From Macrostomum lignano (taxonomy: Eukaryota): DNA of 64,000 bases. Below, in pieces: positions 1 through 64,000 of this stretch. The stretch's first letter is position 1; every line of letters starts with the position of its first letter. The DNA lies in contig NIVC01000869.1 of the NCBI GenBank assembly GCA_002269645.1, positions 310,001 through 374,000 on the forward strand, written 5' to 3'. Below the pieces are notes generated by a model. That model was not told where the DNA came from. It was given only the letters and a program-made list of their open reading frames with translations, and made no database searches. Both the position numbers and the translations under genes were made by a program.

Positions 1-446
1 GCAATTGCTTAATGATTTCTGCAAAGTTATAGTAGCTGTCGTAATCTTTTACGTAGGTTACTCCATACTTATGAAACCAGTGTCTTTGGAGAGCTAGATT
101 AATATTAGGGACATTGATATCAACGTTGGGCCAATATTTTCTCATGTACTCGCTGCATTCAAGTTTGCATTGGTACTTGGATTTGTACAATGGATTAGGC
201 TGAGTATAATAAGAACCTGGAGAGACAACTGGAAACATTTTTTAGAGAAAATTTAATTTTTTTTTCAAAGGGTAAGGACCCTGGGTTAGGGGATTTAAAG
301 TTTTAGGGATCTGGTTTCGCCGCTTCGGATTGAATGTGGGCCCCATGGGGAGAAGAATGCAGATTTTTTTTCTGATTGTTTCGAAGATGCTATGGGTGGA
401 TGTTGGTGGATGATGTCAGTGTCAGTGAGCATAACAGGTGTCCACT

Positions 447-660
447 GTCTGATTCTGTCGGGGATAATATGGATGGATTTAATAGGATTATGTTCGAAGT
501 TTTCAGAGCAAGTGCGGCCCCTCCCCTTTTTCATGATTCTGTCAGGGATAATATGGATGGATTTAGGTGGATTATGGAGGACGTTTTGTGAGCGAGTGCG
601 ACCCCCCTTTTTTTCTGATTCTGTCAGGGATAATATGAATGGATTTAGGTGGATTATGGA
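447..660. repeat. ~84-bp tandem repeat, about 2.5 copies
   Basis: TGATTCTGTC(A/G)GGGATAATATG(G/A)ATGGATTT recurs at about 449, 533 and 616; it lies just beyond the truncated 3' end of the LINE. Confidence 0.8.
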
Positions 661-700
661 GGAGGTGAAAAATTTTGTCCCAGAAGCCCCCTCATGCCTT

Positions 701-2911
701 CTACTCCCTTCCGTAAAGCGTGAGCGGCCGAATCTGCCACTTGGTCCTGCTGGTGAACATGATCGCTGCGGTCTTAGTCTCAGAGAGCCTTAAACCACAG
801 CGGTCCGCCCATTGCTCAGCGGCGTAGATAAAGTTCTGAAGAAGGTCCCTGAGGGTATCAGGTGACGGACCAGATGCCACCGCGGTGACATCGTCCGCAT
901 ATCCAACTTTCAGAATGGGGTCAGGCCGAACATCCCGGAGGAGCTCATCGATGACCATATTCCAGAGAACTGGAGACAGCACCCCACCTTGCGGGCTACC
1001 TTTGCAGACGGGGACCGTCCTCTGGTAGCCCAGCAGACTGGCGGTGGCCGTGCGATGGCTGATCATGTACATGATCCATCTGGTGAGATGTGAGTGCGTT
1101 TGCCTCTCACAAAGAGCTCTTCGGAACGCCTCAAAGAGGACGTTATCGAAGGCGCCAATGATGTCCAGGAAGATCCCCAGAGCAAAGCCATTACCAAGCA
1201 CGGCCTTCTCGAGTTTATCGACCAGGACGTGCAGCGCGCTTTCAGTGGAGCGACCCGCCCGAAAAGCGTGCTGGTTCTCGCTGAGAGGTTTGTTCTTCAG
1301 CTCAACAGAGAGAAGGCGCCAAAGCACCAGTCTCTCCATCAGCTTGACCAGGGAGGAGGTCAAGCTGATCGGTCTGAAGGATTTGATAGAATGGTAGTCC
1401 GGGCGGCCTGGCTTAGGGATAAAGATCACCTTTGCCTCGGTCCATGCCTGTAGGACATAACCAAGCGTGATGCATGCCCGAAGAAGGCTGCAAAGTTTGC
1501 GCAGGAAGCCTGGGCATTTAACCGCCTCTCTTAGGAGGGCCGGTACAATGCCGTCGGGTCCTGGGGCTTTGAAAGGCTTGAAGGAATTTGCCGCTCTCAC
1601 AATGCGGTCCTCCGTGATGATAGAGGCAGCCAGCGCGTGACCTCCCTCCGAGTGATCCGGAGTGGTCTGGTTAGCTGGCTCGTTGGGGAAAGACGCAGTG
1701 AGCATTACATCAAGCGTTTCCCCTGGGTTGTCCGTGGACGTACCGTCGGTGCGTTTGACCGAGGAGAGCTTAGACATTTTGTCCAGCGTGAGCGCTTTCA
1801 CAACTCTGGAGGTGGGGCGTGAGCCCTCTAGCTCCTCACAGTATTGTCGCCATTTTTGAGCCTTTGCATTCCTAACCTGCCTTTTAAACTCATGGATTGC
1901 TTCATGATAGGCGGTTTGGTCTGCAGGGCTCTTAGTTTTAGTTGCTCTGCGGTGGAGTCTCTTAGCCCTGCGACGGAGGTTGCCGAGCTCGGGATTCCAC
2001 CACGGCGCCGATTTTTTCCCTTTATAGGCTTTTAAAGGGCAGGACGCCTCAAAGGCGGCGGTTAGCGTCTCTGTCAAAACAGTCGCGCACTCATCCGCCT
2101 CTCGGCACGACGTGATCGTGGATGGTTGGCCAGGAGACCGATGGAATTCCTTCAGGGCGAGCCCGAAGGTTTCCCAATCAGTATTTCTGGCGTTCCGTCT
2201 CCACGTAACACGAGTTGCGCTACGCGCGGCCATTAGGTTGAAGGAGATGAACTTGTGATCCGAGAGTGAGGACACTGGAAGCACCCGCCACGCCCCAATA
2301 CTCTGGTAGAGTCTGGGCGTTGCGAGCGTAGCGTCGATCACCTCCGACCACCGTCCGTTGTCAAAGGTAGGGGTGGACCCAGAGTTGCAGAACTCGAGGG
2401 TCGTAGAGGCAACGTAGGCTAGGAGGTCTTCGCCTCTCTGATTAATGCCAGTGCTGCCCCAGTGAGTGTGGTGGGCGTTGATGTCGCCGGCAACCATTAG
2501 CTCGTAGTTTTTGGCAGAGCAGAGCTCTACCAGCGTAGCGAGGGCTCTGGGGACGACTGCAGCATCGCCTGGTAGGTAAACCGAGGCAATGAGGGTGGTC
2601 TTCCCAGGAAGAAGGTCCTCGGATTGGATGACGCAGATGTCCCTGTTGGACAGGTCCGATCTGAGCCACGCACTGAGCGTTTTGCTCGCAAAGATGCAAG
2701 CTCTGGGAGGCTGGTTGGCCTCGCGAGGGTAAGTATAAAAACAATTGTAGCCAGCAGGGGCGTTTTGAGGCTTACCTCTGAGAGTCCAGGGTTCCTGGAC
2801 GAGGATGAGCCCCGGCTTGTCGAGCTCGGCGTAACGCATAAGGTTGACCGAGGCTGCGACGCAGTGCTGCAGATTAATCTGCAGGCAATGGATTCCCTGG
2901 TTGCTGATCAT
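701..2911 (-). CDS. LINE ORF2: AP endonuclease + reverse transcriptase, C-terminally truncated
   Basis: LQINLQH, LILVQEP, GDINAHH, SDH (APE); KAPGPDG, FRPISL, QHAFRAGRST, FLDIIGAFDNV, PQGGVLSP, YADD (RT). First ATG at 2911, two bases after the ORF1 stop. Confidence 0.93.
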   Translation of the reverse strand: MISNQGIHCLQINLQHCVAASVNLMRYAELDKPGLILVQEPWTLRGKPQNAPAGYNCFYTYPREANQPPRACIFASKTLSAWLRSDLSNRDICVIQSEDLLPGKTTLIASVYLPGDAAVVPRALATLVELCSAKNYELMVAGDINAHHTHWGSTGINQRGEDLLAYVASTTLEFCNSGSTPTFDNGRWSEVIDATLATPRLYQSIGAWRVLPVSSLSDHKFISFNLMAARSATRVTWRRNARNTDWETFGLALKEFHRSPGQPSTITSCREADECATVLTETLTAAFEASCPLKAYKGKKSAPWWNPELGNLRRRAKRLHRRATKTKSPADQTAYHEAIHEFKRQVRNAKAQKWRQYCEELEGSRPTSRVVKALTLDKMSKLSSVKRTDGTSTDNPGETLDVMLTASFPNEPANQTTPDHSEGGHALAASIITEDRIVRAANSFKPFKAPGPDGIVPALLREAVKCPGFLRKLCSLLRACITLGYVLQAWTEAKVIFIPKPGRPDYHSIKSFRPISLTSSLVKLMERLVLWRLLSVELKNKPLSENQHAFRAGRSTESALHVLVDKLEKAVLGNGFALGIFLDIIGAFDNVLFEAFRRALCERQTHSHLTRWIMYMISHRTATASLLGYQRTVPVCKGSPQGGVLSPVLWNMVIDELLRDVRPDPILKVGYADDVTAVASGPSPDTLRDLLQNFIYAAEQWADRCGLRLSETKTAAIMFTSRTKWQIRPLTLYGRE

Positions 2912-2913
2912 TA

Positions 2914-4380
2914 TCACGCAGTTGGGGAATCGTTGAGCAGGTCATCCTCCTCCTTTTCAGTGGTGGGTGACCCACAGACCTCCATGGGAGTTTCAGCGTC
3001 CTCAGCAGTTAGGGTGGCTGTGGAGTCCTCCGCGGACGTGAGCCCAGCGTGGACGTTACCGTCGCCTCCCCTACGTGCTTCGGTGCTGTCACTGCCCGTC
3101 CCCTCTGCCTCGTCGGTCAGGTCGATGCGGGTGGCGCCAGCCTCCTGGTGAGTCACAGACTCGAACCAGTCGGTCGGAGCCTCCCCGCTTAGAGTCTGGC
3201 CTTCTGGCTGTTGGGGTGGAGCGCGAGAAGCGCGGGCCCGCTCACGATGCGCACGAAGGTTCTTGGCCTGGTCCAGCGCGCGCTGGATCAGGCCGGACCT
3301 CCGGGTGCTCCTGGCGGGTCTGCGATTGCGATTTCCGGTTTCAGCAGCGCGAACTGCCTTACCGGGCATAGGATCAGCCGTTTGCCTCGGCTTCTTTGCC
3401 GGAGGAGCCTGGGCCCCAGTTCCGGTTTCGGAAGCCTTGGCATTCTTGGCTTCATCAGCTTTCCGCTCCTCGCAACGGAGGATGGTCAGCTGAGTCAGAC
3501 CAATATGAATTGTGGACTTAGGCGGCAAGCGCTTAGCCCAGTCATCAGAGAGCCCTAGGATCACCGTAGCCCCCTTCTCCTTGCGGGAAGTGGCGTGGTT
3601 TTAGGAGCCCGTTGACCTCAAGGTCGGGGTGCAGCTTTAGCAATATTTGCCTAAGCTGATCTCCGGACTTAATGGCACTGCCGGCCGGGATCCAGACGCG
3701 AAAGCGCTGGGTCTTTTGTCGTTCGCCCTCGCTGGCGAAGACGAGCTTGCCGAGCTTCTTGGGCCAGTTCAGCTTTGGCAGAAGCTCGCGTAGATTGCGG
3801 CTGCTCTCCTCCGAGCTGCACCAGATGAAGATGCAGCCGTCGGTCTTGGCAGACTTGACCACGTTCACAGGGCGGCCCGCCAGGAGCTGGTCGATGAGCG
3901 CAGCATCGATGGTGCGCCAGGCACTGTTGAGCTCGTCGGCCGTGAGGTCCTGCTCTTCCCCGAAGACGATGACCGCCGGTTGGAGCTTGACCTTTGAGGC
4001 GTAGTTGGTGGCGGCGGTTCCCGAAGGCCCGGCCGCGCTTGTAGCAGGTATACTGGGTGGCTCACCAGCGGGGGTTGTATCCTGGGGGCAGGGGTTGCTG
4101 TGGTTCCTTTCGGCCCAACAGCAGCCTCGCCCTCCCTAGGTTCCCCCTCCGCCGGTGGCCGGCCCGCAGTACCCCGTAGTCGCCGTCGCCGCTCGTTGCG
4201 GCGTTGGTTGCGGGTGCGTCGGGCTTCAGCGGAGGGCCCGGTTGCGCGTGCGGGCATGTCACCGGCCGAGCCGGCGGCAAGCCCATCTGCCCCCGGTGGG
4301 GCGGCGCTGGTGCCAGAGTCACCGGCCGGAGTTGCCGGGGCCCCGGCTTCAGCGGGGTTGAAAGAGGCGGATGACGCCAT
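2914..4380 (-). pseudogene. LINE ORF1 split by two single-base homopolymer frameshifts
   Basis: Track ORFs 3865-4494, 3545-3868 and 2914-3564 join into one ORF if one base is added in the G5 run at about 4085-4089 and one removed from the T4 run at 3599-3602. The joined product aligns with intact ORF1 at 49752 (e.g. RFRVWIPA vs RHRIWVPA, ILGLSDDW vs ILGLSDAW). Confidence 0.85.
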
Positions 4381-4848
4381 AGCTGAAAGCGGGAAGGAGT
4401 GAGCTGAGTCACAAAAGAAAGAGGAAAGAAGAAAAAGAAAAGGACCGCTAGCGACCGGACAACCCCCGGCCTTCCAGCCCATCGGCACGGTCAAACACCT
4501 TAGGCATTAGGGGGTACGTTAAGCAGTACCACGGCCTGCAGGCTGGCAAGCCAGACCCGCATACCCAAGTTCGGCCGAAGCCACTGGATGGGTCGCCAGC
4601 GTCGGAGCCCAGTCTGTCCAGCAGCCCTAGGGTCTGCCTTGAACACACGCGGGGACGAGTACCCTGGGTCTTGTGAAACAGCGTGAGGGGGGGGGTCTGC
4701 GGCTGCCAGCGGCAAATAGCGGGTGCAGACCTCCCTCTCCAGCCTTGACCTGCTGAAGATAGGGGCAGGCGTGAAGCATCACGGACCGTAGGCCATAGGC
4801 CTGGTCTGTCTCATACTTCACTGGCGTGCTGAATACACCTTCGCGTGC

Positions 4849-5036
4849 AATTATGGTGGACAATTATTAACAAAATTTGAACAATAGTACGTATATAGTA
4901 AGCATAGTAAAGCAAGGCAACAATAGCTCGTACTTATAGTAATTTTAATAATTATGGTGGACAATTATTAACAAAATTTGAACAATAGTACGTGTATAGT
5001 AAGCCCAGTAAAGCAAGGCAACAATGGCTCGTATTT
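4849..5036. repeat. ~101-bp tandem duplication at the LINE 5' junction
   Basis: AATTATGGTGGACAATTATTAACAAAATTTGAACAATAGTACG... occurs at about 4849 and about 4950. Confidence 0.85.
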
Positions 5037-5883
5037 ACCACTTAATTAATAAGGAAAAATAGAATTGAAAATATGAGCAGAAGAAACATTATTTTTTGTG
5101 ATCTATTTAACGAACAATATAGCTGTACTAAGGCGAATATGATAAGGCAATCAATAAGACAATAAGGTAAGGCTAGTAAGAATGCTACTAAAATGATAAC
5201 TACTGTACGAACAGTTACTACTACTTCACAAATTGATTGGATTTAAAAGTCAGGACGATTCAGTAAATGATTTATAATGCATTCAAAAGATAGGCAATAC
5301 AAAAATAATTCGTAAAATGCAATAAAATTTGACTTTTTTGAAATTCGGGAGCCAAAATATGAAAAAGCTATTGAATACCGGGATCCCAGTTTTGGGCAGG
5401 TCCGGTATTTTAGCATCCCTACTCATGAGCCAATTTATTCTTACACTCTCTATGCGTGCAAACGCCCACCACCCCAATACTATCTCTCGTTTGCTGTTCC
5501 TATCTATCGTTTTTATCCTATTTATCGTTGCTGTTCACTCTCGCAGTAAAATCGTGATCATAAACAACTTCTCTAATTTGCATAAATCAATTTGGAGCTG
5601 TCTCTCTCTCTCTTTTGACAAACGACGCGTCACCTATGATTCAGGTGATTCACTATGTTTGCCTCTTCTCAGCTAGCGAATCATGTTTTCCTTATTTTCC
5701 TTTCTATCTTGTTATTTACACAGCCTAGCGCTGAAAATATATGAAATTTTTAGTAACTTTCTAGCAATCTGCGCTTGCCCTCGTTGGGAAGGCAACAAAA
5801 AGAAAATAATAAAAATGTTTGAATAAAACTACATGCATCTTTTGACGTGGTACAGTTACCATTGGTAATTGGTAATAGGGGGA

Positions 5884-6065
5884 GCAACTCCCCTATGAGC
5901 TTTGGCATCTCAGCAATTATCAGCAATTCTCCCCAAGAGTCACAGCATTTCAGAAATTCCCCCTATGGGCCTTGACATCTTAGCAAAGTTCCCCGTGAGC
6001 CTTCACTCCATGAGCCCTGATATCTCAGCCACCGTGGGCCTTCACATCTCAGCAATTCTTCCCGT
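5884..6065. repeat. Degenerate ~30-bp minisatellite
   Basis: Recurrent ATCTCAGCAATT and CCCCTATGAGCC-like blocks. Confidence 0.5.
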
Positions 6066-7010
6066 AAGCGTTGTTTGCCTCGTGAAATCGATCATAGCGC
6101 AGGTCCCGCTGGCTGAATTCGATACAAAGCGCTCGTTTTATTCAGCCTTCCTCAAATAAGTTTGAATTCACCTCCTATCTCTGTAGTGTAAATTTGAGAA
6201 AGCTTTATTGTCGGGGCTCTCTGTCGACAGTGGCACTGGCTATAGGAAAGCGCAGGGACAAATTGCCTCAATGCTGCTGCCTGCAACTTTGCGGCCAAGC
6301 CTGTAAGTACTGTACCAGCTAGCAGGCGAGAATGACGGATGAGGGATGAGGGATGAGGTGATGAAGGGTCTGTAGCCCGTTGTATTGAGGAAGCCATGGT
6401 AACGCAGGGAAGAGAAATCTCTCTTGTTACGCCGAGAAGAGGTAGAGAGTCCCAGTTGCCTAGCCACAGCAACTGCATATGCTGCGGCCAAGCCTCCCCT
6501 TTCCGCTCCCTTACTGAGCTGTGCGCGCGTTTCTCATGCAAAATGAAAGGCAATCAGAGAGGTGCACCTGCCTGTCCCAACAGTAAAGCTCATTGCGGGC
6601 TGAGGTTGGAGGCTCCGTTCCTATATCTGAATCTGAAAAGTATTTGGCTAATAGCTAGTGCTGGTGAGCATTGGTTCTACGTGGCTTCTGTGTAGGAATT
6701 TTCATGCAGCTATTCGGGTAGGCCAGAGAGTATACTTAGCACACTCGAATATTAGGGATATTAAATTAAGTGATCCTTGATATTTGACGCATATACGAAA
6801 CTGTCACCTCTTTACAGGCGTACATACGCTTCGCGTCAATAACTTTGATGTATTCACCGTCTCCTTGATCGCAATCTGTGCAGCTAGTGAGCGTTAGTAG
6901 ACAGATACTTCATTCGGCGCTATTTTGCTTGATTAAATATGCTTGAATGATGCTGCGGGGAACGATTCTGGGAGGAGTGATTCATATGGGAATGATGCTA
7001 AAAGGGGGGG

Positions 7011-7674
<664 letters not shown>

Positions 7675-8370
7675 AAGCTCACACGCTCGCGAAAAGCTCA
7701 GAGGGGCAGGAAGTGGCCTCAAGCGGGGTGAGGTGGATGGCCTGAAGGTCACTAGCAAATGTCTTTAGAAGCGTCTCAGTTCGCGCATGTCCGCGCATGA
7801 TATGGGTCGCACTTCTGATTGAGCACGACTACGAGGTGGTTCATTTCCACGCGTCCGTAGCTGCGTAGCACATGGCCGAGAAGTCGCTGTCTCCGCGTTC
7901 TGAGGATGGAGCTCACTGGCGAGACGCCAGAGCGAGCAGCGAGCGCGCGGTTTGACAGTCTTACAGGGTAGCGGAGATCGAGAGCAAACCACAGCAAAGC
8001 TCTGAAGGTGGCTTCGAGAGCCTAGTTGCGAGATTCCAGAGTTTCGAGAGTTTCGAGTTTCGAGTTTCGAGTTTCGAGAGTTTCGAGACCGTAAAGGAAT
8101 ATCGGCTCCACGGCATCTCGGAAAATCCTGATTTTGAGTTGGTCAGGCTCGGGCGAACTTAAAATGGGGCTCAGTTTCCGAGCAGCTCTCCAGGCTTGCG
8201 CGCGACGGTCGGTGACGATGTCTTCCGGAGAGAGCACCAGCAAGCCGAGGTAGCGGGAGCAGGAAGAGATTTTGTCGCCGTTTGGGAGGATCAGAGCAGG
8301 TGGGTCCCTGATGCCGACGTGGAGCACCTCGGTCTTGCGGGCTTTGACGGCAAGGGCGCGGGTCTTGCGT
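7675..8370 (-). mobile_element. RTE-clade LINE 3' fragment whose 3' end runs into (TATC)n
   Basis: Minus-strand peptides KARKTEVL, RYLG, KIRIFRDAVEPIFLYGLETL, SILRTRRQRLLGHVLR match the RTE post-RT region. Confidence 0.8.
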
Positions 8371-8379
8371 CGGTCTTGA

Positions 8380-8590
8380 GGGAGGATGATTCTGAGGGGA
8401 AACGATGTTGACCGGGAATGAGTGCTCAAGGGGAATGATGCGCATTGAAATGATAATAAGGGAAATAATGATTTGGGTGAATGAGTTTGAGGGGAAATGA
8501 TTCTGAGGGGAATTATTCTGAAGGGAATGATTCTGAGGGGAATGATGCTGAGGGGAATTATATTGAGATGGAGTTATGCTGGGAGGAAGG
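8380..8590. repeat. Degenerate 15-bp minisatellite (GGGGAATGATKCTGA), also at ~6945-7005
   Basis: The same motif lies on both sides of the RTE+(GATA)n block. Confidence 0.7.
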
Positions 8591-9097
8591 AGCACAATTA
8601 TGTGAAATTTTTATTGCTGTATAAGATTTGATCGCAACTTGCAGTTCACTTACTTGGACTTTGTTGATTGGGATGCTTGACTGAGTTTTTATTGAATCAT
8701 CTTAAAGCGATGAAGCAGCAGTCCGAGAAGCGACTCATCTAACCCGCATCCATCACAAGTTGACGCTGTGTAAAATTCCTTGGTGACAAATCTTCCACTG
8801 ATGATCTCTGTAGATGAAAGAAATGCTTCCTCGGTTGAATGGTTTGAGCACGAGATGAGCTATTGTACTGGGAATCATAACAATCAGAAAACCCTCTCCA
8901 CAGTCGTTGGGGATTCAAAGCCCCGTTGCTGGAAAGCCTCTCTCTTCGCTTTGCTTGCCAGGTAGCGGCACCGACCTGTCCCACCCCAAATTTTCTTAAT
9001 GTCTCCGAATCTCAACCAAAGTTCTAAGGTGCAAACTTTCTTGCCCCAAGTGCATGCGCAAAGCCCAGATAAATACCTCAGCTCATGTCCGCGGGCC

Positions 9098-9272
9098 ATA
9101 GAGAGGGGAAGGAGAGAGAATATAAGAGAGAAGAGGAAAGAGATGAGAGATGAGCGAAGAGAGGAGAGGGGAGAGTAGAGAGAGGAGAGGGGAGAGTAGA
9201 GAGAGGAGAGGGGAGAGTAGAGAGAGCAGATGAGAAAAGATATGAGATGAGAGGCTATCTATGAGATAGAGA
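9098..9272. repeat. GA-rich low-complexity tract with a 21-bp unit x3
   Basis: GAGAGGAGAGGGGAGAGTAGA repeated at about 9160-9225. Confidence 0.85.
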
Positions 9273-10338
9273 GGCTTCCCGGGCCGGAGTTTACCGACAC
9301 AGCTGATGCGCAAGTTTCAGAACGCCTTCAAGGTCCTTGAACGCCTTCTCTTAGATGTGGCATGACTTCTGTTTGCAGTCATGTTTCTGCTGAGTAAAGC
9401 TAAGCTCTCTGTTCCTTTTAAATCTGAATAAATTCTTCAAAACTCATGATTCTCAAAGCATGAGCTGTTCTCCGAAAACGCAACTAACGCTCCTAACTGA
9501 AGACCCCATCGTTTGCCTCATCGTCTGAAGAATGTGAGGAACCCAGCAAGCTGCTCTGTCAGAGTTTGACTCATGCCAAACTCTCGGAAAACTCTCTGAG
9601 ACTCTCGGAAAAAGTGCGAATGTTCTTCAAGCGGCCTTTTGCAACAGCTCGGCTATCCAGCTGAAATTCGACTTGAGTGTTCGACAGAGTATACGAGCGT
9701 AGGTCTCCAGTTCTCTGTGAATCTTAGTAAATTTATTCAATATTCAATGTGTCAGTTGGATCAGCAAATGTGTCAGTTAAGGCAAAGCAGAGGATTTTGT
9801 TGTGTACGGCTTGTACGCCGGTTAGGGTTCTTGCGTTCTGATTGGCTGGGGGGTTTTTCTGTCTGCCCAGACCGGCCTAGGCCGGGTGGGGGGTTTGCTG
9901 AATCATGCTGGTTAGTAGGTAAATTATAATATAAGTGCGCACCGGCCTTTCAAGCCTTTGTTACTTTTCTACCCTGCAATCGCTTCTCGCATCGTATTCA
10001 TTTGGCCACGCTGCCTCAAAGTACAACAGATTTGTCTTATGCAGTAGAAGTGCATTTGGAGAGATAAATGAGCATAGCTAGTAGCAGAGCAGAGTGAATT
10101 TTCTCAAACTCGAACATAAAAATGGAATCTTATACTGCAGTAATGTAAAGTTCTTCTTCTTTTTACAGTAGCCGTCATGGCCGTGGGCGTACCCATTCAT
10201 GCACCACCAATGCCTGTCCTTCGCTGCTCTTCTAAGGCCTCTCCATAGTCTATCCGGTCCATTCTTTCAGGTCATCTTCCCGCTGCCTTTTCGGTCTTCC
10301 TCTTTTTATTTCACTTTCTGCCCGTAATATTTGAGCTT

Positions 10339-10540
10339 TTAAATAAAGAGAAAGCCGAAAATCAACATGTAGGTTGTTACGACGCGTTTCGCACAGCAAG
10401 GTGCATCGTCAGGTATATTGTTTGAAACGAGAAAAATCAGTGAAAAAAGTGATCGAGCTTTTTACGATCGCGTCGTAACAACCTGCATGTTGATTTTCGG
10501 CTTTCTCTTTATTTTACTTGCTAAGCAAGCACTTTACCTG
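10339..10540 (-). mobile_element. Miniature Penelope-like insertion (inverted pLTR pieces + tail)
   Basis: 46-bp inverted repeat (10341-10386 / 10469-10514), internal hammerhead motif, 26-nt tail ending CACTTTACCTG, 10-bp TSD ATTTGAGCTT (10329-10338 / 10541-10550). Confidence 0.8.
10378..10415 (-). ncRNA. Minimal type I hammerhead ribozyme motif
   Basis: Minus strand TAC-CTGACGA-T-GCAC-cttgct-GTGC-GAAA-CGC-GTC^GTA: core CUGANGA/GAAA, 4-bp stem II, palindromic stem III ACGCGT, GUC cleavage triplet, 3-bp stem I. Confidence 0.82.
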
Positions 10541-11107
10541 ATTTGAGCTTCTCCTCCACAGATTCTGGTTCCTCTTCTAATACCTCCTTCACTTCTCTTC
10601 AAACCCAGGCATTCGACTTTTTCTCTTTCCATGAAATCCTTAGCTGTCTTCTTTAAACATTTCATTTCAAACGCTTTGAGTGTCTGCATAATTTTCTTCC
10701 CCAGAGTCCAGCTCTCGCACCCATAGAGCAATGCCGCCCATGTGACCGCCTTTGGGGTCTTGAGGCGATTCTTCAAACAGACTCCTTTGAGCCGCCAAAG
10801 TTCATCAAGCCTTCATCAAGTTCTAATTGATAATCTGTATCCGCACAGACTGATGGCGTGAAACTCTATTTTATACCGTCCCAGTAAAACTTTAAACTGT
10901 ACGATCCTGCATACTCTTTCACGCACATGCCTTCTGAATGCGGATCAATTCTAGCTGGCCAGGCAATCTGGGTGGGACTGCGTTGCTTTGAGGAGCTCAG
11001 CGCATATAAGCTGGGCTGCCAGCATTGAAACCCAACGCCAGCGTGAACAAGAAAGCTAGCTAGGACTGAAAGCATCAACTTTGTCCTGCTCGATACTAGT
11101 CACTGCA

Positions 11108-12289
11108 ATGAGAACACAGCAATATCTGATGCTGCTGACCTGCGCTACAGTGCTTCTAATTGCGGTGGCGTCTCTAATGAGGCCCAACAATTCGAGCGCT
11201 TCAAAATTACATCTCTTTCAAAACAAAGGCCTGACCGCTGCAAAGTCCTCCGTATAACGAACTCCGCAACTTCGACTTCACGAACCCCAGCCTGCAGCAC
11301 CGGCTGTGTCAGGAGACGCCGGCCTACCAGTTAGTCAGGGGCAAGTTCCCCTGTGCGAGCTGAACAGGAACTTACCGCAGCAGCTGCACACCATTGTCAG
11401 ACAAGGGTCTCTTGTGGCCAATGTGACCCGAGCAATGGGCGGCCCTTTAATGCCGATATTCACCTTCAGCAAGGAGGAAATTGTGAGCCGTCCCCGTGCG
11501 CTGCGCGCTCGTGTCAGCCCCGCTGTCGATCAATGTACTCTCTCTCCCGCCAGCCAACTTAACCCTTCGGCCGTTGCAATATTCAAACCCCCACCCCATT
11601 CAGTTCTTCTCTCCTCTGCAGCCAATCGGCTTGAGCTTTGGCCCTTCTAGCATTATGTACATCGTATTGCATATCGATCAATCACAATATATAATAGCAC
11701 GCAAGGCTAAGTAAAAGCCTAAGCTTTTTTTCCATTCGCAATTAATTGAGCCTTCACAGACATGATATCCGCGCATATGCTAAAACACAACGACTGGGAA
11801 AGCAGCTCTATTCGGACGATGCTCAACCTGTTACAGAAGCTTCCGAAAAACTCTGCGACGTTCCTCGATATCGGCAGCAACCTTGGCATCTACAGCCTGC
11901 AGGCCAGAGAGCTCGGGTATCCCGTGGTGGCCATCGATGCAAACATTCGCACACTGGTCAGGCTGCAGATGTCAGCGAAGCGGCTGAAGTTGCTTGACGA
12001 CAAGCTGAGGCTCTTCTGGGGCTTCATCAGTGACGACGTGGCGGTCAAGCGGATCAGCTATAACGCCGACGACTTTGGCTGCCACGCTGGAAGCGGCTCA
12101 GTCGGATTGGCTGACTGGAAACGGCAGGTTACGAAGTTAATCGAGGACACGATTCCCGTGACCACTGTCAAAGCGGACGAGCTTCGAGCGCACATCGGCA
12201 CCAAGAATGTGGTCGTCAAGATGGATATCGAGTCCGGTGAGCACCTGTTCATGAAGACTGGCGAGAGGCTGTTCAGCGAGCTCAACTGA
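11108..12289 (+). pseudogene. Disrupted type-II membrane FkbM-family methyltransferase paralog
   Basis: N-terminal hydrophobic segment MLLTCATVLLIAVASLM, then frameshifted blocks YNELRNFDF..LC, PLCEL..IVRQGS..PIFTFSKE, FLDIGSNLGIYSL, VVAIDAN, VVVKMDIESGE, all colinear with CDS 58606-59781. At least two frameshifts, a 277-bp insertion and a premature end after LFSELN. Confidence 0.85.
11482..11758. mobile_element. 277-bp solo-LTR-like insertion
   Basis: Termini TGTGA...TCACA (inverted, TG..CA) with a 5-bp near-TSD GAAAT/GACAT. Removing it restores the reading frame K-E-D-M-I-S. Confidence 0.68.
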
Positions 12290-12506
12290 AGAGTTTATCG
12301 GGTGGTGATCAGTCACTCGAAAAATCCCACTTCCAGACATCAGGCCTGGGAACAGAATACAGTAATAACTTACTGATGCGGGCTCCTCTTCTTTGTCGGG
12401 CAGATGTTCGGAGCTCGTTTCTTCGAATCTTCTTTCTCCGGAGTAGTCTGCTTGAATTCTAAAAATCGGCCGAATAAGAGAGCTTAATAACTTAGTCTGT
12501 CGACGT

Positions 12507-12581
12507 CAATGTATTCCTCGAGTGCAGAAATCAATATATTCCTCGAGTGCAGAAAACAATATATTCCTCGAGTTCAGAAAT
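12507..12581. repeat. 25-bp tandem repeat x3
   Basis: CAATATATTCCTCGAGTGCAGAAA unit. Confidence 0.85.
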
Positions 12582-13439
12582 CAGAGATGCACCCTAATAA
12601 CAAAGTCAACTCTATAACAATGACGAGGGCCTCCAGAAAGGGCGTCTTCTTCTAGAAATAACGGAATCGGAGTGGTGTGCTCCTTTTGGTTACTCTAGGG
12701 TACCAAAATCAATCAATCAATCAGTAATCGACTAAGAGTATCGGAATCGGTCCGCAGATCCTATCTAATCCCTTAGGAATAGGGAGGCCTCAAATTCAAT
12801 AACTCAGTAGAATTCGACTGATCAGTAACGGCCGGCAATGACACAGCTCTCAATAATTCAATAACGAAGATTCAAATAACAAAGACTCTAACAAAGGCTC
12901 TATCAATAATAAATTTTAATTGTCTCACCTGATGTGATTACAGTGTTTTAATTCATGAGAATGGCAATATTTATTGAGCTTCAGATTAATTAAACTGCTG
13001 CAAAGCACTTCACCTTGTACTGCCTTGTGATTTTCCTGGCCACGTTGGGGCTCTCTGCTTCTGCTGTTACTTCTACTAGCAGCATGCGTTCGCGTTTGCT
13101 AAGCATTTTCTAGCGGTTAATTTTGCTGATATGCACATTTTGTCCCTCCAGGATTCATAATTCGTGTACTACTTTAAAGATTAACTCATTGCTGGATCAA
13201 TTAAAGGTTTTAAATACATAAAATTGCAAAGCTGGCAGTAGAGCTTCCTCCACTGCCTCTGGATGATTTACTGCTTTTGGGGCAAAGTCGCTTGACATTT
13301 GCAGATTTACCTGAATAGGTAGAATCAATTCAATTTATGGGATTTAGGGTGTATTAATTGCAATCTGGAAACTGGAATTTCATTGCAGGATGCTGTCAGG
13401 CTTTGCGCCTTCCGCTTATTCCTGTGTCCTTGTCTGCTT

Positions 13440-14150
13440 CAATACCCCCTCATCAGTCGGCCTCTTTTGCCAGAATGCCCGTCATTTTCCCGCCCCAATG
13501 ACCCTCATTTTCACTCCCTATACCCCTCATTCCCCACCCCAATACCCCTCATTTCCCCGCCCCAATACCCCTCATTTCCCCTCCCCAATACCCTTCATTT
13601 CCCTTTCCCAATACCAATACCCCTCATTACCCCTTCCCAATACCCCTCATTACCCCTTCCCAATACCCCTCATTTCCCCGCCCCAATACCCCTCATTTCC
13701 CCGCCCCAATACCCCTCATTTCCCCTCCCCAATACCCCTCATTTCCCTTCCCCAATACCCCTCATTTCCCCGCCCCAATACCCCTCATTTCCCCGCCCCA
13801 ATACCCCTCATTTCCCCTCCCCAATACCCCTCATTTCCCTTCCCCAATACCCCTCATTTCCCTTCCCCAATACCCCTCATTACCCCTTCCCAATACCCCT
13901 CATTTCCCTTCCCCAATACCCCTCATTTCTCCTCCCTAATACCTCATTTCCCCGCCCCAATACGCCTCATTTCTCCTCTTTAATACCTCATTTCCCCGCC
14001 CCAATATGCCTCATTTCTCCTCCCTAATACCTCATTTCCCCGCCCCAATATGCCTCATTTCTCCTCCCTAATACCTCATTTCTTCGCCCCAATACCCCTC
14101 ATTTCTTGTCTCCAATACGTCATTTTCCCGCCCCAATATCCCTTATTTCC
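13440..14150. repeat. 22-bp C-rich minisatellite
   Basis: CCCAATACCCCTCATTTCCCC(G/T) unit, about 28 copies, degenerate at the edges. Confidence 0.95.
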
Positions 14151-14280
14151 TCGCCTCATTTACCCGCCTCTCTGTCTCATCTCACTTGATCTCTCCATGT
14201 TTCATCCTCTCTAATCTCATCTGGCTTCATCCCATCTCACCCCTTTCAATCCGATTCCAGTCAGTTTCATTCTGCATGCG

Positions 14281-14345
14281 GGCAGGGCAGCTCAGCATTG
14301 AGCGGGTCTGACTCGCGCTCCACGACCCCTGGTTCGATTCCGCGG
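14281..14345 (+). mobile_element. tRNA-derived SINE head (or tRNA pseudogene)
   Basis: A-box/D-arm-like GCAGCTCAGCATTGAGCG (GCTC/GAGC stem) and canonical B box GGTTCGATTCC at 14331-14341; acceptor and anticodon stems are not intact. Confidence 0.6.
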
Positions 14346-14589
14346 CCGCATTCACTTGGGGCTTGTGAACGTAAAATTGGCCGGGAGGGTGTCGTGCCAT
14401 TCACACACAGGAGGGCCGGGCCCCAAGGCGCAGGGAGTGTACATGCTTGACGATTAGACAGTCAGGACGGCTGTACACCCTGTGTGAGCGTGTGTGTGAG
14501 TGTGTGCATCTGCATGAGTACAGAATTGACGGGCTTGTATGTGCTCAGGAGTCAGCGGAACAGGCAGAAAGCCCTCCTGCAAATTTTAA

Positions 14590-17229
<2,640 letters not shown>

Positions 17230-17245
<16 letters not shown>

Positions 17246-18402
17246 GCATGAGCCGTCTGCATCTCTTCCCCCTCCTTGTCACTCCGGGCTTTCCGCTTCT
17301 GCAACAATAGGCAGCGCCCGCGGGCTGCTAAAGCAAAAACGTAAAACTGGGACTGAAGCAAGCCGTACCGTCCGCACTCATTAATCTCCAGCTGCTCGCT
17401 AGTTCAGTGCACTGCTGTAAGCCTCCCCATTGTCACGGCTACGTTTCCCATCTCACCTCTCCATCCCCTCAAACCGGCCCCCTTTCCATTATTATCGATA
17501 GCGAAGACAAACAGAGAGCCCGAGTGTCAGGCAGCCACAGCTCCGTCCCTGCCCTGCCTCCTCTGTTCCTTCATTCTCCTCACCAGCCTCTTGTTCTTGA
17601 GAAACGGGGGGACTCGCGGACTGAAGGGAGGGAGGAGACCGACTCACCCATCCTCCCAATCAGCCGCCTCAGCCTCAACTCTGCTTCCATTTCAATGCCC
17701 TGAACGCGGAGACTTTTTCTCTTCACAATGCAATGACGCGCAGAGCGGGAGGCGGGGAGAGGGGGAGGGTTGCAAATATCGATCGATTCAGTCTAGAGCC
17801 GACCAGCGTTGTGCCCCGTGTGCTCTGTTGGGACTGCAGCGCTGGCAGCGCAAGCCAATTCACTGCTTTGGCAGCTGCTGCTTGTCAGGCTTGGGAAGCT
17901 GGATCGCAGCCTTGTTCTGCACCCAGACGCAAACTTGAGGAAATCCAACAAATGCCACAATGATAATCTTGTAATTGTAATAAAGAAGATACAGTAAAAT
18001 TTCGAGCTGAAGAGAACAGGATTAACAAATGATCTTTTAGCAGGGCAGAGCATGAATGAGGTCAACTTTGACGCAGGGCCGAGTGCCTAACATTTAGCGA
18101 AACTGCGAGTACTACAATGCGCTGGTGGACAAATAGCTTGCATTTAAACTGAAACTAGCGGATTTAGAGCGCGAAACTCGATTCATACGTACGATCTATC
18201 TACATACGATCTCAAAAATTGAGGCAAGCAGTACTTTTTGAACTAGTTGAGCATCGTCCGAATCAACAGTTAGATTTTCCTGGAAACCAAGTCCTCCTTG
18301 CCGAAGGTGAATATCGGCATTAAAGGGCCACCCATTGCTCGGGTCACAATGGCCACAGGAGACTCTTGTCTGACAATGGTGTACATCTGCTGTGGTCATT
18401 GG
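17230..18402. repeat. Unique segment duplicated in inverted orientation at 55818-56990
   Basis: Matching track peptides on opposite strands (e.g. 17407-17703 + vs 56518-56814 -). Only scattered substitutions and small indels by eye. Confidence 0.95.
18235..18385 (-). pseudogene. Small fragment of the FkbM-family gene
   Basis: About 90% nucleotide match to 11390-11477 (ACACCATTGTCAGACAAG...TTCACCTTC..GCAAGGAGG), continuing to ATTCGGACGATGCTCAAC without the 277-bp insertion. Confidence 0.8.
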
Positions 18403-18978
18403 CTTCACATTTGGGAAAAAGACGCATGGCTTCGTTGATTGAACGATAACCTTGCAAAAATTGCAGAACAAGAACGCTAGAAAAGTTTATTGTATACCAG
18501 GTAAAGTGGCTCGCTTGATGAAGAGTAGATAAATAAAGGTAAATATCAACATGAAGTATTATTTGAGTTGCCGATGCATTTCGTCCATTTGCATTAGGAC
18601 ATCGTCAGGGTCTTTTTATTTAAGAAACAATTTGAACGAATATTCAGTATATATAGATAGTTGAGAGTAACAAGAGTAGTTGAATTGAGTTTCTAATTGA
18701 TGGTTTAAAACTTGTACATAGTAATCAATTTTTTGATACAGTATTGGTTGGGTAAAGTGCATATCAGTTTCAAGCCAGTCCGGTCATTGACAAATCAGCT
18801 AAAAAATTCTGAGTTGACGGCTAGCCCCACCCATCGCAAGTTGGTTATTTAACGTGGGCTGTTTGGTCTTAATGTACAGGGCTTCTAATAGGCAGAGCAT
18901 GTGATCTCTATTACAAAAATCAATAGCCTTTATCATTTCGTGTGGTTCAGCCTCACAACAAGAATTGCAGGTTAGCAG

Positions 18979-19413
18979 GTGTTCTTTTTTCAGTTAGAAA
19001 AGCTGCTCCGTAAAGACTTAAACACTCAAATCCGTGTTGTGTTTCGCACCGAAAAGATTGCTAAGTTTGTCTGCAAGTTGAAATCCAGTGTTCCACGTCC
19101 TCTCGCGGCTGGTGTCGTGTATAAATTTGTTTGCTCTGAGGACCAGAGCATCTCCTACATAGGAAAAACTAAACGACACTTATACACGAGGGTCAGAGAG
19201 CACTGGCTAAAAAACTCTGCTATTAACGAACACCTGCTAACCTGCAATTCTTGTTGTGAGGCTGAACCACACGAAATGATAAAGGCTATTGATTTTTGTA
19301 ATAGAGATCACATGCTCTGCCTATTAGAAGCCCTGTACATTAAGACCAAACAGCCCACGTTAAACAACCAACTTGCAATGGGTGGGGCTAGCCGTCAACT
19401 CAGAATTTTTTAG
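18979..19413 (+). CDS. GIY-YIG endonuclease domain of a Penelope-like element (truncated ORF end)
   Basis: GVVYKFVC...YIGKTKRHLYTRVREH...SAINEHLLTC...LLEALYIK...P.LNNQ, typical of the PLE C-terminus. Confidence 0.9.
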   Translation: MFFFQLEKLLRKDLNTQIRVVFRTEKIAKFVCKLKSSVPRPLAAGVVYKFVCSEDQSISYIGKTKRHLYTRVREHWLKNSAINEHLLTCNSCCEAEPHEMIKAIDFCNRDHMLCLLEALYIKTKQPTLNNQLAMGGASRQLRIF

Positions 19414-19600
19414 CTGATTTGTCAATGACCGGACTGGCTTGAAACTGATATGCACTTTACCCAACCAATACTGTATCAAAAAATTGATTACTATGTACAA
19501 GTTTTAAACCATCAATTAGAAACTCAATTCAACTACTCTTGTTACTCTCAACTATCTATATATACTGAATATTCGTTCAAATTGTTTCTTAAATAAAAAG

Positions 19601-19642
19601 ACCCTGACGATGTCCTAATGCAAATGGACGAAATGCATCGGC
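19601..19642 (+). ncRNA. Minimal hammerhead ribozyme motif in pLTR (antisense copy at 18570-18611)
   Basis: CC-CTGACGA-T-GTCC-taatgcaaat-GGAC-GAAA-TGC-ATC^GG; palindromic stem III ATGCAT; stem I only 2 bp. Confidence 0.72.
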
Positions 19643-19934
19643 AACTCAAATAATACTTCATGTTGATATTTACCTTTATTTATTTATTGTATACATTTTC
19701 CTATCCGCAGATTGAAAAGAGCCTTTGGCCTGCGAACCGGCCGAGCGCTCGCCCCGTCCAAGTCTGACAGGCTGCTCTATTTTGGCGCAGAACACCTGGG
19801 GTAAATCTAAAATTATCTACAGACGTCGTGTCCTTTGATTGTAATGAATTCGACAAAGTGCTCTAGAACGACATATCGATTAATAAAAACATCGAGAGAA
19901 GCACAATAAATGCATAGAATATAAATGCACGCAA

Positions 19935-20175
19935 GCCGACGCCATGCTGTCCATAGCCGACGCTATTTGATAGGCGTCGGCTATGGATAGGTTGTGCTGT
20001 TATGTGACGTAAAAAGTATTTAAAACATGGTTTATAAAATACACAACTTTCAGTTCGTATACTATCGTACTAGATAAATAATTGTAAGAGCATCTATAAA
20101 GTGGAGCATTATGGATTACAGATATAATGGCGTCGGCTATGGACATTTTGTGCTTGCAGCATAGCATGCTGTTCA
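19935..20175 (+). mobile_element. Candidate DINE-1/HINE-like (Helentron-type) non-autonomous element
   Basis: 14-bp motif TCCATAGCCGACGC (19950) with an adjacent inverted copy (19974), a further inverted copy (20132), then a CAGCAT-agc-ATGCTG stem-loop (20157-20171). Confidence 0.4.
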
Positions 20176-20599
20176 TTGAAAACGTCGCACTCGGCGTTCT
20201 GCAAGTTTTCTTTACTTCCGTATCCTTCTTTCGGGGGCTTTCGACCACTTCTTTAATTCTTTGATTATTCGTTGGCTACTACTTTCTATTGATGCCCTCG
20301 CTTTCTTGCATGATCTCTAGCCACCTTTGGTTGCTTCTCCTTGACAAACTTTGAATGTTTCTTTGCTTTCTTGCTTACTTTTTTGGCCTTCGGGCTTACC
20401 TTGATTTTTGGACGTGGCATCCAGCAACGGTCGAATGCCTGTTTGGCTTCTTTAACAAACCGTAGCTGTTGAATTTTGGCATTGCGATCATAACGGCGTA
20501 AACAGAATCCTGTAATAGGCGGTCTTGTTTTTGTAATTTGCCATAACGCCGCTGGCTCTGTGGTCCGATCATCGACTCCTCGTCTGCGACCTTCGTCTT

Positions 20600-22668
20600 C
20601 GCGATCCGCTCTACCGTCCGCCGAAGCGGCCACCGCGGCGCTACTACCGCGCGCTCAGGGACGCCAAAACGCACAGCCGCTATGCTAGCGCTTTTATCGC
20701 TGCGCTCGGCGGCAAGCGTAGAGGTGCCGAGTACGCGGAGGTGTGCGCTGCAGCTCGAGCCGCCGCGGAACAAGCAGTCCCGCTGATGCGACCGGCCCAG
20801 CTGGAGCAGCCGGTATGGCAAGACGACCCCGCGATTCGGCAAGCGAGGGAAGAGCTGGAGAGACTCCGTTTGAGCAATCGACCAACCCGCGAGGCATTGG
20901 AGGCTGTCTATCTACAGCGCCAGCAGGCTGCTGTTGATGACGCTATTAGGGTCGTCTCTGCCGCTTGGCCCGATGCCAGAGGCCGCTAAAACTGGCAGGC
21001 GACTCTGCGGACGAGCGCAGGAACGAGCTGCGTGAGTTCTTCGCCGCCATTGTCAACGCACCGCCACCCCGCTGCCAGACAGTCTGACGCTGCCGCTGGA
21101 GATTCCGTTGCCGGCAGAGGAGAGCTTCAGCCTAGTACCAGTCAGCACAGCCGACGTTATGAGGCTCGTCCAACAGTCACCGGACGGGAAAGCGCTGGGT
21201 CCGGACGAGGTGCCCATCGAGGCGCTGCGCATCCACTGCGTGGCCAGTGAGGTCGCCAGAGTGATGAATCGCTTGCTCTTTGATGAGGAGACACCCAACG
21301 AATGGACGACGGCAAACATCGTCGCAGTTCCTAAGAAGTCGGGCACCACGAGGCTTGAGGAGCATCGAGGTATCTGCCTTCAGTCCTGCGCTGCGAAGTT
21401 GTTCAACCAGATGCTGTTATCGCGGTTGCAGCCCGTGCTGAATCCGTACCTGCGTCCTGAGCAGAACGGCTTCCGGCCCCATCGCGGCACAGTGAAGCAG
21501 ATCCTGGCTCTTCGGCGAGTCATCGAAGAAGCGCGGATACGCTAGTCGATCCTGGTTGTTATTTTCATAGATTTCAATAAGGCATTCGACTTGGTCGTCA
21601 TAAAGGTTTCCATAGTTTTCATAGATGCTCCCAAAGGTGCTCCGTGCGTACAACGTGCCAGAGCAGCTGATTTCCCCCATCATGGCGATGTATCGTGATA
21701 CGAAAGCTGCTGTTTCAACACCGGGCGGCCTATCGGACTTCTTTGAGACATCTTCCGGGGTGCTTCCGGGAGATACGCTTGCGCCGTTCCTGTTCGTTAT
21801 GGTGCTTGACTGGGTGCTGTGGACCGCTCTTCCTACCGATGACGTCTTTCGGTTGCGGCGAAGCACGCATGGGTCGACGTCAACCAGAGAGGCTCTCGCC
21901 CTGCAGTCCTCAACTGTCGAGGGTGCCCAGCGACAACTGGACAAGCGAGTTGCTGTTGCGACGAGTGTCGGCCTAGTTGTCAACACGCAGAAGACCGTCG
22001 TGCTCTGCGTGCCGGACGACATCGATTTTGTGCCGAGGCGCTGATGGACAGGCGACAGAGCTTCCGCGTTGTCAGCCGTTCGTCTACCTCGGCGGTCTGG
22101 TTCCCGGTGTCCGCGAGGATTTGCGGCATCGCCGCGGGCTTTCCTGGGCTGCCTTTCGTTCTGTGAGGGCAAGTTCTGCAGTCCGAGGCCTTACCTGACC
22201 TCCAGAGGGCGGCGTTGTTCCAGGCGGTGATCGAGACCGTCCTGCTGTTCGACGCCGAGACCTGGACGCTGACGGAGCCACTCTAGCAACAAGTTGACGC
22301 GGCGCACACTGGCCTGCTGCGCGCCGCTTTCAAGATCGGCTACGAGCGAGTGACCAACGCGGCTTTGTATCGCCGCGCCAGCCTGGTATGTCCAAGCGAC
22401 CTGTTACGCCGTCGACGACTCCAGCTGGCAGGCCACATCATCCCCGCCGAGTCGTACTTCCCAGAGCCGGTGCAGGAAGTTCTGCCGCTAACGCTGCAGG
22501 CACCCTACCGGCGGGGGCAGGCGCGCACTCGGCGTTTCGTCGACTGCCTGCTGGGTGACGCCGGCGCCCCGGATTCGGCCGGAGGCGTGGCGTTCATTCG
22601 CGACCTGGCCTTGAAGCGTGCCCTGTGGCGCTAACCTGCGTATTCTGTTGTTGTTGTTGTTGTGTTGT
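20600..22668 (+). mobile_element. RTE-clade LINE, 5'-truncated and degenerate, (TTG)n tail
   Basis: KALGPDEVP, RGICLQS, EQNGFRPHRGT, GVLPGDTLAPFLF, NTQKT, YLGG, RRRLQLAGH; tail at 22646-22668; YADD segment deleted at about 21896. The 5' boundary is approximate. Confidence 0.9.
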
Positions 22669-23879
22669 TTTTTGTAATCCTCTACCGGCAGTCCTTTTTT
22701 TGGTTGTACACTTTGGATACGTGAGCCTCCAAAGTTGCGACGTTTGCCAGTCTAATAGGCCTATTGAAAATGCTGGCTGGTGCTAATTGCCATATTGCCA
22801 ACTAATTAAAAGAATTAAATGAAAATAAAGCATGTCACTGCGAGGCTCCTGTTGGCAGCACAGAATATGCCAGAATATTTCAGTATCAAAATTTTCACTA
22901 ACTGACTTTGTGTTGGCTAGCAAACATCGGCTGCTGGCAAACGTCGGTATGCCACGCTTTGGTGCTGTTACATGCAGTTCGGACAGTTTTGGTTACATCG
23001 GTTGCTAGCTCTGGTACCTGCTACTAAAACCTACGCAAAATATCAAGAAGACAAAGAGCGTTTTAGTGAGCAGTAGTTTGTTAGTAACCTGTATATTTAG
23101 TAGCAGTAGTAGGGAGCGAGGTAGCGAGGTAGGTAGCGAGTTTTCAAATTCAAGTACATGCATGTAAGCCTAGAGAGGGCATGATTCTTTAACCAATTGC
23201 TGCCTGCAAATGTCCGGCTGGCAAACGTTGCTAGCCTAAAAAAGCATGCCAACTTTAACTTTCAACTCGCAGTCCCAACTTTCATGATGGACATTGCAAC
23301 CCAAACATTGGAACCGGTAGAAAAGCATCTTAACATTTTAAGATCGCCAAGCCAAATTCAAAACCAGGTAAACTCTGAGAAATTTTTAAGGAACCGTGAC
23401 TGAATTTCACTACCGAATCTCACTCATGATCATGAATTTGCAACAAACCACTTAAATATATATGGGACTCATTCAAAAGTTACAACAGAGATCAATGAAA
23501 CCCAAAAAAATCCCTCCCACAGCAGTAGTGCCGCCGGAAGCTCCAGCAGCGGAAATCCGGATTGGCCGCCAGCCGCAACAGATAACCAGTTCGGATGAAC
23601 GAAATGTCTTCCGTACTCTCCCAAACTGCTAAGAGCTGCTTCTTTGTCAGCTTATTAATCCAATTTTTTGGGACTTCGTCGGGCCATCCCAACCAATAGC
23701 CCGTGTACGGGTATTTGCTGAGAAATTTGTTGAGACGGGCGGACTCTGAAGGGCAAGGACCCATGGGTGGGCAGAGGGGGTGCCGCTCTGTATTTTAGCG
23801 AAAATTCGCTTCGTCCCCCCAATGATTTTTTTCTGGTCCCCCCCGGTTGCACCACTGTACAGGACGGCAGGAGCCGGTA

Positions 23880-26800
23880 GGGGGATGCTGTCTTGTCAGA
23901 TGCTTGCTGTCTGGTGGGATGCTTGCTTTTTGGGAATGCTTGCTGTCTGGGGATGCTTGCTACCTGGGGGGGTGCTTGCTTTCTGAGGATGCTTGCTGTC
24001 TGGGGGGATGCTTGCTATCTGGGGATGCTTGCTACCTGGAGGAATGCTTGCTGTCTGGGGAAGTGCCTGCTGTCTGAGGATGCTTGCTATTTGGGGGATG
24101 CTTCCTTTCTGAGGATGCTTGCTGTCTGGCGTTGGTGCTTGCTTTCTGGGGGGTTACTTGCTGTCTGGGGATGCTTGCTGTCTGGGGATGCTTGCTATTT
24201 GGGGGATGCTTGCTACCTGGGGGATGCTTGCTGTCTGGGGATGCTTGCTATTTGGGGGATGCTTGATATTTTGGGGATGCTTGATATTTTGGGGATGCTT
24301 GCTGTCTGGGGATGCTTGCTGTCTGAGGATGCTTGCTGTCTGGGGATGCTTGCTGTCTGGGGATGCTTGATATTTGCGGAATGCTTGTAACCTGGGAGGA
24401 TGCTTGCTACCTGGGAGGATGCTTGCTGTCTGGGGGAATGCCTGCTATCTGGGGATGCTTGCTACCTGGGGGAATGCTTGCTGTCTAGGGAAATGCCTGC
24501 TGTTTGAGGATGCTTGCTATTTGGGGGATGCTTGCTGTCTGGGGATGCTTGATATTTGGGGGATGCTTGCTATCTGAGGAATGCTTGCTACCTGGGAGGA
24601 TGCTTGCTGTCTGGGAGGATGCCTGCTGTCTGGGAGGATGCCTGCTATCTTGGGGGATGCTTGATATTTGGGGGATGCTTGCTATCTGAGGAATGCTTGC
24701 TACCTGGGAGGATGCTTGCTATCTTGGGGGATGCTTGCTGTCTGGGGATGCTTGCTATTTGGGGGATGCTTGATATTTGGGGGATGCTTGATACAATATT
24801 TTGGGGATGCTTACTGTCTGGGGATGCTTGCTGTCTGGGGATGCTTGCTGTCTGGGGATGCTTGCTGTCTGGGGATGCTTGCTATTTGGGGGATGCTTGC
24901 TACCTGGGGGGATGCTTGCTGTCTGGGGATGCTTGCTATTTGGGGGATGCTTGATATTTTGGGGATGCTTGCTGTCTGAGGATGCTTGCTGTCTGGGAAT
25001 GCTTGCTGTCTGGGGATGCTTGCTGTCTGGGGATGCTTGATATTTGGGGGATGCTTGCTATCTGGGGATGCTTGCTATTTTGGGGATGCTTGCTGTCTGG
25101 GGATGCTTGCTATTTGGGCGATGCTTGCTACCTGGGAGGATGCTTGCTTTCTGAGGATGCTTGCTTTCTGGGGGGTTACTTGCTTTCTGGGGGGTTACTT
25201 GCTGTCTGGGGATGCTTGCTGTCTGGGGGGTTACTTGCTGTCTGGGGATGCTTGCTGTCTGGGGATGCTTGATATTTGCGGAATGCTTGTTACCTGGGAG
25301 GATGCTTGCTACCTGGGAGGATGCTTGCTGTCTGGGGGAATGTCTGCTATCTGGGGATGCTTGCTGTCTGGGGATGCATGCTGTTTGGGGAAATGCCTGC
25401 TGTTTGAGGATGCTTGCTATTTGGGGGATGCTTGCTGTCTGGGGATGCTTGATATTTGGGGGATGCTTGCTATCTGAGGAATGCTTGCTACCTGGGAGGA
25501 TGCTTGCTGTCTGGGAGGATGCCTGCTGTCTGGGAGGATGCCTGCTATCTTGGGGGATGCTTGATATTTGGGGGATGCTTGCTATCTGAGGAATGCTTGC
25601 TACCTGGGAGGATGCTTGCTATCTTGGGGGATGCTTGCTGTCTGGGGATGCTTGCTATTTGGGGGATGCTTGATATTTGGGGGATGCTTGATACAATATT
25701 TTGGGGATGCTTGCTGTCTGGGAATGCTTGCTGTCTGGGGATGCTTGCTGTCTGGGGATGCTTGATATTTGGGGGATGCTTGCTATCTGGGGATGCTTGC
25801 TATTTTGGGGATGCTTGCTGTCTGGGGATGCTTGCTATTTGGGCGATGCTTGCCACCTGGGAGGATGCTTGCTTTCTGAGGATGCTTGCTTTCTGGGGGG
25901 TTACTTGCTGTCTGGGGATGCTTGCTGTCTGGGGATGCTTGATATTTGCGGAATGCTTGTTACCTGGGAGGATGCTTGCTACCTGGGAGGATGCTTGCTG
26001 TCTGGGGGAATGTCTGCTATCTGGGGATGCTTGCTGTCTGGGGATGCATGCTGTTTGGGGAAATGCCTGCTGTCTGGGGATGCTTGCTATTTGGGGGATG
26101 CTTGCTGTCTGGGGGGATGCTTGCTATCTTGTGGGATGCTTGCTGTCTTGGGATGCTTGATATTTGGGGGATGCTTGATATTTGGGGGATGCTTGCTACC
26201 TGGGGGGATGCTTGCTTTCTGGGGGGTTACTTGCTGTCTGGGGATGCTTGCTGTCTGGGGATGCTTGATATTTGCGGAATGCTTGTTACCTGGGAGGATG
26301 CTTGCTACCTGGGAGGATGCTTGCTGTCTAGGGGAATGTCTGCTATCTGGGGATGCTTGCTGTCTGGGGATGCATGCTGTTTGGGGAAATGCTTGCTGTC
26401 TGGGGATGCTTGCTACCTGGAGGGGTGCTTGCTTTCTGAGGATGCTTGCTGTCTGGGGGGATGCTTGCTATCTTGTGGGATGCTTGCTACCTGGGAGGAT
26501 GCTTGCTATCTTGTGGGATGCTTGCTATCTTGGGGGATGCTTGCTGTCTGGGAATGCTTTCTATTTGGGGATGCTTGCTGTCTGGGAATGCTTGCTATTT
26601 GGGGGATGCTTGCTGTCTGGGAATGCTTGCTATCTGGGGGGTGCTTGCTTTCTGAGGATGCTTGCTGTCTGGGGATGCTTGCTGTCTGGGGATGCATGCT
26701 GTTTGGGGAAATGCCTGCTGTCTGGGGATGCATGCTGTTTGGGGAAATGCCTGCTGTCTGGTGATGCTTGATATTTGGGAGATGCTTGATATTTTGAGGA

Positions 26801-29800
26801 TGCTTGCTGTCTGGGAATGCTTGCTATCTGGGGATGCTTGCTATCTGGCGATGCTTGCTGTCTGGGAATGCTTGCTATTTGGGGGATGCTTGCTATCTTG
26901 GGATGCTTGATATTTGGGGGATGGTTGATATTTGGGGGATGCTTGATATTTTGGGGATGCTTGCTGTCTGGGAATGCTTGCTATCTGGGGGATGCTTGCT
27001 ATCTGGGGATGCTTGCTGTCTGGGGATGCATGCTGTTTGGGGATGCTTGCTACCTGGGAGGATGCTTGCTGTCTGGGAATGCTTGCTATTTGGGGGATGC
27101 TTGCTGTCTTGGGATGCTTGATATTTGGGTGATGGTTGATATTTGGGGGATGCTTGATATTTTGGGGATGCTTGCTGTCTGGGAATGCTTGCTATTTGGG
27201 GGATGCTTGCTGTCTTGGGATGCTTGATATTTGGGGGATGCTTGCTACCTGGGGGATGCTTGCTGTCTGGGGATGCTTGCTATTTGGGGGATGCTTGATA
27301 TTTTGGGGATGCTTGCTGTCTGGGGATGCTTGCTGTCTGGGGATGCTTGATATTTGGGAGATGCTTGATATTTTGGGGATGCTTGCTGTCTGGGGATGCT
27401 TGCTGTCTGGGGATGCTTGCTGTCTGGGGATGCTTGATATTTGGGGGATGCTTGCTTCCTGGGGGGATGCTTGCTTTCTGAGGATGCTTGCTGTCTGGGG
27501 ATGCTTGCTGTCTGGGGATGCTTGATATTTGCGGAATGCTTGTTACCTGGGAGGATGCTTGCTACCTGGGAGGATGCTTGCTGTCTGGGGGAATGCCTGC
27601 TATCTGGGGATGCTTGCTGTCTGGGAATGCATGCTGTTTGGGGAAATGCCTGCTGTCTGGGGATGCTTGCTATTTGGGGGATGCTTGCTGTCTGGGAATG
27701 CTTGCTATTTGGGGGATGCTTGCTGTCTGGGGATGCTTGATATTTTGGGGATGCTTGCTATCTGGGGGGTGCTTGCTTTCTGAGGATGCTTGCTGTCTGG
27801 GGGGATGCTTGCTATCTGGGGATGCTTGCTACCTGGGGGAATGCTTGCTGTCTAGGGAAATGCCTGCTGTTTGAGGATGCTTGCTATTTGGGGGATGCTT
27901 GCTGTCTGGGGATGCTTGATATTTGGGGGATGCTTGCTATCTGAGGAATGCTTGCTACCTGGGAGAATGCTTGCTGTCTGGGAGGATGCCTGCTGTCTGG
28001 GAGGATGCCTGCTGTCTGGGAGGATGCTTGCTTTCTGGGGGGTTACTTGCTGTCTGGGGGATGCTTGCTATCTGGGGATGCTTGCTGTCTAGGAATGTTT
28101 GCTATTTGGGGGATGCTTGCTGTCTGGGGATGCTTGATATTTGGGGGATGCTTGCTATTTTGGGGATGCTTGCTACCTGGGAGGATGCTTGCTGTCTGGG
28201 GGAATGCCTGCTATCTTGGGGTTGCCTGCTGTCTGGGAGGATGCTTGCTTTCTGGGGGGTTACTTGCTGTCTGGGGGATGCTTGCTATCTGGGGATGCTT
28301 GCTGCCTAAGGATGCTTGCTGTCTGGGAATGCTTGCTATTTGGGGGATGCTTGCTGTCTGGGAGGATGCTTGCTATCTTGGGGATGCTTGCTATCTTGGG
28401 GATGCTTGCTACCTGGGAGGATTCTTGCTGGTTGGGAGGATTCCTGCTGTCTGGGAGGATGCTTGCTTTCTGGGGGTTACTTGCTGTCTGGGGGGATGCT
28501 TGCTATCTTGGGGGATGCCTGCTGTCTGGGGATGCTTGCTGTTTGGGGAAATGCCTGCTGTCTGGGGATGCTTGCTATCTTGTGGGATGCTTGCTATTTG
28601 GGGAATGCTTGCTACCTGGGAGGATGCTTGCTGTCTGGGAGGATGCCTGCTGTCTGGGAGGATGCCTGCTGTCTGGGAGGATGCTTGCTATCATGGGGGA
28701 TGCCTGCTATTTGGGGGATGCTTGCTACCTGGGAAGATGCTTGCTGTCTGGGAGGATGCTTGCTATCTTGGGGGATGCTTGCTGTCTGGGGATGCTTGCT
28801 TTTTGGGGGATGCTTGATATTTTGGGGATGCTTGCTGTCTGGGGATGCTTGCTGTCTAGGGATGCTTGCTGTCTGGGGATGCTTGCTATTTGGGGGATGC
28901 TTGATATTTTGGGGATGCTTGCTGTCTGGGGATGCTTGCTGTCTGGGGATGCTTGATATTTGGGAGATGCTTGATATTTTGGGGATGCTTGCTGTCTGGG
29001 GAAATTCCTGCTGTCTGGGGATGCTTGCTATCTTGTGGGATGCTTGCTATTTGGGGAATGCTTGCTACCTGGGAGGATGCTTGCTGTCTGGGAGGATGCC
29101 TGCTGTCTGGGGTTGCTTGATATTTTGGGGATGCTTGCTACCTTGGAGGATGCTTGCTGTCTGGGAGGATGCTTGCTATCTTGGGGGATGCTTGCTACCT
29201 TGAAGGATGCTTGCTATTTGGGGATGCTTGCTATTTGGGGGATGCTTGCTACCTGGGAGGATGCTTGCTGTCTGGGAGGATGCTTGCTATCTTGGGGGAT
29301 GCTTGCTGTCTGGGGATGCTTGCTATTTGGGGGATGCTTGATATTTTGGGGATGCTTGCTGTCTGGGGATGCTTGCTATTTGTTGGATGCTTGCTACCTG
29401 GGGGGATGCTTGCTGTCTGGGGATGCTTGCTATTTGGGGGATGCTTGCTATTTGGGGGATGCTTGATATTTTGGGGATGCTTGCTGTCTGGGGATGCTTG
29501 CTATTTGGGGGATGCCTGCTACCTGGGAGGATGCTTGCTGTCTGGGAGGATGCTTGCTATCTTGGGGGATGCTTGCTGTCTGGGGATGCTTGCTATTTGG
29601 GGATGCTTGCTACTTGGGGGGATGCTTGCTGTCTGGGGATGCTTGCTATTTGGGGGATGCTTGATATTTTGGGGATGCTTGCTTTCTGGGGATGCTTGCT
29701 GTCTGGGGATGCTTGATATTTGGGGGATGCTTGATATTTTGGGGATGCTTGCTGTCTGGGGATGCTTGCTGTCTGGGGATGCTTGCTGTCTTGGGATGCT

Positions 29801-32800
29801 TGATATTTGGGGGATGCTTGCTATCTGGGGATGCTTGCTATTTTGGGGATGCTTGCTGTCTGGGGATGCTTGCTATTTGGGGGATGCTTGCTACCTGGGG
29901 GGATGCTTGCTTTCTGAGGATGCTTGCTGTCTGGGGTTGGTGCTTGCTTTCTGGGGATGCTTGATATTTGCGGAATGCTTGTTACCTATGAGGATGTTTG
30001 CTGACTGGCGGAATGCCTGCTGTCTGGGGGGATCCTTGCTATCTTGGGGGATGCTTGTGACGTGCTTTAAGGATCTGGGGTTGCTCGGATCTGGGCCTGA
30101 AGATCTTAGTATCCCACCGCTATCACCAGTGAAGCGTCGTGGTATCTGGCTGCTAGGGTGAGGCGGACTGCTATTGGCCGAGGCAACCTTAGCAAGCACG
30201 CTTGTGGGGGTTGAGACTGGGGAGAAATCTAAGATCAAGGGTATAGTGCTGCCACCAGCGTGGGAACCGTAGGATCCGCAATGAAGGGGTCTGTTTGGGC
30301 TCCACGCAAATAAGTAACGCTAAAACAACTAGTCTCAGATATTTCAATGTCCAAGTGACAGGACTCAATGGTAGCAAAATGGCCTGAGCGGCGCAGTCCT
30401 GGCACTGAAAAATGTCCGCGCTTGAGCGTGTCTGAGTTTAGCTCTCAGAGGACCCCTAACTCCTACTAACCTAATAGCTAAGTCTCGCGCAGATGGGCGG
30501 CGAGGAATAGGTCTATGCGCCTGAAGCAGCAATAGACTCTAGGCCTATAACTAACAGCTAGTTCTTAGAATCGCGCACGAGTGCTGCGACTGCACACTCA
30601 CTCTCACTCTTATTCGCGCCTGTGTCGCGAATAGACTAGCAGAATGGCTTCAGCCAACTGATTTCCTGCCAATAGGGTAGGCTGGGAAACCAGAGCTGTA
30701 GCACTAGCAATGCTCTACCAAGACCTGCTCAGGAGCGTGCTTTCTGCTTGAGCGCTGCAATGCTCTACCGAGACCTGCTCAGGAGCTTGCAGCTGCTTAG
30801 CGATGCTTATAGCTCTACCAAGACCTGCTCAGGAGCTTTGCTTCGCTGTTAACCGGCGCTAGAGCGCTAGACTTGGAGAAGGCTCTCGACAAGTCTGAAT
30901 AGCGGTCAAAACGGTTCTGAGGAAAAATTCAGACAGACGGGCCTGCATTCGTTAATATAGAACGCGGAGGGTGGAGCGTTTGGGCATTCCGTGGCTTGAC
31001 CATGGAACTGCAGCCGAAAAGTGCGGATAATGATGCACAACAGATATTGATTAAACATGGGGGAAAGAGTAGCTTGTACGAAACGCCGACAGTCGCCTCA
31101 AGCCACCAGTGACAATAGCATGCCAAATTTGGGCTTGTGCGCACAAGGCTGCACGTGAGGGAGGGTTCAGCTCGGGACACGGGGTCCGCGAAACCCTCAG
31201 TCTAAAAATAGAATGACTCATGGGGAGAGGCTCGGACGCAGGAGGAACGAGAGAGCAGAAGGGGGAAGGGTCCAGCGAGCGCACGGGGGAGGAGTGCGGC
31301 TAACTAGACTTGCGTACTCTGAGCGATTGTACGCGGCAGGCCAGGCAACAACAGAACAGGCAAGCGCCAAATTTGGCGGCTTCCACTAACTAACCCAAGG
31401 CTAGGCAAAACTTCCTAATTTCCTATGTTAAAGATTGCGCCATATTGTGCAACTTCTGAGCGCCAAGGAAGGCTGCTTGGAGTGCATGGAGGCAGCAGAA
31501 AATTCCTATTCCAGATACTAGCGGCGGACAGCAGTGCCTAAGATGTGACTGCGGCCCTATGCTTGCAGCAGAAGGCTGCGGCCACATCACTTGCTGTCTG
31601 GGGATGCATGCTGTTTGGGGAAGTGCCTGCTGTCTGGGGATGCTTGCTATCTTGTGGGATGCTTGCTACCTGGGAGGATGCTTGCTGTCTGGGGATGCTT
31701 GATATTTTGGGAATGCTTGCTGTCTGGGGATGCTTGCTGTCTGGGGATGCTTGATATTTGGGGGATGCTTGTTACCTGGGAGGATGCTTGCTATTTGGGG
31801 GATGCTTGCTTTCTGAGGATGCTTGCTACCTGGGAGGATGCTTGCTGTCTGGGGATGCTTGATATTTGGGGGATGCTTGCTTTCTGAGGATGCTTGCTGT
31901 CTGGGGTTGTTGCTTGCTTTCTGAGGGGTTACTTGCTGTCTGGGGATGCTTGCTGTCTGGGGGGTTACTTGCTGTCTGGGGATGCTTGCTGTCTGAGGAT
32001 GCTTGATATTTGCGGAATGCTTGTTACCTGGGAGGATGTTTGCTGACTGGCGGAATGCCTGCTGTCTGGGGGGATCCTTGCTATCTTGGGGGATGCTTGC
32101 TGTCTGGGGATGCATGCTGTTTGGGGAAATGCCTGCTGTCTGGGGATGCTTGCTATTTGGGGGATGCTTGCTGTCTGGGGATGCTTGCTGTCTGGGAGGA
32201 TGCTTGCTATCTTGTGGGATGCTTGCTATTTGGGGAATGCTTGCTACCTGGGAGGATGCTTGCTATCTGGCGATGCTTGCTGTCTGGGAATGCTTGCTTT
32301 TTGGGGGGATGCTTGCTGTCAGGGGAGGCTTGATATTTGTGGGATGCTTGATATTTTGGGGATGCTTGCTACCTGGGAGGATGCTTGCTGTCTGGGAGGA
32401 TGCTTGCTATCTTGGGGGATGCTTGCTATTTGGGGGATGCTTGCTATTTGGGGGATGCTTGCTACCTTGAAGGATGCTTGCTATTTGGGGATGCTTGCTA
32501 TTTGGGGGATGCTTGCTATTTGGGGGATGCTTGCTACCTTGAAGGATGCTTGCTATTTGGGGATGCTTGCTATTTGGGGGATGCTTGCTACCTTGAAGGA
32601 TGCTTGCTATTTGGGGATGCTTGCTATTTGGGGGATGCTTGCTACCTGGGATGATGCTTGCTGTCTGGGAGGATGCTTGCTATCTTGGGGGGATGCTTGC
32701 TACTTGGGAGGATGCTTGCTGTCTAGGGATGCTTGCTGTCTGGGGATGCTTGCTATTTGGAGGATGCTTGCTGTCTGGGGATACTTGCTATCTGGGGATA

Positions 32801-32960
32801 CTTGCTATCTTGGGATACTTGCTATCTGGGGATACTTGCTATCTGGGGTCGCTTGCTGTCACCACTGTACAGGACGGTAGGAGCCGGTAGGGGGATGCTG
32901 TCTGGTCGGACACTTGCTGTATGGGAGGATGCTTGCTGTCTGGTGATGCTTGCTATCTGA
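23880..32960. repeat. 18/19-bp satellite (GATGCTTGCTRTCTGGGG) interrupted by an LTR-like insertion
   Basis: Arrays at 23880-30057 and 31590-32960 with many variant units. Confidence 0.98.
30058..31589. mobile_element. 1.53-kb solo-LTR-like element (Ty3/Gypsy-type termini)
   Basis: Termini TGACGTG...CACATCA (6/7 inverted match, TG..CA); 4-bp TSD CTTG (30054-30057 / 31590-31593); internal GCTCTACC(A/G)AGACCTGCTCAGGAGC x3; no recognisable ORF. Confidence 0.78.
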
Positions 32961-34386
32961 GGATGAGGAGCATGGGTATTAATGTACTATTGTAAGTATC
33001 TAAATAAGCGAGCTTCTCTCTTCTCTTACTTCGTGACTCGAGAAATTTCTTAATGAAATTTTGTCTATGGTAAGAATGTGGGGGCTTCGCCCCCACACCC
33101 CCAGCAGGGACTTTGCCCCGTACACCCCAATCCTCAACTTCAACCATAGACATATGTATGGCTTCGGGATTTATCTGAATACATCCCGCAAAATTGAGTT
33201 AGTTTAAATAAGATATTCTATGCGTTTTTCGGTCGGTATTTCACTTAAATTCACACAAGTGAAATTTTCAGTCTCATTTCACGCACATGCGCTACCCAGT
33301 AATAAATTTGAAGTATGCCGAGATCGCATTCTGCGCAGCTAGATGGCAGAAATTTCATTCGGGACCATTGCGCTTGATTAAAAATAATTAAAAAGGTAGT
33401 GAATGCGAAAACGTTTATCATCAGTATTCCCGGACAGAGAGGGGAGGTTTGATTATATTGTAGAGAACTTTAAATTATAACGCACTACTTAAAGTAATAT
33501 TCTAATAAATTAATTTAAACTCACAATCTATTTTTAGAATGAGTCATGATGAGTCATATCTATTTCTAGAAATTCTATTTTTAGAATGAGTCATATGCAA
33601 ACAGAAGTGACTCAGGGCCCTACGTAGGACTGACGTTTATTTAATCAAGGAACCGGTTCTCGGGAATTTTACTTGCTGAATTCCATATATGGAAATGATC
33701 AAACAGTCATGACCTCCTAATCAAACATACGTGACCTAAGTAAATAACCGATTTTAAACCAGTTTTTCACCCAAATTTTACTATAAATATAAGCGAAAAT
33801 CCGAGTCAAAAATTCAGACTCGGAGCGGTCTCAAGGAAGACTTTGGAATACGTTAACCGAAGAAGACTCATCTCTGAGAGAAGAAATCCGGATAGATTGG
33901 TAAGCATTTACCCGATTTAGTTATTTGTTACTAGTGCTAATAAGTTGATTAATTGAGTTTACGAGAGCCACTTATTGTCGACACATTTGAGAAAGGCCTC
34001 CTTGTTTCCTAGGATACATTCCTAGAGGACTTATTGATTTGAATTGTGTTATCCGTTACGTTTCGGACGTAACAAAGAAGACGCCCTTCAGGAGGACCTG
34101 TTACAGATTTAAAGAATTCAATTGTACATAAGGGCGCACGTTCTATTGTTAATTCCGAGCTCGAGGACCGTCAAGAATTCTGATTCGCTCTCGTTTGGTC
34201 GATCCTCAGATAAAGTTAAGGACTCCAGGAGACAACAGCTGTTCACCGGAACCGGCCGCCGTAACCGCTCAGCAAGCTTGCTATCCCTACACGCTACAAG
34301 ACTCCACCGACTATCGACTCCAAGAGGATCCGCTGCAGTAAGTTATTCGACTTGTGACTAAAAACTGTGACCGACAGAAATAACTC

Positions 34387-36198
34387 CTACTTCAGGACAG
34401 TCAATACAATTTAATACAGCTGGCATATGCGTCATGTGTATTAGTCACTGTGGCGTATTTATTTCGAAACCAAAACTGGACGGCTTCAAAGATGCAATCC
34501 CTTGGGGGAAAAACTTTTGCTAGATTGATAAGCTATACCAAATCATTCTAGCGCTCCGATACCAATGAGAACAATCCGGCCGGCCCTACACTATGCGGGA
34601 GGCATATAAACAGCACCCCGGCACCAATTTCATGAATCATGATGGGTAATTTGCAGATGCAGCTGTGCGTTACATGTAAGGCCGACGCACAAACTTACGT
34701 CCGACATGAGGACCTTGAAGGGGGCTTCTCAGTGGCCACCAATATGACAGGGGGAAGAGCTGTCAGGACATGGACAGAGGGCGATAATGTCCTCCTACAC
34801 TACAGCCCTGACTAACACTCCTGAACAGCAATAATTCTACTTCAGGACAGTCAATACAATGAGAACTCTAGCCAAAATTTAATGCAGCTGGCATATGCGT
34901 CATGTGTATTAGTCACTGTGGCGTATTTATTTCGAAACCAAAACTGGACGGCTTCAAAGATGCAATCCCTTGGGGGAAAAACTTTTGCTAGATTGATAAG
35001 CTATACCAAAGCATTCTAGCGCTCCGATACCAATGAGAACAATCCGGCCGGCCCTACACTATGCGGGAGGCATATAAACAGCACCCCGGCACCAATTTCA
35101 TGAATCATGATGGGTAATTTGCAGATGCAGCTGTGCGTTACATGTAAGGCCGACGCACAAACTTACGTCCGACATGAGGACCTTGAAGGGGGCTTCTCAG
35201 TGGCCACCAATATGACGGGGGGAAGAGCTGTCAGGACATGGACAGAGGGCGATAATGTCCTCCTACACTACAGCCCTGACTAACACTCCTGAACAGCAAT
35301 AATTCTACTTCAGGACAGTCAATACAATGAGAACTCTAGCCAAAATTTAATGCAGCTGGCATATGCGTCATGTGTATTAGTCACTGTGGCGTATTTATTT
35401 CGAAACCAAAACTGGACGGCTTCAAAGATGCAATCCCTTGGGGGAAAAACTTTTGCTAGATTGATAAGCTATACCAAAGCATTCTAGCGCTCCGATACCA
35501 ATGAGAACAATCCGGCCGGCCCTACACTATGCGGGAGGCATATAAACAGCACCCCGGCACCAATTTCATGAATCATGATGGGTAATTTGCAGATGCAGCT
35601 GTGCGTTACATGTAAGGCCGACGCACAAACTTACGTCCGACATGAGGACCTTGAAGGGGGCTTCTCAGTGGCCACCAATATGACAGGGGGAAGAGCTGTC
35701 AGGACATGGACAGAGGGCGATAATGTCCTCCTACACTACAGCCCTGACTAACACTCCTGAACAGCAATAATTCTACTTCAGGACAGTCAATACAATGAGA
35801 ACTCTAGCCAAAATTTAATGCAGCTGGCATATGCGTCATGTGTATTAGTCACTGTGGCGTATTTATTTCGAAACCAAAACTGGACGGCTTCAAAGATGCA
35901 ATCCCTTGGGGGAAAAACTTTTGCTAGATTGATAAGCTATACCAAAGCATTCTAGCGCTCCGATACCAATGAGAACAATCCGGCCGGCCCTACACTATGC
36001 GGGAGGCATATAAACAGCACCCCGGCACCAATTTCATGAATCATGATGGGTAATTTGCAGATGCAGCTGTGCGTTACATGTAAGGCCGACGCACAAACTT
36101 ACGTCCGACATGAGGACCTTGAAGGGGGCTTCTCAGTGGCCACCAATATGACGGGGGGAAGAGCTGTCAGGACATGGACAGAGGGCGATAATGTCCTA
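34387..36198. repeat. 468-bp tandem repeat, ~3.9 copies
   Basis: CTACTTCAGGACAGTC starts at 34387, 34837, 35305 and 35773; the first unit lacks an 18-bp block. Confidence 0.97.
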
Positions 36199-36409
36199 CA
36201 ACCGACACCACGGCAACCGACCGACACCGACACCAAGGCCCAAGGGAGGACTGAAGCATGTCGAGAAAACAGAACTTATATAATAATTGGCTTATCATGA
36301 AAAGTAGTCCGGGTTATTAAACAGTCATAGCTCGCTCTTGGCAGGACTATAAATCTTGTTTTACAAATTTATAGTCCTGCCTTTTTTCTAACCATGTCCG
36401 TGAATCTTA

Positions 36410-37480
36410 TTGAGATGGTAGATTGCGTTAGACTCGCACTCGTGTTTGGCCATTATTTCAGTCCCTTACCTACTACCATGGATGAAGGAATAGAAAGGAT
36501 CGCTCTCTGAAAGCGAGTCTATGGCTAAGATTTTCTAAAAATTGGGATATTCCCCCCATGAATTTCATTGGCTGCTAGAATTTAATAATAGTCTCCCCCC
36601 CCCTTTAAGTTATTAATGGCTGAAGCTTGTGCGCGGGGGAAATTCACGATTAACGCGCGTGCTAGGCTGTAGTATTAACATAGATAACCTTTTCTCTTGT
36701 TGTAAATGCTAATTTCTTTCCCTTAAGCCGTCGTGGCCCAGAGAAAGAAAGCAGTTATAGATTTCAAACGTTAATCGTGACTTTGGAATTTCCCCCGCGT
36801 ACAATCTTCAGCCAGTAAGAGCTTAGGGGGGGGGACTATTATTAAATTCCAGCAGCCAATGAAATTCATTAAGGGTAGTATCCCAATTTTTAGAAAGTCT
36901 TAGCCATAGACTCGCTTTCAGATGAGCGATCCTTTGTATTCCTTCATCCATGCCTACTACGCAACGTCATTGTCTATAAGACACATAGAGGCCATTATTT
37001 TAGCATAGCGTGCTCTGGCGGCCATTATTTCAGCGTGTCGGAAGCGGTCATTGAGTGACTAAAATTTATCATTGTCTACCTCCAAAACCATATACACAAA
37101 CACATTGTCCAGAAGACACAGCCTGGCGTAATGACAAACTCAACTGGCCATTATTTCAGCTACTTCTCGTCAGCTCAAGCCTATCATCAGCTTATTCATT
37201 TATAGTCTATGGCCCAACAGCTTTTTTATTTATAGTCTATGGCCCAACCACCGCCCTCTTTACGCAGTCGCACGCACGCAGACTCTTACCCTGAAATAAT
37301 GACCGCTTCCGGCACGCTGAAATAATGGCCATGCTGTGTCTTATAGACAATGACGTTGCGTAGTAGGTAAGGGGCTGAAATAATGGCCAAACACGAGTAG
37401 ACTCGTGTCTCGTCTCACGAGTGGCACTCGTGTTTGGCCATTATTTCAGCCCCTTACCTACTACGCAATCTACCATTGTC
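36410..37480. mobile_element. Foldback-like element with multiple inverted arms
   Basis: Arm CACTCGTGTTTGGCCATTATTTCAG.CCCTTACCTACTACGCAA occurs at about 36437 (+), 37345-37399 (-) and 37426-37468 (+); GGCCATTATTTCAG motif recurs about 8 times in both orientations. Confidence 0.65.
36477..36952. mobile_element. hAT-type MITE, 476 bp
   Basis: Long TIRs starting CATGGATGAAGGAATA (about 180 bp, imperfect) and a perfect 8-bp TSD CCTACTAC (36469-36476 / 36953-36960). Confidence 0.88.
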
Positions 37481-39256
37481 TCATGAATGTATTTTTAGAA
37501 GCCTAAAATAATGATTCCTAAGCGTGGAATAATGAGCGTACAGCATGACACAATGACATAGACATACATATTGATGTATTAATGCATGGATGTAGCTTAT
37601 TTGAAAGTGAGCTTCTGCTGGCCTCCGCTGGCACCGCCACAGGCGCCCGCTCTAATCTGCGGCCGCTGTGATCTGATGTTTACCGGAATTTTGTAAGACG
37701 CTTGTGCAAAGAACCGGACCTTAGCTTGGTAACAGTTCATTAGCTTGTAGATAAAAATGACGTTGTTTGTGTTATAGTAGTAATTGTGTGTGATGTAGTA
37801 GTACTTGTTTGGTATACTTATTGCAGTAATAGCAAACCCTGCAAAACATATGTCTTTCTATTTGTAAAACATTGCTTTTTTGTCCATTAAAATTGCCTAA
37901 ATATCATACTTTGCCTATATATGCACACAATACATATTATCTTGCCTAAATTTTGTTAATACGAGCGTAATTGGCCGCCATTTTTAATGAAATCACTATA
38001 TGTACGAGCAAAATAAATCTGTTAGGAAGCAACTTGTCGTCGGCCTCTCCCGTTTTGGCCTCAGCATTAGCACTGAACATTTGTTATAAAAATAGATCTG
38101 ACTCAGTGTCCCTCATTTAAAGGCTTCCCTTTTCCCAAGAGGCTTTGTTCAGCTATAAGCGTTCGGCCTTCCCCCCTTCTCCCCAAGAGAACATACAGTC
38201 TCTTCCCGAGTGATTACCTCATCCCCCCCTTTCAGTTGAACAGGCGTGCTGCCTTCCCCTATCCCCAGACCTCCTGTCTAACCTGGCGTTCTGCCAACGA
38301 TCCCTCATCCAGACTTACTGTCTACCCAAGGCCTTTACCTATCCATAAACCCTTCCCTAAATATTAGGCATCCTGCCTCCCTACCCCATTAGGCCTTTTT
38401 TCCTAATTGACCTCATCCCAAATATTATGCATTTGGCTTCCTTATCCCATTAGGCCTCCCGCCTACTTAACTCTCTTCCAACTATTAGGCGCCCTGTCCC
38501 TTTTCCCTATTCCCTATTAAACGCCTTACCCTCTATACCAGCATTCCCTACTAGATATTGAAATTTACCATTTACCATTAGTGTGCCCCGTTTCCCAGGC
38601 TACTCTAATCCATCGCGTACACTCACGTTAACAGGAGTTTCTTTAAGCTTACTCCATATAGTAGTCTAGTTTGAATACCTTCCCCAATTCATCCCTTAGG
38701 CTCCATTAACCCTGTACAAAACTAGAAGCGTCGATTACGATCCCTCCAGAGCCAAAAGGTCCGTCACATTTGCATCCATTTACAAGCATTGTAATCGATA
38801 TTTGCAACTCGCTTTCCAACTGGCAGAATTTCTGCTTTGCAGGGTGGCTCCACTGGAACTGGCCGGCTTGACGGAGGAGCTCATCTTAAAATGTTTCAAA
38901 TTTTGATGCACAATATAATTCGCACATTTTCATCGCCACATATTCATTCTGAGCATTTTGCACCGCCACTATGCATTTATTTTCACATTCATTATTTTAT
39001 TATTTGAATCCAAGTCATTGCTGTCAGGCTAGTGCCGCCAAAGTTGCTCCGTATATTTCTGCATCTCAAGGTGATGGGAATGTAATATAGAAGTCTTTGT
39101 GTTTGCAGGCTGAGAGGTCGCAATCGCTGAGTTATTTGTGAGTGCTGAGACATTCTACTACAGTGGTCTCTGCCACCGGTATAAAATCAAGTGAAACTAT
39201 CCAGTGCTTATAAAGACTCTGTTAAATAAAGACCAATATCAAGTTTTTTTAAAGCA

Positions 39257-40315
39257 GTATTGAGACTGCACAGCTGAGGTATTGAGACTGCACAGCTGAG
39301 GTATTGTGAGTGCACAGCTGAGGTATTGAGACTGCACAGCTGAGGTATTGTGAGTGCAGAGCTGAGGTATTGAGACTGCACAGCTGAGGTATTGAGAGTG
39401 CACAGCTGAGGTATTGAGACTGCACAGCTGAGGTATTGAGTGCAGAGCTGAGGTATTGAGACTGCACAGCCGAGGTATTGAGACTGCACAGCTGAGGTAT
39501 TGAGAGTGCACAGCTGAGGTATTGAGACTGCACAGCTGAGGTATTGAGAGTGCACAGCCGAGGTATTGAGACTGCACAGCTGAGGTATTGAGACTGCACA
39601 GCTGAGGTATTGAGACTGCACAGCTGAGGTATTGAGAGTGCACAGCTGAGGTATTGAGACTGCACAGCTGAGGTATTGAGACTGCACAGCTGAGGTATTG
39701 AGACTGCACAGCTGAGGTATTGAGTGCAGAGCTGAGGTATTGAGAGTGCACAGCCGAGGTATTGAGACTGCACAGCTGAGGTATTGAGAGTGCACAGCTG
39801 AGGTATTGAGACTGCACAGCTGAGGTATTGAGTGCAGAGCTGAGGTATTGAGACTGCACAGCTGAGGTATTGAGAGTGCACAGCTGAGGTATTGAGACTG
39901 CACAGCTGAGGTATTGAGTGCAGAGCTGAGGTATTGAGACTGCACAGCCGAGGTATTGAGACTGCACAGCTGAGGTATTGAGAGTGCACAGCTGAGGTAT
40001 TGAGACTGCACAGCTGAGGTATTGAGACTGCACAGCTGAGGTATTGAGAGTGCACAGCCGAGGTATTGAGACTGCACAGCTGAGGTATTGAGACTGCACA
40101 GCTGAGGTATTGAGACTGCACAGCTGAGGTATTGAGAGTGCACAGCTGAGGTATTGAGACTGCACAGCTGAGGTATTGAGACTGCACAGCTGAGGTATTG
40201 AGACTGCACAGCTGAGGTATTGAGACTGCACAGCTGAGGTATTGAGACTGCACAGCTGAGGTATTGAGAGTGCACAGCTGAGGTATTGAGACTGCACAGC
40301 TGAGGTATTGAGAGT
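39257..40315. repeat. 22-bp minisatellite (GCTGAGGTATTGAGACTGCACA), ~48 copies
   Basis: Direct reading; 20-bp deletion variants are interspersed. Confidence 0.98.
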
Positions 40316-41850
40316 ATTTACGTTTTCAGTCTTAAATTATAGGGCTAAAAAATCGACTGTAGAGGGCTATTGGGAGGCGTAATCAAGCAGAGTTTGGCGA
40401 GGAAGAGCTAAAACCGAGGGCACACTGAACTCAAAAATTAGACTGAGGCAATGAAATAATAGAAGACTCGAAGCGGGCAACTCAACAGAAGCTAGAAGAC
40501 AAAAGCGCGGCAGCTAAAGGAAAGAACCGCAGCAAGCCCCAGTCCATTTCAGATCAAAGACGATGGCGAGGCAGCAAGGCAAAACAATCAAGCCTGAGTA
40601 ATCTAACCTCGCCACCGTATCAAACCGGTTGTCCAGTTATTAAAAACCGGAAAACGTGTCGCCCAAAGTGTTGCTGTAAACCCCTTAACTTAACTCGGAG
40701 TTAAGACAGGGCCAGGCGTGTCAGGACTCTTCTTTTACGACTTTCTAGAGTAATCGATTCAACACGTAGATAGACAGCGATCTCGATTGTAAGCCCTCAG
40801 AAATAAAGGTTTAACGCGATATTAGAGACAGCTAGGCTAAAGAGGAGGTAAAGAGAGACTTACATAAATAGCTGAGTTGCTGAGTTGAGTAGCTAAAAAT
40901 GTAAATGCAAAAATCTTCCCGTTCCTATTCCTACTTACAGTAGAGTACCTAGAATATAATAAGCGCGGGGAGATTTATCCAGATTGATTCCAGAAAAACA
41001 TTAAAATTAAACAACTGATCCTAATATTCGAATTTTTTTTCTCCATCAGTACTAAAATAATTATATTACCAAAGTTAGTCTAAAATTATTATCGATACAA
41101 TTTAAAAAATAGAAGGCATTAAAATCAATTTATAACTGATTTTAATTGTGTTTTATTTGTATCGCTAGTTGCTGTTGATGCCGAAGCATTAACAGTTAAG
41201 CTGTGCTTTTCAACTCACCAAAAACAGAACTGTAAATTCAAAGAATTCCAGCCATCCCGTCTAAAAGCCGTGGCGAGGGAGAAGGAGACGAAAGGACTGC
41301 TGAGCAGCGTGTCTGCTGAAATAGTGTATAGAAAGTGGCTTGTGTGTGCACACGAGAGGTTGCTGGACTCCGGGGTGGGTGTCGGCAATTCAGATTGGCG
41401 GACAGGGAGAAAGACAGAGAGGGAGAAAAGAGAGAGGCTTTAGTTTTCTGTACAAGTCCAAGGCTTGAACCCGGACAGGCTGTGCTGTGCTCCAAATTTC
41501 GTCTTTCCTGCCGCCCAATGTGTGACTCATAGAATTCTAGAATACCTAAGTGGAAGTGAAGGCTTTTTGTCAACCCTCCTCTCAGATTAGTTGGGGATTC
41601 TGGTTGGTCGATTATTCAGGACTGAGTAATGAGGCCGAGGGATTCAGTTAACATATGTGCGCAAAACTCCACCCACATTTTTTAAATTTGTCTATTAGGG
41701 CCAGAAGATAAGCGCGTTGCAACTTGCAATTGGTTCTCTGTTTTGCATGGGGTGACTGGACCCTAATAAAAATGTACATTTAACAAAGGTTCACTGGGCC
41801 ACAATGATTGCAAGTAACCTGCTAGAATTCTAAGAATAATTAATGACGTC

Positions 41851-44800
41851 AAACTGAGAATCATGGCGGCAAACTGAGAATCATGGCGGCAAACTGAGAA
41901 TCATGATGGTAAACTAAGAATCATGATAGCAAACTGAGAATCATGGCGGCAAACTGAGAATCATGGCGGTAAACTGAGAATCATGATGGTAACCTGAGAA
42001 TCATGATGGCAAACTGAGAATCATGATGCCAAACTGAGAATCATGGTGCAGCAAATGAGAATCATGGCGGCAAACTGAGAATCATGATGGTAAACTAAGA
42101 ATCATGATAGCAAACTAAGAATCATGGCGGCAAACTGAGAATAATGGCGGTAAACTGAGAATCATGATGGTAAACTGAGAATCATGATGGCAAACTGAGA
42201 ATCATGATGCCAAACTGAGAATCATGGTGCAGCAAATGAGAATCATGGCGGCAAACTGAGAATCATGGCGGTAAACTGAGAATCATGGCGGCAAACTGAG
42301 AATCATGGCGGCAAACTGAGAATCATGGCGGCAAACTGAGAATCATGGCGGTAAACTGAGAATCATGGCGGCAAACTGAGAATCATGATAGCAAACTTAG
42401 AATCATGGCGGCAAACTGAGAATCATGGCGGTAAACTGAGAATCATGATGGTAAACTGAGAATCATGATAGCAAACTGAGAATCATGGCGGTAAACTGAG
42501 AATCATGAAAGAAAACTGAGAATCATGATGGTAAACTGAGAATCATGGCGGCAAACTGAGAATCAAGATAGTAAACTGAGAATCATGATGCCAAACTGAG
42601 AATCATGATGGCAAACTGAGAATTATGATGGAAAACTGAGAATCATGGTGGCAAACTGAGAATCATGGCGGTAAACTGAGAATCATGGCGGTAAACTGAG
42701 AATCATGGCGGTAAACTGAGAATCATGATAGTAAACTGAGAATCATGATGCCAAACTGAGAATCATGGCGGCAAACTGAGAATCATGATGGTAAACTGGA
42801 GAATCATGATGGTAAACTGAGAATCATGGCGGCAAACTGAAAATGGTGGCAAACTGAGAATCATGGCAGCAAACAGAGAATCATGATGGTAAACTGAGAA
42901 TCATGATGCCAAACTGAGAATCATGGCGGTAAACTGAGAATCATGGCGGCAATCCGAAAATCATAATGGTAAACTGAGAATCATGGCGGCAAACTAATAA
43001 TCATGGCGGCAAACTGAGAATCATGAAAGCAAACTGAGAATCATGGTGCAGCAAATGAGAATCATGGCGGCAAACTGAGAATCATGGCGGAAAACTGAAA
43101 ATCATAGCGGAAAACTGAGAATCATGGCGGTAAACTGAGAATCATGATGGTAAACTGAGAATCATGATGCCAAACTAAGAATCATGGCGGCAAACTGAGA
43201 ATCATGGCGGCAAACTGAGAATCATGATGGTAAACTAAGAATCATGATGGTAAACTGAGAATCATGATAGCAAACTGAGAATCATGATAGCAAACTGAGA
43301 ATCATGGCGGCAAACTGAGAATCAAGGCGGTAAACTGAGAATCATGGCGGCAAACTAAGAATCATGGCGGCAAACTGAGAATCATGGCGGAAAACTGAGA
43401 ATCATGATGGTAAACTGAGAATCATGATAGCAAATTGAGAATCATGGCGGCAAACTGAGAATCATGATAGCAAACTGAGAATCATGGCGGCAAACTGAGA
43501 ATCATGATGGTAAACTGAGAATCATGGCGCAGAAATGAGAATCATGGCGCTGAAATGAGAATAATGGCGCAGAAATGAGAATAATGGCGCAGAAATGAGA
43601 ATCATGGCGCTGAAATGAGAATAATGGCGCAGAAATGAGAATCATGGCGCAGAAATGAGAATCATGGCGCAGAAATGAGAATCATGGCGCAGAAATGAGA
43701 ATCATGGCGCAGAAATGAGAATCATGGCGCTGAAATGAGAATAATGGCGCAGAAATAAGAATCATGGTGCTGAAATGAGAATAATGGCGCAGAAATGAGA
43801 ATCATGGCGCTGAAATGAGAATAATGGCGCAGAAATGAGAATCATGGCGCAGAAATGAGAATAATGGCGCAGAAATGAGAATCATGGCGCAGAAATGAGA
43901 ATAATGGCGCAGAAATGAGAATAATGGCGCAGAAATGAGAATCACGGCGCTGAAATGAGAATAATGGCGCAGAAATGAGAATCATGGCGCAGAAATGAGA
44001 ATAATGGTGCAGAAATGAGAATCATGGCGCAGAAATGAGAATAATGGCGCAGAAATGAGAATCATGGCGCAGAAATGAGAATAATGGCGCAGAAATGAGA
44101 ATCATGGCGCTTAAATGAGAATAATGGCGCAGAAATGAGAATAATGGCGCAGAAATGAGAATCATGGCGCTGAAATGAGAATAATGGCGCAGAAATGAGA
44201 ATCATGGCGCAGAAATGAGAATAATGGTGCAGAAATGAGAGTCATGGCGCAGAAATGAGAATAATGGCGCAGAAATGAGAATCATGGCGCAGAAATGAGA
44301 ATCATGGCGCAGAAATGAGAATAATGGCGCAGAAATGAGAATCATGGCGCAGAAATGAGAATCATGGCGCAGAAATGAGAATAATGGCGCAGAAATGAGA
44401 ATCATGGCGCTGAAATGAGAATAATGGCGCAGAAATGAGAATAATGGCGCAGAAATGAGAATCATGGCGCAGAAATGAGAATCATGGCGCAGAAATGAGA
44501 ATCATGGCGCAGAAATGAGAATCATGGCGCAGAAATGAGAATCATGGCGCAGAAATGAGAATCATGGCGCAGAAATGAGAATCATGGCGCAGAAATGAGA
44601 ATCATGGCGCTGAAATGAGAATCATGGCGCAGAAATGAGAATCATGGCGCAGAAATGAGAATAATGGCGCAGATATGAGAATAATGGCGCTGAAATGAGA
44701 ATAATGGCGCAGATATGAGAATAATGGCGCAGAAATGAGAATAATGGCGCAGAAATGAGAATCATGGCGCAGAAATGAGAATCATGGCGCAGAAATGAGA

Positions 44801-45843
44801 ATAATGGCGCAGAAATGAGAATCATGGCGCTGAAATGAGAATAATGGCGCAGAAATGAGAATCATGGCGCTGAAATGAGAATCATGGCGCAGAAATGAGA
44901 ATCATGGCGCAGAAATGAGAATCATGGCGCAGAAATGAGAATAATGGCGCAGAAATGAGAATCATGGCGCAGAAATGAGAATCATGGCGCAGAAATGAGA
45001 ATCATGGCGCAGAAATGAGAATCATGGCGCAGAAATGAGAATCATGGCGCAGAAATGAGAATCATGGCGCAGAAATGAGAATCATGGCGCAGAAATGAGA
45101 ATCATGGCGCAGAAATGAGAATCATGGCGCAGAAATGAGAATCATGGCGCAGAAATGAGAATCATGGCGCAGAAATGAGAATCATGGCGCAGAAATGAGA
45201 ATCATGGCGCAGAAATGAGAATCATGGCGCAGAAATGAGAATCATGGCGCTGAAATGAGAATCATGACGCAGAAATGAGAATAATGGCGCAGAAATGAGA
45301 ATCATGGCGCAGAAATGAGAATAATGGCGCAGAAATGAGAATCATGGCGCAGAAATGAGAATAATGGCGCAGAAATGAGAATATAGGCGCAGAAATGAGA
45401 ATAATGGCGCAGAAATGAGAATAATGGCGCAGAAATGAGAATCATGGCGCAGAAATGAGAATCATGGCGCAGAAATGAGAATAATGGCGCAGAAATGACA
45501 ATCATGGCGCAGAAATGAGAATCATGGCGCAGAAATGAGAATCATGGCGCAGAAATGAGAATCATGGCGCAGAAATGAGAATAATGGCGCAGAAATGAGA
45601 ATCATGGCGCAGAAATGAGAATAATGGCGCAGAAATGAGAATCATGGCGCAGAAATGAGAATCATGGCGCAGAAATGAGAATAATGCCGCAGAAATGAGA
45701 ATCATGGCGCAGAAATGAGAATAATGGCGCTGAAATGAGAATCATGGCGCAGAAATGAGAATAATGGCGCGGAAATGAGAATAATGGCGCAGAAATGAGA
45801 ATAATGGCGCAGAAATGAGAATCATGGCGCAGAAATGAGAAAT
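41851..45843. repeat. 20-bp satellite with two sub-domains
   Basis: AAACTGAGAATCATGRYGGY (41851-43520), then AGAAATGAGAATMATGGCGC (43521-45843). Confidence 0.98.
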
Positions 45844-46202
45844 AGCTCGTAAGAAACGAGCGAGATCAGAAGCAGGGGAGACAAAAGAAGAGGCAGCAGG
45901 AGCAGCACACGGTGTCAAAGGTGCGAAAGGAGCCAACAAGTAGCAATGAGTGAACTCAGCTGAAAGCAAGATGAGTGGCCATTTTCCTTTTAGCCTTTCT
46001 TAACTGCAGTGTAAAGCTCCAAAGATTTCTTTACTCCTGTTTAAACTTGAATCATTATGGTGGCCCTGCGAAATTTTGGCAGAATGAATAAAAGCATTAA
46101 AATTGCGGATGAATAACGTTTTATTTATTGTTAAGAATTTTATGGGCGCTGATAAGCAATTATTATCTTCACCAGGCTCTTCACCAATCAATCAATCAAT
46201 CA

Positions 46203-46471
46203 CTAAAGCTTGGACTCAGCGTGAATGGCCGGGACGGCATCGTCCTTGCTCTGGCCGAGCTGCACTGAGGCTGACAGTCTTGCCGGTGCACCTGCCGTTC
46301 ACCTTGGCGCCGCTGATGACATCGCAGTAGCTGCCGAATGCCAGTTCGGAGGTCGCCGCCCAGAGTGAAGGCCATAAAGCCGTACGGATGAGACAGGGCG
46401 AAGGCTGTCGAAGCTTTGTACATCTTCGAATGACGAAAGGTTAGGATGGCACCACCGCCTCCGTGACCTCG
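46203..46471 (-). pseudogene. amy: Collapsed alpha-amylase (GH13, animal type) remnant
   Basis: RGHGGGGAILTFRHSKMYKASTAFALSHPYGF, then GSYCDVISGAKVNGRCTGKTV, then AIHAESKL-stop. These are three non-adjacent conserved blocks of animal amylase joined by deletions and frameshifts. Confidence 0.88.
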
Positions 46472-46503
46472 CTTTAGGAATGTATGGCTGTTTTTGCGGC
46501 TAT

Positions 46504-46811
46504 TAGACATAATATACAGCGTAGTTAGATACTTGTGTAGCCCTGTTAGACACCATATACAGCATAGTTAGATACTTGTGTAGCCCTGTTAGACACAATA
46601 TACAGCATAGTTAGATACTTGTGTAGCCCTGTTAGACACCATATACAGCATAGTTAGATACTTGTGTAGCCCTGTTAGACACCATATACAGCGTAGTTAG
46701 ATACTTGTGTAGCCCTGTTAGACACCATATACAGCGTAGTTAGATACTTGTGTAGCCCTGTTAGACACCATATACAGCATAGTTAGATACTTGTGTAGCC
46801 CTGTTAGACAC
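46504..46811. repeat. 43-bp minisatellite x7
   Basis: TAGACACCATATACAGCATAGTTAGATACTTGTGTAGCCCTGT unit. Confidence 0.97.
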
Positions 46812-46910
46812 CTATTTAGCAGCTGTTAAATATTCATGTAGCTAATGTTAGATATTTATGTTAAATCCGTTTGACACAATCAGTAACTGATATTGTTTTA
46901 TAACAAAATA

Positions 46911-47110
46911 GTTTTTTGAGCACATTTCTGAGTATATATTTACGTAATTTAACACTGGTATCTCTTTATATCGAACTTTTTGACATTACCCGACTGCTTT
47001 GCCATTCGAAATGCCAAATATCATCATAATAAAATAAAATGACGCAATGTTAGCACGTGATCCATGAAAGGCATAGATATATAGATAGATAGATTTATCT
47101 ATGTATATAT
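46911..47110 (+). repeat. ~170-bp dispersed repeat leading into (GATA)n; second copy at 60066-60230
   Basis: TTTTTGAGCACATTTCTGAG...GATCCATGAAAGGCATAGATA is shared with few mismatches. Confidence 0.92.
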
Positions 47111-47112
47111 TA

Positions 47113-47323
47113 ACCTCTGTTGCTGGCGCCCCCTCTGTAGCTGGCGCCCCCTCTGTTGCTGGCGCCCCCTCTGTAGCTGGCGCCCCCTCTGTAGCTGGCG
47201 CCCCCTCTGTAGCTGGCGCCCCCTCTGTAGTTGGCGCCCCCTCTGTAGCTGGCGCCCCCTCTGTAGCTGGCGCCCCCTCTGTAGCTGGCGCCCCCTCTGT
47301 AGTTGGCGCCCCCCTCTGTAGCT
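47113..47323 (-). repeat. 18-bp minisatellite (GAGGGGGCGCCAGCTACA on -), ~12 copies
   Basis: Same unit as 57743-58090 in the opposite orientation. Confidence 0.95.
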
Positions 47324-48084
47324 GACAACCTCGCGCTGCTGTCATTGTCGGCTGAAGGCGCTCAGAGGCTGCTGGATGGCCTGACGGCAGCAGCATCGCG
47401 AGTCGGCCTCATGCTGAAAGCGCGGAAGACGGCAGTCTTCACGGTGCCCTCCGACCTGCCTGCCGAGATCAACTACCGAGACGCTGCCGGGGAGGCAATC
47501 ATGCTTACCCGTTGCCTCGGTGGCCTCGTGCCGGACGTTGCCGACGACCTGGTGAGACGACGAGGCCTGGGCTGCATTTCATTGCGCTCCGTGTGCTCCA
47601 TTCTGAGGCCCTGGATGACGGGCTCAAGGCTCGGCTGTTTCAGGCAGTCGTTGAGACTGTTCTTGTACAACGCCGAGACCTGGACCCTGACGGACGGTTT
47701 AGAGAGGCAGCTGGACGCTGCACATGCGGCCATGCTGTGTGCGGCGTTCTGAGTGCGCAGCGGTCCAAGCAGCGAGACCAGTGCCGCGCTCTACACGAGG
47801 GCACGCCTGATGCGGCCTTCTGACCTGCTGCGTGGGCGACGACTTCGACTGGCTGGCCACGTCATCCGGTCGGAGGCTCGCTGCCCTGAGGTGCTGCTGC
47901 TCAAACTGCAGGGACAGCGCACGCGAGGCCAAGGGCGAACTGCGAGATACCCTGACAGGCGTTTGACCGATGCTGGCACCCGGACCAAGCTGGGGGTGTG
48001 AATTTCTGAGGGCGTTGGCCCAGAGACGCGCTATCTGACTTCTCCCCCGTTTCTGGACACTTCGTGTCTGGCGGGTGAAGTACT

Positions 48085-48132
<48 letters not shown>

Positions 48133-48152
48133 TTGTTGTTGTTGTTGTTGTT
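47320..48152 (+). mobile_element. RTE-clade LINE 3' fragment with (TTG)n tail
   Basis: ADNLALLSLSAEGAQRLLDGL, ARKT, LYNAETWTLT, RRLRLAGHVIR; tail at 48086-48152; same family type as 20600-22668. Confidence 0.88.
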
Positions 48153-48859
48153 GAATGAGAATTCGTGAGCATTCATGAGCATTGAGCATTCATGAACACT
48201 CATACTACTCCGCGCTTGGCTTGCTTCTGCTTGGTTCTATAGTAGCCCTTGGGGTCACATGAGTGCTGTGTTGCCTGCCTGCCTCCCTCATATATGGTAT
48301 GCTGCAGAAGCTGAGACATCCCCCTACCAAGCCCCAAGCGTAAGGGTTGGCAGCAGCGGCAGCAGCAGTTTATAAAATGCATCAATTGACAATGGAATGA
48401 TGGAAAAATTCACAGTCTGCAAATGACAGGCACAGCCTCTTTTGTTAATAGCATAGTAGTATTCTCATCCCTCTCATCGCCTCTTTAATTTTGCAGCTTC
48501 AAACTGCCGCCCGCATGGGGTGGAAGACGAACAGCACTATGCACGGACTTCTCGATTTCATTTGTCTGGAAACAGAAATGATGAGTCAGGTCAGAGCTCA
48601 TAGTCTTAGACTAGCAATCTAGTGCGGCCTTTCGGGGCGCGCAATTAGCAAGGAGCTAAAATTATTCATGGAAAACAATTAAAAAAGCACATTTACTTAA
48701 GAACCAATTCTTTCTTCAGTTTTATAAATCATCTAATTCGAGTACAATTGTCACGGACAAATACGTTTACTATGGATCTCTTTCTTTTTTATGAAATTAC
48801 CAGAAAGACAATAAAATAAAGTTTTCACAAAGATAACAGACATTCCCCCTAAATAGAAA

Positions 48860-49095
48860 ACATCCGCCAGATAGCAAGCATCCTCCCAGATAGCAAGCAT
48901 CCTGCAGATAGCAAGAATCCCCAAATAGCAAGCATCCCTGGACAGAAAGAATCCCATACATGTAGCCAGTACCCCCTCTCCCAAATAGCAAGTACCTCCT
49001 CCTCCTCGAGAGCAAGCATTCCCCGATAGTAAGCACCCCTTCAGATACAATAGCAAGCATCCCCACGGATAGCAAGCATCCACCAGACAGCAAGT
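48860..49095 (-). repeat. Short degenerate copy of the 18/19-bp GATGCTTGCT satellite
   Basis: GATAGCAAGCATCC units, reverse complement of the 24-33 kb array. Confidence 0.85.
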
Positions 49096-49751
49096 AGCTA
49101 GTGCAAATATTTCCTCCGCTAATGCAATAATCGCTTTCTCAGGTTGTACAATAATGCATGCCTCAGCTAGCGCAATAATCTCTTTTTATTCCAGCGCAAT
49201 AATCCGCTTCTCAGCTACTGCAACAATCCTTTACTCATCAAGTGCAAAATCGATGTCTCAGCTAGTGCATTAGTCCATTGCTGGGGCTGTTGCCCCCAGG
49301 ACCCCGGGTCCTGCACGCAATGGCGTGGTGAACTATCTGTGCAGTATGAGACTGGTATGGCCCGTATCCCAGCCAGCGATGCTCACACCTGCCTCCCCTG
49401 GCGGGCTGATAGCTCAAGAGTCTCCTGATTTTCACCTTGCAAGGCGCACTTCGAAGGGTACTCGTCCCGTGGGTGTTAAGGCAGGCTTTATTGGGCCTTG
49501 CCGAGCTGATTCGTTGGCACAGGGTCCTGGTGTGACCATATAAACGCACCCTCTAATGTCCCAGTGTAACTCCGTGTTGATGGACGCTTGGCCAGGGAGT
49601 AGTCTGGTCGCTAACGGTTCCCCTTGCGCTTTTGGGTCTTCCCGCAGGGTGGTATTTTGCTTTTTGGGGGCCTGCCGCTATGTTTGGGGTTGCGGCCTTG
49701 CGGCTCTTTGCCTGTGTTCTGCAGGAAGTCCCACCTTTTTACTCCCAGCCA

Positions 49752-51269
49752 ATGGCTTCTAACCGAAATAACCAACCGGCTGTGGATGACACAGTGCCTC
49801 CGGCCTCGGCTGGGGCCGTGGACTCCGCGGCCATACCACCTGCTACCATCGGGGACGCCTCGGCGAGACCCGTGGAGCCAACTCTGAGCGGTGCCTCCGA
49901 GAAGACACCTGCTACTCCAGCTGCCAAGCTGAGCAACACCTCTGGAGCTGCCCGCCGTCGACTTAACAAGGCGAGGCGGGCCAAGGAGGGCGGAAGCCTA
50001 ACCGGCGCCAGAGGCCAACGGCCCGCGGCAGCGGAAGCCTCCCAATCTGGGGCGGTGGCGGAAGAGGGCCTCGAGCCCACTGAAGTCCCTGCCCAGGATA
50101 GGGAGGCCGATGCAGCCGGGAGGGTGGACAGCCCACCTGAAGAATGCTCCACCGACCCCCAGGCCTCCTACGCTGATGCGGCAAAGAGGCAACCGGCGAT
50201 CGTCATTCTGGGGAAGGACGCGCGCCTGTCTCCCGACCAGCTGAAGCAGGTGAGAGGTGCCGTTGATGGCCTCCTGTGGAAGCAAACTCTGAAGGGCACG
50301 CCTCTGAACATTCATTCAAATGCGACGAGAGACTCGTGCCTTCTCATTTGGCCCAGTGATGCTGACTCGGGTCGGCGGCTTCTTGAGCTGCTGCCCGAGC
50401 AGAGCTGGGACCTCAATTTAGCCTTCTGCAGAGAGGACGAACGCTTCCGGACCAAGAGGCATCGAATCTGGGTTCCGGCCAGGAGCGTCGTTACCTCTGC
50501 TGACGAGCTCCGGAAAGGACTGCTTGCAGTCAACCAAGAGCTTCCCGCCGCGGGCCTAGTGGTGCATGACACCCTTAGGCGCACCGACGGCACTGGCTTC
50601 ACAGCCATCCTGGGGCTGTCGGACGCCTGGATGAGGCGCTATCCGCACGGCAGCTTCATCAACGTCGGTCTTTGGAAGCTGCGCATCCGCTCCTACGAGG
50701 CCGACCCTCCCCGTGGCAGTGAGCAGGGCGGGCGGAATGCCGAAGCAGCTGGGGCCGAGGCGCGAGCTTCTGCTCCGGCTGCCAAAGCAAACCGCCCCGC
50801 CCGGCAGCACGGCTGTGCGGATAAAGCCGAGCGCGCTGCTGAGGGCGGAGGCGACCTACGCCCGGCGCGCAGCACCAAGCGGCGCGGCCTGTACCAGCGC
50901 GCAGCTGAAGCGGTCCGCACCGCCAAAATCACCCAGCTGAGGCGAGAGGTCGCCGGGACGCCTAGGCGCACCAGTTCGTCCAGGGAGGGTGGGGACGTCC
51001 CAGCTGGGCCCAACCCCTCGGGGCAGGGCCGACTGGAGACGGACCCGCCTGCCCAGGCGGCTGGCTGCTCCAGGGCATTGGGCCAGTCTGAAGCGGAGGA
51101 CCCCGTGGCCGGTGGGCGAAGGGCGGCGAACGCTGCCTATTGCCTTACGACCAATCGGGGGCCTTTTGCTGAAGAGGAGCCCATGGACACCGGCGACCCC
51201 GACCCGAAGCTGGTGAGCGCCGAGGAGGAGGAGGAACTCCTGGCGGCTGCAACATCCGATCTGCACTGA
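49752..51269 (+). CDS. LINE ORF1 (intact, ~505 aa)
   Basis: Open frame from ATG 49752 with low-complexity termini and a core homologous to ORF1 of the 701-4850 element; stop overlaps the ORF2 start (TGATG). Confidence 0.88.
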   Translation: MASNRNNQPAVDDTVPPASAGAVDSAAIPPATIGDASARPVEPTLSGASEKTPATPAAKLSNTSGAARRRLNKARRAKEGGSLTGARGQRPAAAEASQSGAVAEEGLEPTEVPAQDREADAAGRVDSPPEECSTDPQASYADAAKRQPAIVILGKDARLSPDQLKQVRGAVDGLLWKQTLKGTPLNIHSNATRDSCLLIWPSDADSGRRLLELLPEQSWDLNLAFCREDERFRTKRHRIWVPARSVVTSADELRKGLLAVNQELPAAGLVVHDTLRRTDGTGFTAILGLSDAWMRRYPHGSFINVGLWKLRIRSYEADPPRGSEQGGRNAEAAGAEARASAPAAKANRPARQHGCADKAERAAEGGGDLRPARSTKRRGLYQRAAEAVRTAKITQLRREVAGTPRRTSSSREGGDVPAGPNPSGQGRLETDPPAQAAGCSRALGQSEAEDPVAGGRRAANAAYCLTTNRGPFAEEEPMDTGDPDPKLVSAEEEEELLAAATSDLH

Positions 51270-54200
51270 TGCCAGCGGCTACCTGGTGTCTGCAGATCAA
51301 CACCCAGCACTGCGTGACGGCGTCAGTCAACCTGATGCGCACGACAGAGCAACAGCTTCCGGGCCTGGTCTTCGTACAGGAGCCCTGGATGACTAAAGGT
51401 AAGCCAAATAATGTGCCATCTGGCTACCACTGTTTTTGCATGGCGGACTCTCAGCCTCGCCCAAGATCTCTGGTCTTTGCTGCAAAAGCATTTAAGGCAT
51501 GGATGAGATCTGATCTCTCGACTGGGGACATCTGTGTTGTTCAAATCAATAACCTCATTCCAAATAAACCTGTGCTGGTAGCATCTGCCTATTTCCCAGG
51601 CGATGCCCCAGTAGTCTGCGACGCACTAGTCAACCTCATTGACTACGCCGCGTCCCGTCGGTTCGAGCTGCTCATTGCAGGGGGGCGTAAATGCACACCA
51701 CCTGCATTGGGGCAGCAAGAACACCAATAACAGAGGCGAGGAGCTGCTGGTCTACGTCAGCAGCACAAACCTCAATTTCTGTAACGTGGGATTGCACCAA
51801 CGTTCAATAATGGGCGGTGGGCCGAAGTCATCGACACCACCATCGCCTCACCCGGACTGCTTTCCGCAGTCACGGGCTGGCGAGTGTGGGACGAGGACTC
51901 ACTCTCGGATCACCGCTTCATCCGCTTATGCATTGGGCCGACCAAGCAAAAGCCTAAGGTCACTTGGAGTCGGAACGTCAGGAACACCGATTGGGCCGCC
52001 TTTGGCTCAAAGCTGAGCCGCGGCCTTCGGGATCTTGACCCCCCCAGTGACCTCTCTGACTGCCAGGTGGTGGATGATCTCGCCTCCTCCCTAGGAGGGG
52101 CGATCACCACTGCCTTTGAGGCAGCCTGCCCTCTAAAGGCCTATAAAGGCAAGAAATCTGCTCCCTGGTGGAACCCAGAGCTCGGGGCCCTTCGGTGCCG
52201 AGCCAGGACCCTCCAAAGGCGAGCGCTCAAAACCAAAGACCCATCTGATATAGAGGCCTATACCCCTGCGATCCACGAGTTTAAGGGCCAAGTCAGAAGG
52301 GCCAAGACGGCCAAGTGGCGCCAATATTGCGAAGGGCTTGAGGGCTCTCGCCCCGTAGCCCGCGTGGTTAAGGCACTCACTAATGACCGTTTTTCTAAAC
52401 TCTCTGTTGTGAAGAGACCTGATGGCTCGGTCACAGAGAGCTCGGAAGAGACTCTAGAGCTCATGCTCAACAGTTTTTCCCTAAATCTCCGACTCAGCAG
52501 GGCCCGCCCGACCACACAGTGGGAGGGCAAGGCCTAGCAAAGTCTATGATCACCAAAGACCGCATTATTAGAGCGGCAAGGTCCTTTAACCCGTTCAAGG
52601 CGCCTGGGCCCGACGGCATCTACCCAGCGTTCTTGCACGAGGCGGTGAAAAACCACCGCTTCCTGGACCTGCTCTGTCGTCTCCTTCGAGCTTGTGTGGA
52701 GCTGGGCTATGTATCAGTTGCGTGGAGAGACGCCCGGGTGGTTTTTATCCCCAAGCCTGGAAAGAGCGACTATTAATCGGTGAAGGCCTTCAGGCCTATC
52801 AGCCTCACTTCTTTCTGCCTCAAGCTCCTCGAGAAACTGGTGCTTTGGCGCCTACTTTCGGTCTAGCTGAAGCGCTTCCCACTCTCGCAGGATCACCACG
52901 CCTTTTGCGCGGGCAGGTCTACCGAGAGTGCCCTCCATGTCATTGTTGACTTCCTGGAGAGGGCCGTTCTTGGCAGCGGACTCCGCACATTTAAACTAAA
53001 GCCAAAAAAGCCCTGGTTGTCCTGGCTCAGATCAGGCGCGCCGTGGGCACCACCTGGGGGCTCACCCCCCAGGAAGCTGTGGTGGATTTACACTGCCATC
53101 ATCCGCCCCTCGATCAGTTACGCCAGCCTCGTGTGGGCTAGCGGCCTGAGCGTCAAGAGCAACCTCGACGCTCTCTACAAAATCCAGGGCAGAGCCTGCC
53201 GCATGACTATGGGCGCTCCACCCTCTACTCCTTTTGAAGGCATGAATGCCTTCCTCTGTGCCCCTCCTTTGGATATTTATATCAAAGGAGAGGCGGCGAA
53301 GAGCACCCGGCGTCTTCTGGATGCTGGGGTGGCCTTCAAGAAAGTGCGGGCCTTTAAGAAGCGGTCGCTTATCCCGCACTCTGACCTCTGCCTCAAGGCT
53401 CTCGAGGAGTGTGGCGGGCTCAACATCCTCACGGACTCGATCCCAGCCACCCTTCTCCTGAGCCAAAGGTATAAGGTCACCATTCAGCCTCGACACGAGG
53501 CGAGTGACAGCTGGAGCGACTCTGAAGTCCACTGTTACACTGACGGCTCTATGAGGCATGGTCTTTCAGGCTTCGGAGCTTGCGTCTTCTTCAAGGGAGA
53601 AGTGGTGTGGAGCTACTCCCAGCACACTGGGCTCAACTCCAGTGTTTTTCAGAGCGAGGTGCTTGCCATCAGCTCCTGCGCGGCAGAGCTGCGCCGAAGG
53701 CAGCTTAGCGGCCGGAAATTTATTTTTCACTCTGACAGCCGAGCAGCCCTTCGGGCCCTCTGCCGCAGCACCGCCAGCTCCAGGTCCGTCCTGGACTGCA
53801 ACACCCAGCTCAACGGGCTTGCGCTAGGCAACCAGGTGGAGCTCAGATGGATCCCGGGCCACGCCGGCTTCCTCGGCAACGAGCGCGCTGACCTGCTGGC
53901 CAAGGCTGGCTCCGCCGGCGCGCTTTTGGGGCCGGGCCCGGGTGCCCCCATCCCCGCCTCGGTGATCAATTCCCGCGTTAAGCGCTGGGCTGACTCCGAG
54001 CATCTCCGCAGGTGGCACGACACCCGGAATTGTAGGCAATCCCGTGCTGCCGTCCCCTGTCCCTCTCCTCTCCTGCGTAGAGCCCTCCTCAGGCTCAACC
54101 GCAGTGACCTCAGAGCAGTTAGCATGGCCCTCTCCGGGCATGGCTGCTTCTCTCGCCACCGCTTCCTTCAGGGCCAAGTACCCGAGGAGCGGTGCCCCTT

Positions 54201-54426
54201 CTGCCGCTCAGGCAGTGAAAACGCCGAGCATTTTATCTGCCACTGCCCGGTTTTCACCAGGGCCAGGCTTACTCACCTCGGGCCAAACCCGGTTCTCTCC
54301 GACGTTTGCAGGCCCGAGAGCATCCCGCTGCTCGCCCGGTACCTCAGGGACACCGGACGAGCTGATTTCTTCCCCACCGTCGGTGAGGAGGACCGCGCTG
54401 CAGGCGAGACCGACGGGTCCCCCTGA
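51269..54426 (+). pseudogene. LINE ORF2: APE + partial RT + RNase H + CCHC finger; RT core deleted, several frameshifts
   Basis: APE motifs, KAPGPDG, FRPISL; junction at about 52979 joins AVLGSG directly to the post-RT region (no LDxxxAFD/PQG/YADD); RNase H YTDGS..SEV..SDS..WIPGH..GNERAD; CPFC..AEHFICHC. Confidence 0.9.
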
Positions 54427-54541
54427 GCGACACCACTTCAACGGAAGTCGTTGGTCGCCAGGGGCTAGCGGAATGGGCGGTCTCCTCCGCCTCCTCGCTG
54501 CATCCGCCGGACGCCCCCTGCAGCTAAGTCAAGTAAGTCAA

Positions 54542-55810
54542 AGATAGCAAGCATCCTCCCAGACAGCAAGCATCCTCAGAAAGCAAGCATCCCCGAAATA
54601 GCAAGCATCCTCAGACAGCAGGCATTTCCCCAGACAGCAAGCATTCCCCTAGGTAGCAAGCATCCTGCAAATAGCAAGCATCCCCAGACAGCAAGCATCC
54701 CCCCAGGTAGCAAGCATTCCCCAAATAGCAAGTATCCTCCCAGACAGCAAGCATCCCCAGATAGCAGGCATTCCCCCAGACAGCAAGCATCCTCCCAGGT
54801 AGCAAGCATCCCCCCGATAGCAAGCATCCCCCAAGATAGCAAGCATCCTCCCAGGTAGCAAGCATCCCCAAATTATCAAGCATCCCCCAAATAGCAAGCA
54901 TTCCCAGACAGCAATAATCCCCAGATAGCAAGCATCCCCAGATAGCAAGCATCCCCAGACAGCAAGCATCCCCCCAGGTAGCAAGCATTCCCCAAATAGC
55001 AAGTATCCTCCCAGACAGCAAGCATCCCCAGATAGCAGGCATTCCCCCAGACAGCAAGCATCCTCCCAGGTAGCAAGCATCCCCAGATAGCAAGCATCCT
55101 CCCAGACAGCAAGCATCCTCAGAAAGCAAGCATCCCCCCAGGTAGCAAGCATCCCCCAAATATCAAGCATCCCCAGACAGCAAGCATCCCCAAATAGCAA
55201 GCATCCTCAGACAGCAAGCATTCCCCCAGGTAGCAAGCATCCCCCAAATATCAAGCATCCCCCAAATATCAAGCTTCCCCAGACAGCAAGCATCCCCCTA
55301 GATAGCAAGCATCCCCCAAATAGCAAGCATCCCCAGACAGCAAGCATCCTCAGAAAGCAAGCATCCCCCCAGGTAGCAAGCATCCCCCAAATAGCAAGCA
55401 TCCCCCAAATATCAAGCATCCCCCAAATATCAAGCATCCCCAGACAGCAAGCATCCCCCTAGATAGCAAGCATCCCCCAAATAGCAAGCATCCCCAGACA
55501 GCAAGCATCCTCAGAAAGCAAGCATCCCCCCAGGTAGCAAGCAACCCCCAAATAGCAAGCATCCCCTAAATAGCAAGCATCCCCAGACAGCAAGCATCCC
55601 CAGACAGCAAGCATCCTCCCAGGTAGCAAGCAACCCCCAAATAGCAAGCATCCCCTAAATAGCAAGCATCCCCAGACAGCAAGCATCCCCAGACAGCATG
55701 CATCCTCCCAGGTAGCAAGCAACCCCCAGATAGCAAGCATCCCCAGACAGCAAGCATCCCCAGACAGCAAGCATCCTCCCAGGTAGCAAGCATCCCCAGA
55801 TAGCAAGCAT
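54542..55810 (-). repeat. GATGCTTGCT satellite block inside the composite insertion
   Basis: Reverse complement of the 24-33 kb satellite. Confidence 0.97.
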
Positions 55811-55817
55811 GACCACT

Positions 55818-57485
55818 GGCCAATGACCACAGCAGATGTACACCATTGTCAGACAGGAGTCTCCTGTGGCCATTGTGACCCGAGCAATGGGTGGCCCTTT
55901 AATGCCGATATTCACCTTCGGCAAGGAGGATTTAGTTTCCAGGAAAATCTAACTGTTGATTCGGACGATGCTCAACTAGTTCAAAAAGTACTGCTTGCCT
56001 CAATTTTTGAGATCGTATGTAGATAGATCGTACGTATGAATTGAATTTCGCGCTCTAAATCCGCTAGTTTCAGTTTAAATGCAAGCTATTTGTCCACCAG
56101 CGCATTGTAGTACTCGCAGTTTCGCTAAATGTTAGGCACTCGGCCCTGCGTCAAAGTTGACCTCATTCATGCTCTGCCCTGCTAAAAGATCATTTGTTAA
56201 TCCTGTTCTCTTCAGCTCGAAATTTTACTGTATCTTCTTTATTACAATTACAAGATTATCATTGTGGCATTTGTTGGATTTCCTCAAGTTTGCGTCTGGG
56301 TGCAGAACAAGGCTGCGATCCAGCTTCCCAAGCCTGACAAGCAGCAGCTGCCAAAGCAGTGAATTGGCTTGCGCTGCCAGCGCTGCAGTCCCAACAGAGC
56401 ACACGGGGCACAACGCTGGTCGGCTCTAGACTGAATCGATCGATATTTGCAACCCTCCCCTCTCCCCGCCTCCCGCTCTGCGCGTCATTGCATTGTGAAG
56501 AGAAAAAGTCTCCGCGTTCAGGGCATTGAAATGGAAGCAGAGTTGAGGCTGAGGCGGCTGATTGGGAGGATGGGTGAGTCGGTCTCCTCCCTCCCTTCAG
56601 TCCGCGAGTCCCCCCGTTTCTCAAGAACAAGAGGCTGGTGAGGAGAATGAAGGAACAGAGGAGGCAGGGCAGGGACGGAGCTGTGGCTGCCTGACACTCG
56701 GGCTCTCTGTTTGTCTTCGCTATCGATAATAATGGAAAGGGGGCCGGTTTGAGGGGATGGAGAGGTGAGATGGGAAACGTAGCCGTGACAATGGGGAGGC
56801 TTACAGCAGTGCACTGAACTAGCGAGCAGCTGGAGATTAATGAGTGCGGACGGTACGGCTTGCTTCAGTCCCAGTTTTACGTTTTTGCTTTAGCAGCCCG
56901 CGGGCGCTGCCTATTGTTGCAGAAGCGGAAAGCCCGGAGTGACAAGGAGGAGGAAGAGATGCAGACGGCTCATGCGGATGAGATGGGATGAGATGGGGTG
57001 GGATGAGATGGGGTGGGATGAGACGGGTGGGATGACATGGGATGGAATGAGATGGGGTAGGATGAGACGGGTGGGATGGGATGGGGTGGGATGAGACGGG
57101 GTGGGATGAGACGGGTGGGATGAGGTGAGGTGAAATGAGACGGGGTGGAATGAGACGGGTTGGGATGAGACGGGGTGGGATGAGATGAGGTGAGATGAGA
57201 CGGAGTGGAATGAGACGGGTGGGATGAGATGAGGTGAGATGAGACGGGGTGGAATGAGACGGGGTGGGATGAGATGAGGTGAGATGAGACGGAGTGGAAT
57301 GAGACGGGTGGGATGAGATGAGGTGAGATGAGACGGGGTGGGATGAGACGGGGTGAAATGAGACGGGTGGGATGAGATGAGGTGAGATGAGACGGGGTGG
57401 GATGAGACGGGGTGGAATGAGACGGGGTGGGATGAGACGGGTGGGATGAGATGAGGTGAGATGAGACGGGGTGGGATGAGACGGG
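55818..57485 (-). repeat. Inverted copy of 17230-18402 plus ~510 bp of the 15-bp satellite (contains FkbM fragment ~55835-55985 on +)
   Basis: Direct reverse-complement match. Confidence 0.95.
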
Positions 57486-57559
57486 TGCATCCGCCGGACG
57501 CCCCTGCAGCTAAGTCAAGTAAGTCAAGCATTAGTCCATTTCTAAGCTAGTGCAGTAAT

Positions 57560-57742
57560 CCTTGATTTATCCAGTGCAGTCATGCTTGGTTTATCAAGTG
57601 CAGTAATGCTTGGTTTATCAAGTGCAATAATACTTGGTTTATCAAGTGCAGTAATCTTTGTTTTATCAAGTGCAGTAATGCTTGGCTTATCAAGTGCAAT
57701 AATATTTGGTTTATCAAGTGCAGTAATCCTTGGCTTATCAAG
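57560..57742. repeat. 24-bp minisatellite (GCTTGGTTTATCAAGTGCAGTAAT); degenerate continuation at 49095-49279
   Basis: About 7 copies; related AGTGCA(A/G)TAAT units lie left of the composite insertion. Confidence 0.88.
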
Positions 57743-58090
57743 CGCCAGCTATAGAGGGGGCGCCAGCTACAGAGGGGGCGCCAGTTACAGAGGGGGCGCC
57801 AACTACAGAGGGGGCGCCAGCTACAGAGGGGGCGCCAGCTACAGAGGGGGCGCCAGCTACAGAGGGGGCGCCAGCTACAGAAGGGCGCCAGCTACAGAGG
57901 GGGCGCCAGCTACAGAGGGGGCACCAGCTACAGAGGGGGCGCCAGCTACAGAGGGGGCGCCAGCTACAGAAGGGCGCCAGCTACAGAGGGGGCGCCAGCT
58001 ACAGAGGGGGCAACAGCTACAGGGGGGGCGCCAGCTACAGAGGGGGCGCCAGCTACAGAGGGGGCGCCAGCTACAGAGGGGGCGCCAGCT
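57743..58090 (+). repeat. 18-bp minisatellite GAGGGGGCGCCAGCTACA, ~19 copies
   Basis: Direct reading. Confidence 0.97.
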
Positions 58091-58605
58091 ACCTACAGAG
58101 GGTCGTCAGAGGTTCATGTGAAGTGAGTGCTTTGAAGGTGACTGCAGCTCAAATTGTCACAAGTTGCCTAATGTAGCACAAACCTTGTGCAGCAGAGTTG
58201 AGTACTCTTACTTTGTTTAGAACTCCCCTTTCCCTCTATCATCTCCCTCTAAAAAGCCATATTTCGTTACCTGCATAAAGCTTGGCTACACCTCTGTCTG
58301 TCTCCCTGCTCACTCTTCTCAACCTCACCTTCTACTAGGGTTTGATGGGCAGTACAGAAACAGAAATAGGTAGCTATGACAACCACGCTGGCCAATGAAC
58401 TGCCACCCTGACTCTAGCTGCTTCCATGTTTCTCTCCGAGAGCGCACATAGGCATTAAAATTGAGGAGCTGACTTTACTGCCCCCCCGTATTATTGTCTC
58501 ATGGAAACAATAAATGACCGCGAGCGATTCAACTCCACGGATGAAACTGTAGAAATAGATCGGTTCACGTTAGGTTGGACTATACTGTAGAGCGAGACCC
58601 GAAGC

Positions 58606-59781
58606 ATGCAAAATTGTACCAAATACTCGTATTTGAAGCCACTACTGGCGCTGATGCTTGGCAGCACCATGGCGTGGCTGCTGGTAATCACACTGCAATC
58701 GCAAGAAAGAATTCGCAGTATCAACGCCATCGAGCTTGAGCGGGGCCATGCTAAGCAAGCTGTTTTAAATCCGTCAGAGGCAGCTGCTGTCACAACTAAA
58801 GCAACAACGGCCGCAGACTTAGCGAGATCGCTAAAAACTCTGCCGCCATCGAAAGACCGCGTCATGTGTAAAAGCTTCGATGAATTGCGCAACTTGGACT
58901 TCCAGCAGACGGCGCTTCAGGACGCTCTGTGCAGCGGGGTCAAAGCATACGAGAAAAAAAACAATGGATTCCCCTTGTGCCGCCTGCCGAACCCGTTCGA
59001 TGAAAGAATCCTCGGCATCGTGCGGTCCGGCAGCGCCACCGCCGATCTGCTGGACATGAGCAATACGAAAATGAAAATGTTCGTCTACGCCGAGAAGGAC
59101 GCCATCTCCGAGGCGATCAAAAAGCATCATATTTGGGAGTCTAATTTGGTTCACGCAACTATGAGACTGGCGCAGAAGGTGCCGGATGTGACTTTCCTAG
59201 ACGCCGGCTGTAACATTGGCGTGTACAGCTTGCTGGCGGCGAGACTCGGCCTGCCCGTTGTGTCGCTGGACGCGAACATCCGCAATCTGCTGCGACTCCG
59301 CCTGAGCCTCACTGCGTCGGCACTGGACACTGTGCTCGTGTGGAACTTCATCAGCTCCGGAGACCAGCTGAGTTACCTGAACTTTCCGAGAGACTGCAAC
59401 GTCGGCGGAGCAACAAAGTTCGGTAGAGCCATCGCCGACACGATCCCCGTGATGCCAGTACGCAGCGAGCGTCTTTGCGACCACATCAAGACAAAGAATG
59501 TCGTCATCAAGCTGGACATCGAAGGCGGAGAGGCTGACTTTCTAAGGACATCCGGCTGTCTGTTTAGCCAGTTCAACGTCGCCGCAGTTCAGATGGAGTT
59601 CCTCCAAATGCACATGCAGGGCAATGACCGGGCCACCATTGTCGAGTTTTTCACTACCAGAAACTACACGTTGTGGGAGTCTGTGTCCTTCAAACCGCTG
59701 AACGTCACGACGATGAAAGCAACTGACGTGATTTGGATTCACGAAAACTTCAAGTACCTGGTGCATCCGCGCAAGCAGTGA
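58606..59781 (+). CDS. Type-II membrane FkbM-family SAM-dependent methyltransferase, 391 aa, intronless
   Basis: N-terminal TM LLALMLGSTMAWLLVITL, Ala/Thr-rich stem, SAM motif I FLDAGCNIGVYSL, VVSLDAN, VVIKLDIEGGE, VQMEF. The ORF is unbroken. Confidence 0.88.
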   Translation: MQNCTKYSYLKPLLALMLGSTMAWLLVITLQSQERIRSINAIELERGHAKQAVLNPSEAAAVTTKATTAADLARSLKTLPPSKDRVMCKSFDELRNLDFQQTALQDALCSGVKAYEKKNNGFPLCRLPNPFDERILGIVRSGSATADLLDMSNTKMKMFVYAEKDAISEAIKKHHIWESNLVHATMRLAQKVPDVTFLDAGCNIGVYSLLAARLGLPVVSLDANIRNLLRLRLSLTASALDTVLVWNFISSGDQLSYLNFPRDCNVGGATKFGRAIADTIPVMPVRSERLCDHIKTKNVVIKLDIEGGEADFLRTSGCLFSQFNVAAVQMEFLQMHMQGNDRATIVEFFTTRNYTLWESVSFKPLNVTTMKATDVIWIHENFKYLVHPRKQ

Positions 59782-60226
59782 GCGGCAAAAGATTGCCGAC
59801 CGTCGTTAAGCTGGGTCTGCCGCCGCTAAACCAGCGCTGCAAACTAACTAATCCATGGAATCTGTCCGATTTTGAAAATGCGACTAGTTTGCCACTTATT
59901 TCATTAATTGATTACAGGTGCGTTACTGCGCGGCGATAGTTATTTCCTCCGTTTTTAGGTAATTGTATAATTCTAAACATTACTCTCTACCTTGATTCCC
60001 CATGCATACATTGTTATACTGAATATTATCTTAGTAGCCTCAATAGCCTTGCGATCTGTTAAATTGTTTTTGAGCACATTTCTGAGTATATATTTACGTA
60101 ATTTAACACTAGTATCTCTTTATATCAAACTTTTTGACATTACCTGACTGCTTTGCCATTCGAAATGCCAAATATAATCATAATAAAATAAAATGACGCA
60201 ATGTTAGCGCGTGATCCATGAAAGGC

Positions 60227-61196
<970 letters not shown>

Positions 61197-61581
61197 TAAC
61201 TCTAATCTCTACACGTAATTATACTTTGGAATTCATCCGGTGGGTTTCGGATTCCATTCCAGATATCTGTACGCATAGAAGTCCTTATGCGTACAGAGTG
61301 GGACTGCTTAGTAGGACTGCTGCTTGGTGAGAGTAAATGAAACAATAAGCTTCTGTCATTCACCTCAGCCAGCGTTTTGGTTTCAAGTATGGAGAAACCA
61401 ATTCTAAAGAAGTGCACTGCAGCTCATGAATAGTAGCTGAAAACTATATGGAAGGCATTAGGGGAGACCAACACGGATGAGAATTGAGAGCTGCGATTGA
61501 AACACAATGAAACACAATGAAAACGATTGACTGTCAATTGATTGACAGAATGACTGTTCAACTTGCAGAACTCCCACAAGG

Positions 61582-62253
61582 GTGAACAGAGTGAACAGAG
61601 TGAACAGAGTGAACAGAGTGAACAGAGTGAGCAGAGTGAACAGAGTGAACAGAGTGAACAGAGTGAACAGAGTGAACAGAGTGAACAGAGTGAACAGAGT
61701 GAACAGAGTGAACAGAGTGAACAGAGTGAACAGAGTGAACAGAGTGAACAGAGTGAACAGAGTGAACAGAGTGAACAGAGTGAACAGAGTGAACAGAGTG
61801 AACAGAGTGAACAGAGTGAACAGAGTGAACAGAGTGAACAGAGTGAACAGAGTGAACAGAGTGAACAGAGTGAACAGAGTGAACAGAGTGAACAGAGTGA
61901 ACAGAGTGAACAGAGTGAACAGAGTGAACAGAGTGAACAGAGTGAACAGAGTGAACAGAGTGAACAGAGTGAGCAGAGTGAACAGAGTGAACAGAGTGAA
62001 CAGAGTGAACAGAGTGAACAGAGTGAACAGAGTGAACAGAGTGAACAGAGTGAACAGAGTGAACAGAGTGAACAGTGTGAACAGAGTGAACAGAGTGAAC
62101 AGTGTGAACAGTGTGAACAGAGTGAACAGAGTGAGCAGAGTGAACAGAGTGAACAGAGTGAGCAGAGTGAACAGAGTGAACAGAGTGAACAGAGTGAACA
62201 GAGTGAACAGAGTGAACAGAGTGAACAGAGTGAACAGAGTGAACAGAGTGAAC
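61582..62253. repeat. 9-bp minisatellite (GTGAACAGA)n, ~74 copies
   Basis: Direct reading. Confidence 0.99.
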
Positions 62254-63284
62254 ATTGCTTCCGAAGCTGATGAGAGGGTTAAGTACAGAGCCCCTATCGA
62301 ATGGGTTTTTAATATTTTTGTTAACTTTCTTCCTAAGCTTTTTCTAAACAACGTTGTTTCACTGTAGTACAAGTAACAAAGCTTTCTTTGGCTCTTTGTA
62401 CGGTAGTGTGGGCAATGCGCATGCACTGCTCTGACGTAAGGTTTATGCACAGATGACGGTGGTGCCTATGAATTTAGCGTGACCCAAACAAGGCATGGAA
62501 TAGTTATAGAAGATTAATATTTTTGCAGATAAGGTTTGCTCAGAATTGGCAAAGTGGTGAAAAGAACACCTTAGGAACGTTAGCGACAGGACAGCTATAC
62601 GAGCGTATATCATCTGCGATGCAAACTTAAAAAAAGAAGACAGTAAAAACTGCTTGGCATTGTCTGGGAAGTGTTCCCAGAGTTGGAAGTTTTTCATTCA
62701 TTCACATTGTTTAAGGTACAATAAAGTGACACAAAGTGTCACATCAATGCAGCCCGAGAGGGACTGTTGGGACGGACTGCAATGAAGAAAGCTGCAGGTC
62801 CCTGAGAGCACTGTGACGGGGTTGACGGGCAGAGAGGTGGGATGAAAGCTGTACTGGCCAATTGAAGCTGAAGCTGTATATCCCAATGCGCATTGCTGAC
62901 TGACTGACTTGTACACAAGCCGTTCTATTTTTGCTGAACCTAGTGCGAGAAAGCCAATGGCCTATCGACAGAAATTTGCTAGGCTAGAGGTGGGAAAGCA
63001 TAGATAGTTATCCCTAGGATAGAGTTTCTGAAACTCTCTTACCTTTAGAGGAACCAGAGTTGACATCTTCAAGCCGCGATAGACCTCAGTTGAGTACAGA
63101 GTGAGTTTGAAATTGAACTGTTTAACTTCCAGCCTTAAACTATTAAACAATTTTCAGACATCTCAACGAGGTGAGTAGCGTTTACAGGCAGTTTACTGCT
63201 GCAAATCTAACTCATCTAGCTGTATTATTTTTACAGTAAGCCACTCAGAAGCATTACTGAACCCGCCCATCAACACTGCAGGGG

Positions 63285-63647
63285 ATGAGGAATCACGCAA
63301 AGGCCATTTGGTTTTTCATTGTCTGTGTACTTGTTTTCCTGCTTGGCGCGCATGTTTACAGACGGGCATCGAGCCCTAAAATGGAAAATGGCTCCAGCAG
63401 CATCCGGATCTCGAAATCTGAAGCAGTTGGAGCCTCTTTGATAACTTTCGAAGCTTCTGATTCCCAAGCGACTGGCGCCCAAACCTCTGGTGCCCAAGCT
63501 TCAGCAAAGCAAACCTTGGTCAATGAAGCCTCACTAAAGCCTCCGAAAGCTCCTGTAACCCAATTCCCACAAGCCGCCCAGACCGCCGCAACAAAGCAAG
63601 TAAAGCCAAAAACGACGTGCTTCAAAGTGAAATTTTTGCAAGAGGAG
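63285..63647 (+). CDS. Probable first coding exon of a type-II membrane (Golgi-enzyme-like) protein
   Basis: ATG just after CTGCAG acceptor; TM AIWFFIVCVLVFLLGAHV; Ser/Ala/Thr/Gln/Pro-rich stem; strong phase-0 donor GAG|GTAAGT at 63647/63648. Catalytic domain not visible. Confidence 0.55.
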
Positions 63648-64000
63648 GTAAGTTTCAGGCAGGGCATTGCTTGTGGCGAGTACCAAGTGACTTCTAAATG
63701 CGCCTGTTTTTATAAATTTGCTCGTTTTTATAAAGGCGATTAACTTTGCTTGTACAGTGTGCAACCGATCGTTTTCGGTGGCTTCTGAAGGCGTCTCACG
63801 GCAACCACCTTGAATGTCTGCTATCCCCCTGCAACGACCGACAGAGGTCTTCAATGAACAGATACAATGCTTTGTAGCTTACTGTGGCTCATAGTTAGTC
63901 CCAACCAAACAGCTGCAGCAGAAGAAATGGAGATAATCTTCTCTACAGATTGGCTATATATTTTTAGCCTGGCCTGCAAACTGGCTTGGACGAGATCGGG

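Follow-up and report, generated by a model that had tools for sequence, protein, structure and literature searches.

L1 3′ transductions, in which DNA lying beyond an element is carried to a new site, end in a new poly(A) that derives from a downstream polyadenylation site. A second route to composite insertions is template switching by the reverse transcriptase (RT) of a LINE, which has given rise to bi- and tripartite chimeric retro-insertions such as U6-L1 and B2-U6-L1 in mouse and WEIRD, Mg-SINE and MGL in Magnaporthe (PMC2104539). In vitro, the R2 protein jumps between templates during target-primed reverse transcription (TPRT), yielding cDNAs that exceed a single template in length (PMC11194090), whilst ‘stringent-type’ LINEs are found in pairs with SINEs that have a common 3′ tail (PMC4176376). 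Satellite arrays, for their part, are carried by the Helentrons of the Pacific oyster (PMC7492417).

The locus described here lies in a 64-kb stretch of Macrostomum lignano DNA, analysed over its whole length and referred to below as the window. A 13-bp TSD (GCATTAGTCCATT; 49267–49279 and 57528–57540) encloses 8,248 bp, and the 13-mer occurs exactly twice in the window, one mismatch being tolerated in the search. A degenerate minisatellite, the target array, runs on either side: the left flank (49114–49266; TRF period 24) parses into units of the same family as its continuation on the right (57541–57742; TRF period 24, 86% matches). Deletion of 49280–57540 in silico, which removes the insert and one copy of the TSD, leaves an uninterrupted, in-phase 24-bp minisatellite, a whole GCATTAGTCCATTTCTAAGCTAGT unit being restored where the two sides meet; the 13-mer is thus a true TSD rather than a product of minisatellite periodicity. 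Inside it, from left to right, are a LINE with its RT core deleted, a 17/18-bp satellite, a 9-nt filler, a 1.67-kb segment and, once more, the last 40–42 nt of the LINE; the cargo and both LINE pieces are fused directly and in one orientation (plus strand, as are both TSD copies), the 3′-most piece being the LINE 3′ end. The original prediction—that a single TSD surrounds the 8.25 kb, that both flanks belong to one minisatellite and mark a single insertion site, and that 2.9 kb of foreign DNA lies, in one retro-insertion, between a LINE and a repeat of that LINE’s 3′ end—is upheld by the TSD pair, by unit phase and by BLAST, as are its claims, taken up below, that the RT core is missing and that the last 42 nt of the LINE recur at the far end of the cargo.

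The LINE (49280–54541; 5,262 bp) comprises a 5′UTR, ORF1 (49632–51269) and the remnants of ORF2, which starts at 51269. It has no LTRs, a defined 3′ terminus, a simple-repeat tail and the 13-bp TSD, all as expected of a non-LTR retrotransposon, and is 99% identical over 323 amino acids to the M. lignano UniRef entry A0A1I8IXZ7; a search of the M. lignano transposon literature turned up nothing about this family. The N-terminus of ORF2 holds an apurinic-type endonuclease domain (51269–51990) with two frameshifts, the frame-corrected translation of which matches Pfam Exo_endo_phos_2 (63.1 bits; cutoff 27.4) and Exo_endo_phos. Further along, an N-terminal RT segment with two in-frame stops (52519–52975) runs up to an internal deletion, its junction at ~52967; the RVT_1 profile is matched here at positions 1–62 of 205 only, with 20 bits and below cutoff, which falls short of a complete RT domain. 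The RT core, including the ‘YADD’ box, is missing from the LINE (residues 1–101 of the homolog P0002 and 377–440 of the homolog P0001 being unmatched). Downstream of the RT lies an RNase H domain (53524–53913; residues 170–299 of ORF 53017–54426; PF00075, 44.4 bits against a cutoff of 25.8), and the reading frames of the element as a whole carry three in-frame stop codons (TAA, TAG and TAA) together with homopolymer frameshifts. This copy is a deletion derivative of an APE-type, RNase H-bearing non-LTR family, not an autonomous member; as it has lost its RT core yet retains 99% identity to another copy, it was probably mobilised in trans, as a passive template.

The LINE 3′UTR (54427–54541) consists of a GC-rich hairpin (54467–54499) and then 42 nt ending in an (AAGTC/AAGT)n tail. 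Alignment with two related LINEs, L001 and L002, which are 59–61% identical at the amino-acid level and have the conserved 3′UTR and AAGTC/AAGT tail in common with it, places the true 3′ terminus of the LINE at 54541, exactly where the first copy stops. The hairpin block is conserved in all three sequences, on which the hairpin is based; most of its pairs are invariant, thus covariation lends it weak support. Conserved amongst the relatives, too, are the last ~25 nt of the LINE, tail included. The second copy (57486–57527) starts at the 3′ base of the hairpin, the hairpin block itself being missing from the 42-nt end, and is made up of 40 unambiguous nucleotides and a 2-nt ‘tg’ microhomology, with an identical tail. 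It pairs with 54499/54500–54541 of the first; in BLAST, 54499–54540 and 57486–57526 are 97.6% identical, one C-run indel being the sole difference. Both LINE ends in the window finish ...AAGTAAGTCAA and differ from the next base on, and the 24-mer CCCTGCAGCTAAGTCAAGTAAGTC is found in the window only at these two ends. There is no A-run before the right TSD; the insertion ends in the second LINE 3′ terminus with its AAGTC/AAGT tail. A scan of viral contigs for the conserved 3′UTR motif gave no match, and a scan of metagenomes with the 18-mer GCATCCGCCGGACGCCCC, too short a query for the database, returned 120 chance bacterial matches, none of them with the LINE tail.

Between the two LINE ends, the cargo is a two-piece mosaic joined by the filler (all on the plus strand). 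The first piece (54542–55810) is 1.27 kb of a satellite, (AGATAGCAAGCATCCCC)n, which is at most 85% identical to the other arrays of the same satellite in the window; TRF gives it a period of 17/18 bp in place of the 18 bp first read, the other satellite described in the cargo, 0.5 kb with a 15-bp period, standing as predicted. The LINE tail meets this piece at junction J1, which has 0–1 nt of microhomology and sits at the exact LINE 3′ terminus, with no copy of the TSD between tail and cargo. At J2 (55810–55818), direct reading gives the 9-nt filler tgaccactg, which partly re-copies the TGACCAC found 16 nt downstream; the J2 sequence GCATGACCACTGG has no second occurrence in the window. The second piece (55819–57487) contains an FkbM-family fragment (55823–55930), 1.05 kb of non-coding DNA and the 0.5 kb of 15-bp satellite (56984–57485, TRF). 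Since the satellite alignment reaches 57487, J3, where the 15-bp satellite joins the second LINE end, has a microhomology of 2 nt (‘tg’), placed 0–2 nt 3′ of the hairpin at 54467–54499. None of the junctions, and neither LINE tail, recurs elsewhere in the 64-kb window. By analogy with the U6-L1 chimeras, the cargo was searched with Rfam and ARAGORN for a small-RNA or tRNA template, with no match; a Pfam search of its ORFs found nothing significant.

The 1.16 kb of cargo DNA that the original prediction took to be unique proves to have a paralog in the same window, inverted and collinear with it. The non-satellite part, 55819–56975, matches 18403–17246 on the minus strand with 99.4% identity, and collinearity runs on through the 15-bp satellite to 57487, with unit-length indels, the end of the paralog falling at ~16733. 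This paralog (16733–18403, minus strand), a candidate donor or sister copy, lies 32–40 kb upstream of the cargo and runs on into an array of this 15-bp satellite that spans 2.6 kb (14643–17245); neither of its ends bears LINE pieces. Between it and the nearest 17/18-bp satellite array of the same orientation (23899–30057) are 5.5 kb of transposon debris, which hold a Penelope-like GIY-YIG foldback and an RT fragment. The 17/18-bp satellite and the 1.67-kb segment may once have been contiguous at the window paralog, in which case these 5.5 kb would be later transposon insertions, but this is unsupported: the array end at 23899 is without the cargo junction sequence, GCATGACCACTGG being found in the cargo only.

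On balance we think it likely that the insertion arose in one TPRT event, as a chimeric cDNA formed when the RT switched templates, the second of which may have been a read-through LINE transcript; most likely this is a kind of event already known, in an unusual layout. All 8.25 kb would have entered at a nick in the 24-bp minisatellite, where the LINE reverse transcriptase would have primed on the 3′ tail of a LINE RNA, copied the last 40–42 nt and come to a halt where the conserved GC-rich 3′UTR hairpin has its 3′ base. From there it would have switched, through the 2-nt microhomology (tg), onto the 15-bp-satellite sequence of another template, copied leftward through the 1.67-kb local-paralog segment and then the 17/18-bp satellite, and finally copied an RT-core-deleted LINE RNA from its exact 3′ terminus to its 5′ end; second-strand synthesis would then have generated the 13-bp TSD. 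The most economical version would need one switch, the second template being the downstream part of a read-through transcript whose source was a deleted LINE copy upstream of a satellite/paralog/satellite locus. Alternatively, and by the same mechanism, two or three end-to-end jumps may have been made between separate RNAs, or a jump from a tail-bearing non-autonomous RNA onto a LINE RNA. The anatomy, the TSD, the exact 3′ terminus, the paralog and the junctions, with their positions and microhomology, are observed; that the cargo template was RNA, that the enzyme paused at the hairpin and how many switches it made are inferred. The position of J1, at the exact LINE 3′ terminus, is the one predicted if the RT jumped to the 3′ end of an RNA or read through such an end; together with J3 at the hairpin base, it comes naturally to a reverse transcriptase, whereas for a random DNA break both positions would be coincidences. 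Counting against the template-switch reading are the 17/18-bp satellite, ≤85% identical to the arrays in the window, and J2, which has no counterpart there.

A read-through LINE RNA combined with a single switch is a hybrid that does not appear amongst the three models of the original prediction, which made no choice between a read-through RNA reaching a remnant further down (a), jumps by the RT (b) and a subsequent insertion of DNA (c). Its model a supposes a pre-existing composite elsewhere in the genome, in which a read-through RNA over a tandem of deleted LINE, satellite/paralog cargo and a 42-nt, 5′-truncated LINE remnant was retrotransposed whole, the copy in the window being one member of a composite, non-autonomous retrotransposon family by which satellites are ferried. 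Such 5′-truncated remnants are common, one TSD bounds the whole unit, and every junction would be explained with no switch needed in this event; the last ~25 nt, being conserved amongst relatives and including the tail, may moreover suffice for priming. We nevertheless hold this to be doubtful: the 42-nt end is without the hairpin block, the most conserved part of the 3′UTR and a structure of the sort that stringent-type LINEs need (PMC4176376), no junction or LINE tail is repeated in the window, and LINE pieces are missing from both ends of the nearby paralog. A little more doubtful still is that LINE, cargo and 42-nt terminus together form an actively mobilised composite family in M. lignano, or that cargo and 42-nt tail make up a nascent tail-sharing non-autonomous element; were either true, satellite arrays and gene pieces would be seeded at new loci, and the last ~40 nt, without the hairpin, would be enough for priming by the LINE’s RT. 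Model c, the later DNA-level insertion, supposes that MMBIR/FoSTeS or polymerase-theta end joining struck the 3′ end of an ordinary LINE insertion, with satellite and paralog sequence from close by being copied in and 42 bp duplicated. In its favour, an inverted paralog in cis, 99.4% identical and with the same satellite order and orientation, is expected of replication-based DNA template switching and not obviously of RNA capture; the 0–2 nt of microhomology at the junctions and a 9-nt filler partly templated 16 nt away are typical of such repair, and the only difference between the two 42-nt copies, tails included, is one C-run indel. Against it stand the breakpoints. One would have to coincide exactly with the boundary of LINE and TSD, the first copy including no TSD base at all, a chance of ~1 in thousands for a random break; the other falls at the base of a conserved RNA hairpin, a landmark that means nothing to a DNA mechanism. 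Nor are the satellite parts recent copies of any array in the window (85% for the 17/18-bp satellite). MMBIR/FoSTeS would find its nearby inverted template in cis, but would leave breakpoints unrelated to RNA landmarks, where here the first LINE copy stops at the family’s true 3′ terminus and the second starts at the hairpin base; on these grounds we regard model c as unlikely.

Very unlikely, in our judgement, are two successive retro-insertions, the LINE arriving first and, later and at the same nick site, a LINE cDNA truncated to 42 nt that had picked up 2.9 kb of filler at the 5′ junction. The right half-site is retained and could have been cut again by the endonuclease, and L1 is known to pick up additional sequence at 5′ junctions; a second staggered cut would, however, leave a copy of the TSD between the first tail and the cargo, where there is none, and with the first tail intact and identical to the second, the later event would have to have been exactly blunt. 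An artefact of a repeat-rich, neopolyploid long-read assembly might be suspected from the satellite density of the region and from the homopolymer frameshifts in the LINE, which suggest unpolished consensus errors; a 42-nt repeat is nonetheless unable to mis-join long reads, and the structure is closed by a perfect TSD in an in-phase minisatellite, an outcome that a chimeric join would not give, making this extremely unlikely.

Template switching in a single TPRT event, our preferred reading, places the locus beside the chimeras of mouse and Magnaporthe (PMC2104539). Like them, it is a head-to-tail fusion in one orientation, with all of its parts inside one TSD (13–16 bp in those), the LINE 3′ end 3′-most, junctions of direct fusion or short microhomology (save for the 9-nt filler at J2), and one or two TPRT switches proposed. 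It differs in beginning, on the 5′ side, with a LINE that is nearly full-length and belongs to the family of the 3′ stub, so that identical LINE termini bracket the cargo; in the stub being only 42 nt; in its cargo, satellite and a local genomic paralog in place of an abundant small RNA or SINE; and in its LINE, which encodes RNase H and whose 3′ end is specific rather than poly(A). With L1 3′ transduction it has in common that DNA 3′ of the LINE is carried inside a single TSD, the vehicle, in the read-through version, being a transcript that extends past the element’s 3′ end; unlike there, the end is a second copy of the element’s specific 3′ terminus and not a new poly(A), which fits a LINE whose priming requires its own tail and so implies either one more switch or a remnant lying downstream. 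In RT template jumping in vitro, the enzyme extends its cDNA onto the precise 3′ end of a further RNA, which J1 matches; those reactions used defined RNAs, whereas the trace seen here is genomic and belongs to another LINE lineage, and the first switch (J3) would be internal, not from a template 5′ end. The SINEs that form tail-sharing pairs with LINEs likewise consist of foreign sequence and a short LINE-derived tail, and the cargo plus 42 nt may be a nascent example; in contrast to them, the 42 nt omit the conserved hairpin and the unit is single-copy in the window. As with the oyster Helentrons, a mobile element has moved short satellite arrays to a new locus, here in a retrotransposon event, observed once, and not by a rolling-circle DNA transposon.

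If correct, the preferred reading would mean that the locus preserves a clean natural trace of template switching, alone or combined with read-through, left by a LINE reliant on a specific 3′ end instead of poly(A). It would provide LINEs with specific 3′ ends with a way of transducing flanking DNA, which L1 achieves via a downstream poly(A), and would show foreign sequence joining a LINE tail, the proposed first step in the birth of a SINE. It would also be a concrete case in which retrotransposition has taken a gene fragment, together with two satellite arrays, to a new site, with a bearing on the spread of dispersed short satellite arrays in repeat-rich genomes such as that of M. lignano. 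As a single locus, it is an instructive example, not a new principle.

The gene fragment itself had been described as part of a methyltransferase gene: a piece of that family is indeed present, FkbM-like and in sense, but it covers only ~105 bp from the non-catalytic N-terminal part. It gives a tblastx match to the gene at 11371–11478, with 78% amino-acid identity to the N-terminal, non-catalytic part of this paralog gene at ~11.3 kb. As the boundary at 55819/18403 adjoins an AG, and lies ≤7 nt from the point at which the match to the methyltransferase-family gene ends (11374), a splice acceptor was suspected; origin from a spliced RNA was rejected on alignment of the 11-kb gene with ORF 58606–59781, in which coding sequence continues upstream (PLCEL/PLCRL) and no exon boundary is therefore implied. 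The 41-aa cargo peptide gives no direct alignment with the intact methyltransferase ORF. This neighbouring ORF (58606–59781) is the sole one to score above the Pfam FkbM cutoff (23.5 against 22.7 bits).

Working inwards from the flanks, we see that the 13-mer GCATTAGTCCATT occurs at two sites only within the 64-kb window, even when one mismatch is allowed (49267-49279 and 57528-57540), and that both flanks consist of a 24-bp minisatellite, as detected by TRF. When 49280-57540 is deleted in silico and the remainder split at the recurring GCA(A/G/T)TA motif, the minisatellite array runs on uninterrupted and in phase; the unit across the joint, GCATTAGTCCATTTCTAAGCTAGT, has the full 24 nt, 13 from the 13-mer and 11 from the start of the right flank, and the reconstructed empty site reads ...CTCAGCTAGTGCATTAGTCCATTTCTAAGCTAGTGCAG.... 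Because an in-phase unit is restored at the joint, the 13-mer is a genuine target-site duplication (TSD) rather than part of two adjacent minisatellite units, and therefore all 8,248 bp between its copies are inserted DNA—in agreement with the original prediction of one 13-bp TSD enclosing 8.25 kb, at a single insertion site in one minisatellite.

The LINE occupies 49280-54541 on the forward strand, as delimited by its ORFs, protein homology and 3′UTR alignment. Reading of the ORFs positions ORF1 at 49632-51269 (+), with ORF2 (+) starting at an overlapping ATG at 51269. Once two frameshifts are corrected, the N-terminus of ORF2 is recognised as an endonuclease of the apurinic type (Exo_endo_phos_2, 63 bits); in the reverse transcriptase (RT), by comparison with the RVT_1 profile, only positions 1-62 of 205 are matched. 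In tblastn with homologous LINE proteins, residues 1-101 of P0002, which include the YADD motif, and residues 377-440 of P0001 have no counterpart in the element, the deletion break lying near 52967; the RT core is indeed missing, as had been claimed. Downstream of this remnant are an RNase H domain (44 bits) and then a C-terminal Cys/His motif. The element also carries three in-frame stops and several frameshifts within homopolymers, the latter of which may in part be consensus errors. Its closest protein match, M. lignano UniRef entry A0A1I8IXZ7, is 99% identical over 323 aa; taken with the deleted RT core, this indicates a young but non-autonomous copy. A divergent relative of the same LINE group (1194-2887, minus strand; ~66% nucleotide identity) runs off the start of the window.

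To define the 3′ end, three sequences were compared: the window LINE and its relatives on the metagenome contigs L001 (encoding P0002) and L002 (P0004), which have 59-61% amino-acid identity to it and 3′UTRs that align well with its own. Common to all three is the block GGTCGCCAGGGG(C/T)TAGCGGAATGGGCGG...CCGCC...CGCTG(C/T)ATCCGC, then CCCTGCAGCTAAGTCA, then an AAGTC/AAGT-type tail that differs in length among the relatives and past which unrelated DNA starts; the window LINE therefore ends at the true terminus of its family, ...AAGTAAGTCAA, at 54541. A GC-rich hairpin is predicted at 54467-54499, where alignment and single-sequence folds agree, its support coming from conservation rather than covariation, as the pairs are mostly invariant across the three sequences. 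In L001 (JGI sample 3300038379) and L002 (3300037309) the 3′UTR is nearly identical to that of the M. lignano element and ORF2 only ~60% so, which implies both flatworm-like DNA in the two samples and strong selection on the 3′UTR. A scan of viral contigs for the conserved 3′UTR motif gave no match, and a metagenome scan with too short a pattern returned chance matches.

At the far end of the insert, 57486-57527 repeats 54499-54541 with one indel in a C-run (C4 versus C5), so that the reported duplication of the last 42 nt of the LINE stands. Its opening two bases (tg) could equally extend the neighbouring 15-bp satellite, and so 40 nt are unambiguous, with 2 nt of microhomology at this junction, which is positioned at the 3′ base of the conserved predicted hairpin. 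The tail is the same in both copies of the terminus, and they part at the base that follows it, A (satellite) in one and G (TSD) in the other; besides these two, the 64-kb window contains no further LINE tails.

Both satellites described in the cargo are found by TRF: one of 17/18 bp (54542-55810, +; cargo piece 1) and one of 15 bp (56984-57485, +). The 1.16 kb between them, previously called unique, is not, since it has a minus-strand counterpart, 18403-17246, with 99.4% identity. Collinearity with this inverted paralog continues through the whole of the 15-bp satellite up to 57487, and thus cargo piece 2 spans 55819-57487 and is paralogous to 18403 to ~16733. Its satellite aligns to the proximal ~530 bp of a 2.6-kb array (14643-17245); the two have idiosyncratic variant units in common and differ mainly by unit-length indels. 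The pieces are joined through a 9-nt filler, tgaccactg, which repeats the TGACCAC present 16 nt downstream, and this junction has no second occurrence in the 64-kb window. Whilst the order satellite/segment/satellite is common to the cargo and the paralog region, piece 1 is at most 85% identical to any array in the window, and the paralog lies 5.5 kb from the same-orientation 17/18-bp array (23899-30057), across a spacer containing a Penelope-like GIY-YIG foldback and an RT fragment; the cargo is therefore not a simple recent copy of DNA now in the window. Neither Rfam families nor tRNAs were found in the region. In the foldback (18526-19686), the ORF with the GIY-YIG domain sits between inverted arms of 462 bp that are 99% identical, and GTATACAATAAA, present on both sides of the foldback, may be its target duplication; the RT fragment (20560-22660, +) belongs to a different retroelement and gives an N-terminal RVT_1 match.

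The 36-aa peptide encoded by cargo 55823-55930, which is directly preceded by a TGA, shares 78% identity with ORF 11371-11478. This ORF forms the N-terminal part of a gene, and the ORF further downstream in that gene (11762-12289) resembles FkbM methyltransferases. The peptide does not align directly with the intact paralogous ORF 58606-59781 (391 aa), which also resembles this family and scores 23.5 bits in Pfam against a cutoff of 22.7; other methyltransferase-family ORFs score below threshold. The family link of the methyltransferase fragment is thereby upheld, though the piece itself is short and non-catalytic; with this and the loss of uniqueness as corrections, the overall observation is confirmed. 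The window accordingly holds two paralogous FkbM-type genes, one (58606-59781, +) intact, intronless, passing the Methyltransf_21 cutoff and lying 1 kb downstream of the insertion, the other (11251-12289, +) apparently split or frameshifted. At 55819/18403/11374 the cargo-paralog and paralog-methyltransferase-gene homologies stop within 7 nt of one another; a splice acceptor failed to explain this three-way coincidence.

How might such an insert arise? Two of its breakpoints are RNA landmarks of the element, namely the 3′ terminus and the base of the conserved 3′ structure, and the action of a reverse transcriptase explains both. We consider it probable, if well short of certain, that the insert is a single-event chimeric cDNA of the template-switch kind. 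First-strand synthesis would run from right to left, starting at the target primer: the RT would first copy 40-42 nt at the 3′ end of a LINE RNA and switch at the hairpin base, then copy the 15-bp satellite, paralog segment, filler and 17/18-bp satellite, and lastly a LINE RNA from its exact 3′ end through to its 5′ end. In vitro, the RTs of non-LTR elements can pass to the 3′ end of a further template in the course of target-primed reverse transcription (PMC11194090). Magnaporthe and mouse provide documented bi- and tripartite chimeras bounded by one TSD (PMC2104539), and there is a catalogue of chimeras between LINE-1 and diverse RNAs (PMC13174262). Beside the read-through and RT-jump models of the original prediction we propose a simpler hybrid, in which a deleted LINE, lying upstream of a satellite/paralog/satellite locus, would give rise to a read-through transcript, so that LINE, tail and cargo would all be on a single uninterrupted template; the RT would start on a LINE tail (of this RNA or another) and switch once, onto the downstream flap, which would also explain the identity of the two tails. 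To this most economical version we assign roughly half of our confidence in a chimeric cDNA; what remains goes to several jumps among separate RNAs.

Copying of a pre-existing composite, without any switch, seems rather unlikely to us: its 42-nt end lacks the conserved hairpin block, and stringent-type LINEs generally need a conserved 3′ structure (PMC4176376). Somewhat less credible again is a templated insertion at the DNA level; the inverted paralog in cis and the partly templated filler speak for it, but the break would have to fall precisely on the LINE/TSD boundary. The original interpretation is thus supported in part: the retro-insertion origin proposed earlier is favoured and the later DNA-level insertion disfavoured. 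Two successive insertions would be a long shot, since no TSD copy separates the first tail from the cargo, as one should had a second staggered cleavage taken place, and misassembly, with the TSD closed and the minisatellite in phase, is least plausible of all. Read as a chimeric cDNA, the insert belongs to a known kind, the chimeric or transducing LINE insertions, of which it is a variant with a new layout.

Around the locus, an 18-bp satellite, GCGCCAGCTACAGAGGGG, runs reversed on one side (47114-47324) and forward on the other (57742-58092), and a 160-bp unit is found in direct repeat (46913-47072 and 60067-60226, 96.9%), suggesting that this neighbourhood (46913-47324, 57742-60226) is a patchwork of segmental duplications. 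Further large tandem arrays have units of 468 bp (34408-36197; 3.8 copies, 99% identity), 22 bp (39257-40313) and 20 bp (41855-45841; 4 kb), and long (TAGA)n tracts are located at 7011-7674 and 60227-61196.
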